64,000 nucleotides of DNA from Calditrichales bacterium (GCA_965267575.1 OZ254086.1:2080001-2144000); one strand, 5' to 3'. Positions 1 to 64,000 are shown, counted from the first letter of the stretch. Numbers and translations: made by a program. The notes: generated from the sequence alone by a model not told the origin.

Positions 1-206
1 GTTTTTTCGCGCAGATGCAGCAGCACCTCTTCTTTACCGCCAAAGTAATAATAGATGCTGTAGGGTGAAACCCCTGCTTTGCTGGCAATCTCGCTGATGT
101 GGGTTTGGTAATAACCTTTGCGAAGAACAAGCTTTACGGCGGCCTTAAGGATTTTATCGGGCTTGTTGTTTTTGCGTTTTTTGCGTTGACTTTTCCCCGT
201 CGGCAA
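1..206 (-). CDS. TetR/AcrR family transcriptional regulator (5' part; runs off window start)
   Basis: Manual translation of the reverse strand from TTG at 206 (GGAG upstream): MPTGKSQRKKRKNNKPDKILKAAVKLVLRKGYYQTHISEIASKAGVSPYSIYYYFGGKEEVL, a typical TetR HTH (IA..AGVS...IYYYF..KE). Confidence 0.85.
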   Translation of the reverse strand, partial: MPTGKSQRKKRKNNKPDKILKAAVKLVLRKGYYQTHISEIASKAGVSPYSIYYYFGGKEEVLLHLREK

Positions 207-405
207 AACGTTACTCCGTATAATTTGATTTTTCTGGAAAGTGAGTTAAGCTAAAATTAGCGTTTGCCTAAGACGCGATTGTGACCAATGACACGTAAAA
301 ACGTTAACTGTTTAAAAACCTCGCCGGGCAGACTTTTTTGATGCTGGAAAATAAATATGTCAACGGCTATTTTAAAGCTTTCATTTTAAATATAAAGGAG
401 AGACG

Positions 406-3400
406 GTGAAGAACGTTTCGTTGATGATCCTGCTGACTATTTGGTTTTGTTTTGCCGCAGAGAAAGATTGGGTTGTGGACAACAGCCACGGGCCTGCCGA
501 TACAATTAATGTGACGCTTGACGAAGGCACCTGGATGAACATTGATGTGAGTTCCGATGGCAAGCAGATTGTTTTTGACCTGCTGGGTGATATTTTCATA
601 ATGCCCGCAGAAGGCGGCGAGGCGACCCTGCTGGCAGGTGGCATGGCCTGGGAGGTGCAGCCGCGTTTCAGTCCGGACGGCAGCGCGATCAGTTTTACCA
701 GTGACCGCGGCGGAGCCGACAATATCTGGATTATGGACGCGGACGGCGGTAACAAGCGCCAGGTAACCAAAGAAGATTTCCGGCTGCTGAATAATGCAAT
801 TTGGATGCCCGATGGCGACTACCTTGTGGCCCGAAAACATTTTACCAGCAGGCGTTCGCTGGGTGCCGGCGAAATGTGGCTCTATCATAAAGCCGGCGGC
901 GCGGGTGTGCAGCTTTCCAAGCGCAAAAACGATCAGCAGGATGTTAACGAGCCGGCCATCTCTCCCGACGGGCGCTACCTCTATTTCAGCGAAGACATGT
1001 ACCCGGGCGGCTATTTTCAGTATAACAAAAATGTGCATCAGCGTGTTTACGCGGTGCGTCGCCTGGACATGCAAACCGGCGACCTGAAAAATATCATTTC
1101 GCTTAACGGCGGAGCCTGCCGCCCGCAGGTTTCCCCGGACGGAAAAACGATCGCTTTTGTACGCCGTGTGCGCGATAAATCGGTGCTTTACCTGTACGAT
1201 ATCGCCAGCGCCACAACGCGCCCCCTGTACGATAAACTGAGCCATGACCAGCAGGAGGCCTGGGCTATTTTTGGCGCCTACCCCGGTTTTGACTGGATGC
1301 CCGACGGCAACTCCATCGTGATTTGGGCGGATGGCAAAATTCGCGAAATAGACGCGGCCAGCGGTGAAGCACAGGTGATACCGTTTAAGCTGCAAACACA
1401 AAAAACAATTGCCCGGGCGCTGCGTTTTGAGCAGGATGTACATCCGGAAACGTTTACCGCTAAAATGATCCGCCATGCCGCTACGCACCCCTCCGGCAAG
1501 CAGATCGTTTTTAATGCCGTCGGCAACCTGTGGCTGAAAACACTGCCCGACGGTGAGCCCGAAAAACTGACCCCGGACAACATGCGCGCTTTCGAACCGG
1601 CTTACAGTCCCGATGGCAAGTGGATAGTTTTTGCCAGCTGGAACGATGCCGAACTGGGCCACATTTATAAAATGCACAGCTTGGGCGGGTCGCCGCAGCA
1701 ACTGACCAAACGCCCCGGCTATTACCACGCGCCGCGCTTTTCCCCCGATGGAAAGCGGGTAACCTATCAACGGGATAGCGGGGACCGCGTTCTGGGCTAT
1801 GCCCATGGCAATGAAACGGGACTCTACATCTGTGACAGCGAAGGCAATAACCACCGCCGCGTGGTGGAGCAGGGCTGGAGCCCGCGCTTCAATAGCGACG
1901 GCAGCCGCTTGTATTTCATGGACAGCGAGGGCGAAAAAAAGGTTCTGCGCAGCGTAGACCTGAATGGCGGTGATCAACGCACGCACTTCTCGTCCACTTA
2001 CAGTACCGACATGGTGCCCAGCCCCGATGGCCGCTGGCTGGCTTTCCGCGAGCTGTTTCAATTGTACGTGGTGCCTTTTCCGAACAGCGCGGCAACGATT
2101 GATTTGAGCGGCGGTATGAAGGCCCTTCCCGTAAAACAGGTCACCCGTGATGCCGGACGCGATGTGCACTGGAGCGCAGACAGCAAAAGTCTGCATTGGC
2201 TTCTGGGGGCGGAGTATTTCACGCGCGGTCTAAATGAAAGCTTTACTTTTGTGCAGGGCGCACCCGATTCGCTGCCTGCCATTGACAGCAGCGGCGTGGC
2301 CCTGGGCCTTACGGTTAAAAGCGACGTCCCAAAAGGTGTTGTAGCATTTCGCGGCGCGCGGATTGTAACCATGGACGGCGACCGGGTATTGGAAAACGGC
2401 ACGATCGTCGTAGAGGGTAATCGTATTAAAGCGCTGGGTCCGGCCGCGGATGTGCCGGTTCCCGGGGACGCCTTAGTTGTTGATGCCTCCGGCAAAACCA
2501 TCATACCGGGCATTATTGACGTGCACGCGCATCTGGCCAATCACTGGAGCGGCAGCGGCATCTTTCCCAACCAGGACTGGTCTTACCTGGCCAACCTGGC
2601 TTATGGCGTCACCACAACACACGATCCGTCCACCAACACCGAAATGTCCTTTGGGCAGGCCGAACTGGTTCAGGCCGGAAAGATGGTCGGGCCGCGCATT
2701 TTTAGCACGGGCACGATTTTATATGGCGCCGATGGTGACTTCAAGGCCGTTATAAGCAGCCCGGACGATGCCCGTTCGCATCTGCGGCGGCTGAAGGCGG
2801 TGGGCGCGTTTTCGGTAAAGAGCTATAACCAGCCGCGACGCAATCAGCGCCAGCAGGTAATTAAAGCCGCGCGCGAATTGCAGATGATGGTCTATCCGGA
2901 AGGGGGCAGCTTTTTCTTCCACAATATGTCCATGGTTGCCGACGGACATACCGGAATTGAGCATAATATTCCCGTTCAGCCCATTTACGATGATGTGGTG
3001 AAGTTCTGGAAGGCCAGCGGCACCGGTTATACCCCGACACTGGTGGTGAGCTACGGCAGCCTCTCCGGCGAATATTACTGGTACCATCATTACAATGTGT
3101 GGGAGAATGAGCGCCTGCTTACCTTTACACCGCGGTCGATTATTGACGCACGTTCCATCCGCCGGGAAATAGCCCCGGAGAATGATTACGCGCATATCGG
3201 CGTGGCTGAGCAATGCAAAAAATTACTGGATGCGGGGGTGAAAGTGAATCTTGGCGCGCATGGCCAGTTGCAGGGACTGGGCGCGCACTGGGAATTGTGG
3301 ATGCTGGAGCAGGGCGGTATGACACCCATGGAAGCGCTGCGTTGTGCCACGATAAACGGCGCCTATTACATCGGCATGGAAAAAGAACTGGGTTCGCTGG

Positions 3401-3636
3401 AAGCGGGCAAGCTGGCCGACCTGATCGTTCTTGATAAAAATCCCCTGGAAAATATCCGTAACAGCGATTCAGTGAACATGGTTATGGTCAACGGCCGGTT
3501 GTATGATGCCGCGACCATGAATGAAACCGGGAATAACAAGCGGGAGCGCGCGCCTTTATGGTGGGAAATGTACCCGGGAGCCGACGCGTTTCCCTGGCAC
3601 GAAGAGGCGGCAGGCCATTGCAACTGCGGCCGTTAG
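406..3636 (+). CDS. Secreted amidohydrolase with N-terminal TolB/PD40 beta-propeller repeats
   Basis: Signal peptide; many PD40-like repeats (PRFSPDG, PAISPDG, PQVSPDG, PAYSPDG); C-terminal amidohydrolase with IPGIIDVHAH and GSLEAGKLADLIVLDKNPL; AAGGAG RBS before GTG. Confidence 0.88.
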   Translation: MKNVSLMILLTIWFCFAAEKDWVVDNSHGPADTINVTLDEGTWMNIDVSSDGKQIVFDLLGDIFIMPAEGGEATLLAGGMAWEVQPRFSPDGSAISFTSDRGGADNIWIMDADGGNKRQVTKEDFRLLNNAIWMPDGDYLVARKHFTSRRSLGAGEMWLYHKAGGAGVQLSKRKNDQQDVNEPAISPDGRYLYFSEDMYPGGYFQYNKNVHQRVYAVRRLDMQTGDLKNIISLNGGACRPQVSPDGKTIAFVRRVRDKSVLYLYDIASATTRPLYDKLSHDQQEAWAIFGAYPGFDWMPDGNSIVIWADGKIREIDAASGEAQVIPFKLQTQKTIARALRFEQDVHPETFTAKMIRHAATHPSGKQIVFNAVGNLWLKTLPDGEPEKLTPDNMRAFEPAYSPDGKWIVFASWNDAELGHIYKMHSLGGSPQQLTKRPGYYHAPRFSPDGKRVTYQRDSGDRVLGYAHGNETGLYICDSEGNNHRRVVEQGWSPRFNSDGSRLYFMDSEGEKKVLRSVDLNGGDQRTHFSSTYSTDMVPSPDGRWLAFRELFQLYVVPFPNSAATIDLSGGMKALPVKQVTRDAGRDVHWSADSKSLHWLLGAEYFTRGLNESFTFVQGAPDSLPAIDSSGVALGLTVKSDVPKGVVAFRGARIVTMDGDRVLENGTIVVEGNRIKALGPAADVPVPGDALVVDASGKTIIPGIIDVHAHLANHWSGSGIFPNQDWSYLANLAYGVTTTHDPSTNTEMSFGQAELVQAGKMVGPRIFSTGTILYGADGDFKAVISSPDDARSHLRRLKAVGAFSVKSYNQPRRNQRQQVIKAARELQMMVYPEGGSFFFHNMSMVADGHTGIEHNIPVQPIYDDVVKFWKASGTGYTPTLVVSYGSLSGEYYWYHHYNVWENERLLTFTPRSIIDARSIRREIAPENDYAHIGVAEQCKKLLDAGVKVNLGAHGQLQGLGAHWELWMLEQGGMTPMEALRCATINGAYYIGMEKELGSLEAGKLADLIVLDKNPLENIRNSDSVNMVMVNGRLYDAATMNETGNNKRERAPLWWEMYPGADAFPWHEEAAGHCNCGR

Positions 3637-3769
3637 AAAAAGAATTTTTACAGAAAAAGAAATAACATGGATTGCCGGTTGATTATGATTAAGTTAAGAT
3701 CACGATCAGGAAAAAGATCATGATCATGAATAATAGGAACATGCTGGTATATTAACGTTGGAGAAAATC

Positions 3770-5215
3770 ATGTGGAAAAAAAGGGTTCTGTGGATTTCAC
3801 TGCTGGCTTTTATTGCATCGTGCGCCATAAACCCGGTGACGGGTAAGCGCGAGCTGATGCTGGTAAGTGAAGAAGAAGAAATACAGATGGGCCGCGAATA
3901 CGACCCGCAAATATCATCCATGTACGGCATCTACAACGACGAAAAACTGCTTAATTACGTGGATGGTATCGGTCAGAAAATGGCAAAAATATCGCACCGT
4001 CCGGATCTGAAATATGAGATCAAAGTGATGGACAGTCCGGTGATCAACGCCTTTGCCGTGCCCGGCGGCTATGTTTACATCACCCGCGGTATCCTGGCTT
4101 ACCTGAACAATGAAGCGGAACTTGCCGGTGTGGTCGGCCACGAAATCGGTCATATCACGGCGCGCCATTCGGCCAAGCAGATGAGCAAGGCGCAGCTGGC
4201 GCAGGTCGGCCTGGGGCTGGGTTCTATTTTTTCAGAAACATTTGCCCAGTATGCCGGTCTGGCCGAACAGGGCATCGGTCTTTTATTCTTAAAATATTCA
4301 CGGGACAACGAACGCCAGTCTGACGATCTTGGCGTGGAGTACAGCACAAAAGTGGGCTATGACGCGACTGAAATGGCCAATTTTTTCAAGGTCCTTGACC
4401 AGGTGGGCAAAAGAGGTTCCAGTGGCAACAGCCTCCCCGACTGGTTTTCGACACACCCCAATCCCGCGGACCGCGTTGTGGACGTGAAAAACGAAGCCCA
4501 AAAACTGCAGAAAAAATATCCTGACAAAAAGTTTGTGGTAAACCGTGATTCCTATTTGCAGCAGATCAACGGTATCGTTTACGGGCTCGATCCGCGCCAG
4601 GGTTTTGTGGAGCAAGATGTGTTTTACCATCCCGAGTTGCGTTTCCAGTTTCCCACGCCGGCCGGCTGGAAAGTAAACAATCTGCCCAGCCAGGTGCAGA
4701 TGATCTCTTCGGATGAAAAAGCGGTGATGGTTTTCCGCATTGAGGAAGCCAAGGAAACGGGAAAGGCCGCCAGCGATTTCGTGCAAAAGAACAATTTGAC
4801 CGTTGTTTCGCAGAAAGAGGTAAAAGTAAACGGTGCGCCGGCCACTGAACTGCTGGCGCGCGTGCAAACCCAAAACGGCATTCTGCAACTGCTCGCTACG
4901 TTTATCGGGTATAACGACAACGTTTACGGATTCCTTGGCTACACGATGGCCAATGATTTCGGAGCCTATGAAAGCGCGTTCCGAAACACCATGTTCGGTT
5001 TTGATGCCCTTCGTGACCGCAGCAAACTGAACCGCCAGCCTGACCGCATTCGCATAAAAGAAGCGCCGCGTGCCGGGACACTGAGTGAGGTGCTTGCCGC
5101 ATTAAATGTGGCTGCCGATGCACACGACGACCACGCCCTGCTCAATGGCGCCATGCAGCTAACAGATCAGGTTGCACGGGGCTACAAATTGAAAATTGTC
5201 GAAAAAGGAAATTAG
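3770..5215 (+). CDS. M48 family Zn-metalloprotease lipoprotein (BepA/YfgC-like)
   Basis: Lipobox-like FIASC; NAFAVPGG, HEIGH zinc motif, E..SD, STHP motif. Start moved to the ATG at 3770, which has GGAG upstream. Confidence 0.88.
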   Translation: MWKKRVLWISLLAFIASCAINPVTGKRELMLVSEEEEIQMGREYDPQISSMYGIYNDEKLLNYVDGIGQKMAKISHRPDLKYEIKVMDSPVINAFAVPGGYVYITRGILAYLNNEAELAGVVGHEIGHITARHSAKQMSKAQLAQVGLGLGSIFSETFAQYAGLAEQGIGLLFLKYSRDNERQSDDLGVEYSTKVGYDATEMANFFKVLDQVGKRGSSGNSLPDWFSTHPNPADRVVDVKNEAQKLQKKYPDKKFVVNRDSYLQQINGIVYGLDPRQGFVEQDVFYHPELRFQFPTPAGWKVNNLPSQVQMISSDEKAVMVFRIEEAKETGKAASDFVQKNNLTVVSQKEVKVNGAPATELLARVQTQNGILQLLATFIGYNDNVYGFLGYTMANDFGAYESAFRNTMFGFDALRDRSKLNRQPDRIRIKEAPRAGTLSEVLAALNVAADAHDDHALLNGAMQLTDQVARGYKLKIVEKGN

Positions 5216-5224
5216 AATTACAAC

Positions 5225-5770
5225 ATGCGTAAAGTGCTTTCGGGCGTAAGCCTTTTTTTGGCGATTGCCTTGGTCCAGTCGTGCGGCTCGTCTGCGGAAT
5301 CCACGGAGGATATACAGGCCGTGGAGAGTCTGGACCTGCAGCGCTACAGCGGCACCTGGTATGAAATATCCCGCCTGCCCAACCGTTTTGAAGAGGGGCT
5401 GATTAATATTACGGCCACCTATACGCTGAAAGAAGACGGCTCAATCGCCGTGCTTAACCGCGGGTTTGATGTGGAAGATAAGGAATGGCGGGAAGCTGAC
5501 GGGGAAGCCCATGTTGAGCAGCCGCCGGCAACTTTGGAGGTGAGCTTTTTCTGGTTTTTCGGCAGCACATACAAGGTAATCGCACTGGACCAGGAACGTT
5601 ATCAGTGGGCGATGGTTACCAGCAGTACGAAAGACTATTTGTGGATTTTGGGTCGAAGCCCGCACATGGAGAGTGACATTTATGAGATGCTTGTTGAACG
5701 CGCCCGGGGCTGGGGCTTCGCGGTGGATAAGCTTATAAAGGTAAAGCAAAAACCTTTGGATCAGGTTTAA
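5225..5770 (+). CDS. blc: Outer-membrane lipoprotein lipocalin
   Basis: Lipobox LVQSC; lipocalin motifs DLQRYSGTWYEI and YLWILGR. Confidence 0.88.
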   Translation: MRKVLSGVSLFLAIALVQSCGSSAESTEDIQAVESLDLQRYSGTWYEISRLPNRFEEGLINITATYTLKEDGSIAVLNRGFDVEDKEWREADGEAHVEQPPATLEVSFFWFFGSTYKVIALDQERYQWAMVTSSTKDYLWILGRSPHMESDIYEMLVERARGWGFAVDKLIKVKQKPLDQV

Positions 5771-5825
5771 AACAAACGGGGCATTGCAGGTGTGAAAATA
5801 TTTCACCCTGAACGCGATGCCCCTT

Positions 5826-6005
5826 TTATTTTTTCAGGTTGCCCAGTTTTTTGCGCAGTTCTTCCAGGCGCATTTCATGATAATGGATCTGGCGCCGAAT
5901 CAGCCGCTCTTCAAGCGATAAGCCTTTGTCGCTGCTGATATAGAGTGAAAGTGTCGGTTCCCGTTTTTCCGGTTCTGCCTGGCTGCTTTTTGCTGCTTCT
6001 GTCAT
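5826..6005 (-). CDS. Small hypothetical protein (about 59 aa, coiled-coil C-terminus)
   Basis: ATG at 6005 preceded by AAGGAGG; MTEAAKSSQAEPEKREPTLSLYISSDKGLSLEERLIRRQIHYHEMRLEELRKKLGNLKK. Confidence 0.5.
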   Translation of the reverse strand: MTEAAKSSQAEPEKREPTLSLYISSDKGLSLEERLIRRQIHYHEMRLEELRKKLGNLKK

Positions 6006-6118
6006 GTTGACCTCCTTCGGTTTCCACATTAAAGTACAAGCATTGTGCCACTATGTAAGTCACAGCAAGTCTATTGTATTTCCGCTTTTTTGCAGATAGC
6101 AGAATCGTATTGTTTTGT

Positions 6119-9100
6119 TTACCCTTTTGTTATTTTCTCCATGTTGTCCTCTTCTTTTACAGGTACTCTTTTTTCCAGCCAGTTGTAGATGGTTGGCAGC
6201 ACAAAAAGCGTCAGAAAGGTGGATGTGATCAATCCGCCAATGACCACGGATGCCAGAGGCCGCTGTACTTCGGAGCCCGGACCTACGTTAAAGGCCATGG
6301 GGATAAACCCGAGGCTAGCCACCAGCGCGGTCATCAAGACCGGGCGCAGACGGTCGGCGGCGCCTTCAATAACAGTGTCACGGATGCTCAGGCCCTTTTC
6401 ACGCAGATTGTTTAAATGCTCCACCAATACAATGCCATTTAGCACGGCAACACCAAACAGCGCCACAAAGCCGATACTGGCGCTTACGGAAACATACAAT
6501 CCACGTAGCCACAGCATAAAAATACCACCGGTTAATGCAAAGGGCAGGTTGAGGAAGACAAGCAGTACATAGCGCATCTTCCCGAACATGAGGTACATCA
6601 GTCCAAGAATGATCAACAGGGCCAGCGGCACCACGAGGAACAGGTGGTTTACGGCGCGCTGCTGGTTTTCAAATTCGCCGCCGTATTCAAGGAAATAACC
6701 GGCCGGAATGTCCACACGCTCATCGATGGCCTGCTGCAGGTTTGCCACGTAGCTGCCAATGTCAATATCCTCCAGGTTGGCGCCAACGATAACCCTGCGC
6801 CAGCCATTCTCACGGGCGATTTCGCGCGGGCCTTCCTGTGCTTCCACGCGGGCCACGCGCTTAAGAGGAATGTAGCCGCCATTGGGCAAATGCACCGGCA
6901 CCTCGCTGATTTGTTCAAAAGAAGCACGAATGTCCTGTGGAAAACGCATGATGATGTCGAAGCGGCGCTGGCCTTCAAACACTTCACTGACCGGCTGCCC
7001 GCCGATGCCCACTTCGATGACGCGTTGCACGTCGTCCACGTTAAGGCCGTAGGCAGCAACCTCATTGCGGTCGATGGCGACGTTGAGGTAAGGCTGACCA
7101 CCGGGCTGCTCCAGGTAAAAGTTGGCTGTGCCCGGCAACGTGCGCACAACATCCACAATCGCGTTGCCCACATCATTTAAAACTTCCAAATCTTCACCGA
7201 ATACTTTAACGGCCACATCTGACTTTACGCCGCTGGTTAGTTCATCCACGCGCATGGCGATGGGCTGGGTAAAATTGTATGCCAGCCCCGGTTCGCTTTT
7301 CAAATAAGGTTCGATCAGGCGATTTATTCTTTCCTTGGTTATTCCGGGACGCCACTCATCCATGGGCTTTAGCAAAACCCAGACGTCGGTTTGATGCACG
7401 CCCATCCAGTCGTTGGCCAAATCGCTGCGACCGGTTTTGGGTACCACGGTGCGGATCTCCGGAATATTGCGTTTCAGTTCGCCGGCCAGCCAGTTGGCAT
7501 TTTCCACTGACTCTTCCAACGTAACGCTGGGCATGCGAATCTGCTCAACGAGGATCGATCCTTCATCCAGCTCCGGTAAAAATTCCGTGCCGGAGTTCCA
7601 CAGAACCACCAGTGAAAAGAGAAAGATCAGTACGGCGGAAGGCAAAACGATGATCTTGTTATCGAGGTGCCATTGCAGCAGCCTCTGGTAGCGCGGCTTA
7701 AGCCATTCGATTACGCGGTTCCGCTTTACTTTAACGCCCTTCTTAAAAACGATCGATGACATGGCCGGCACAAAGATCAGCGCCAGTAGCAGCGAACCGA
7801 AAACGGCGGTCGCAACTGTGATAGCCATCGGACGGAACAGGATACCTTCCATGCCGCTGAAAGTGATGATGGGGACATAGACCATCAGGATAATCAGCAC
7901 ACCGAAGAAAATGGGACGGGCCACCTCTCTGGCTGCCGCGGCGATAACGGCGATCTTGCTGCCTTTGCTGTTTTGCTGCAAGCGGTGCACGATGTTTTCC
8001 ATCATCACCACGGAACCATCCACCACCATACCAAAGTCGATGGCGCCGAGGCTCATCAGGTTAGCTGCCAGTCCAAACTCACGCATGCCGATAAAGGCGA
8101 ACAGCATCGAAAGCGGAATCACCGAGGCCACAATCAGCGCGCCGCGTATTTCGCCAAGCAAGGCCAGCAATACCACGATGACCAGGAAACCGCCCTCAAC
8201 AAGGTTGGTGATCAGCGTATTGGTGGTGCGGTCTATCAGGTCGGATTGATCATAAAACGGGTCGATGTGCACACCTTCGGGCAGGCCTTTGTTGATCGAG
8301 GCAATGCGTTCTTCAACATCGCTGATCACCTCACGGCCGTTATACCCGCGCAGCATCATGATGATGCCCGTTACCACTTCGCCGCGACCATCCTGTGTCA
8401 CCGCACCTTGGCGCAGCTGCCGCCCCGGCTGGATGTCGGCGATTTCGTAAAGGTAAACCGGACGGTCCGACAGACGCGTAACGATAATGTTGCCGATATC
8501 CGCGGCGCTGTTGATCTGGCCGAAGCCACGAATGATATATTGCTCGCGGTTATGCTCCAGGTAGTTGCCGCCGGAAACGCTGTTGTTGCTGGCGATGGCT
8601 TCCATGACCTCGCCCAGGCCAATTCCCAGCTGGCGCAGCTTGCCGGGCCGTACAATGACATCGTATTGCTTCACGTAACCGCCGAATGAGTTGATTTCTG
8701 TAACACCCTGGACGTTTTTAAGCTGCGGGGCGATCAGCCAGTCCTGGATGGTGCGCAATTCGGTGAGACTGTATCCATCCCCGCGCACCACGTATTGGTA
8801 GATTTCACCAAGGGCGGTGGAGATGGGTCCCAGCTGTGGCGCCGATACCCCTTCCGGCAGCTCATCCACGATGCTCTGCACACGCTGGCTTACAAGCTGG
8901 CGGGCAAAATAGGTATCCGTGCCTTCCTCAAATTCCACGGTGACGGCCGAGAGGCCAAACTGCGAGATGGAGCGCACTTCGCTCACGTTGGGCAGACCGC
9001 TCATGGCCGTTTCGACGGGAAAGCTGACCAGCCGTTCCACGTCGTAAGGCGAATAACGTCCCGCTTTGGTAATTACCAGCACCTGTATCGGTGTTACGTC

Positions 9101-9220
9101 GGGCAGCGAGTTGATCGGGATATCGCTCAAAGCGCGGTAACCGCCAAAAGCCATCAGCGCAACAAGCGACAAGGCGACAAATTTCTGGCGCAGACTGAAG
9201 TCAATAAGTTTATGCAGCAT
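6119..9220 (-). CDS. czcA: Heavy-metal efflux RND inner-membrane pump, CzcA/CusA family
   Basis: 1033 aa; NLMSLGAIDFGMVVD (DFG-type TM4 of CzcA-like pumps), RLRPVLMTALVASLGFIP, QRPLASVVIGG. Confidence 0.92.
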   Translation of the reverse strand: MLHKLIDFSLRQKFVALSLVALMAFGGYRALSDIPINSLPDVTPIQVLVITKAGRYSPYDVERLVSFPVETAMSGLPNVSEVRSISQFGLSAVTVEFEEGTDTYFARQLVSQRVQSIVDELPEGVSAPQLGPISTALGEIYQYVVRGDGYSLTELRTIQDWLIAPQLKNVQGVTEINSFGGYVKQYDVIVRPGKLRQLGIGLGEVMEAIASNNSVSGGNYLEHNREQYIIRGFGQINSAADIGNIIVTRLSDRPVYLYEIADIQPGRQLRQGAVTQDGRGEVVTGIIMMLRGYNGREVISDVEERIASINKGLPEGVHIDPFYDQSDLIDRTTNTLITNLVEGGFLVIVVLLALLGEIRGALIVASVIPLSMLFAFIGMREFGLAANLMSLGAIDFGMVVDGSVVMMENIVHRLQQNSKGSKIAVIAAAAREVARPIFFGVLIILMVYVPIITFSGMEGILFRPMAITVATAVFGSLLLALIFVPAMSSIVFKKGVKVKRNRVIEWLKPRYQRLLQWHLDNKIIVLPSAVLIFLFSLVVLWNSGTEFLPELDEGSILVEQIRMPSVTLEESVENANWLAGELKRNIPEIRTVVPKTGRSDLANDWMGVHQTDVWVLLKPMDEWRPGITKERINRLIEPYLKSEPGLAYNFTQPIAMRVDELTSGVKSDVAVKVFGEDLEVLNDVGNAIVDVVRTLPGTANFYLEQPGGQPYLNVAIDRNEVAAYGLNVDDVQRVIEVGIGGQPVSEVFEGQRRFDIIMRFPQDIRASFEQISEVPVHLPNGGYIPLKRVARVEAQEGPREIARENGWRRVIVGANLEDIDIGSYVANLQQAIDERVDIPAGYFLEYGGEFENQQRAVNHLFLVVPLALLIILGLMYLMFGKMRYVLLVFLNLPFALTGGIFMLWLRGLYVSVSASIGFVALFGVAVLNGIVLVEHLNNLREKGLSIRDTVIEGAADRLRPVLMTALVASLGFIPMAFNVGPGSEVQRPLASVVIGGLITSTFLTLFVLPTIYNWLEKRVPVKEEDNMEKITKG

Positions 9221-9229
9221 GAGATTCTC

Positions 9230-10414
9230 CTATTCCTCCGCAAATTCGCTGTATTTGCTGAGAGCCTTGAGCGTGAATATCTGGTTGACGGCTACTTCCT
9301 CACCGGGCTGCAGGCCGCCGGCAACAATGGCCTGTTTACCGCTGATACGGTCGACGCTGATAATGCGTTTTTCAAACTGGTCCGGTGCCAGACGCACAAA
9401 AACGGCCGGTTTATCGCCCTCGTACTGGATGGCGGCGAACGGAATAAAGATCACCTCTCCGGGACTTTGGGCCTTGATCTCCATGCGCACGTTTTGTCCC
9501 GGGCGCAGCCATTGCGGCGGGTTGCTGACGAAACTGTTCACGGTCACCGAGCGGTTCTGCTCATCCAACAGCGGCACCAGGCTGCTGATGCTGCTGCTGA
9601 GCGCTTCGCCCCTGTTTTCACGCAACGCGATGCGTACGGCGTTACCTTCGGAGACAAAAGCCGCATCCTCCGGCGCCACGTAGCCGCGCACCATCACCCG
9701 TCTTGGGTTAACGATGGTACCCATGCGCGCGTAGCGTTCCACTGCCTGGCCCATATCTACCAGGTGCTCGGTAATAATGCCGTCCAGCGGTGCACGGATG
9801 GGCAAGTGCGGGTGCTCACTGCCCGATTTTTTCCACATCTCCAGGTCCTGCTCATCAACTCCTACAGCCAGTAAACGGGCGTATGCGGCCTGGACGGCGG
9901 TTTTGGCGCGGGCGTAATCGACGCGGCTTTGCTCCAGTTCACGCAGCGATTTAATGCGCTTTTCATACAGCTGCTGCTGCCGTTCCAGCTGCGCTTTGCG
10001 GAAGCTCTCTTCGGCGCTGCCGGTCAGGTAATCGGCCAGCAGGTTGGCAAACTCCAAACTTTCCAGTTCCAGCAGTACGTCGCCTTTTTTGACCCGTTCG
10101 CCCTCGTGAGCCAGGATTTTAACAACCAGCCCTTCGATGGGTGCGCTGACGATGAAGATGTGATCCGGCGCCGGCTGAACCGTTGCCGAAACAGTGACCG
10201 GGAAAGTGGTTTCCCCGCGCTGCACGGCGATGGTTTCGATTTTAAGATGTGCGGCCTGGGCCGAGTCCAGCTCGATTAACACAGGCCCGGCGCTCTCCCC
10301 GCCAGTCAGGGAAGGCGGCACGCTGCCGCTGTCTGTTGCCACGGTTTCATCGTTAGCCCCGCAGGATACGCTGATGAGCAGGGCGCTTGTCAGCAATACA
10401 AAAAGTCGTATCAT
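9230..10414 (-). CDS. czcB: RND efflux periplasmic adaptor (CzcB/CusB)
   Basis: ATG at 10414 with AAGGAG RBS and lipobox ISVSC; lipoyl half-motifs (APIEG..GERVKKGDVLL; IRAPLDG); lies between OMF and RND genes. Confidence 0.88.
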   Translation of the reverse strand: MIRLFVLLTSALLISVSCGANDETVATDSGSVPPSLTGGESAGPVLIELDSAQAAHLKIETIAVQRGETTFPVTVSATVQPAPDHIFIVSAPIEGLVVKILAHEGERVKKGDVLLELESLEFANLLADYLTGSAEESFRKAQLERQQQLYEKRIKSLRELEQSRVDYARAKTAVQAAYARLLAVGVDEQDLEMWKKSGSEHPHLPIRAPLDGIITEHLVDMGQAVERYARMGTIVNPRRVMVRGYVAPEDAAFVSEGNAVRIALRENRGEALSSSISSLVPLLDEQNRSVTVNSFVSNPPQWLRPGQNVRMEIKAQSPGEVIFIPFAAIQYEGDKPAVFVRLAPDQFEKRIISVDRISGKQAIVAGGLQPGEEVAVNQIFTLKALSKYSEFAEE

Positions 10415-10424
10415 GTTTCTCTCC

Positions 10425-11672
10425 TTAGCTTTCATTTGCCGTGCCGAAGACAAGGTCGCGTCCCAGATATTGCTCCAGTTCTATGACCTTGATGTAATAG
10501 TCACGCAAGGCGTCGTAATAACGTTTTTGACTGTTCAGGTAGGTGCGTTGTGTATCCAGCAGGTTAAGCAGGTCGATTTCCCCGGCACGGTAACCCTCCA
10601 TTGTGGCCTGCAGCAAGCGCTCGGCATCGCGCTGCGTTTGTGAAAAATAACGTTGCACGATTGCCCGGCTGGCTTCATATCCGTGCCAGGCGTCTTCGAT
10701 CTGCCTTTTTAGTTCCAGCGCGGTGGCGTGCCGCTCGATGATGGCGATGTTTTTTTCGGCGCGGGCCTTGCTTACCTGCGCTGCCTGGCGCAAAGGAAAC
10801 CACAGCGGTATGGAAAGGCCGGCCTCAAAGCCGTAAAAGTCGTAGCCGCTGCCATAATCCTGGCGGTAAACGCTCACGGCGATGGAGGGCATAAAGCTGC
10901 CCCAGGCTTCGCGCACCTGTCCGCTGCCGGCGGAAATCTGTGCTTCGCGCGCACGCATCAGCGGCTGTGTATAAAGCGTGGCTAAAATGGAGTCTTGCGG
11001 GATGTGCACTTCCGTAAAGACAAGCGAATCGGGGAAAACGATGTTATACTTTTGCTTTTCCGTATCCAGCCCGATGGCCGTAAACAGGGCATAGCGCATT
11101 TCGTGGAAGGCGCGCGTGGCCTCGTCCAGATCGCTTTGCGCCTCATTAAACTGTATGGCTGTTTTAAGCTTTTCCAGCTCGGTGGCGTCGCCGGCCTCCA
11201 GGCGGATAGAGCTGCTTTCATCCAGTTCGCGGGCAATCTCCAGTTCACGCTCACGCAGTTCCACAATCTTCCGGGCATGGATAAGGCGCGTGTAATGCTG
11301 CTTCACCTCGCCGCGTAAACGCCGTTCGGCAAAAGTGATCGTGTGCCGTTGGGCCTCCACTTCCGCGTCGCGGCGGTTGTAACGAAAAAGATATTGCAGG
11401 GGAAAATCCAGCGCCTGCGAAATAGTCTGGCGCTGTTCGCTGAAATCATCATTGGCCGAACGCAGGCCCTCCTGCATAAAAGAGACGGACGGGTCCGGCG
11501 GGGCTAGTGCCAGGCACCGTTCGGCCAGGGATTGCTGCAGTTGCTTGTGCATCTGTTGCAGCGCCGGGCTGTTGCTCATGGCGTGGTCAATGGCACGGCT
11601 AAGGGTAAGTTCGTTCTGGGCGCCGGCCATAGCCACGCAGGCAAGCAGAAACAGGATCAGGTATTTTTTCAT
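10425..11672 (-). CDS. czcC: TolC/CzcC family outer-membrane efflux protein
   Basis: Signal peptide; LTLSRAIDHAMSNSP, GLSIPLW, YRAGEIDLLNLLDTQ repeats typical of OEP proteins. Confidence 0.88.
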   Translation of the reverse strand: MKKYLILFLLACVAMAGAQNELTLSRAIDHAMSNSPALQQMHKQLQQSLAERCLALAPPDPSVSFMQEGLRSANDDFSEQRQTISQALDFPLQYLFRYNRRDAEVEAQRHTITFAERRLRGEVKQHYTRLIHARKIVELRERELEIARELDESSSIRLEAGDATELEKLKTAIQFNEAQSDLDEATRAFHEMRYALFTAIGLDTEKQKYNIVFPDSLVFTEVHIPQDSILATLYTQPLMRAREAQISAGSGQVREAWGSFMPSIAVSVYRQDYGSGYDFYGFEAGLSIPLWFPLRQAAQVSKARAEKNIAIIERHATALELKRQIEDAWHGYEASRAIVQRYFSQTQRDAERLLQATMEGYRAGEIDLLNLLDTQRTYLNSQKRYYDALRDYYIKVIELEQYLGRDLVFGTANES

Positions 11673-11737
11673 AGGATTACCGGGTTAAGTGACAGGTTTC
11701 TCAAGGGATAAATTAGCACCCGCGCGGCAATACTAAA

Positions 11738-11753
11738 ATTAGACTTTTCTAAT
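11738..11753. promoter_or_regulatory. Inverted repeat ATTAG-N6-CTAAT, candidate response-regulator box between czcC and the regulator
   Basis: attagacttttctaat in the 144-bp divergent intergenic region; geometry resembles the ATTAC-N6-GTAAT box of CzcR-type regulators. Confidence 0.45.
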
Positions 11754-11816
11754 CTTTACATATTGCGCTGGAAGAATCGGTTTGCCGGTCGTATCTTTGT
11801 AAAAAGGTAAAAGTGC

Positions 11817-12503
11817 ATGCGTATACTTTTGGTTGAAGACGAAGCCAAGGTGGCCTCTTTTCTGGAAAGGGGCCTGCGTGAAGCGGGCTATGACGTGGTC
11901 CTGGCTGATGACGGGTCATCCGGATACGAGCAGGCGCGCAACGGTGAATTCGATTTTATGATCCTGGACTGGATGCTGCCCGGATTGAGCGGCATTGAGT
12001 TATGCCGCCGCATCCGTGAACAAGACAGTGATGTGCCGGTTATTTTGCTGACCGCGCGCGACACGCTTGATGATAAAATAACCGGGCTCGATTGCGGCGC
12101 CGATGATTACATCACCAAGCCCTTTGCCTTCGAAGAGCTGCTGGCCCGTATACGTTCCTTATACCGGCGCACGCGCCTGGGCGATGATACAATCCTGCAC
12201 ATAGCCGGCCTGTGTATTGACCTTTTTGAGCACCGCGTTTCCACCAACGGCAGCGACGTGCCGCTCTCCAACCGCGAATTTGAACTGCTTGTCTATTTTG
12301 CCCGGCGACCCAACAAACTGGTAACGCGTGAAATGCTGGCCCGCGATGTCTGGAAAATCACTTTTGATACGGGTACCAACTACATAGACGTTTATGTGAA
12401 TTACCTCAGAAACAAGCTGAAAGGAGCTACCAGTAAACCGCTTATTTTTACCCTGCGCGGCTCCGGCTATATCCTGAAGACCGAAAATGAATCGAACCAT
12501 TAA
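11817..12503 (+). CDS. OmpR-family heavy-metal response regulator (CusR/CzcR-like)
   Basis: MRILLVEDE, LDWMLPG, GADDYITKPF, winged HTH with VW...FD..TNYIDVYVNYLRNK; divergent from czcCBA. Confidence 0.9.
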   Translation: MRILLVEDEAKVASFLERGLREAGYDVVLADDGSSGYEQARNGEFDFMILDWMLPGLSGIELCRRIREQDSDVPVILLTARDTLDDKITGLDCGADDYITKPFAFEELLARIRSLYRRTRLGDDTILHIAGLCIDLFEHRVSTNGSDVPLSNREFELLVYFARRPNKLVTREMLARDVWKITFDTGTNYIDVYVNYLRNKLKGATSKPLIFTLRGSGYILKTENESNH

Positions 12504-13872
12504 AAATAAACTGCTGTTGTGGAACGGCTTTATCGTTGTGGCCACGTTACTGCTTGTATCCGCGTTGATCTACCTGATCCTGAAGGAGCACCTTTACGGG
12601 CAGGTGGACGGGCGCCTGCTGGCAGAGGTGGAAGAGCTGGGCCGGCTGAGTCATTATAAAAGCGGCACGATTGTTTTTAGCGACAGCAGCGAGTGGATGG
12701 AGCATGAGCACGTTGAACTGGGCGAGCACGCCATTTTTCTGCAGATATCCATGGGTGACAGCGTAGTGTTGCGTTCGCAAAATCTTGCCGAATGGGGACT
12801 CGCACTAAGCCCGCTGAACGATATTGGCCCCCATGCCGTGCTCAGTGATACCATTCTGCAAGGCATCTCTATGCGCCGGGCCGATCTTTACAACAGCCCT
12901 TTAATGATAACCGCCCTACAGTCCACCGATGAAATCCACGCTTTTCTGGAGCATATTCTTACCACGTTTCTGATGATCAGTCCGTTTGTGCTTGTTCTGG
13001 CTTTGTGGGGCACCTTCGTTGGTGTGAACAGATCGCTGCAACCGCTAAAGCGTATCACCGCCACCGCCCGGCACATTTTTGATTCCGGTGATCTCAAACA
13101 GCGCATAACCGCGCACAAAGCGGATGAAGAGCTGCTGCAACTCATCGATACGCTGAATGCCCTGTTCGGTAAACTGGAAAGTTCCCTGCGGCAAATGAAG
13201 AATTTTTCCGCTGACGCGTCGCACGAGCTACGCACGCCGTTAACCATCATGCGCGGGCAGATTGAAGTGCTGCTTTCCCGCGAGCGTCCTGCCGCGGAAT
13301 ACCGCCAGGCCCTGGAATCCGTGCACGAGGAAGTGCTGAAGATGACGCATATTATCAATAACCTGCTGCAACTGGCGCGCGTGGACGAGGGCAAGGAAGA
13401 TCTGGATATGGCGGTTTTGCGCCTCGATAAAGTTGTGGAAGATTTTTTGCCGCTGGCCCGCCGGATGACCGAGAAAAGCAATCTGCAACTACGCCACAGC
13501 GTGGAAGATTCGCTGGAACTGCTGGGCAACCGCGAAGCCCTAATTGAGCTGTTGACCAACCTGACCGACAACGCCGTAAAATACAATCGCGACAAAGGCT
13601 ATGTTTTCCTGCGCGGCTACGCTTCCAACGGCGGCATCCACCTGGAAGTGGAGGACAACGGCATCGGTATCGCCCCGGAGGAGCGGCAGCAGATCTTTGA
13701 ACGCTTTTACCGGATCGACAAGACGCGCTCCCGGCAGATGGGCGGCAGTGGCCTGGGCCTCAGCATCGTAAACTGGATCGTAAAAGAACACAAAGGCCGT
13801 ATCAGCATCGAGGGCGAGCCCGGTGACAAAACCGTTTTTCATGTGATTTTCCCGCGGCTCGAGTTTGAATGA
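12487..13872 (+). CDS. Heavy-metal sensor histidine kinase (CusS/CzcS-like)
   Basis: Two TM segments, HAMP domain, FSADASHELRTPL H-box, NLTDNAVKY, DNGIGI, GGSGLGL; overlaps the regulator stop. Confidence 0.9.
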   Translation: MNRTIKNKLLLWNGFIVVATLLLVSALIYLILKEHLYGQVDGRLLAEVEELGRLSHYKSGTIVFSDSSEWMEHEHVELGEHAIFLQISMGDSVVLRSQNLAEWGLALSPLNDIGPHAVLSDTILQGISMRRADLYNSPLMITALQSTDEIHAFLEHILTTFLMISPFVLVLALWGTFVGVNRSLQPLKRITATARHIFDSGDLKQRITAHKADEELLQLIDTLNALFGKLESSLRQMKNFSADASHELRTPLTIMRGQIEVLLSRERPAAEYRQALESVHEEVLKMTHIINNLLQLARVDEGKEDLDMAVLRLDKVVEDFLPLARRMTEKSNLQLRHSVEDSLELLGNREALIELLTNLTDNAVKYNRDKGYVFLRGYASNGGIHLEVEDNGIGIAPEERQQIFERFYRIDKTRSRQMGGSGLGLSIVNWIVKEHKGRISIEGEPGDKTVFHVIFPRLEFE

Positions 13873-13939
13873 AAGATGGCACGATCTTAGTAAGCAAAAC
13901 GGCAGCGAAATTGCTCAGGAAAGATAAACCGGTACGGGA

Positions 13940-14830
13940 ATGGCTGTAACAGGACAAAAACCACACATACTGTTTCGATTGTTGTTGTTTGCGCTGTATG
14001 CCTCGGCCCTGCTGCTTGCGGGTTACGTAGTCTGGAATTACTGGGACTACTACATGCAGCCTTTTCAACTGCGGCCGCGCCACCCCGATTACCGGGTGAT
14101 GAAGCCCGGCGGCTTTATCAGTCATGGCCTGGGTATTCTCGGCACGCTGATGATGCTGCTCTTGCTGCTCTATTCGGTGCGTAAACGCACGCGCCTCTTC
14201 GGGCGTGCCGGGGCCGTAAGCCGCTGGTTGGATGTACATATTTTCCTGGGCAGCATGGGACCGGTATTCGTGGTGCTGCATTCTACCTTTAAGCTTAACG
14301 GGCTGGTTGCGGTCAGCTTTTGGTCCATGGTGCTGGTGGCGCTTAGTGGTGTTTTGGGGCGCTACCTTTATCTGCAAATCCCCCGCGGCATCCGCGGTAA
14401 CGAGCTTACGCTGGACGATGTGGAAAAGGAGAACAGGGAGTTGGCCGGCATTCTGCGGGAAGAGTACCACCTTAATGAAGATGAAATTCAAAAACTGGAA
14501 CAGGCAATCATGCCGCCGCGCTATTCTCAATCTATGTTCGCGCTTTTTTTTGGTTTGCTGTTCAGCGAGCTGCGCTTATGGTTTCGGCTGCCCGCCATTC
14601 GCCGGCAGATACGCCGCCGGCATAATGTCCCTGCGCAGGATGTGCACCGTTTTGTCAAAATTGTGCACCGTAAAGCCGTCCTTGCGCGACGCATTGCGCT
14701 GCTGGACCGCGTGCGTCTGCTGTTCCATTATTGGCATGTTTTTCATAAACCCTTTGCCATCATCATGTACCTGATTATGTTGGTGCATGTGGGTATCAGC
14801 GTCTATTTAGGCTACACCTGGATATTTTAA
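13940..14830 (+). CDS. Polytopic inner-membrane protein with TM histidines (possible b-heme, ferric-reductase-like)
   Basis: About 5-6 hydrophobic helices carrying His: ISHGLG, WLDVHIFLG, VLHSTF, HYWHVFHKP, LVHVG. Confidence 0.6.
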   Translation: MAVTGQKPHILFRLLLFALYASALLLAGYVVWNYWDYYMQPFQLRPRHPDYRVMKPGGFISHGLGILGTLMMLLLLLYSVRKRTRLFGRAGAVSRWLDVHIFLGSMGPVFVVLHSTFKLNGLVAVSFWSMVLVALSGVLGRYLYLQIPRGIRGNELTLDDVEKENRELAGILREEYHLNEDEIQKLEQAIMPPRYSQSMFALFFGLLFSELRLWFRLPAIRRQIRRRHNVPAQDVHRFVKIVHRKAVLARRIALLDRVRLLFHYWHVFHKPFAIIMYLIMLVHVGISVYLGYTWIF

Positions 14831-16489
14831 ATGAACAAGCAAAGCCTTCTTGATTCTGCTCTTGATCATGCTCATGATCACCTCCTGCCTTTCGCCGTCG
14901 CTGTTGTCCTGTTTTTTGTGCTGCCACTGTGTGCCCAGCTTTCGCCGGGTGAACTGCACAAAAGCCACCAACAGCTCGAGGGTGTTACCAACTGCACACA
15001 ATGCCATGAAGCCGGCGAGGGCTTGTCACCGGCAAAATGTCTTGATTGCCATACGCTCCTGGCGCAGCGCATTGCTGCCGGCAAAGGGCTGCACGCCAAA
15101 AGCGGCTTTGCTGATTGCGGCAGTTGCCACATTGAGCACCAGGGCCGCGATTTTGATTTGGTTTACTGGCCGCAGGGAATGGAAAACTTCAGCCATGCCG
15201 AAACCGGCTTTGAGCTTCAGGGGGCGCACAAAAAAGTGAAATGCCGCGACTGTCACAATCCGCAAAACATTGTAAACAGAGGGCCTTTGTTAAGCGCCGG
15301 AAAGGATTTGTCACGCACTTTCCTCGGGCTGCAGACCAACTGCCTTTCCTGCCACGAAGACACGCACCGCGGCCAGCTTGCCGGGAATTGTCTCAACTGC
15401 CATGATCAGGATAAATGGAAACCGCTGGCACGCTTTGATCATAGCGCTGCCCGTTTCCGGCTGAGCGGACGCCACCAAAACGTGGCCTGCGAAAGCTGCC
15501 ACAAAACAGAGCATGATGCCGCCGGCGCCTTCATCCGTTTTCGCGGGATGCCTTTCGGGGATTGCAACAGTTGCCACCGCGATCCGCACCAGGGCCGTTT
15601 GAGCGGCGCCTGCCGCACCTGCCACAGCACATCCGGCTGGCAGGTACTGGCACGCAACGGCTTTGACCACAGCAGCACGCGCTTCCCGCTGACCGGTCTT
15701 CACAAAACACTGGATTGCAAAGCCTGCCATAAGTCTCATTCTACGCTGAGTTTCGGTACCTGCGCCGATTGCCATGTTGACGTACACCGGGGGCAGCTGG
15801 CTTCCGGAACGGATTGCTCCGCCTGCCACACAACGGCAGGGTTCAGCCCGGCGCAATTCAGCCTTGATCAGCACCGACAAAGCGACTTCCCCCTCCTGGG
15901 AGCGCACCGCGCGATTCCCTGCGAAGCCTGCCACCAGCCATTAAGTCCATCTGCGGACCGCGGCCGGCTGCGCTTCCGCTTTGCTGACAAGACCTGCCAG
16001 GGCTGCCACAACAATCCTCACAGCGGATTAACCGTCTCCACGATCAACAGCGAAAGCCCGAACTGGTGCAGCGCCTGCCATACAAATAACAGCTGGCGGG
16101 ATGTGAGCTTCGATCACACCATAACCGGCTTTGCGCTGGAAGGTGAGCATGCGCGTACCTCCTGCAAAGGATGCCACAAAAACGCCGGCAATACCGTAGC
16201 TTTTGGCGGCTTGTCCCAAAAGAAAAATTGCAGCAGTTGCCACGAGGATGTGCACAGGGGGCAGCTTGCCTCCGCCAACGGCCAAACCGATTGTGCCCGC
16301 TGCCACGCTCCGGCCGGCTGGAAAAATATTGCTTTTAACCATAACCGCGACAGCCGCTTTAAGCTGGATGGCGCCCATATCGGCCTGGAGTGTGCCGCCT
16401 GCCACCCGCGCCAGGGCGATGGCAAAACACTCACCTTCAAGCCACTGGATACATCCTGTACGGCATGCCACGGTAAGGAGCGTTCATGA
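14831..16489 (+). CDS. Multiheme cytochrome c, 20 CxxCH motifs
   Basis: Hydrophobic N-terminal signal; 20 CxxCH counted by hand, arranged in FDH..F.L.G.H triheme repeats. Confidence 0.92.
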   Translation: MNKQSLLDSALDHAHDHLLPFAVAVVLFFVLPLCAQLSPGELHKSHQQLEGVTNCTQCHEAGEGLSPAKCLDCHTLLAQRIAAGKGLHAKSGFADCGSCHIEHQGRDFDLVYWPQGMENFSHAETGFELQGAHKKVKCRDCHNPQNIVNRGPLLSAGKDLSRTFLGLQTNCLSCHEDTHRGQLAGNCLNCHDQDKWKPLARFDHSAARFRLSGRHQNVACESCHKTEHDAAGAFIRFRGMPFGDCNSCHRDPHQGRLSGACRTCHSTSGWQVLARNGFDHSSTRFPLTGLHKTLDCKACHKSHSTLSFGTCADCHVDVHRGQLASGTDCSACHTTAGFSPAQFSLDQHRQSDFPLLGAHRAIPCEACHQPLSPSADRGRLRFRFADKTCQGCHNNPHSGLTVSTINSESPNWCSACHTNNSWRDVSFDHTITGFALEGEHARTSCKGCHKNAGNTVAFGGLSQKKNCSSCHEDVHRGQLASANGQTDCARCHAPAGWKNIAFNHNRDSRFKLDGAHIGLECAACHPRQGDGKTLTFKPLDTSCTACHGKERS

Positions 16490-18435
16490 AATATGTTTTG
16501 TTTGCTCTGTTTTTGCCGTGTTTTGTGTGGACTCAGCAGCTGAATCCGCATGGCAGGCTGGATATGGACTGCACTACCTGCCACAGCACGTCCGGCTGGA
16601 CACCCCTGCGCGCGGACCTGCAATTCGATCACGCTACAACCGGTTTTGCCCTGAAGGGCGGGCATAGCGCATTGCAATGCGGCGATTGCCATCAAAACCT
16701 CAATTTTGCCTTTATTGGGCACGCGTGCGCCGACTGCCACGCCGACATCCACCGCGGCGAGCTGGGCCTGCGTTGTGAAAACTGCCATACCCCGCAAAGC
16801 TGGGATAACCGTCGCGAAGCTTTGGAACTGCATGCCGGCACGCGCTTTCCGCTGCTCGGTCTGCACGCCTCCCTCGATTGCCAGGCCTGCCACGGCGATG
16901 CAACCACACAGCAAGAGTTTACGCTCACCCCGGTGGAATGCAAAGGCTGCCACCTGGACACGTATATGTCCACGCTGGACCCGCAACATGAACTGGCACG
17001 CTTCAGCCTGGATTGCGCGCAGTGCCATAATGTGGACCAGGTCACCTGGCAAAGGGCGCGCTACAGCCATCCAGAGGTATTTGTTTTGGATGGCGCGCAC
17101 AAGAGTGTTGATTGTGTCACCTGCCACGAGAGTGCTTTTACCGGCACCGACGACGCCTGCGAAACCTGCCACATGGCCGATTTTGAGCAAGCGGCAAACC
17201 CGGATCACAGCGCTTTCCGTTTTCCAACCGTGTGCGAAGAGTGCCATACCACCATGAGCTGGGACCGTGATCTGTTTGACCATACCGCCGAAAGCGGATT
17301 TGAACTGATCGGCGCGCACAGCACGGCATTTTGCATCAGCTGTCACGTAAATAATCAACTTACCGGGCTGGCCCGCGATTGTATTGGCTGTCATGAAAAC
17401 GATTTTAACCAGGCGCAGGAGCCCGATCACGTTGCCGCGCAGCTTCCGCAGGATTGCCTGCAGTGCCACACGCAACAGGCATGGCAGCCGGCTACCTTTG
17501 ACCACACGCAGACAGCTTTTATTTTGACCGGCGCCCATATCGGCGAAGATTGCCAGAGCTGTCACCTTGACGGGGTTTTCGAGGGTACACCAACGGATTG
17601 CTGGTCCTGCCACCAGCCGGACTATGAGAAGGCGGCCGACCCTAACCACGTGGCCGGACAGTTTGACCAGGATTGCGCCAGCTGCCATAGCACCACGGCC
17701 TGGGAGCCTGCCGACTTTGATCATAACCAGACCAATTTTACGCTGACCGGGGCGCATCTGAATACGGATTGCCAGAGCTGCCACATCAACGGGGTTTTTA
17801 GCGGTACGCCGACAGATTGCTGGTCTTGCCACGAACCGGACTATAACCAGGCCGCAGATCCTGACCACGTCACCAACCAGTTTGACCAGGACTGCGCCAC
17901 CTGCCACACAACCACGGCGTGGTCGCCGGCCGATTTTGACCACACTCTCACGGCGTTTCCGCTGACCGGCGCGCATGTTTCCCAGGATTGCCAGGCCTGC
18001 CACGCGGACGGGTACAGCAACACGTCAACGGAATGCGTTGCCTGCCACGAAGACGACTTTAATACAACGACCGATCCGCCACACGGCGCCGCAGGGTTTC
18101 CGCAAACCTGCGAGGAATGCCATAACACCACCGCCTGGGAACCCGCAAACTGGGACCACGACGCCAGTTATTTTCCCATCTACAGCGGTGAGCACCGCGA
18201 GGAGTGGGATGTGTGCGCGGATTGCCACTTGGACCCGGCAAACTACAGCCGCTTTGAATGCATCAACTGCCATGAGCACAGCCGGAGCGAGATGGATGAC
18301 AAGCACCGCGAGGTAAGCGGTTATGTATATGAAAGTACGGCCTGTATTGATTGTCACCCAGACGGGCGCGCCGATGACGACCTGCTGCGGCCATTCATTC
18401 CGAAGCAGCTAAGAAGGACGGGGACACCATGGTAA
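16486..18435 (+). CDS. Multiheme cytochrome c, 25 CxxCH motifs
   Basis: Signal peptide; 25 CxxCH counted by hand; about 73-aa triheme repeats; ATGA overlap with the previous gene. Confidence 0.92.
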   Translation: MKYVLFALFLPCFVWTQQLNPHGRLDMDCTTCHSTSGWTPLRADLQFDHATTGFALKGGHSALQCGDCHQNLNFAFIGHACADCHADIHRGELGLRCENCHTPQSWDNRREALELHAGTRFPLLGLHASLDCQACHGDATTQQEFTLTPVECKGCHLDTYMSTLDPQHELARFSLDCAQCHNVDQVTWQRARYSHPEVFVLDGAHKSVDCVTCHESAFTGTDDACETCHMADFEQAANPDHSAFRFPTVCEECHTTMSWDRDLFDHTAESGFELIGAHSTAFCISCHVNNQLTGLARDCIGCHENDFNQAQEPDHVAAQLPQDCLQCHTQQAWQPATFDHTQTAFILTGAHIGEDCQSCHLDGVFEGTPTDCWSCHQPDYEKAADPNHVAGQFDQDCASCHSTTAWEPADFDHNQTNFTLTGAHLNTDCQSCHINGVFSGTPTDCWSCHEPDYNQAADPDHVTNQFDQDCATCHTTTAWSPADFDHTLTAFPLTGAHVSQDCQACHADGYSNTSTECVACHEDDFNTTTDPPHGAAGFPQTCEECHNTTAWEPANWDHDASYFPIYSGEHREEWDVCADCHLDPANYSRFECINCHEHSRSEMDDKHREVSGYVYESTACIDCHPDGRADDDLLRPFIPKQLRRTGTPW

Positions 18436-20009
18436 GAAACGCTTTGTCGATTGCCCTGGTTGCCATAGCCCTGGCTGCGGCGGATGATCTGCGTGTGTCC
18501 GTGCGCTATGTTTCGGCGGACCACGTTTACGTTGACAAAGGCCGCGCCGCGGGTTTGCAGGTTGGGGATACCCTTAAAGTAGAGGGCACGGCGCGTCACG
18601 GGGAGGTCTTGCTGGAAGTGTTGTTTGTTGCAGACCATTCTGCGTCCTGTGGCTTTTTGGCCGAGCCCGTGTTGCTGCAAAAAGGGGAAACGGCCGTCAG
18701 GGTGGGTACAAGGCACTCGCCACAACAAGAAAGCGAAGCGGATACATTGGTAACGGAGAAGGTGAAGCCGCTGCCGGTAACGCAAAAAACCGCCACACCC
18801 AAAGTCCGTAAACCGATGCGCGTGCGCGGAACCGCCACGGCCGGACTAAGCAGCTACCGCGATAACAGCCGCACGCTCAACGAGCCTGATTTTGGACTGC
18901 GTCTCAATGCGCAGGATCTGCTTGATGGAACATTGCATTTCCGCTTGCGCTGGAGATCGCGCTATTACCTGCGAGACGGTTACGCTAGCGGCTTGCCGGA
19001 AGATGAATGGCGTCATCGTCTTTATGAAGCGTCCCTCGAATATGAGCCCACTGCTTCAACACGTATCAGGGCGGGCCGCATATTGGCCTGTTCATTCAGC
19101 GCTGCGGGTTTTTTGGATGGCCTGCTGTTTAGCCAAAAACTGAGCGAAAACTGGAGCGTCGGTCTGTATGCCGGAAGCCAGCCGGATTACCGCGACAACA
19201 GCCTGGATACCGACACGCGCAAAGGCGGTTTGTTTGCTGGCTACGAAAAAGAGTTTTCCGCAGGGCGCCGTTTTGAGCATACCACGGCCATTGCCGCCTC
19301 CTACCATCTTGGCGAGATAGACCGCGAGATGCTGTTTACGCGCAACAGCTTTTATGCTTCGGGCTGGTCTCTTTACCAGATGCTGGAAGTGGATTATAAC
19401 CGCTCCTGGCGCAAAGAAAAAAGCGGAAACACTTTCACGATGTCATCATTGTACTTGTCGGCGCGCTATAGTTTTAACACGGACCTAAGCGCCGGGCTGA
19501 GCTATGATACGCGTCGCAGTTACTACACGTGGCAAACACGCAGCCTGGCCGATTCGCTGTTTGACGACGCGGCCCGCTCCGGCTGGCGCACGGATGTGCA
19601 ATGGCGTCCATTGAGAAAACTGCATGTCGGCCTGCGTGGCGGCTGGCGTGAACGTGGAAATGATAATGCGGCAAAATTTGCTTCGGCCCGTATTTCCGCG
19701 CGCAGCATTTGGAAAGGTATCGGTGCGGCGTTTGATCTGCAGGTTTTTGAAAACGCCTTTAGCGAAGGCTATTACCCGGGCGCGACGATTTACTGGGATA
19801 TCAACGCCAACTGGCAGGTGAGTGGCGGCTATACAGTCTATAATTATAAATTAAAACAGGCAGCGGATTACACGCGGCAGGAGCGCTGGCAGTTTTCGTT
19901 TTTGGCCAACCTGACGCAGAGGTTGTATTGGAGCGGCTGGTTGCAGCAACATAACGGCGCCGGCCCCGCCGCAATCTGGCTGAACAGCGGTTTGGGATAC
20001 CGTCTGTAA
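18429..20009 (+). CDS. Putative outer-membrane beta-barrel (porin of a porin-cytochrome complex)
   Basis: Signal peptide; alternating amphipathic aromatic-rich strands; C-terminal strand IWLNSGLGYRL typical of BAM substrates; overlaps the cytochrome gene. Confidence 0.72.
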   Translation: MVRNALSIALVAIALAAADDLRVSVRYVSADHVYVDKGRAAGLQVGDTLKVEGTARHGEVLLEVLFVADHSASCGFLAEPVLLQKGETAVRVGTRHSPQQESEADTLVTEKVKPLPVTQKTATPKVRKPMRVRGTATAGLSSYRDNSRTLNEPDFGLRLNAQDLLDGTLHFRLRWRSRYYLRDGYASGLPEDEWRHRLYEASLEYEPTASTRIRAGRILACSFSAAGFLDGLLFSQKLSENWSVGLYAGSQPDYRDNSLDTDTRKGGLFAGYEKEFSAGRRFEHTTAIAASYHLGEIDREMLFTRNSFYASGWSLYQMLEVDYNRSWRKEKSGNTFTMSSLYLSARYSFNTDLSAGLSYDTRRSYYTWQTRSLADSLFDDAARSGWRTDVQWRPLRKLHVGLRGGWRERGNDNAAKFASARISARSIWKGIGAAFDLQVFENAFSEGYYPGATIYWDINANWQVSGGYTVYNYKLKQAADYTRQERWQFSFLANLTQRLYWSGWLQQHNGAGPAAIWLNSGLGYRL

Positions 20010-20018
20010 CGGAGGAGC

Positions 20019-21320
20019 ATGGAGAATATTCTGATTTGGGGCATCACCGTTTTTATCGCCCTGCTGATAATTTTACCTTACTGGCTGAAGAGCCTCAAAC
20101 GCCATAAAAGCGATCAGGAAAAGCATGCCGAAGCCGAGCGCCTTGGAGCTACAAAAGCGGTAGCCCAGCACCCGCAGATAAACGATATGTATTGCATTGG
20201 TTGCGGCGCCTGTGTGGATGCCTGCCCCGAGGGCGATGTACTGGGAATCGTGAGTGGCCGGGCCGCGATTATCAACGGCCTTAAGTGCGTGGGCCACGGA
20301 CTTTGCGAGGCCGCCTGTCCTGTTGGCGCAATTCATGTTGGTCTGGGCGATATGAGCAACAGGGAAGACATCCCGCAGCTGAACGAAGAATACGAAACCA
20401 ATCTGCCGAGCGTTTACATTGCCGGGGAGTTGGGCGGGCTGGCGCTTATCAAAAACGCCATTACGCAGGGCGCAAAAGTGGCCGACGCCATAAAGCAAAA
20501 AAATGACGGGGATTCCACCCAGACCTATGATGTGGCGATCGTGGGTGCCGGACCCGCCGGCCTGAGTACGGCGCTGCGCTCGCTTGAGCATAAGATGAAA
20601 ACAGTCATTATAGATCAGCAGGATGCCGGGGGCACCATACTGCAGTACCCGCGCAAAAAACTGGTTATGACACAGCCCGTGGAAATACCGCTATACGGTA
20701 AGTTAACCCGTCCGGAATACAGCAAGGAAGAGCTGCTGGAAATATGGCAGAAAATGCGCGACCAATACCGCCTCAACATTCAAAGCGGTGAAAAGCTTAT
20801 TGACCTGAGAAAAGAAGGTAAGGCGTACCTGATAAAAACGGACAAAAACCAGTATAGCGCGCAAAGTGTTGTTTTGGCCCTGGGCCGGCGTGGCACTCCG
20901 CGCAAACTGGGCGTGCCCGGTGAAGACCAGTCCAAGGTGATGTACAAGTTGATGGACGCCGAATCCTACCAAAAGCATGACATCCTGATTGTGGGTGGTG
21001 GTGACAGCGCCATTGAAGCGGCCATAGGCCTGGCGCGGCAAAAAGGCAATCGTATTACAATCTCTTACCGCAAAGAAAAATTTTTCCGCATCAAAACACG
21101 CAATGAACAACGCGTCGGAGAAATGATCGATACAGGCAAAATCAAAGCGTTGTTCAGTTCAAATGTCATATCCATCGAAAAAGGTAAAGTGATTTTGGAT
21201 ACCACGGACGGACAACAAACAATCCCGAATGATTTTGTCTTTATTTTTGCCGGCGGTGAACCGCCCTTTAAACTGCTAAAACAATTCGGTATCCGTTTTG
21301 GCGGAGAGTATAATTCCTAA
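20019..21320 (+). CDS. Membrane-anchored 4Fe-4S dicluster ferredoxin fused to a TrxR-like FAD/NAD(P)H oxidoreductase
   Basis: N-terminal TM helix; CIGCGACVDACP and CVGHGLCEAACP; GAGPAG FAD motif; GGGDSA..SYR NAD(P)H motif; GGAGGAG RBS. Confidence 0.85.
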   Translation: MENILIWGITVFIALLIILPYWLKSLKRHKSDQEKHAEAERLGATKAVAQHPQINDMYCIGCGACVDACPEGDVLGIVSGRAAIINGLKCVGHGLCEAACPVGAIHVGLGDMSNREDIPQLNEEYETNLPSVYIAGELGGLALIKNAITQGAKVADAIKQKNDGDSTQTYDVAIVGAGPAGLSTALRSLEHKMKTVIIDQQDAGGTILQYPRKKLVMTQPVEIPLYGKLTRPEYSKEELLEIWQKMRDQYRLNIQSGEKLIDLRKEGKAYLIKTDKNQYSAQSVVLALGRRGTPRKLGVPGEDQSKVMYKLMDAESYQKHDILIVGGGDSAIEAAIGLARQKGNRITISYRKEKFFRIKTRNEQRVGEMIDTGKIKALFSSNVISIEKGKVILDTTDGQQTIPNDFVFIFAGGEPPFKLLKQFGIRFGGEYNS

Positions 21321-21337
21321 CATATTGGCACTCATTT

Positions 21338-21366
21338 TTGACAATCGCTCTCTGGTCTTCTATACT
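21338..21366 (+). promoter_or_regulatory. sigma70-type promoter for the DoxX gene
   Basis: TTGACA-17 bp-TATACT. Confidence 0.65.
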
Positions 21367-21419
21367 TTAAGCTGTATCTCTTGTTTTTCTCCACAAAACC
21401 AACCAATAAAGGGGGTATT

Positions 21420-21779
21420 ATGCAGGCTCTAACCACAACAGCAGCGCGTTATATTTTTATATTGCCGTTTGCCGTATTTGGCATTTTTCATTTTATGAAT
21501 GCTTCGCAAATGGCGGGAATGGTGCCGATACCGGGCGGCGTCTTTTGGGTTTACCTTACCGGATTGGCTCATATTTTGGCGGTCATCGCTTTCCTAACCG
21601 GAAAGCAGGCCAAGCTGGCGGCACTATTACTGGCGGTGATGCTGGCTATATTTGCCTTGTCCGTCCAGCTGCCGGCTGTAATGGGCGGCAACCAGGCGGC
21701 CATGAGCGCCTTTCTTAAAGATATTGCCCTGGCCGGCGGCGCCCTGACCTGGGCGGGGAAGTTTGATACTCAATCCTAA
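21420..21779 (+). CDS. DoxX family membrane protein
   Basis: ATG 21420 after AAAGGGGG; FGIFHF, VP.P....WVYLTG, FLKDIALAGGAL. Confidence 0.8.
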   Translation: MQALTTTAARYIFILPFAVFGIFHFMNASQMAGMVPIPGGVFWVYLTGLAHILAVIAFLTGKQAKLAALLLAVMLAIFALSVQLPAVMGGNQAAMSAFLKDIALAGGALTWAGKFDTQS

Positions 21780-21806
21780 AAGAAAAACATAATTGAATTC
21801 TTTACT

Positions 21807-21842
21807 AAGCCGGATGCCTGTTTTGGTATCCGGCTTTTTTTG
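21807..21842 (+). terminator. Rho-independent terminator
   Basis: aagccggatgcc-tgtttt-ggtatccggctt followed by a T run. Confidence 0.75.
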
Positions 21843-21878
21843 TAAATTGCCCCTTCCCATAAAGCGACGGAGTGCACC

Positions 21879-23765
21879 ATGCAGTATCTTAACGCCCTGG
21901 ACTGGAGCGTCATCGTTCTTTTTTTCCTGATCATTTTCGGGATTGCCCTTTACTATACCCGCAAAGCCGGCAAGGATACGTCGCAATTTTTTCTCTCCGG
22001 CAGAAACATGCCCTGGTACATTGCCGGTACAGCGATGGTGGCCACTACATTTGCCGCCGATACGCCTCTGGCTGTGACCGAGCTGGTGGCCCGTAACGGC
22101 ATTGCCGGCAATTGGCTGTGGTGGAACATGGCCATCGGCGGGATGCTGACCGTGTTCTTTTTTGCCCGTTTGTGGCGGCGCTCCGGCGTTATGACCGACG
22201 TGGAATTTGTGGAGCTGCGCTATTCCGGTAAAGCAGCGGCCTGGCTGCGTGGTTTTCGCGCGCTTTACCTGGGTCTTTTTATGAATGCCATCGTTTTGGG
22301 CTGGGTGCACAGCGCCATGGAGAAAATTTTCCGCGTGGTGTTGCCGGAGTTTGATCCCTTTTTGCTGGTTACTATCTGCGCGCTGATCATTGCCGTTTAT
22401 GCCTCCGCATCGGGATTGCTGGGTACGGCGCGCACGGACAGTTTCCAGTTTCTGTTTGCCATGGCCGGCTGCACGATTTTGGCCGTGCTGGTTGTGCGTT
22501 TGCCGCAGGTGGGCGGCATGGCCGCAATGACCGACAAACTGGCGCCGCAGGTATTGGACTTTTTCCCGCGCATTGGCGAGCTGGATGTAAGCGGTGTGAC
22601 CGGCGGGGTGCTGGCCTTAACCATTGGCGCTTTTGTGGCCCACGTGGGATTGCAGTGGTGGTCGAGCTGGTACCCGGGCGCTGACCCCGGTGGTGGCGGC
22701 TATGTGGCACAGCGCATGATGAGCGCAAAGGATGAAAAGCACAGTCTGTTTGCCACCCTTTGGTTTACCATCGCCCACTACACGGTGCGTCCCTGGCCCT
22801 GGATTGTGGTAGCGCTGGCAGCATTGGTGATATTACCGAGGGCGCAATCGCCGGAAATATTACAGGAGCAAAATCCGGCGCTTTATAAGCTGGCCGAAAA
22901 GGCTTTTGATGACCGCTCGCTTTTGCAGTCGCCCAATACGTTGTACCAGTCAGCCGAATTCCGCGCTTTTTACGAGACCTACGAAAATACCGTTGATCCC
23001 GGGGTGATGTATCCCAAGCTGATGCTGCGCTACCTGCCGGCGGGATTGCTGGGCATGCTGATCGCGGTATTTCTGGCTGCATATATGTCAACCATCGCTT
23101 CACAGCTAAACTGGGGCACGTCCTACCTGGTGAACGATTTCTACCGCCGCTTTATAAAACGTACAGCCGACGAAAGGCATTATGTGATCGTTTCGCGCAT
23201 CGGGGTTATTTTGCTGACCATTTTTTCGCTGCTACTTACCAAATATGTTTTGACAACCATTTCCGGCGCCTGGGAATTTATCATCAACGCAAGTGCCGGC
23301 ATGGGCCTGGTGCTGATTTTGCGCTGGTACTGGTGGCGCATCAATGCCTGGTCGGAGATAAGCGCGATGCTGGCACCGCTGGCCATTTACCCCTTTGCAA
23401 CGGAGGTGATGGGGCTGCAGTCGCCGATTACGCTTTACCCCATTGTGCTGGGAACTACCATCGTCTGGCTGGCGGTAACTTACCTGACCAAACCCACGGA
23501 CGAAAGGCACCTGCTGGAATTTTTCCGTCGTACCCATCCCGGTGGCATCGGCTGGAAAGCCATTGCCGCCAAAGCGCCCGAGGTGCAGCAGGATAAAGGC
23601 CTGGGTCGGGTTTTTATAAACTGGCTGATGGGTGTGGTTGTCGTTTACAGCGCTTTGTTTGGTATCGGCTGGCTGTTGTTTGGTGAGATTGTCTTAGCGC
23701 TTGTGGCCGCGGTTGTTGCAGCGGTGGCTGTTTTTATCATATACCGGGGATTAAGAATCGTATAG
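21879..23765 (+). CDS. Sodium:solute symporter (SSS family)
   Basis: FFLSGRNMPW, ATTFAADTP, YVAQRMMSAK, AAYMSTIASQLNWG; many TM helices. Confidence 0.88.
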   Translation: MQYLNALDWSVIVLFFLIIFGIALYYTRKAGKDTSQFFLSGRNMPWYIAGTAMVATTFAADTPLAVTELVARNGIAGNWLWWNMAIGGMLTVFFFARLWRRSGVMTDVEFVELRYSGKAAAWLRGFRALYLGLFMNAIVLGWVHSAMEKIFRVVLPEFDPFLLVTICALIIAVYASASGLLGTARTDSFQFLFAMAGCTILAVLVVRLPQVGGMAAMTDKLAPQVLDFFPRIGELDVSGVTGGVLALTIGAFVAHVGLQWWSSWYPGADPGGGGYVAQRMMSAKDEKHSLFATLWFTIAHYTVRPWPWIVVALAALVILPRAQSPEILQEQNPALYKLAEKAFDDRSLLQSPNTLYQSAEFRAFYETYENTVDPGVMYPKLMLRYLPAGLLGMLIAVFLAAYMSTIASQLNWGTSYLVNDFYRRFIKRTADERHYVIVSRIGVILLTIFSLLLTKYVLTTISGAWEFIINASAGMGLVLILRWYWWRINAWSEISAMLAPLAIYPFATEVMGLQSPITLYPIVLGTTIVWLAVTYLTKPTDERHLLEFFRRTHPGGIGWKAIAAKAPEVQQDKGLGRVFINWLMGVVVVYSALFGIGWLLFGEIVLALVAAVVAAVAVFIIYRGLRIV

Positions 23766-23816
23766 TTCTTTATCTTTTTCATAATCTTAATCCTTATCAT
23801 TTGAGAGCATTTTATT

Positions 23817-24110
23817 AAGCCGATAAATCGGTTTATTACAAAGCGTTCCGGTATTGGAGGTCCACGACTGAAGTCATGGGTTAGGTTGCTGAACAAAGCC
23901 TTTCCCTGAAGATTTGAGAGAAGGGTTTGCGGCTGGTAGTTAATGCCATCCCTTCGGGATTGCCAGATTCTTTAACGTGTTTTCTGCTATAATTCTGCCA
24001 CGCCTTCGGCGTTTCATGCGGGCCGGATCACAGTTGCAAAATTTGTGTAACCCACGACTTAGTCGTGGGATGTATTGTAAACCTAAAACCTGCCGGCAAC
24101 CGATTGGTTT
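23817..24110. repeat. Composite REP-like palindrome cluster, copy A (module Y then X)
   Basis: Palindromes aagccgataaatcggttt, ccacgactgaagtcatggg, atcccttcgggat, acgccttcggcgt, cccacgacttagtcgtggg; homologous to 27098-27494. Confidence 0.75.
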
Positions 24111-24141
24111 GTAAAAGTGAGAACGCGAAAAGGTTGAAAAC

Positions 24142-24172
24142 AAAAAAGGCGCCACCTGGGCGCCTTTTTTTT
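24142..24172. terminator. Bidirectional rho-independent terminator
   Basis: aaaaaaggcgcc-acctg-ggcgcctttttttt between convergent SSS and M16 genes. Confidence 0.8.
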
Positions 24173-24186
24173 GCAGTTAACCGCGA

Positions 24187-26946
24187 TTAATCTTTTTTGC
24201 TTAGCGGCTTGCCATCTTCATCCACGCTGCCGGCGATAACCGTCAGCACTTTCTCGGGATCGATGTACTTTTTGATGGCAGTATTTACTTCATCCAGTGT
24301 TACGGCTTGCAGGTCCTTGGTGTACTGGTCCATGTAGGTCACGTCATAGCCGCGTTCTACAAAGCTGAGAATTTGCGCGGCCATGCCACGGGTGGTGGCC
24401 AGCTGCACCTTGTAGCTTCCGGAAAGGCGCGATTTCATATTATCCAGTTCTTCTTTTGTTACGCCTTCATCCACCCAGCGGGTAAACTCACGCATGGTGG
24501 AGTTGATGCCTTTATCAAGAAGCTGCGGCGAGAATGTTCCGCTGATGAACCAGTAGCCGTCGGCATAAACATCGCCGCTGTGGCCGGAGTAGATGCCATA
24601 AGTCAGGCCCTCTTCGTCACGGATGATCGACATCAGCCGGGCGGTAAAGCCACCGCCGCCCAGAACACGGTTGCCGAGCGCAAAAGCCAGGTAATCGGGA
24701 TCGGTGCGGGTAAGAGCCGTATTCTGACCGAGCATCAGCGTGGCGCTGGTTTTATCTTCCATGGTGACCACATGCATGCCGCCTTCCGTTTTTTCCAGTT
24801 CACGGGCAAATTCCGTATGTTCAACGCCGCCGGTCCAGCTGGCAAAATGGCGACGAAATGCACTGTGGATTTTTTCGGTGTCCACATCGCCGGCCGCCAC
24901 AAAGATCATCGATTCCGGACCATAGTAGGTGGCATGGAATTTTTTAAGATCATCAACGGTCACCGTCTTCAGATCTTCGATTAGTTTTGTGACTGCCACT
25001 TCGTAATTGGGATGGCCCTGGTCAAACATAATCTGTGCCATTTTCTCGCGGGCCATTGTGTTTGTGTCATCAAGCAGCTGCTTCAGATCGCCTTCGCGCT
25101 GCTTCTTGAGTTTTTCCAGTTCCTCTGCGTCAAATGCCGGGTAGCGCATCTGCTCGGCAATCAACTCAATCACTTCCGTAACATCTTCAGCAAGGCAGCG
25201 GCCCGAAAACTCCAGGTTGTGCTTGTCCACACTGAAATTGATGCTGGCGCCCATGTTTTCCAGCTTTTCGGAAAGGGCGAACTTGTCATTCTTTTGTGTG
25301 CCTTTATCCAGCATGCGTCCGGTCAGGTCGGCAATCATGCTGTTGCCGGCGGAGAATACATCACCGGCGGCCATGCTGCCCTGGAACGTAACAACATTAT
25401 CGATACCCATTGTGGCTGTAATTACATCTATGCCTTCAATGGATTTACGCGTGATGTTATCGGCAATGTTGCTTTCCGATTGCGGCATGGGTGCAGGCGC
25501 GGCATTAAGAGAACCCAACGGTTCCGTTGGCTGGCGATAGTAATGGATGCCGCTTTCTTCCTCAGAGCGCTGTTCGCTGCTGGCAACACCCTGTTCGCCG
25601 CCGGAGCTTTTCGGGATAAAATAGCCCGTGGTGCTCTGGTCTTCCAGAAGGTAGGTTTGTGCCACACGCTGAACATCAGCGGGGGTGACCTTGCGGATAT
25701 TTTCCAGATAGGTCACATAAAAAGTCCAGTCGCCCATAGCGATTGCTTCATTGAGCTGGCTGGCGATGGAGAAAGAGCCGTCACGGCCGTAAGCGGTGGA
25801 TGCGGCAATCTGGTTTTTGGCGCGCTTGACCTCGTCTTCCGTTACTCCTTCAGATTTAACCTTTTCCAGCTCGGCGAGAATGGCCTCTTCACCCTGCTCG
25901 TGCGCCGTTCCCGGCGTCAGGAAGGCATAGGCCGTAAACAGGCTCGGGTCTTTAAACTGGAAGTAACTGTTAAACGCGTTCACCGCCAGGTTTTTATCAA
26001 TCAGGCCTTTATAATAGCGGCTGTTTTTACCATCTTCCAGGATCACATCGAGCACGTCAAGCGCATAGCTGTCCTGGTGCTGTCCTTCCGGCACCTTGTA
26101 GGCGATACCCACGGCGCCAAGCTGACCGGCACGCTTTACCATCACGCGACGCGGACCTTCCTGTTCCGGTTCAACCGTATATACTTCCGGGATGGGCTCA
26201 GGGGATTTGGGGATTTCGCCATAATACTTTTTGATCAGTGCCAGCGCTTCATCGGTTTTAAAATCACCGATCACGGTAACGGTGGCATTATTAGGCCAGT
26301 AGTAAGTGTCGTAAAAATCGCGCAGCTTTTGCATGGGCACGTTTTCGATATCACTGCGCCAGCCGATGGTCGAGTGGTGATAGGGGTGGGCAACAATGGC
26401 GGCTGCGGTGATGGCCTTGCTCAAAGCAGAGTAGGGGCTGTTTTCACCGCGCTCAAATTCGTTGCGCACAACCGTCATCTCGGCTTCTTTGTCTTCCTTT
26501 TTCAAAAGCAGATTGCGCATACGGTCGGCTTCCACATCAATGGCAAGCTCCAGGTGCTCGCTGGGGATGCTTTCATAATAATTGGTACGATCCAGCCAGG
26601 TGGTGGCGTTAAGGCGCGCGCCGATGTTACCGAGAAGAGCATCGATATGGTTGCCGTTATCCTTGTTGTACTTTTCCGTGCCCTTGAACATCAGGTGTTC
26701 CAGCAGGTGTGTCGATCCGGTGGTGCCGGTAACCTCATTGCGTGAGCCGACACGGTAAGTGACCATAAAAGTGAGTACGGGCGCGCTGTGTTCTTCCATA
26801 AGCAGAACGCTTAGCCCGTTTTTGTCCAGACGGTATTCGGTAATCCCGCCCATTTCCTGCACTTTGCTGAAGCCCGATGGTATTTTGGCCGCGGCCACGG
26901 ATACTATAAAGCCCAGCGATAGCAGTACAAGCATAAAACGCTTCAT
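24187..26946 (-). CDS. M16 family Zn-peptidase (pitrilysin/PqqL-like), secreted, 919 aa
   Basis: HLLEHLMFKGT (HxxEH) and NATTWLDRTNYY; the second half is an inactive M16 domain. Start reassigned to ATG 26946 (MKRFMLVLL signal, GGAGG RBS); the ORF-track extension to 27261 runs through repeat DNA. Confidence 0.9.
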   Translation of the reverse strand: MKRFMLVLLSLGFIVSVAAAKIPSGFSKVQEMGGITEYRLDKNGLSVLLMEEHSAPVLTFMVTYRVGSRNEVTGTTGSTHLLEHLMFKGTEKYNKDNGNHIDALLGNIGARLNATTWLDRTNYYESIPSEHLELAIDVEADRMRNLLLKKEDKEAEMTVVRNEFERGENSPYSALSKAITAAAIVAHPYHHSTIGWRSDIENVPMQKLRDFYDTYYWPNNATVTVIGDFKTDEALALIKKYYGEIPKSPEPIPEVYTVEPEQEGPRRVMVKRAGQLGAVGIAYKVPEGQHQDSYALDVLDVILEDGKNSRYYKGLIDKNLAVNAFNSYFQFKDPSLFTAYAFLTPGTAHEQGEEAILAELEKVKSEGVTEDEVKRAKNQIAASTAYGRDGSFSIASQLNEAIAMGDWTFYVTYLENIRKVTPADVQRVAQTYLLEDQSTTGYFIPKSSGGEQGVASSEQRSEEESGIHYYRQPTEPLGSLNAAPAPMPQSESNIADNITRKSIEGIDVITATMGIDNVVTFQGSMAAGDVFSAGNSMIADLTGRMLDKGTQKNDKFALSEKLENMGASINFSVDKHNLEFSGRCLAEDVTEVIELIAEQMRYPAFDAEELEKLKKQREGDLKQLLDDTNTMAREKMAQIMFDQGHPNYEVAVTKLIEDLKTVTVDDLKKFHATYYGPESMIFVAAGDVDTEKIHSAFRRHFASWTGGVEHTEFARELEKTEGGMHVVTMEDKTSATLMLGQNTALTRTDPDYLAFALGNRVLGGGGFTARLMSIIRDEEGLTYGIYSGHSGDVYADGYWFISGTFSPQLLDKGINSTMREFTRWVDEGVTKEELDNMKSRLSGSYKVQLATTRGMAAQILSFVERGYDVTYMDQYTKDLQAVTLDEVNTAIKKYIDPEKVLTVIAGSVDEDGKPLSKKD

Positions 26947-27097
26947 TAAAAACCTCCGATTGAGTTGTGAATAGTGAGTTAAAGTCTGCGGACAACTTAA
27001 TTTATTTCGCAAAAAAAGAAAAATGGTTTCACAAAGGGGGAGATTGAATTGTTGAATAATTGAATTGGTGGTGGGATTGGAAAACCGGCTGTCGGCC

Positions 27098-27494
27098 AAT
27101 GCCATCCCTTCGGGACTGCCAGATTCCTTAACGTGTTTTCTGTCATAATCCTGCCACGCCTTCGGCGTTTCCTGCGGGCATATAATTACAGTGATTGCAA
27201 AATACGCGTAACCCACAACTTCAGTCGTGGGACTTACTATAAGCCTAAAACCTGTCGGCAACCGATTAGTTGGTTTACGCTAACGAATAACTTCTTTAAA
27301 AACCGATAAATCGGTTTGATGTGTTGTGCTTCCGAGATTGCAATCCCATGACTGAAGTCATGGGTTAACTCCTTTCTAATGCTGTTTGAATTCGTAAAAT
27401 GAGAATGAGTGGAATTTGGGCAAAAAGCCTTTCCCTGAAGATTTAGGGAAGTGTTTGGGATGGGTTTTAAAAGACGGGTAGCCAATACCATCCC
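27098..27494. repeat. Composite REP-like palindrome cluster, copy B (module X then Y, then the start of X)
   Basis: Direct-orientation homolog of 23817-24110 with permuted module order; includes the perfect palindrome cccatgactgaagtcatggg. Confidence 0.75.
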
Positions 27495-27760
27495 GATAAT
27501 CCCGTCGCGCCACAAGCACATTGAAGCTTTTCTTTTACAGGTGGCACAAATAAGAAAATGATAATGATTAAGAGAATGAAAAAGATCGGGTAATATGGAG
27601 GGAACTGTTTGGGACGGACTTGAGACGCCGGTATGGCGAAGCATGGTCAGGCTTAAGTGTTTAAAAATAATGCCAAACTGTTAAATGTATTAAAAAAATT
27701 AAATTATCCTTGTAATTCACCTTATTATTTTTTAAATATGGCGCCTGTGATACGAAACTG

Positions 27761-28255
27761 ATGAAGAAAATGCACCACGACAAGCCTGATAAAAAAGATC
27801 TGCAGATTATGGAGCTGTTGCAGCGCCAGGGCAGGATGAAACGCAACGAAATCGCCGAGAAGGTTGAACTTACAATCCCATCTGTAAGCGAGCGCATGCG
27901 TAAACTGGAAGAGCATGGCTACATAAGCGGTTATGTGGCTCTGCTCGACGCCCGCAAAGCCAACCTGGATATGATGGCCTTTATTTTTGTAACCACCGAT
28001 TCATCTACCCATTTTCGCGACGTGATTGATGAAGCCAATCGTTATGATGAGATCGTGGAGTGCCATGCCATTACAGGCGGCGGCTCGCACCTGCTGAAAG
28101 TACGCTGCCGCAATACCGCCCACCTTGAGCAGCTACTGGCAGCTATACAATCGTGGCAGGGCGTAAAAAACACGATGACCAACATCGTACTCTCCAGCCC
28201 CAAGGAGACAACAGCTATTCCCCTTGAACAATTACAAGAAGACGAAAACAAGTAA
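27761..28255 (+). CDS. Lrp/AsnC family transcriptional regulator
   Basis: D..DLQIMELLQRQGR...EIAEKVELT.PSVSERMRKLEEHGYI HTH; ECHAITGG RAM domain. Confidence 0.9.
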   Translation: MKKMHHDKPDKKDLQIMELLQRQGRMKRNEIAEKVELTIPSVSERMRKLEEHGYISGYVALLDARKANLDMMAFIFVTTDSSTHFRDVIDEANRYDEIVECHAITGGGSHLLKVRCRNTAHLEQLLAAIQSWQGVKNTMTNIVLSSPKETTAIPLEQLQEDENK

Positions 28256-28278
28256 TTCGAAAAAAAGGAGTAACATTT

Positions 28279-30411
28279 ATGACTGACGCAAATGGAAATG
28301 TGATGGACTACTTTGGCATTAACACGTTTAACGACGATGTGATGCGTGAAAAGCTGCCAAAGGATGTTTACAAAGCTTTGAAAGAGACGATACACCGCGG
28401 CGCCAAATTGGAAGAAGAAGTGGCCGCCAGCGTGGCCCATGCCATGAAAGAGTGGGCGCTGGAAAACGGTGTCAGCCATTTTACACACTGGTTTCAGCCG
28501 ATGACCGGCCTGACCGCGGAAAAGCACGACGCCTTCCTGGACATCGACAGCGACGGACAGCCGATACAGCGTTTTAGCGGCGATAAGCTTATCCAGGGCG
28601 AACCGGATGCTTCCAGTTTCCCCAGCGGAGGTATGCGTACTACGTTTGAAGCCCGTGGCTATACCATGTGGGATCCATCCAGCCCGGCTTTTATCGCCGA
28701 AGGACCGCACGGCGGTATTCTCTGTATCCCCTCTGTATTTATCAGCTACAATGGTGAGGCGCTGGACAAGAAGACGCCGTTGTTGCGCTCGATGCACGCC
28801 CTGGATATAGCCGCGCGTAAAATGCTCTCTGCCTTTGGCCGCGACGTGGAGCGGGTAACCACCACGCTTGGCCCGGAGCAGGAGTATTTTCTTGTTGACA
28901 AAAATTTCTATGAAGAGCGTCCCGATCTTATCCTGGCCGGCCGCACGCTGATTGGCGCGCAACCGCCCAAGGGACAGGAAATGGAAGACCACTACTTCGG
29001 CAGCATCAAAGAGCGTGTTTTGGAGTTTATGCAGCTGGCTGAAAAAGAGCTTTACAAGCTGGGCATTCCGGCCAAAACGCGCCACAATGAAGTAGCGCCG
29101 CACCAGTTTGAGCTGGCGCCGATTTTTGCGGAGGCCAACGTAGCCGCCGACCGTAACCAGATGGTGATGGAGGTCCTGAAAAAAGTAGCCACCCGTCTGG
29201 ACCTGGCTTTGCTGCTTAACGAAAAACCTTTCGCCGGTATCAACGGCTCGGGCAAGCACCTCAACTATTCCATCGTGGACAGCGAAGGCGTTAACCTGCT
29301 CGACCCCGGCCACACGCCGCAGGAGAATTTGCAGTTCCTGCTGTTTATGGTTGCCGTCGTAGATGCCGTTTACAGTCATGCCGATATCATTCGTGCTTCG
29401 ATTGCCTCGGCCGGCAATGATCACCGCCTGGGCGCCAATGAAGCGCCTCCGGCGATTGTCTCGGTCTTTTTGGGGCGCACGCTTTCCGATATCCTGGATT
29501 CAATCGAAAGCGGCAAAACCGATCATGTGACGGAAAAGAAAATCATCGATCTGGGGCTGACCAACCTTCCCAAGATCATGCAGGACAACACGGACCGCAA
29601 CCGGACATCGCCGTTCGCCTTTACCGGAAACAAGTTCGAGTTCCGCGCTGTGGGCAGCTCGGCAAGTATCTCCATGCCGGCCACAATCCTCAACGCGGCC
29701 GTGGCGGATTCGCTTACGCGCATGGCAAGTGATCTGAGAGCGTTGACGGAAAAAGGCAAGGATATCCGCGACGCCTCATTTGAAGTCCTGCAAAAGTATG
29801 TTAAGAAAACAAAGCCTGTCCGTTTTGAAGGCAACAACTATTCTGAAGAATGGGTAAAGGAAGCCGAAAAACGCGGCCTGCCCAACCTGAAGAACACCGT
29901 TGAAGCTCTGCAACCGCTGCTGGAGAAGAAAAACGTTGAAATGCTTTCCAAGCTGGAAGTGTTCAGCGAAGCCGAAATACGTTCGCGCTACAATACAAAG
30001 ATCGAACGCTATATCAATTCGCTTTCAATCGAATATGATACGCTGCTTAATATGGCCACCACGATGGTTATTCCCGCGGCCATCTCATACCAGAACGAGC
30101 TGATCACCACACTGCGCGGATTAAAAGAGATGAGCGACATGGTGGGTGACGGTGTTGTAATTGAGCAGGGCAAACTGCTGGCTTCGGTTTCCGCGGAAAC
30201 GGCAGCGCTTTACACAGCACTGGAAGATCTGAAAAAGCTGGATGCTTCCGGCGAAGCAATGCATGATGAAACGAAGAAGGCTTTCCATGTGGTTGAAAAG
30301 ATCGTACCGGCAATGAATATCGTGCGCTCACACTGCGACCGCCTGGAAGAACTGCTTCCCGATACACTGTGGCCCATGCCCAAGTATCGCGAACTGCTGT
30401 TTATTATGTAA
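28279..30411 (+). CDS. glnN: Glutamine synthetase type III
   Basis: THWFQPMTGLTAEKHDAF, GEPDASSFPSGG, HNEVAPHQFE, KPFAGINGSGKH, HRLGANEAPPAI, DRNRTSPFAFTGNKFEFRAVG. Confidence 0.93.
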   Translation: MTDANGNVMDYFGINTFNDDVMREKLPKDVYKALKETIHRGAKLEEEVAASVAHAMKEWALENGVSHFTHWFQPMTGLTAEKHDAFLDIDSDGQPIQRFSGDKLIQGEPDASSFPSGGMRTTFEARGYTMWDPSSPAFIAEGPHGGILCIPSVFISYNGEALDKKTPLLRSMHALDIAARKMLSAFGRDVERVTTTLGPEQEYFLVDKNFYEERPDLILAGRTLIGAQPPKGQEMEDHYFGSIKERVLEFMQLAEKELYKLGIPAKTRHNEVAPHQFELAPIFAEANVAADRNQMVMEVLKKVATRLDLALLLNEKPFAGINGSGKHLNYSIVDSEGVNLLDPGHTPQENLQFLLFMVAVVDAVYSHADIIRASIASAGNDHRLGANEAPPAIVSVFLGRTLSDILDSIESGKTDHVTEKKIIDLGLTNLPKIMQDNTDRNRTSPFAFTGNKFEFRAVGSSASISMPATILNAAVADSLTRMASDLRALTEKGKDIRDASFEVLQKYVKKTKPVRFEGNNYSEEWVKEAEKRGLPNLKNTVEALQPLLEKKNVEMLSKLEVFSEAEIRSRYNTKIERYINSLSIEYDTLLNMATTMVIPAAISYQNELITTLRGLKEMSDMVGDGVVIEQGKLLASVSAETAALYTALEDLKKLDASGEAMHDETKKAFHVVEKIVPAMNIVRSHCDRLEELLPDTLWPMPKYRELLFIM

Positions 30412-30434
30412 AAAAGATGACGCTGTTAAACACG

Positions 30435-30466
30435 AAGGCCGGCTCTCAAATAGCCGGCCTTTTTTT
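30435..30466 (+). terminator. Rho-independent terminator after GSIII
   Basis: aaggccggct-ctcaaat-agccggcctt followed by a T run. Confidence 0.8.
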
Positions 30467-30568
30467 AATTCAACTTATTCTCGAAATGATTTGAGAATGA
30501 TAATGAGAATGAGAAAGAAAAAGAATATCAGACCAGAGATTGCCTGATTCCAGGGTTCATTGCACCTT

Positions 30569-30664
30569 ACACTAACACACTAACACACTAACACACTAAC
30601 ACACTAACACACTAACACACTAACACACTAACACACTAACACACTAACACACTAACACACTAAC
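30569..30664. repeat. Perfect tandem repeat (ACACTAAC)x12
   Basis: 12 exact 8-bp units counted; degenerate 8-mers (actttagc, accctaga, accctagc) continue to about 30690. Confidence 0.95.
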
Positions 30665-30706
30665 ACTTTAGCACCCTAGAACCCTAGCCCCCATTACTCC
30701 AACGCA

Positions 30707-32662
30707 CTAGCCGAGCTGCTCCAGCAATTCCTCGTAGGCCAGTTGCTTTTCTTCCCACGTGTTTTCCAGTTTGCCTAGCTGCTCTTCAAGCGCGGTTAAA
30801 TGTTTGTTTAGCTTTGCGGCCTTTTGCGGATCGTTGTATGTGTCGGGATTGGCCAATTCGCTTTCAATGGCGCTTTTTTCTGCGTGCAGCGATTCGATTT
30901 CCTGTTCCAGTCTGGCGATATCGTTTTCCAGGCTGCGCCGCTGTTTGCTAACAGCCTGGCGTGCTTCGGCCTCCTGCCGCCGCTGCTCTTTACTTTTGCG
31001 CGCGCTGCCACCACCATTGCCCGCTTTTTCTTTTTGATTGTTTTCTTCCGTCTTCAGCGCCTGTCGCTCGCGACGCCGTTTTTCGAGGTAGCTGCTGTAA
31101 TTGCCGAGGTATTCTTTGAGCGAGCCGTCGCGCAGGGCGCTAACCCGCTGCACCAGCCGGTCCAGGAAATAGCGGTCGTGCGAGATGACCAGCAAGGTGC
31201 CGTCGTAGTCACGCAGGGCTTGCTCCAGCGCCTCGCGGGAAGCGAGGTCCAGGTGGTTGGTCGGCTCATCCATGATCAGAAAATTGCATGGCGAGAGCAG
31301 GATTTTTGCCAGCGAAACGCGCGCCTTTTCGCCGCCGGAAAGCACGCCGATCTTTTTGTTAACGTCATCTCCGCTTAGCCGGAATACGCCCAGGATATCT
31401 CGGACATGGGGCCGCAGGGAGGGGGCCGCGCTTTCGGTCACTTCATCAATGATTATATTTTCCAGATTTAAGGCATCCACCTGGTGCTGGGCATAGTAGC
31501 CGATATTTACGCGCTCCCCAATGCGCATGCTGCCGCTGTCCGGCTTCAGCTCGCCGGAGATCAACCGCGTAAGTGTCGTTTTGCCCGCGCCGTTTTCGCC
31601 CACCAGGGCCACTTTGTCGCCGCGTTCGATGCGCCAGTCCAGCCCCTTTAGCACCCGGTTATCACCGTAGGCAAAGTGGACGTTTTCCGCCGCCAGCACT
31701 TCGCGATAGCTTTTTACGTCGGTTTTAATTTTAAAGGAGATAGCACGGGGGTCGTCTTCGGGCAGCTCGATCTCTTCCATTTTTCCCATCATTTTAATAC
31801 GGCTCTGCACCTGCGCCGCTTTGCTGGCCTTGTAGCGGAAGCGATCAATAAACTGCTGCGTTTGCTTGCGCTCGGCGCGTTGTTTCTCCAGCGCTTTCAA
31901 GGCCTGCTCGCGCTGCAGTTGTTTCTTTGCCTCAAAGTCGTGATAGCTGCCGGGGTAAACGCGCAGCCTGCCGTTGCGCAGCTCGGCAATTTCCATGGCC
32001 AGGCGCTCGATGAAAAAGCGGTCGTGCGAAACGATCACAAGACTGCCGGGAAAATCGCGCAGGTAATCTTCCAGCCACTCCAGGCTGGGCAGGTCCAGGT
32101 GGTTGGTGGGCTCATCCAGCAGAAGCAGGTCGGGCTGTTGCAGCAGTAGCCGCGCCAGGTGTCCGCGCATACGCCAGCCGCCGCTGAAGGTGGCCAGCTT
32201 CTTGGAGTGGTCCTCGTTTTTAAAGCCCAGGCCGGCAAGAATCTTTTTTGCTTCCGATTCCAGCGAATAGCCGCCCAAAAGCTGAAAGCGGTCCTGTAGT
32301 TTACCTAATTCACTGATGAGCTCATCCTGGCCGGGATTGTCCCTGAGCCTTTGCTGTATCTCTTCGATGCGCTGTTCCGTTTCGATCACTTCGCGGTGGC
32401 CTTGCAGCACAAGTTCCAGCAGGCTGCCGCTTACCGCCGCCGGCTCTTCCTGGGGCAGGTAACCGATGCGGTAGTCGTTTGCCTTGATCATGCTGCCGCT
32501 GCGTGGCGTCAGCTCGCCGGTAATGAGACGCAGCAGCGTGGTTTTGCCCGCACCGTTGGGACCCACCAGCGCTGAACGTATGCCGGGCTTGATCACCCAG
32601 GAAACGTCATCCAGCAAAATACGATCGCCAATATGATATGAAATATTTTTTATCTGAAGCAT
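30707..32662 (-). CDS. ABC-F family ATPase (YheS/Uup-like ribosome-associated)
   Basis: Two ABC domains (GPNGAGKTT/FSGGW/LLLDEPTNHLD; GENGAGKTT/LSGGE/DEPTNHLD), no TM segments, C-terminal coiled coil. Confidence 0.92.
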   Translation of the reverse strand: MLQIKNISYHIGDRILLDDVSWVIKPGIRSALVGPNGAGKTTLLRLITGELTPRSGSMIKANDYRIGYLPQEEPAAVSGSLLELVLQGHREVIETEQRIEEIQQRLRDNPGQDELISELGKLQDRFQLLGGYSLESEAKKILAGLGFKNEDHSKKLATFSGGWRMRGHLARLLLQQPDLLLLDEPTNHLDLPSLEWLEDYLRDFPGSLVIVSHDRFFIERLAMEIAELRNGRLRVYPGSYHDFEAKKQLQREQALKALEKQRAERKQTQQFIDRFRYKASKAAQVQSRIKMMGKMEEIELPEDDPRAISFKIKTDVKSYREVLAAENVHFAYGDNRVLKGLDWRIERGDKVALVGENGAGKTTLTRLISGELKPDSGSMRIGERVNIGYYAQHQVDALNLENIIIDEVTESAAPSLRPHVRDILGVFRLSGDDVNKKIGVLSGGEKARVSLAKILLSPCNFLIMDEPTNHLDLASREALEQALRDYDGTLLVISHDRYFLDRLVQRVSALRDGSLKEYLGNYSSYLEKRRRERQALKTEENNQKEKAGNGGGSARKSKEQRRQEAEARQAVSKQRRSLENDIARLEQEIESLHAEKSAIESELANPDTYNDPQKAAKLNKHLTALEEQLGKLENTWEEKQLAYEELLEQLG

Positions 32663-32822
32663 GGTTTACCGTTTTTGTGCAAGCCTCAAAGGTAGGTTGC
32701 ACGCGGCAAAAGGGCAATCATTTCAGACGCACAGTATGACAATCGTGGCCCAAAAGGCGAAATAGGTTGAATCTTTTAATCGCTTCTGCTAATTTCAATT
32801 TCGGTAAATTAAAAGGACTTTT

Positions 32823-33746
32823 ATGGCTGGAACGGCCTTTTTGAAATTCGATGAGCTAACGGCACCCGAACTGGACCAACTGGATCGTGAGAAGACCGTT
32901 TTCATGCTTCCGATCAGCCTGCTGGAAGAGCACGGCCCGCACCTTCCGCTGGGCGTGGATGTCTACGTGGCTGATTTTATGGCGCAAAGGATTATCGACC
33001 TGATTGCCGGCGAACATCCCGATTTTACCATCGTCAAGTTTCCACCCATCCCCATCGGCAGCGGAGGTATACGCTGGGTGGGTACAATCAACAGTAAACA
33101 GAGAACCGTACGTAAGGTATTGCTTGATTATTGCCGCAATCTGGGACGTTATGGTTTTAAATATTTGCTGATCAGTAACGGACACGGCGGGTTGGGCCAC
33201 GTTGTCGCGCTGGAAGAAGCGGCTCGCATTGCCACGCGCCGTTATAATATGTCCGTTATATCACCCAGCGGGCGGATTGCTTTTGAATTTTTAACCGGCG
33301 AATACGGCGAGGAGATTGAGCGCAGGCTGGGACGTCCGTTCACCGAAGAGGAAAAGGCCGGCACGGGTCGCGACCATCATGCCGGATGGTGGGAAACCAG
33401 CGTAATGCAGCTTATCCGCCCTGAGCTTGTAAAAGACAGCTTCCGCGGTTTAAAGCCGTTTTATCTGACCCGCTTCCAGCGTTTTACAAATAAGGTCTAT
33501 CCCGGTGACCAGGGTTACCGCGGGGTGCCGGCGCTCGCTTCCGCCGAATACGCCGATGCCGTTACGCAGGTGATGCTGGAACACACCAAGCCGATTATCG
33601 CCAAATGGCTGCGTGGCGAAAATGTGCAGCAGGATGCCGGCTCGCCGCTTTACGGCATGCTTTTTTTCCGCACCAATTTCGACCGGACAGCCTGGGTGAT
33701 CCTCGTTCTGATCCTGGCTGCCATTATCTGGGTGCTCAGCTCCTGA
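32823..33746 (+). CDS. Creatininase/creatinine amidohydrolase family protein with C-terminal TM helix
   Basis: EEHGPHLPLGVD, NGHGG, HHAGWWETS motifs. Confidence 0.82.
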   Translation: MAGTAFLKFDELTAPELDQLDREKTVFMLPISLLEEHGPHLPLGVDVYVADFMAQRIIDLIAGEHPDFTIVKFPPIPIGSGGIRWVGTINSKQRTVRKVLLDYCRNLGRYGFKYLLISNGHGGLGHVVALEEAARIATRRYNMSVISPSGRIAFEFLTGEYGEEIERRLGRPFTEEEKAGTGRDHHAGWWETSVMQLIRPELVKDSFRGLKPFYLTRFQRFTNKVYPGDQGYRGVPALASAEYADAVTQVMLEHTKPIIAKWLRGENVQQDAGSPLYGMLFFRTNFDRTAWVILVLILAAIIWVLSS

Positions 33747-33749
33747 TAT

Positions 33750-34346
33750 CTATTTAAGCCATCCCGTCACACTCAGGCGCTCGCGCGAAGCAGGCATTAC
33801 CTCGTGCTCGATGCGTTGGCTTGGAAAAATCACCGTTCTTCCCCAAACCGGCTGCACATGCAGATCCTGCTGTTCCAGGTAAAGCACAAGTGAACCGCCA
33901 TCCTCCGGGGTCCAGTCTTTGTTCAGGTATGTAACCACTGAGAACTTGCGCGCGTCATCGTTGCGGAAACGATCCAGGTGGCGCTTGTAAAAACTCCCCT
34001 TCTCGTAACAGGCGTAGTGGCATTCAAAATCACGGATGTTTGTAAAGCAGGTGGCATTCAGGTATTCGCTGAGGGATTTGATTTGCGCCAGGAACGTACG
34101 CTCGAAGGCGTAAGAAGAGTGGTTATCTATCCAGAAGATTTTGTCGGAACGGACGGCCTCATTCTGTAAAAAACGGGCACTGTTGCCAATGCCCGCCTGT
34201 TTCAGTTCGGCGCGATCGCGTTTATGCAGCAATTCGCTGCGCAGGTTATCAAGGGTAGCATCGTCAAAAAAGCCATCCGCGATTGCGAAATCGCTTTCCG
34301 AGATGTCGTTGATAATTTTCTCAAAAAGAATGTCTGTTGTTTGCAA
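33750..34346 (-). CDS. 2OG-Fe(II) oxygenase, prolyl-4-hydroxylase (SM-20/EGLN)-like
   Basis: RSDKIFW, YKRHLD, YLN..W....GG.L, FPS....HEV.P..RERLSVTGW. Confidence 0.85.
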   Translation of the reverse strand: MQTTDILFEKIINDISESDFAIADGFFDDATLDNLRSELLHKRDRAELKQAGIGNSARFLQNEAVRSDKIFWIDNHSSYAFERTFLAQIKSLSEYLNATCFTNIRDFECHYACYEKGSFYKRHLDRFRNDDARKFSVVTYLNKDWTPEDGGSLVLYLEQQDLHVQPVWGRTVIFPSQRIEHEVMPASRERLSVTGWLK

Positions 34347-34401
34347 GACCGCCGGCCTCCGTGTAAAACCGGCGGAATTTACGCACGCGCAAGGGCCTGC
34401 G

Positions 34402-35592
34402 CTATACCTCTTCCTTAAAATTTTTCAGCGGATCGCTTTCGGCCTCATAGTCTACACCATCATAGCCAAAACCAAAGAGCTTCAGGAACTCCTCCTTATA
34501 GCCGGCAAAATCGGTCAACTGATGCAGGTTTTCCGTATTTATTCTAGGCCAGATCTCTTCGATTTCCCGTTGCACCTCTTTGTCCATCTCCAGATCATCC
34601 AGACGCAGACGGCCTTCCTCATCCACGGGTGTAGCCTTGCTGTAGAGGCGGTCGCGGAACAGCCGGTTGATCTGTTCGATGCAGCCTTCGTGGGTGCCTT
34701 TTTCCTTCATGACCTTGTATAAGATGGAAATGTACAGCGGCACAACGGGGATGGCCGAGCTGGCTTGCGTAACCAGCGCTTTCATAACCGCCACATAGGA
34801 AGAACCGTTTAGCGGTTGCAGCATTTTATTCAGCCGCGCGGATGTTTTGTCCAGGTCTTCCTTGGCCTTGCCGATGGTGCCCTCCCAGTAGATCGGCCAG
34901 GTAAGTTTTGTGCCAATATAAGTATAGGCGATCGTCTTGCAGCCTTCATTGAGCAGGTGGGCGTCTGCCAGGCGCTGCATCCACATTTCCCAGTCCTCAC
35001 CGCCCATAACCTTGATTGTGCCTTCGATATCTTCCTGCGTTGCCGGCTCCAGGTGCACGGGTTTGATCTCTTCTTTATCCGTGTCCAGCGTTTTGCCGTC
35101 ATAATCCTGGTCGATGGGTTTCAGCGTGGATTTGTAGACTTCGCCTGTTTTGGGATCTTGCCGGCGGGGTGCCGCCACGCTGTAAATAACGAGGTCGAAA
35201 GGCGCAAAATGCTCGCGCGCCAGGGCGATTGTTTTCTCCTTAATCTCATCACTGAAGGCATCGCCGCTGATGCTTTTATTTGGCAGGCCGGCTTTGTCGG
35301 CCTCCTTTTCAAATGCCACCGCGTTATACCAGCCGGCGGTTGCTGTTTTTTTCTCCGTGGGCGGTTTTTCAAAAAAGATGCCCAGTGTGGCGGCGTTGCT
35401 GCCAAAAGCCGCAGTTATGCGCGAGGCCAGACCGTAGCCGGTGGACGCACCGATAACCAGTACATTTTTTGGTCCGTTTTCAATAAGACCGTCTTTTTTT
35501 ACGTGCTCAATTTGCTCTTTTACGTTTTGGTGGCATCCTTCCGGGTGTGCCGTTAAACAAACAAAACCTCTTACCTTAGGTTGAATAACCAT
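34402..35592 (-). CDS. fabV: Enoyl-ACP / trans-2-enoyl-CoA reductase FabV
   Basis: MVIQPKVRGFVCLTAHPEGC, GASTGYGLASRI, YWEGTIGKAK (Y-x8-K), KALVTQASSAIP. Confidence 0.93.
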   Translation of the reverse strand: MVIQPKVRGFVCLTAHPEGCHQNVKEQIEHVKKDGLIENGPKNVLVIGASTGYGLASRITAAFGSNAATLGIFFEKPPTEKKTATAGWYNAVAFEKEADKAGLPNKSISGDAFSDEIKEKTIALAREHFAPFDLVIYSVAAPRRQDPKTGEVYKSTLKPIDQDYDGKTLDTDKEEIKPVHLEPATQEDIEGTIKVMGGEDWEMWMQRLADAHLLNEGCKTIAYTYIGTKLTWPIYWEGTIGKAKEDLDKTSARLNKMLQPLNGSSYVAVMKALVTQASSAIPVVPLYISILYKVMKEKGTHEGCIEQINRLFRDRLYSKATPVDEEGRLRLDDLEMDKEVQREIEEIWPRINTENLHQLTDFAGYKEEFLKLFGFGYDGVDYEAESDPLKNFKEEV

Positions 35593-35611
35593 TACGTTTC
35601 CCGTTTTTGTT

Positions 35612-36994
35612 TTAACTTATCTGGTAGATTTTTTTCTCGGCGGCATGGGCTTCAATTTCCTTGCGCCGCGTGTCATAACCACTGCGACCCATCAGGGCAT
35701 AGGTGGCTATTTTTCCCGCTTCAACACCGGGCTGGTTAAAAGCGTTTATATCCAGCAATTCACCGGCGTAAGCAGTGGCCGCTTCAAAAAAGAAAAACAA
35801 TCCGCCGATCGATTCTTCGTTCACCTCGGATATACGCAGCGTAACGTTGGGCCTGTTGCTTTGCGATAGTGCCAGTTCCGTGGCCTTTTTCTCCGCGCTT
35901 AACAGCTCACCCAATGATTTCTCCGCCAGGTAATTGAAATCCTCGATATACGGAAAATGGTTTTTTAGCGGCGTGTGGTTTTTGAACTTCTCCACCTCGA
36001 TAAATGTGATCACTTTATCGTTGGGGCCTTCCATGTAAAGCTGCACCTGGGAGTGCTGGTCCGTCGCGCCCAATGCTTTCACCGGCGTCTGCCCGACATT
36101 CACGGTATTTTCTTTGCGGTCCACGCGCTTACCGAGGCTTTCAGCCCATAGCTGGCAATACCAGTCGGCCAGGTCCTTCAACTTATTGCTGTATGGCATC
36201 ATCACGCTGATGTTTTTGCCGCGCTTCATATATAATGTGTGAATGGCCGCAAACAGAAAGGCAGGGTTATCGATCAGGTTGTCCGACTTGCAGCGCTCGG
36301 CCATTTTGGCCGCGCCTTTCAGAACCTTGTTGATGTTGATACCGCTCATCGCTGCCGGAAGCAGGCCAACCGGCGTCAACACGGAAAAGCGTCCGCCCAC
36401 GTTTGGCGGAATCCGGAAACACTTTATGGCATTTTCCTGGGCGATCTCGTTGAGCAGCCCTTTGTGCGGATCGGTGGTGAAAACAAGGTTCTTGTAAAAA
36501 TTGCTGCCTACCGCCTTTTTCAGGTGATCCATAAAGTGCAGCAGGGTAGCCGCGGTCTCGGCTGTACCGCCGGACTTGGACACAATGTTAAACAGGGTTT
36601 TTCCTGGTTCAATCACTTCAAGAAGCTCACTGATCCAGTCGGGGTCAACGTTATCGGGGAAGAAGATTTTTGGTGTATTATTTAGGTTGTGGTGCTGGCT
36701 GTTTAGTGAGTTTTGTAGCACGATTGGCCCCAGCGCCGATCCGCCTATGCCCACATGAACAAAATACTTAAAACGCTCCCGCGCCGATTCGGCATAGGTT
36801 TTTACGGATTCGGCCGTTTCTTTGTCAAAGGGCAGATTATAGAAGCCCAGTTCGTCACTATCATATCTTTCATGCAGCCTGTAATGGATGTCCTGGTTGA
36901 CAGCCGCCAGCTCTTCAAGTTCCTGATGATCAAAACCGTCGATACTATCTATATTGGGGGAAATGACGTTGGAGTAGTCAAAAACGATACTCAT
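35612..36994 (-). CDS. pgi: Glucose-6-phosphate isomerase
   Basis: GIGGSALG, SKSGGTAET, VGGRFSVL, QLWAESLGK, DQHSQ, FNQPGVEAGK. Confidence 0.93.
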   Translation of the reverse strand: MSIVFDYSNVISPNIDSIDGFDHQELEELAAVNQDIHYRLHERYDSDELGFYNLPFDKETAESVKTYAESARERFKYFVHVGIGGSALGPIVLQNSLNSQHHNLNNTPKIFFPDNVDPDWISELLEVIEPGKTLFNIVSKSGGTAETAATLLHFMDHLKKAVGSNFYKNLVFTTDPHKGLLNEIAQENAIKCFRIPPNVGGRFSVLTPVGLLPAAMSGININKVLKGAAKMAERCKSDNLIDNPAFLFAAIHTLYMKRGKNISVMMPYSNKLKDLADWYCQLWAESLGKRVDRKENTVNVGQTPVKALGATDQHSQVQLYMEGPNDKVITFIEVEKFKNHTPLKNHFPYIEDFNYLAEKSLGELLSAEKKATELALSQSNRPNVTLRISEVNEESIGGLFFFFEAATAYAGELLDINAFNQPGVEAGKIATYALMGRSGYDTRRKEIEAHAAEKKIYQIS

Positions 36995-37025
36995 ACATAT
37001 TCCGCTATTTAATTGAACTTTTGAT

Positions 37026-37057
37026 AAAAAAAAAGCCCGGGAAATTGCTCCCGGGCT
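37026..37057 (-). terminator. Rho-independent terminator after clpC
   Basis: A run followed by gcccggga-aattgc-tcccgggc (hairpin plus U tract on the minus strand). Confidence 0.75.
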
Positions 37058-37085
37058 ATGTAGTTACAGAGAAAGATTTATTAAA

Positions 37086-57008: not shown

Positions 57009-57725
57009 ATGCAGAAGCCAGCCTACAAGCGGGTCCTGTTAAAGCTTAGTGGTGAATCGCTTGCCGGAGAAAACAAATACGGCATAGACGCAAAAGTACT
57101 GGAAAGATTTGCCACAGAAGTTAAGGAAGCCGTGGACAGCGGCGTTCAGCTGGGAATCGTGATAGGTGGTGGAAATATTTTCCGCGGCCTTTCCGAACAG
57201 GCCGCGCATATGGACAGGGTAAGCGCAGACCATATGGGCATGCTGGCAACGGTCATCAACAGCCTCGCTCTGCAGGATGCTTTGGAGCGCAAAGGTGTCT
57301 TTACGCGTGTGATGTCTGCCATCAATATGCAGGAAGTCGCTGAACCGTTCATCCGACGCAAGGCAATCAAACACCTGGAAAAAGGTCGTGTAGTCATTTT
57401 TGGTGCCGGGACAGGAAATCCTTATTTTACAACCGATACGGCTGCCGTTCTGCGTGCCGTAGAAGTGAAAGCGGATGTGATTTTGAAAGGCACCCGGGTA
57501 GACGGCGTCTTTGATGCTGATCCCGAAAAAGTAAAGGAAGCCGTAAAGTTTGACAATCTTAGCTATATGGAAGTTGTTAAACGTGGCCTTAAGGTTATGG
57601 ATACAACGGCAATTACATTGTCAATGGATAATGCTTTACCGATAATCGTATTCAACTTTAATACGGCGCAGAATCTTCTGCGCGTTTTGGCTGGAGAAAA
57701 CGTCGGCACAAAAGTACAGAGGTGA
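57009..57725 (+). CDS. pyrH: UMP kinase
   Basis: [28 protein letters not shown]. Confidence 0.96.
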
Positions 57726-57728
57726 CTT

Positions 57729-58289
57729 ATGACAGCAAAAGAGATTGTTAAGGATGCAAGAAGCCGCATGGACAAGGCGATCGAGAGTTTTCAGTCGGAA
57801 TTAAGCAAAGTTCGCACCGGTCGTGCTAATCCGGCTCTTTTGGACGGTGTAAAGGTAGATTACTATGGCCAAATGGTTCCAATAAACCAGGCTTCCAATA
57901 TTTCGGTCCCGGAACCGCGAATGATCCTGATACAGCCCTGGGAAAAATCGATGTTGGGTGAAATCGAGAAAGCTATTCAGAAGGCGGACCTTGGACTGAA
58001 CCCTTCCAATGACGGCAGCATTATTCGAATTCCCATCCCACAGTTAAGCGAAGAGCGTCGAAAGGATATGGTGAGGGTTGTAAAGAAGTTTGCTGAAGAA
58101 GCCCGTATTGCTGTAAGAAATATTCGCCGTGATGCGAATGATCATCTAAAAAAGCTGGAAAAAAGTAATGAGTTGTCTGAAGATGAACTCAGTGTTGAAC
58201 TTGACGAAATTCAGCAATTGACGGATGGGCATACCAAACGCATCGACGAAATACTGGAACATAAGGAAAATGAGGTCATGGAGATATAG
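57729..58289 (+). CDS. frr: Ribosome recycling factor
   Basis: RTGRANP.LLD, LGLNP.NDG, LSEERRK, VRNIRRD. Confidence 0.96.
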   Translation: MTAKEIVKDARSRMDKAIESFQSELSKVRTGRANPALLDGVKVDYYGQMVPINQASNISVPEPRMILIQPWEKSMLGEIEKAIQKADLGLNPSNDGSIIRIPIPQLSEERRKDMVRVVKKFAEEARIAVRNIRRDANDHLKKLEKSNELSEDELSVELDEIQQLTDGHTKRIDEILEHKENEVMEI

Positions 58290-58314
58290 TATTTCCGTGC
58301 TTCCTAAAAGTCAT

Positions 58315-58347
58315 AGGGCTGAACTTTAGTGTTCAGCCTTTTTTTTT
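58315..58347 (+). terminator. Rho-independent terminator after frr
   Basis: gggctgaac-tttagt-gttcagcct followed by a T run. Confidence 0.78.
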
Positions 58348-58515
58348 GGCCAAACCGAAGTACTCAAGACCAGGCAAAGCGACCCGAATATCCCGTAAAT
58401 ATTTAATTTATGATTTAAAACACAATCGTTCTTAGGTGTATCTGATTAAAATTGTAACCGTATTTGTCAGTATTTTTCGAGCCGAATATTTATAACGAAT
58501 CCGTAATTTTAAGGA

Positions 58516-59505
58516 GTGACCTTGATCCCGAAAGTGAATGTAACGGATCATAAAAAGATTATTAACACTGTAATTGTAGGATGGAATAACGAAGCTGCGG
58601 GATTGTATGACAAGCTGCTTGGGTTTCCGGCCTTAGGTTATAACGTTAAGGGTTTTATCAGGCCGCACGGTTCTAAAGAAAACAGCCATTACAAAAATGT
58701 GCCTGTCATCGGTGACGTCAAAACACTTGCCGAAGTGATCGATGAAAATAATATCGATGAGGTCTTGATTGTTCTTGCTCCACCCGAGCAAAGTTATCTT
58801 TCGGATATTTTAAGAATCTGCAAGCGTTGCGGGGTTAAGCATAAGATAGTAGCCGACACCTATGATGAAGCCCATAAACATGTTGTCCGCGATATAATCA
58901 GGGATTCCCTTAATGTTCGCGATTTTGGCTTGCGGCGCATCATCGATTTTAGCGGCGCGCTTATCATGTTGATTTTTTTATTTCCCCTGTTCGTAATAGT
59001 CGCGATTGCTATTCGTGTTGAATCACGTGGCCCCATTTTTTATTCGCAGCAAAGATGCGGCAAAAACAGCAGGATTTTTTCCGTCTTCAAGTTTCGCTCC
59101 ATGGTGCAGGACGCGGAAAAATTATCTGGACCCGTCTGGGCACAGAAAAATGATCCGCGCATAACGAAAGTAGGCCGATTTATGCGTAAAACACGTATAG
59201 ACGAACTACCGCAGTTGATGAATATTCTTCGTGGAGATATGAGCTTTATCGGTCCCCGGCCCGAGCGTCCGTTTTTTGTGGAGTCTTTCCGAAAGCAGAT
59301 TCCAATGTATATGAACCGCCTCAAAGTAAAACCTGGAGTGACCGGTCTGGCGCAGGTTACGGTTGGATATGATGAAACTCTGGAAGACGTAAAAGAAAAA
59401 ATCGCCCGTGACATAGAATATATCGACCAGGCGGATTCCTGGAAAATGAACGCTTATATCTTATGGAAAACCTTTTTTGTTGTTCTTATGGGAGAGGGTC
59501 AATAA
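58516..59505 (+). CDS. Polyprenyl-phosphate sugar phosphotransferase (priming GT, WcaJ/WbaP-like, no N-terminal TM bundle)
   Basis: CoA-binding-like N-domain; one hydrophobic segment; KFRSM, DPRITKVG, DELPQL, GPRPERP, KPGVTGLAQV. Confidence 0.88.
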   Translation: MTLIPKVNVTDHKKIINTVIVGWNNEAAGLYDKLLGFPALGYNVKGFIRPHGSKENSHYKNVPVIGDVKTLAEVIDENNIDEVLIVLAPPEQSYLSDILRICKRCGVKHKIVADTYDEAHKHVVRDIIRDSLNVRDFGLRRIIDFSGALIMLIFLFPLFVIVAIAIRVESRGPIFYSQQRCGKNSRIFSVFKFRSMVQDAEKLSGPVWAQKNDPRITKVGRFMRKTRIDELPQLMNILRGDMSFIGPRPERPFFVESFRKQIPMYMNRLKVKPGVTGLAQVTVGYDETLEDVKEKIARDIEYIDQADSWKMNAYILWKTFFVVLMGEGQ

Positions 59506-59705
59506 CTATAATGTTATTATGGTTTAAATGAAAACTTTCTCGCTTTTTTATTTAACCTTATGCTAAGTCTTGGCGAAATCTATTATTCCCTGTCAAAGCC
59601 GTTTTTACGGCTGTTTTTTTGTTACACATCAAAATCTCCGGCAGCAGCAGGTGTATATTATGCACTTGACCTGGCGAAGCCGTATCTAAACAAAAAGTAG
59701 CTAAT

Positions 59706-60527
59706 ATGGAAAAGATAAAAATTGATTCGAAGTTTGCTGATAAGCATGGCGAAATAATGATCGTCGAGCTTGGTGGTCACGTAGACCAGTCTAACAGCTT
59801 TCAACTTCAAAAAATGTTTGATGATATCATTGACAGCGGCGTTTTTAAAGTCATTGTTAATTTTCACGGGTTGCACTATATGAGCAGTGCCGGATGGGGC
59901 ATTTTTGTTGGTGAAGTCAAACGTTTCAGGGAAAAGGGCGGTGATATTAAGCTTGCTGCTATGACACCTGAAATTAACGACGTTTACCAAATGCTCGAAT
60001 TCTATCATATTCTGGACGATTACACCAGCGTCGAAGCGGCTGCAAAAGCATTTGAAAAGTCATCTGAAATGCTCGATGTGACATCGGATGAAGATGAGGA
60101 GACAAACACAAATGTTGTTGTCGATGTAAATGACAGTGCAGACGAAGACAAGGAAGAAATCGAATTAAGTGATGACCAAAGCGTAGCGGATGACGAATCG
60201 CCGGCACCCCCGCCCAGACGTGATCATGCTGAGGTGATTGAAATGATTCCTAGTTCTTCTCAAACACCTTCGGGACGGAAGTCTCACAGAGATTTTATAC
60301 CACATACTCTGACTCAGGATGTTAAGCTTGCCGACTTGCCTGTTGCTGAAAAAGTCAAAAAGGTCATTTCGGAAAACCCGCTTGTCGGGCTTTGGGATAT
60401 TAAACGTATTCTCAAACATGAGCATTTTGGAAACACAAGAATCGGCGTTTTAAAATTATGGCGCCTTTTAAAAGACCTTGACCTGGACAACCGTGAAAAA
60501 CGCTACCGTTACTACAGGTCTTGTTAA
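59706..60527 (+). CDS. STAS-domain (anti-sigma factor antagonist) protein with acidic linker and extra C-terminal domain
   Basis: LGGHVD, YMSSAGWG, GGDIKL STAS motifs in the first 115 aa or so. Confidence 0.78.
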   Translation: MEKIKIDSKFADKHGEIMIVELGGHVDQSNSFQLQKMFDDIIDSGVFKVIVNFHGLHYMSSAGWGIFVGEVKRFREKGGDIKLAAMTPEINDVYQMLEFYHILDDYTSVEAAAKAFEKSSEMLDVTSDEDEETNTNVVVDVNDSADEDKEEIELSDDQSVADDESPAPPPRRDHAEVIEMIPSSSQTPSGRKSHRDFIPHTLTQDVKLADLPVAEKVKKVISENPLVGLWDIKRILKHEHFGNTRIGVLKLWRLLKDLDLDNREKRYRYYRSC

Positions 60528-60548
60528 TTTTTGGGAGACAAAAATCAT

Positions 60549-61196
60549 ATGCCTAAATACATTCTGATATCGTTTCTGCTGTTTTCATTTTCACTGGCAC
60601 AAACAGATACAACCTATCCCTTTAAGCCGGGTGATGGTATTCAGATAAGTACCTTTCCGGACAGCACGTTTTTAAGCCGCGTTTTTCCGATTGATGATCG
60701 CGGCTATGCTGAGTTCCCCATTGTTGGAGAGATTGATGTTTCCAAAATGACGGAACAGGAATTGGTAGATTTCATTAAGAGTACATATACCAATTACCTT
60801 CGTCACCCCAATGTGCGTGTTAAGCCGGTTGTGCGTATCAGTATGCTTGGCGGGTTTATGCGTCCCGGCTTGTATTATGTGGATATTAACAGTTCTCTTT
60901 GGGAAGCTGTGCATTTGGCTGGGGGAACGCTACTTGAAGATGGCATTTATGAAATGCGCTGGGAACGTAATCATGACGATGTTGTAGATGACACCGCCCC
61001 TGTTTTTGAAAGAGGCATATCATTGAGAGAGCTGGGCTTTAAGTCCGGCGATCAGATCTGGACACCTTCGCCCGCGGCCAGAACGTTCTGGGATACTATC
61101 CGTGATGTCATGCCCATCCTGACTTTTTCGACTACGTTGTGGGCGATCTACAACACTTATCAGCGCGATGCGATATTGTTGCGCGGTGTAAGATAA
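60549..61196 (+). CDS. wza: Polysaccharide export protein (Wza-like, Poly_export + SLBB)
   Basis: FKPGDGIQI, DRG...FPIVGEI, PGLY, AGG; directly upstream of a wzc-like gene. Confidence 0.72.
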   Translation: MPKYILISFLLFSFSLAQTDTTYPFKPGDGIQISTFPDSTFLSRVFPIDDRGYAEFPIVGEIDVSKMTEQELVDFIKSTYTNYLRHPNVRVKPVVRISMLGGFMRPGLYYVDINSSLWEAVHLAGGTLLEDGIYEMRWERNHDDVVDDTAPVFERGISLRELGFKSGDQIWTPSPAARTFWDTIRDVMPILTFSTTLWAIYNTYQRDAILLRGVR

Positions 61197-61213
61197 ATTT
61201 TTGAGGAATAGTA

Positions 61214-63556
61214 ATGTTACAAAATAATTCTTCCAATAATTCGGCAAACGCTCCCGTAGGAATAGATTTCAAACGCTATTACCGCCTCTTCAAGCGTAAG
61301 AAGTGGCTCATCCTTGGGATTTTTAGCGTTGTTTTTGTTTTCGTTTTTCTGGCGGCATTAAGGCTGGGGCCTGAGAAGATTTACACAACAAGTGCTCTTC
61401 TTCAGTTTGACGACAGGCGCGCTTTGTCCGGTATAGAAGACCGCGGACGGGCCGAAAACGACAGCAAGCTTGGCATGTTAATGTCGCGCAGTTTTTTGAA
61501 AAATGTCGTGGATAAGCTGAACTATACGTTTCAGATAAGTGGTTCCATTCGCCGCGCCAATGCTGTAGATTCGATTTACCTGGCTGGAGACCACAAGCTC
61601 GGCAAATACCGCATTGAAAAAGACAATGGCCAGTTTAAGCTGCTTTATACCAGTCCGGATAAAACGGTTGAAGAAAAAGTTATTTTTGAGGGTGACCTTG
61701 CACCCGATTACCGTCTTGCGATAAACGGATTTGAGCTTTACACACGAAAGAACTTTTGGGACACTCACCAGAAGCTGCAATTTTATCTGCTTAACGAATT
61801 GCAGGCCGTTGAAAAATTGCGTTCATCCCTTAATCCCAATTTTAAGAACCGCAGCCGTACACTGCTCGGCATTGAAATTTCCGGCACGGACCCGGATTTT
61901 ATAACGCTTACCCTTAACACGTTAATTGATGAGTTTGTTAAGCAAAATATCGATTTTAAAAAATATCACACACGTGAAGTATTGAATATACTTTCAGAGC
62001 AGCTGAAGACAGCAAAAGCAGACCTTGATTCGGCCGTTGAAGATCTGAAAGTCTTTCGTGAAAAGAACCCCTGGGTTGGACTTGACCCCGGGGCAACCGG
62101 CGCCATTACCGGCATTTCTTCGCTGGAAAGCGATAAGCTGAACGTGCAGGACAATACCGCCGAACTGGAAATGCTGCTGAACAGGGTTTCAAATGTTTCC
62201 GGTGAAGCCAAGTACCCGATTCTCAGTGAAATTCTGTCATTCCTTGGTGCTTCCGGTGTCGCGACTGTTCCTGCATTGAGCTCCGAACTTGCCAGTTTAA
62301 GAGCAGAGCGAGATCGACTTCAGGCCTCTTATTCTGCTGACCACCCCGTTATTCAGGAGAATGAACGCAAGCTTGGTTCGCTGGAAGAAAAGATCCTCTT
62401 AACGACCAGGAATCTGATAAACAGCTACAATGACAGAATCGCAAAGATCAACTCGCAAATACGGGAAGAATCTTACAAGATACGAAGCCTCCCGACGAAG
62501 GAGCTGCAATTTGCGGAATTACAGCGCAGGCGAAATGTTGCCGACCAGATCTATTCGTCATTGCTGGTGCGCCACAATCAGGCAAAGGTAGCAGACGCGG
62601 TCGAAGTGGGCGATGTCATTGTTCTTGATGAGGCAGTTAAGCCGCTTGGCGGCGGAAGCTTTGCGCAGCTTCTTAAATATCTGATCCTTGCTTTTGGTCT
62701 TGGCATTGCGCTCAGTTTCGGCTCGGTTATCGCGTTTGATTTTCTGGATAAAACCGTCCGGACATCAGATGAGTTAGAAAAGGCTGTCCCGATTCGTGTT
62801 GTTGCTAAAATACCAGTTGTAGGTTCAGCAAGGGATATCCCGGAAGAGGTGTTTGACAGCACAAAGCGTATTGACCCCAAGCTGGTGACTGCGGACTATT
62901 CGCCTACCCCTATGGGTGAAGCGTATCGCAGCCTGCGGACGCAGCTTTTATTTAGCAACGAACACAAGCGCAACCGCTCGTTGTTTATAACATCGCTGAA
63001 CCCGGGCGAGGGAAAGTCGCTCAATGCCGGCAACCTGGCAATCACCTTTGCGCAGCAGAAAATTCCAACATTGCTTGTTGATGCTGATCTGAGAAGGGGC
63101 GTGCTGCACAGCTCTTTTGCCTGCGACAAAAAGCCCGGTCTTTCGGATTTCCTTTACTCCAATGCGGACATCAATGAGGAGAATATCCGAAAGGTAATTC
63201 AGCAAACACACATCCCGAATCTGCACCTGCTGAGCAGCGGTATGCCGGTGCCAAACCCTTCGGAAATTCTTGGTTCGCAGCGTGGAAAAGATGTAATACG
63301 CTTTTTGAACGAGCGTTTTGGTTTTGTGATTGTTGATACACCGCCGATCATGGTTACGGCAGATTCTGTTGTGATCTCACAATATGTGGATCAGGGTCTG
63401 TTTGTTATACGTGCCGGAAAAACCAACGTGGACGAGGTAAAGCAGAAAATTGCAGAATACCAGGACTTCCACAAAAAACTGTTTGGCCTGGTGCTGAATT
63501 GTGCCGAGCTGGATGTTAAGGAAGAAAACTATAAGTATTCCTACTACAACTATTAA
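61214..63556 (+). CDS. wzc: Polysaccharide co-polymerase / BY tyrosine kinase
   Basis: Two TMs flanking a coiled-coil periplasmic domain; EAYRSLRT, PGEGKS, DADLRRG, DTPP; Tyr-rich tail YKYSYYNY. Confidence 0.9.
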   Translation: MLQNNSSNNSANAPVGIDFKRYYRLFKRKKWLILGIFSVVFVFVFLAALRLGPEKIYTTSALLQFDDRRALSGIEDRGRAENDSKLGMLMSRSFLKNVVDKLNYTFQISGSIRRANAVDSIYLAGDHKLGKYRIEKDNGQFKLLYTSPDKTVEEKVIFEGDLAPDYRLAINGFELYTRKNFWDTHQKLQFYLLNELQAVEKLRSSLNPNFKNRSRTLLGIEISGTDPDFITLTLNTLIDEFVKQNIDFKKYHTREVLNILSEQLKTAKADLDSAVEDLKVFREKNPWVGLDPGATGAITGISSLESDKLNVQDNTAELEMLLNRVSNVSGEAKYPILSEILSFLGASGVATVPALSSELASLRAERDRLQASYSADHPVIQENERKLGSLEEKILLTTRNLINSYNDRIAKINSQIREESYKIRSLPTKELQFAELQRRRNVADQIYSSLLVRHNQAKVADAVEVGDVIVLDEAVKPLGGGSFAQLLKYLILAFGLGIALSFGSVIAFDFLDKTVRTSDELEKAVPIRVVAKIPVVGSARDIPEEVFDSTKRIDPKLVTADYSPTPMGEAYRSLRTQLLFSNEHKRNRSLFITSLNPGEGKSLNAGNLAITFAQQKIPTLLVDADLRRGVLHSSFACDKKPGLSDFLYSNADINEENIRKVIQQTHIPNLHLLSSGMPVPNPSEILGSQRGKDVIRFLNERFGFVIVDTPPIMVTADSVVISQYVDQGLFVIRAGKTNVDEVKQKIAEYQDFHKKLFGLVLNCAELDVKEENYKYSYYNY

Positions 63557-63633
63557 TAAAGTTCTGAAAGTCTAAATGGAGAGGGATTTTTATCATCGAT
63601 AGAAATCCCTTTTTTTAACCCTCTTAAAACGTT

Positions 63634-64000
63634 ATGAGTCTTCTGCTTCATCATTTTCTGGAAAACAGTGCCGACAAAAATCCGGATAAGCCCGCTTTGT
63701 GGCATAAGGAAAACTGGTACGATTACCGTTCTCTGGAAGAGGGCGCAAACAAAATAGCCGGTTTTTTGATCAGTAAGAATTTGCGCAAAGGTGACCGGGT
63801 GGCGATGATCTGGGAAAACAGTTTTCACTATGTCGCAATTTACTACGGCATCCTGAAGGCCGGCGGGGTTGTGGTCGCCCTCAATACAGAGACCACCCCA
63901 GACAGCATCGCCTATTTGCTGGATAATTCCGGCGCGCGCTTTTTCTTTGTCCAGAAAACATTCGCCCGTTTTGTGAAGCCGATTAAAGACAAAATAAATG
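63634..64000 (+). CDS. AMP-binding (acyl-CoA ligase-like) protein, 5' part; runs off window end
   Basis: Manual translation: MSLLLHHFLENSADKNPDKPAL...YDYRSLEEGANKIAGFL...KGDRVAM...GILKAGGVVVALN. Confidence 0.82.
   Translation, partial: MSLLLHHFLENSADKNPDKPALWHKENWYDYRSLEEGANKIAGFLISKNLRKGDRVAMIWENSFHYVAIYYGILKAGGVVVALNTETTPDSIAYLLDNSGARFFFVQKTFARFVKPIKDKIN

What the first reader, a model, noticed from the sequence alone, without database searches (positions are those of the whole stretch)
13940..21320. Five-gene candidate electron wire from cytoplasmic NAD(P)H to the cell exterior (45 c-hemes + porin + membrane protein + FeS-flavoprotein)
Seen: five co-oriented genes with 0-9 bp gaps or overlaps, encoding a His-rich polytopic membrane protein, 20-heme and 25-heme cytochromes c with export signals, a beta-barrel-like outer-membrane protein, and a TM-anchored 2x[4Fe-4S]/FAD/NAD(P)H oxidoreductase. 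Known: characterised porin-cytochrome conduits (MtrCAB, PioAB, Geobacter Pcc) are usually fed from the quinol pool by CymA/NapC, ImcH or CbcL-type proteins, none of which appears here. Inference: the operon may encode a self-contained path NAD(P)H -> FAD -> FeS -> membrane b-hemes -> periplasmic multihemes -> porin (or the reverse, for electron uptake) that bypasses quinones. Similar gene sets may exist elsewhere as hypothetical proteins, but I know of no characterised example.
Basis: partly seen in the sequence, partly recalled or inferred. Interest (0 to 1): 0.85.

Follow-up and report, generated by a model that had tools for sequence, protein, structure and literature searches.

The report
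Cell-envelope electron wire with NAD(P)H-type input
Five adjacent genes encode what looks like a complete electron path from the cell interior to the outside, a published but untested type of cytochrome conduit that here carries an extra enzyme likely to feed it from NAD(P)H.

Summary
Five co-oriented, abutting ORFs (13940-21320) encode a 5-helix membrane protein, 20- and 25-CXXCH cytochromes, a 22-strand beta-barrel and a membrane-anchored Fe-S flavoprotein. The set is not a chance neighbourhood: 38 of 41 related loci with enough flanking DNA carry all five genes, across about eight phylum-level lineages by record title, and on an Emticicia plasmid.

It is not wholly new. The four-gene core fits the published, functionally untested "PCC3" cluster (He et al. 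2017). That includes the inner-membrane protein's signature of two WX3HX13H motifs plus SGXXG, read there as a di-heme cytochrome b linked to quinones.

The new part is the fifth gene. It fuses a ferredoxin domain (7 Cys plus an invariant His) to a YpdA/thioredoxin-reductase-fold flavoprotein without a redox cysteine. Relatives of the membrane protein sit beside, or are fused to, unrelated Fe-S or FAD/NAD proteins. This supports, but does not prove, a NOX-like route from NAD(P)H through FAD, Fe-S and two b hemes to the c-heme wires and the porin.

Direction, quinone independence and physiological role are inferred. An upstream heavy-metal-type two-component system and CzcCBA-type efflux genes suggest metal-responsive control.

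The parts
11817..12503 (+). OmpR-type response regulator. Its best family is the heavy-metal response regulator. Possible regulator of the cluster.
   Evidence: Response_reg and Trans_reg_C. TIGR01387 scores 221.3 bits, below its cut-off of 279.2. Homologous RR/HK pairs lie beside the cluster in L037, L039 and L045.
12487..13872 (+). Sensor histidine kinase of the heavy-metal type. It ends 67 bp before g1 on the same strand.
   Evidence: HAMP, HisKA and HATPase_c. TIGR01386 scores 246.1 bits, below its cut-off of 292.55. No terminator-like site lies between 13872 and 13940.
13940..14830 (+). g1: five-helix inner-membrane protein, a predicted di-heme cytochrome b of the PCC3 inner-membrane-protein type
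   Evidence: WX3HX13H at 96 and 265, SGVLG at 136. H100, H114, H269 and H283 are kept in 51-52 of 52 homologues, and K+R-rich loops place H100/H269 towards the cytoplasm. AF2 mean pLDDT 92.8. DUF4405 match is weak: E 0.0012, 19.8 bits, below cut-off 26.7.
14831..16489 (+). g2: 20-heme cytochrome c, probably the periplasmic wire
   Evidence: 20 CXXCH, 27.6 aa per heme. All 31 full-length homologues listed show a signal-like N-terminus, and 30 of them start the mature chain with QLSPG (one has QISPG). 32 loci show exactly 20 motifs.
16486..18435 (+). g3: 25-heme cytochrome c built of roughly 73-aa triheme repeats, the variable-length wire
   Evidence: 25 CXXCH. Self-identity is 24% at offset 73 and 17% at 146. 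Cytochrome_C7 matches in 8 stretches. Homologues carry 16-58 motifs, and 38 of 44 ORF calls equal 3n+1.
18429..20009 (+). g4: outer-membrane 22-strand beta-barrel with a small N-terminal beta domain
   Evidence: AF2 model. VIA-align gives Z 16-18 with about 350 residues aligned to 22-strand TonB-dependent transporter barrels. Foldseek gives E about 1e-9 to ushers and porins. The C-terminal residue is Phe in 50 of 59 homologues; the window's own protein ends in Leu. No Pfam or NCBIfam family matches.
20019..21320 (+). g5: membrane-anchored, cytoplasm-facing ferredoxin domain fused to a YpdA/thioredoxin-reductase-fold FAD/NAD(P)H flavoprotein
   Evidence: Fer4 dicluster and Pyr_redox_3. The closest solved relative is YpdA/Bdr 7a7b, E 3.9e-27. 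YpdA's GPCG cysteine is Ala here, and the C-terminal FAD segment of YpdA/TrxR aligns to residues 119-139. C59, C65, C69, C90, H93, C96 and C100 are invariant in 45 sequences.
6119..11672 (-). Neighbour, not part of the conduit: a divergently transcribed CzcCBA/CusCBA-type heavy-metal RND efflux system
   Evidence: CusA/CzcA family TIGR00914 scores 1173.7 bits, cut-off 701.45. The set also has an RND adaptor and a TolC-like protein.

Best explanation
This is a PCC3-type porin-cytochrome conduit that carries its own NOX-like inner-membrane input module.

Proposed path:
- g5 is anchored by one N-terminal helix, with its Fe-S and flavin domains in the cytoplasm. It oxidises NAD(P)H at FAD and passes electrons through two Fe-S clusters, one held by three Cys and a conserved His.
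- The electrons go to the cytoplasmic-side heme b of g1 (H100/H269), then to the periplasmic-side heme b (H114/H283).
- They then pass to the 20-heme periplasmic cytochrome g2 and on to the 25-heme repeat cytochrome g3.
- g3 crosses or sits at the 22-strand barrel g4 and reduces an extracellular acceptor such as Fe(III) or Mn(IV) minerals, humic material or other metals.

Exporting electrons this way would use up membrane potential rather than build it. The likely role is therefore disposal of reducing equivalents or reduction of metals outside the cell, not a proton-pumping respiration. Expression is probably controlled by the heavy-metal-type two-component system directly upstream.

Shown: the gene set, the cofactor motifs, the barrel fold, the conserved synteny, and the recurrent pairing of this membrane-protein family with cytoplasmic redox proteins and periplasmic multiheme cytochromes.

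Inferred: every electron-transfer step, the donor, the direction, independence from quinones, which cytochrome lies outside, and the regulator.
For: Gene set and motifs.

Synteny: 71 loci were fetched with the g4 profile. Of these, 41 have at least 5.5 kb upstream and 1.6 kb downstream of g4, and 38 of the 41 hold all five genes. L050, counted as incomplete by my overlap rule, also shows all five. Four gene orders occur (32, 3, 2 and 1 loci), with g5 moving while staying in the cluster. g5 lies directly after g4 in 51 of 64 loci with room. Record titles span Calditrichota, Zixibacteria, Ignavibacteria, KSB1, Krumholzibacteriia, Acidobacteriota, Gemmatimonadota and Fibrobacteraceae.

Co-occurrence in the window's own phylum: g4 is in 51 of 86 genomes and g1 in 52 of 86. 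Both are present in 49, g4 alone in 2, g1 alone in 3 and neither in 32. All five discordant genomes are fragmented, and two of the three g1-only matches lie at or within about 600 bp of a contig's start.

g1: two WX3HX13H motifs in 47 of 52 homologues and SGXXG in 50 of 52. Positive-inside loops fit the proposed topology. DUF4405 relatives were shown to bind heme b (PMC11334425, passages read).

Partners of g1-like proteins:
- fused to 4Fe-4S domains (P0175) or a 2Fe-2S domain (P0169);
- next to a cNMP-binding 4Fe-4S protein and a 10-heme cytochrome, with a Pyr_redox+FHA+Fer2 protein nearby (L072);
- next to a FAD_binding_6+NAD_binding_1+Fer2 protein and a 7-heme cytochrome on a Methylophaga plasmid;
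- next to a 2Fe-2S protein on an Acetobacter plasmid.

g5: there is no cysteine outside the Fe-S motifs. The YpdA cysteine is replaced by Ala, and the GGGDSA...YRK segment aligns with the corresponding stretch of the second dinucleotide-binding domain in YpdA and TrxR. The N-terminal helix followed by K/R residues is conserved.

Heme c maturation genes are present in the genome. The whole set also lies on Emticicia oligotrophica plasmid pEMTOL02, next to ccsA.
Against: - No experiment or transcript data bear on the cluster.
- The published reading of the PCC3 membrane protein is a quinone-active cytochrome b serving Fe(II) oxidation (PMC5566968). Nothing here excludes a quinone site in g1.
- Fold searches for g1 gave no significant Foldseek match. 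The VIA-align hits to di-heme proteins (CybB Z 9.2, STEAP1 8.7, STEAP4 8.5, cytochrome b561 8.2, FdnI 8.0) lie within the noise stated for helical bundles.
- The DUF4405 match is below its cut-off.
- Physical contact between g1 and g5, and between g4 and the cytochromes, is untested.
- The NAD(P)H assignment rests on homology to YpdA/TrxR, which scores below the family cut-off (185.6 against 339.9 bits).
- Of the 41 loci with room, L029 shows neither g1 nor g5 and L039 shows no g1 (its g5-like match is cut by the locus end).
- Carriers include an aerobe's plasmid, so an anaerobic electron-sink role cannot be general.
Confidence: 0.55

Rival explanations
1. The conduit is quinone-linked, as proposed in print for PCC3. 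g1 is a quinol oxidase or quinone reductase that joins the menaquinone pool to the c-heme wires. g5 is a second, optional input or a separate enzyme that merely travels with the cluster.
For: He et al. 2017 proposed this for the same membrane-protein signature (PMC5566968, section 17 passages). Proteobacterial PCC3 clusters are described as four genes without a flavoprotein (PMC5566968; PMC12442390 passages). Di-heme b proteins with two H-x13-H helices include quinone-reactive ones, by established knowledge of cytochrome b of bc1 and FdnI.
Against: g5 stays in the cluster in 38 of 41 loci although its position changes. It keeps a membrane anchor. Unrelated Fe-S, FAD or NAD proteins accompany or are fused to g1-like proteins in other lineages. 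No quinone-site motif was identified, but none was specifically sought.
Confidence: 0.2
2. The electron path is the same, but the purpose is metal homeostasis or defence rather than energy metabolism. A metal-sensing two-component system switches on the export of NAD(P)H electrons to change the redox state of metals in the periplasm or outside the cell.
For: A heavy-metal-type RR/HK pair lies directly upstream on the same strand, and a CusA/CzcA-type efflux system is divergent from it. Homologous RR/HK pairs flank the cluster in L037, L039 and L045. The three-gene versions on the Methylophaga and Acetobacter plasmids sit in heavy-metal and copper resistance islands.
Against: Only 3 related loci besides the window itself show a homologous RR/HK pair beside the cluster, among the 41 loci with room. 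The RR and HK score below the family cut-offs. Forty-five c hemes is a large investment for detoxification. No metal-binding component was identified.
Confidence: 0.15
3. The conduit works inwards. It takes electrons from Fe(II), a cathode or a partner cell and delivers them to NAD(P)+ through g1 and g5.
For: PCC3 was found in Fe(II) oxidisers and proposed for electron uptake (PMC5566968; PMC10734462 passages). Porin-cytochrome conduits can run either way, as stated in PMC10734462 for Mto/Mtr.
Against: By established thermodynamics, Fe(II) donors near 0 V cannot reduce NAD(P)+ at -0.32 V. An electron moving into a negative cytoplasm is further uphill. No energy-coupling subunit is present in the cluster. 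By record title, the carriers here come from lineages of mostly anaerobic sediment heterotrophs (lifestyle recalled) rather than known Fe(II) oxidisers.
Confidence: 0.08

Closest known systems
PCC3 porin-cytochrome gene cluster (He, Barco, Emerson and Roden 2017, PMC5566968). Predicted from genomes of Fe(II) oxidisers and other Proteobacteria; function untested.
   Same: The membrane protein is about 300 aa with five helices, SGXXG on helix 4 and two WX3HX13H motifs. There is a periplasmic multiheme cytochrome of about 21 hemes at roughly 27 aa per heme, and a second multiheme cytochrome of variable heme number built of repeats. The porin matches too: the Leptothrix cholodnii example has 22 predicted strands and 24- and 22-heme cytochromes (supplementary Image1).
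   Different: A fifth conserved gene, the ferredoxin-flavoprotein g5, is not part of the published four-gene description. The hosts here are Calditrichota, other FCB-group lineages and Acidobacteriota rather than Proteobacteria. The published model joins the membrane protein to quinones and to Fe(II) oxidation. Direct sequence homology to proteobacterial PCC3 proteins could not be tested here.
PCC4 cluster and the 'multiheme cytochrome + HX13H membrane protein + other redox protein' triads of the same paper
   Same: The membrane-protein signature is the same. An Fe-S protein gene (pfam13247) lies directly upstream of the membrane protein, and is even annotated as fused to it in one genome. I found the same pattern in relatives of this phylum (L072) and on two plasmids.
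   Different: The cytochromes are smaller (4, 5 and 10, or 7-10 hemes). The cytoplasmic partners differ, and many triads have no porin.
NADPH oxidase / ferric reductase (NOX, FRE, STEAP) and the two-component MsrQ-Fre system
   Same: The logic is the same: NAD(P)H to flavin to two stacked b hemes held by His pairs on two helices, carrying electrons out across the cytoplasmic membrane without quinones. This is established knowledge. The MsrQ-Fre example is recalled, not read here.
   Different: The dehydrogenase here has a thioredoxin-reductase fold with an added Fe-S domain, not FAD_binding_8/NAD_binding_6. The g1 scan listed no ferric-reductase family at E up to 0.01. Structural similarity to STEAP (Z 8.5-8.7) is within noise. 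The acceptor is a 45-heme chain, not O2, Fe(III) chelates or MsrP.
MtrCAB of Shewanella and Pcc (OmbB-OmaB-OmcB) of Geobacter
   Same: A barrel protein is paired with a periplasm-facing and an outward-facing multiheme cytochrome.
   Different: MtrB is a 26-strand barrel (recalled), and it ranks 39th for g4 (Z 13.6, rmsd 7.1). The decaheme DmsE/MtrA family scores 49.6 bits against a cut-off of 192.2. Heme numbers are 20 and 25, against 10+10 or 8+12. Those systems are fed by the quinol oxidases CymA, ImcH and CbcL.
Hmc and Tmc transmembrane complexes of sulfate reducers
   Same: A periplasmic multiheme cytochrome, a membrane cytochrome b and a cytoplasmic Fe-S protein form one electron path across the membrane (recalled knowledge).
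   Different: Those carry electrons inwards, from periplasmic hydrogen oxidation. Their cytoplasmic subunit is HdrD-like, and they have no porin. HmcA scores 64.2 bits against a cut-off of 400.
GSU1996-type 'nanowire' cytochromes made of c7-type triheme domains
   Same: g3 is a chain of triheme c7-like modules: Cytochrome_C7 matches in 8 stretches, TIGR04257 hits and a 73-aa period.
   Different: g3 has 25 hemes (16-58 in relatives) rather than 12, and it is encoded with a porin. No PDB sequence match at E up to 0.01.

Membership tests
PCC3 cluster (He et al. 2017) | Inner-membrane protein of about 300 aa with five helices, SGXXG on helix 4 and WX3HX13H on helices 3 and 5 | tested here: met
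   296 aa. WLDVH..H at 96 and WHVFH..H at 265; SGVLG at 136. Helices at 10-33, 59-83, 93-114, 121-145 and 263-289 in the AF2 model.
PCC3 cluster (He et al. 2017) | Periplasmic multiheme cytochrome with about 21-27 hemes and a low aa/heme ratio | tested here: met
   g2 has 20 CXXCH at 27.6 aa per heme. The signal-like N-terminus is conserved. The periplasmic location itself is inferred.
PCC3 cluster (He et al. 2017) | Second, extracellular multiheme cytochrome of variable heme number, made of repeats | tested here: inconclusive
   Repeats and variable number are met: 25 hemes here, 16-58 in relatives. Extracellular location cannot be tested with these tools.
PCC3 cluster (He et al. 2017) | Outer-membrane beta-barrel gene in the cluster | tested here: met
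   22-strand barrel model. Z 16-18 to outer-membrane barrels.
PCC3 cluster (He et al. 2017) | Sequence homology to the proteobacterial PCC3 proteins | not tested
   No proteobacterial PCC3 sequence could be reached.
MtrCAB | MtrB-type barrel and DmsE/MtrA-family decaheme | tested here: not met
   TIGR03508 scores 49.6 and 37.3 bits against a cut-off of 192.2. MtrB 6r2q_B gives Z 13.6 at rank 39, below 22-strand transporters.
Ferric reductase / NOX transmembrane domain (PF01794) | Match to the family profile, and two His pairs on two helices | tested here: inconclusive
   The His pairs are present. The Pfam scan of g1 at E up to 0.01 listed only DUF4405. STEAP1 and STEAP4 give Z 8.7 and 8.5, within the stated noise.
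DUF4405 cytochrome b (PF14358) | Profile score over the gathering cut-off | tested here: not met
   19.8 bits against a cut-off of 26.7, E 0.0012, residues 199-286 only. At best a distant relative.
YpdA/Bdr bacillithiol disulfide reductase (TIGR04018) | Score over the cut-off, and the conserved cysteine in the GxGPCG loop | tested here: not met
   185.6 bits against a cut-off of 339.9. The loop reads GAGPAG, with Ala in place of Cys. g5 has no cysteine outside the Fe-S motifs.
2x[4Fe-4S] bacterial ferredoxin domain | Two CxxCxxCxxxCP motifs (8 Cys) | tested here: not met
   The profile matches (Fer4_7, 40.3 bits, cut-off 27). The second motif is CxxHxxCxxxCP, with the His invariant in 45 of 45. 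The cluster type there, His-ligated 4Fe-4S or 3Fe-4S, is open.

The most novel reading that the evidence does not exclude
The PCC3/PCC4-type membrane protein is a bacterial counterpart of the NOX/ferric-reductase heme domain, with a separate dehydrogenase subunit that can be exchanged. In this cluster it forms, with g5, a quinone-independent NAD(P)H:extracellular-acceptor oxidoreductase. The result is a single hard-wired chain of FAD, two Fe-S clusters, two b hemes and 45 c hemes reaching from the cytoplasm to the cell surface. The chain's length is tuned by adding or removing triheme modules, and the whole unit can move on plasmids. If so, the published quinone-linked, Fe(II)-oxidising model of PCC3 would need revision, at least for the five-gene form.
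Probability: 0.4. Interest if true: 0.8.

Novelty: new variant of a known kind. Interest (0 to 1): 0.66.

Why it matters
How electrons enter extracellular electron-transfer conduits at the inner membrane is known for only a few model organisms, and there it goes through quinol oxidases. PCC3 is widespread in genomes, yet no function has been shown for it.

A conserved, membrane-anchored NAD(P)H-type flavoprotein inside the cluster gives a concrete, testable hypothesis for the missing inner-membrane step. The test is whether NAD(P)H reduces the b hemes through g5 without quinones.

The cluster is common. The barrel gene is in 51 of 86 genomes of the window's phylum. The N-terminal part of g5 has at least 7306 protein clusters with E up to 1e-8 in public data.

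It also occurs in cultured bacteria, so bench tests are feasible. One g5 homologue is named from Caldithrix abyssi (P0262), and the whole set lies on an Emticicia oligotrophica plasmid.

If the outward NAD(P)H-fed reading is right, many sediment heterotrophs could shed reducing equivalents onto minerals or humic matter without a respiratory chain. That would bear on carbon and metal cycling and on bioelectrochemical uses.

Tried and rejected
**Searches that found nothing**
- The search for related loci with the single g4 protein found no relative. A 13-row alignment then worked.
- Foldseek of the g1 model against PDB gave no match at E up to 0.001.
- A profile of 52 g1 homologues against PDB sequences gave only chance-level coiled-coil hits, best E 0.25.
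- g2 and g3 against PDB sequences gave no match at E up to 0.01.
- The protein atlas for g1 gave leads only: a cluster auto-named 'pyridine nucleotide-disulfide oxidoreductase' at 0.93 and a 'ferric reductase like' cluster at 0.86.
- A CcsBA gene next to the cluster, as on the Emticicia plasmid, was sought in the 71 loci and in the window's own genome and not found.
- Earlier findings of this scan returned nothing by place, sequence or words.

**Tools or routes that were closed**
Contact between the proteins is therefore untested.
- Sequencing runs: no RNA holder was listed, and I did not lay reads.
- I tried to reach proteobacterial genomes, to compare with published PCC3, through an E. coli record. 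A locus is not accepted as a centre, and the record received only a W handle without relatives.

**Literature**
- Ten full-text searches were run. None turned up a paper that describes the five-gene form or links PCC3 to a flavoprotein.
- A 2026 preprint on Acidobacteriota and Verrucomicrobiota conduits (10.64898/2026.05.27.727921; abstract and section 9 read) describes other clusters, with 8-13-heme cytochromes.
- Supplementary Figure 4 and Tables 3-5 of PMC5566968 were not opened or are held only as fragments; only Image1 and Table 6 were read. They may name the 'other redox proteins'.

**Readings rejected**
- g2 as an inner-membrane-anchored cytochrome: the hydrophobic N-terminus ends in a conserved A-x-A / QLSPG junction in 30 of 31 homologues (one has QISPG).
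- g5 as a thiol-disulfide reductase: it has no redox cysteine.

Full report
**What is there**

One search confirms five + strand ORFs at the stated coordinates. The junctions are 0 bp, a 4-bp overlap, a 7-bp overlap and a 9-bp gap.

- g2 has 20 CXXCH motifs and g3 has 25, with no variant heme motifs.
- Pfam places both in the c7/c3 multiheme families.
- g1 and g4 match no family above cut-off.
- g5 joins a 4Fe-4S dicluster domain to a Pyr_redox_3 flavoprotein domain.
- A strong promoter-like site (21338-21366) and a terminator-like hairpin (21807-21836) set the next small gene apart from the cluster.

The window lies in a closed 4.73-Mb genome of 49.6% G+C. That genome has cytochrome c maturation genes and 14 ORFs with four or more CXXCH, of which g2 and g3 are the largest. 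g1, g4 and g5 are single-copy.

**The barrel (g4)**

With a 23-sequence alignment, AlphaFold2 gives a mean pLDDT of 79.2. The model has a signal helix, a small beta domain (22-93), a disordered linker and 22 strands from 131 to 525.

Foldseek finds ushers and porins at E about 1e-9. VIA-align aligns about 350 residues to 22-strand TonB-dependent transporter barrels: FyuA Z 17.7, Cir 16.9, BtuB 16.7. MtrB comes 39th, at Z 13.6 and rmsd 7.1.

Fifty of 59 homologues end in Phe, the usual outer-membrane insertion signal; the window's own protein ends in Leu. The family had only 23 members in the word-indexed search, all unnamed or hypothetical.

**The membrane protein (g1)**

phmmer over 1.84 billion representatives finds 2737 clusters at E up to 0.001. 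In 52 aligned homologues, H100, H114, H269 and H283 are kept in 51, 52, 52 and 52 sequences. The other nine His of g1 are less conserved; H266 (47 of 52) and H62 (42 of 52) come closest.

The conserved residues form two WX3HX13H motifs, at 96 and 265, with SGVLG at 136.

The AF2 model is confident (pLDDT 92.8) and shows five membrane helices plus a helical insert at 146-262. Loop 79-95 averages 5.9 K+R against 0.2 D+E, and the insert averages 19.7 K+R. This places both in the cytoplasm. H100 and H269 then lie near the cytoplasmic face, and H114 and H283 near the periplasmic face.

Fold searches do not settle the family. Foldseek finds nothing. VIA-align lists a designed two-heme bundle (Z 9.5), CybB (9.2), STEAP1 (8.7), STEAP4 (8.5), cytochrome b561 and Dcytb (8.2) and FdnI (8.0), all within the noise the tool states for helical bundles.

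The only Pfam hint is DUF4405, below its cut-off. Members of that family were shown to bind heme b (PMC11334425, passages read).

**The flavoprotein (g5)**

Its closest solved relatives are YpdA/Bdr (E 3.9e-27), thioredoxin reductases and TrxR-type ferredoxin-NADP reductases.

- The alignment shows Ala where YpdA has its loop cysteine.
- It keeps the GGGDSA...YRK segment that aligns with the corresponding stretch of the second dinucleotide-binding domain in YpdA and TrxR.
- Residues 119-139 align, weakly but in three independent hits, with the C-terminal FAD segment of YpdA and TrxR. This suggests a circular permutation.

All seven cysteines lie in the Fe-S motifs, CxxCxxCxxxCP and CxxHxxCxxxCP. 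The His is invariant in 45 of 45 homologues.

A conserved N-terminal hydrophobic helix is followed by K/R residues. With the need for cytoplasmic cofactor insertion, this argues that the domains face the cytoplasm. This is inference.

**The cytochromes (g2 and g3)**

All 31 full-length g2 homologues listed show a signal-like N-terminus, and 30 of them start the mature chain with QLSPG; one has QISPG. Thirty-two loci have exactly 20 CXXCH.

g3 has a 73-residue internal period. Its homologues carry 16 to 58 CXXCH, and 38 of 44 ORF calls equal 3n+1. The wire therefore changes length by whole triheme modules.

The aa-per-heme ratios are 27.6 and 26.0.

**Is the set a unit?**

A profile of g4 fetched 71 loci. 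Their record titles name Calditrichota, Zixibacteria, Ignavibacteria, KSB1, Krumholzibacteriia, Acidobacteriota, Gemmatimonadota and Fibrobacteraceae, among others.

| Measure | Count |
|---|---|
| Loci with at least 5.5 kb upstream and 1.6 kb downstream of g4 | 41 of 71 |
| Of those, loci holding all five genes | 38 of 41 |
| Order g1-g2-g3-g4-g5 | 32 |
| Order g1-g5-g2-g3-g4 | 3 |
| Order g1-g2-g5-g3-g4 | 2 |
| Order g5-g1-g2-g3-g4 | 1 |

The three misses are L029, L039 and L050. L050 is an artefact of my overlap rule and shows all five genes.

In the window's phylum, g4 is found in 51 of 86 genomes and g1 in 52 of 86. Both are present in 49, one alone in 5 and neither in 32. All five discordant genomes are fragmented, and two of the three g1-only matches lie at or within about 600 bp of a contig's start. 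Kin are not independent, so this is descriptive.

The same five genes, in the order g1-g5-g2-g3-g4 and preceded by ccsA, lie on plasmid pEMTOL02 of Emticicia oligotrophica. There g2 has 23 CXXCH and g3 has 40.

**Independent support for a cytoplasmic redox partner of g1**

- Fusions: P0175 joins 4Fe-4S domains to a g1-like core. P0169 joins a 2Fe-2S domain to one.
- Paralogues in related genomes lie between a cNMP-binding 4Fe-4S protein and a 10-heme cytochrome, with a Pyr_redox+FHA+Fer2 protein nearby (L072).
- On a Methylophaga plasmid, a FAD_binding_6+NAD_binding_1+Fer2 protein, a g1-like protein and a 7-heme cytochrome are adjacent. An Acetobacter plasmid shows a 2Fe-2S protein next to a g1-like protein.

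Different, unrelated flavo- or Fe-S proteins thus occupy the same position next to this membrane-protein family.

**What is already known**

He et al. 2017 (PMC5566968) described 'PCC3'. I read the abstract, passages of sections 15 and 17, section 16, supplementary Table 6 and Image1.

- PCC3 comprises a porin, an extracellular multiheme cytochrome (median 34 hemes), a periplasmic one (median 21) and a membrane protein of about 300 aa. That protein has five helices, SGXXG and two WX3HX13H motifs.
- The authors read the membrane protein as a di-heme cytochrome b, possibly quinone-active, and the cluster as serving Fe(II) oxidation.
- The Leptothrix example has a 22-strand porin and 24- and 22-heme cytochromes at 27-30 aa per heme.
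- The paper also lists PCC4, which has an Fe-S gene upstream of the membrane protein, and triads with an unnamed 'other redox protein'.
- Later papers treat PCC3 as four genes of untested function (PMC10734462 and PMC12442390, passages).

The window's g1-g4 meet every PCC3 feature that I could test. Homology to the proteobacterial proteins could not be tested.

None of my ten literature searches found a paper that includes the flavoprotein or proposes NAD(P)H as donor.

**Mechanism and alternatives**

The best-supported reading is an outward, NOX-like path: NAD(P)H to FAD, Fe-S, two b hemes, g2, then g3 at the barrel g4.

Outward flow is favoured on thermodynamic grounds, by established knowledge. 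NAD(P)H at -0.32 V can reduce mineral or humic acceptors, and the membrane potential helps electrons leave. The reverse would be uphill twice.

Such a path would not itself conserve energy.

The heavy-metal-type two-component system ends 67 bp upstream on the same strand. The divergent CusA/CzcA-type efflux genes and similar neighbours elsewhere suggest metal-responsive control. They leave open a role in metal handling.

A quinone link through g1 is not excluded.

**Verdict**

It is a five-gene variant of a published but uncharacterised cluster type. The extra gene gives a testable hypothesis for how electrons enter it.

Noticed in passing
window 40054-50207: Two tandem rRNA operons (16S-23S-5S) with identical scores. 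The first has two tRNA genes between 16S and 23S (41667-41832). The second has only about 140 bp there and no tRNA match. This explains the ORF-free stretch and the strong GC skew seen.
   Followed up: partly
window 6119-13872: A CusA/CzcA-type RND pump, an adaptor and a TolC-like gene lie on the minus strand. They are divergent from a heavy-metal-type response regulator and sensor kinase that are co-oriented with the cytochrome cluster.
   Followed up: partly
window 21381-21779: A small DoxX-like membrane protein (E 0.00039, below cut-off) has its own strong promoter-like site and terminator-like hairpin directly after g5. No homologue of it turned up in the tblastn of the 71 related loci.
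   Followed up: partly
L080 (Emticicia oligotrophica plasmid pEMTOL02) 8812-21396: The five-gene set lies on a 100-kb plasmid of a cultured Bacteroidota isolate. It sits directly after a 1028-aa ccsA cytochrome c biogenesis gene and before a GW-domain protein. This suggests a mobile, self-sufficient module.
   Followed up: partly
L072 839-16485 (also L073-L075): PCC4-like clusters in genomes of the same phylum contain 5-, 7- and 10-heme cytochromes, a cNMP-binding 4Fe-4S protein, a g1-like protein, a Ser/Thr protein kinase with PEGA domains, FHA-domain proteins and a Pyr_redox+FHA+Fer2 protein. The kinase and FHA proteins hint at phosphorylation control.
   Followed up: partly
L081 10007-13361 and L082 4537-7259: Three-gene sets (an FNR-like 2Fe-2S flavoprotein or a 2Fe-2S protein, a g1-like protein, and a small multiheme cytochrome or hypothetical protein) lie inside heavy-metal or copper resistance islands on Methylophaga and Acetobacter plasmids.
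   Followed up: partly
window 20373-20435 (g5 residues 119-139): The segment that closes the FAD domain at the C-terminus of YpdA and TrxR lies before the FAD domain in g5. This is an apparent circular permutation, seen as weak second alignments in three PDB hits.
   Followed up: partly
L076-L078: Short g1-like proteins (197-208 aa) sit directly upstream of MtrA-sized 10-heme cytochromes (297-320 aa) in related genomes. This is a third, minimal pairing of the same two families.
   Followed up: no
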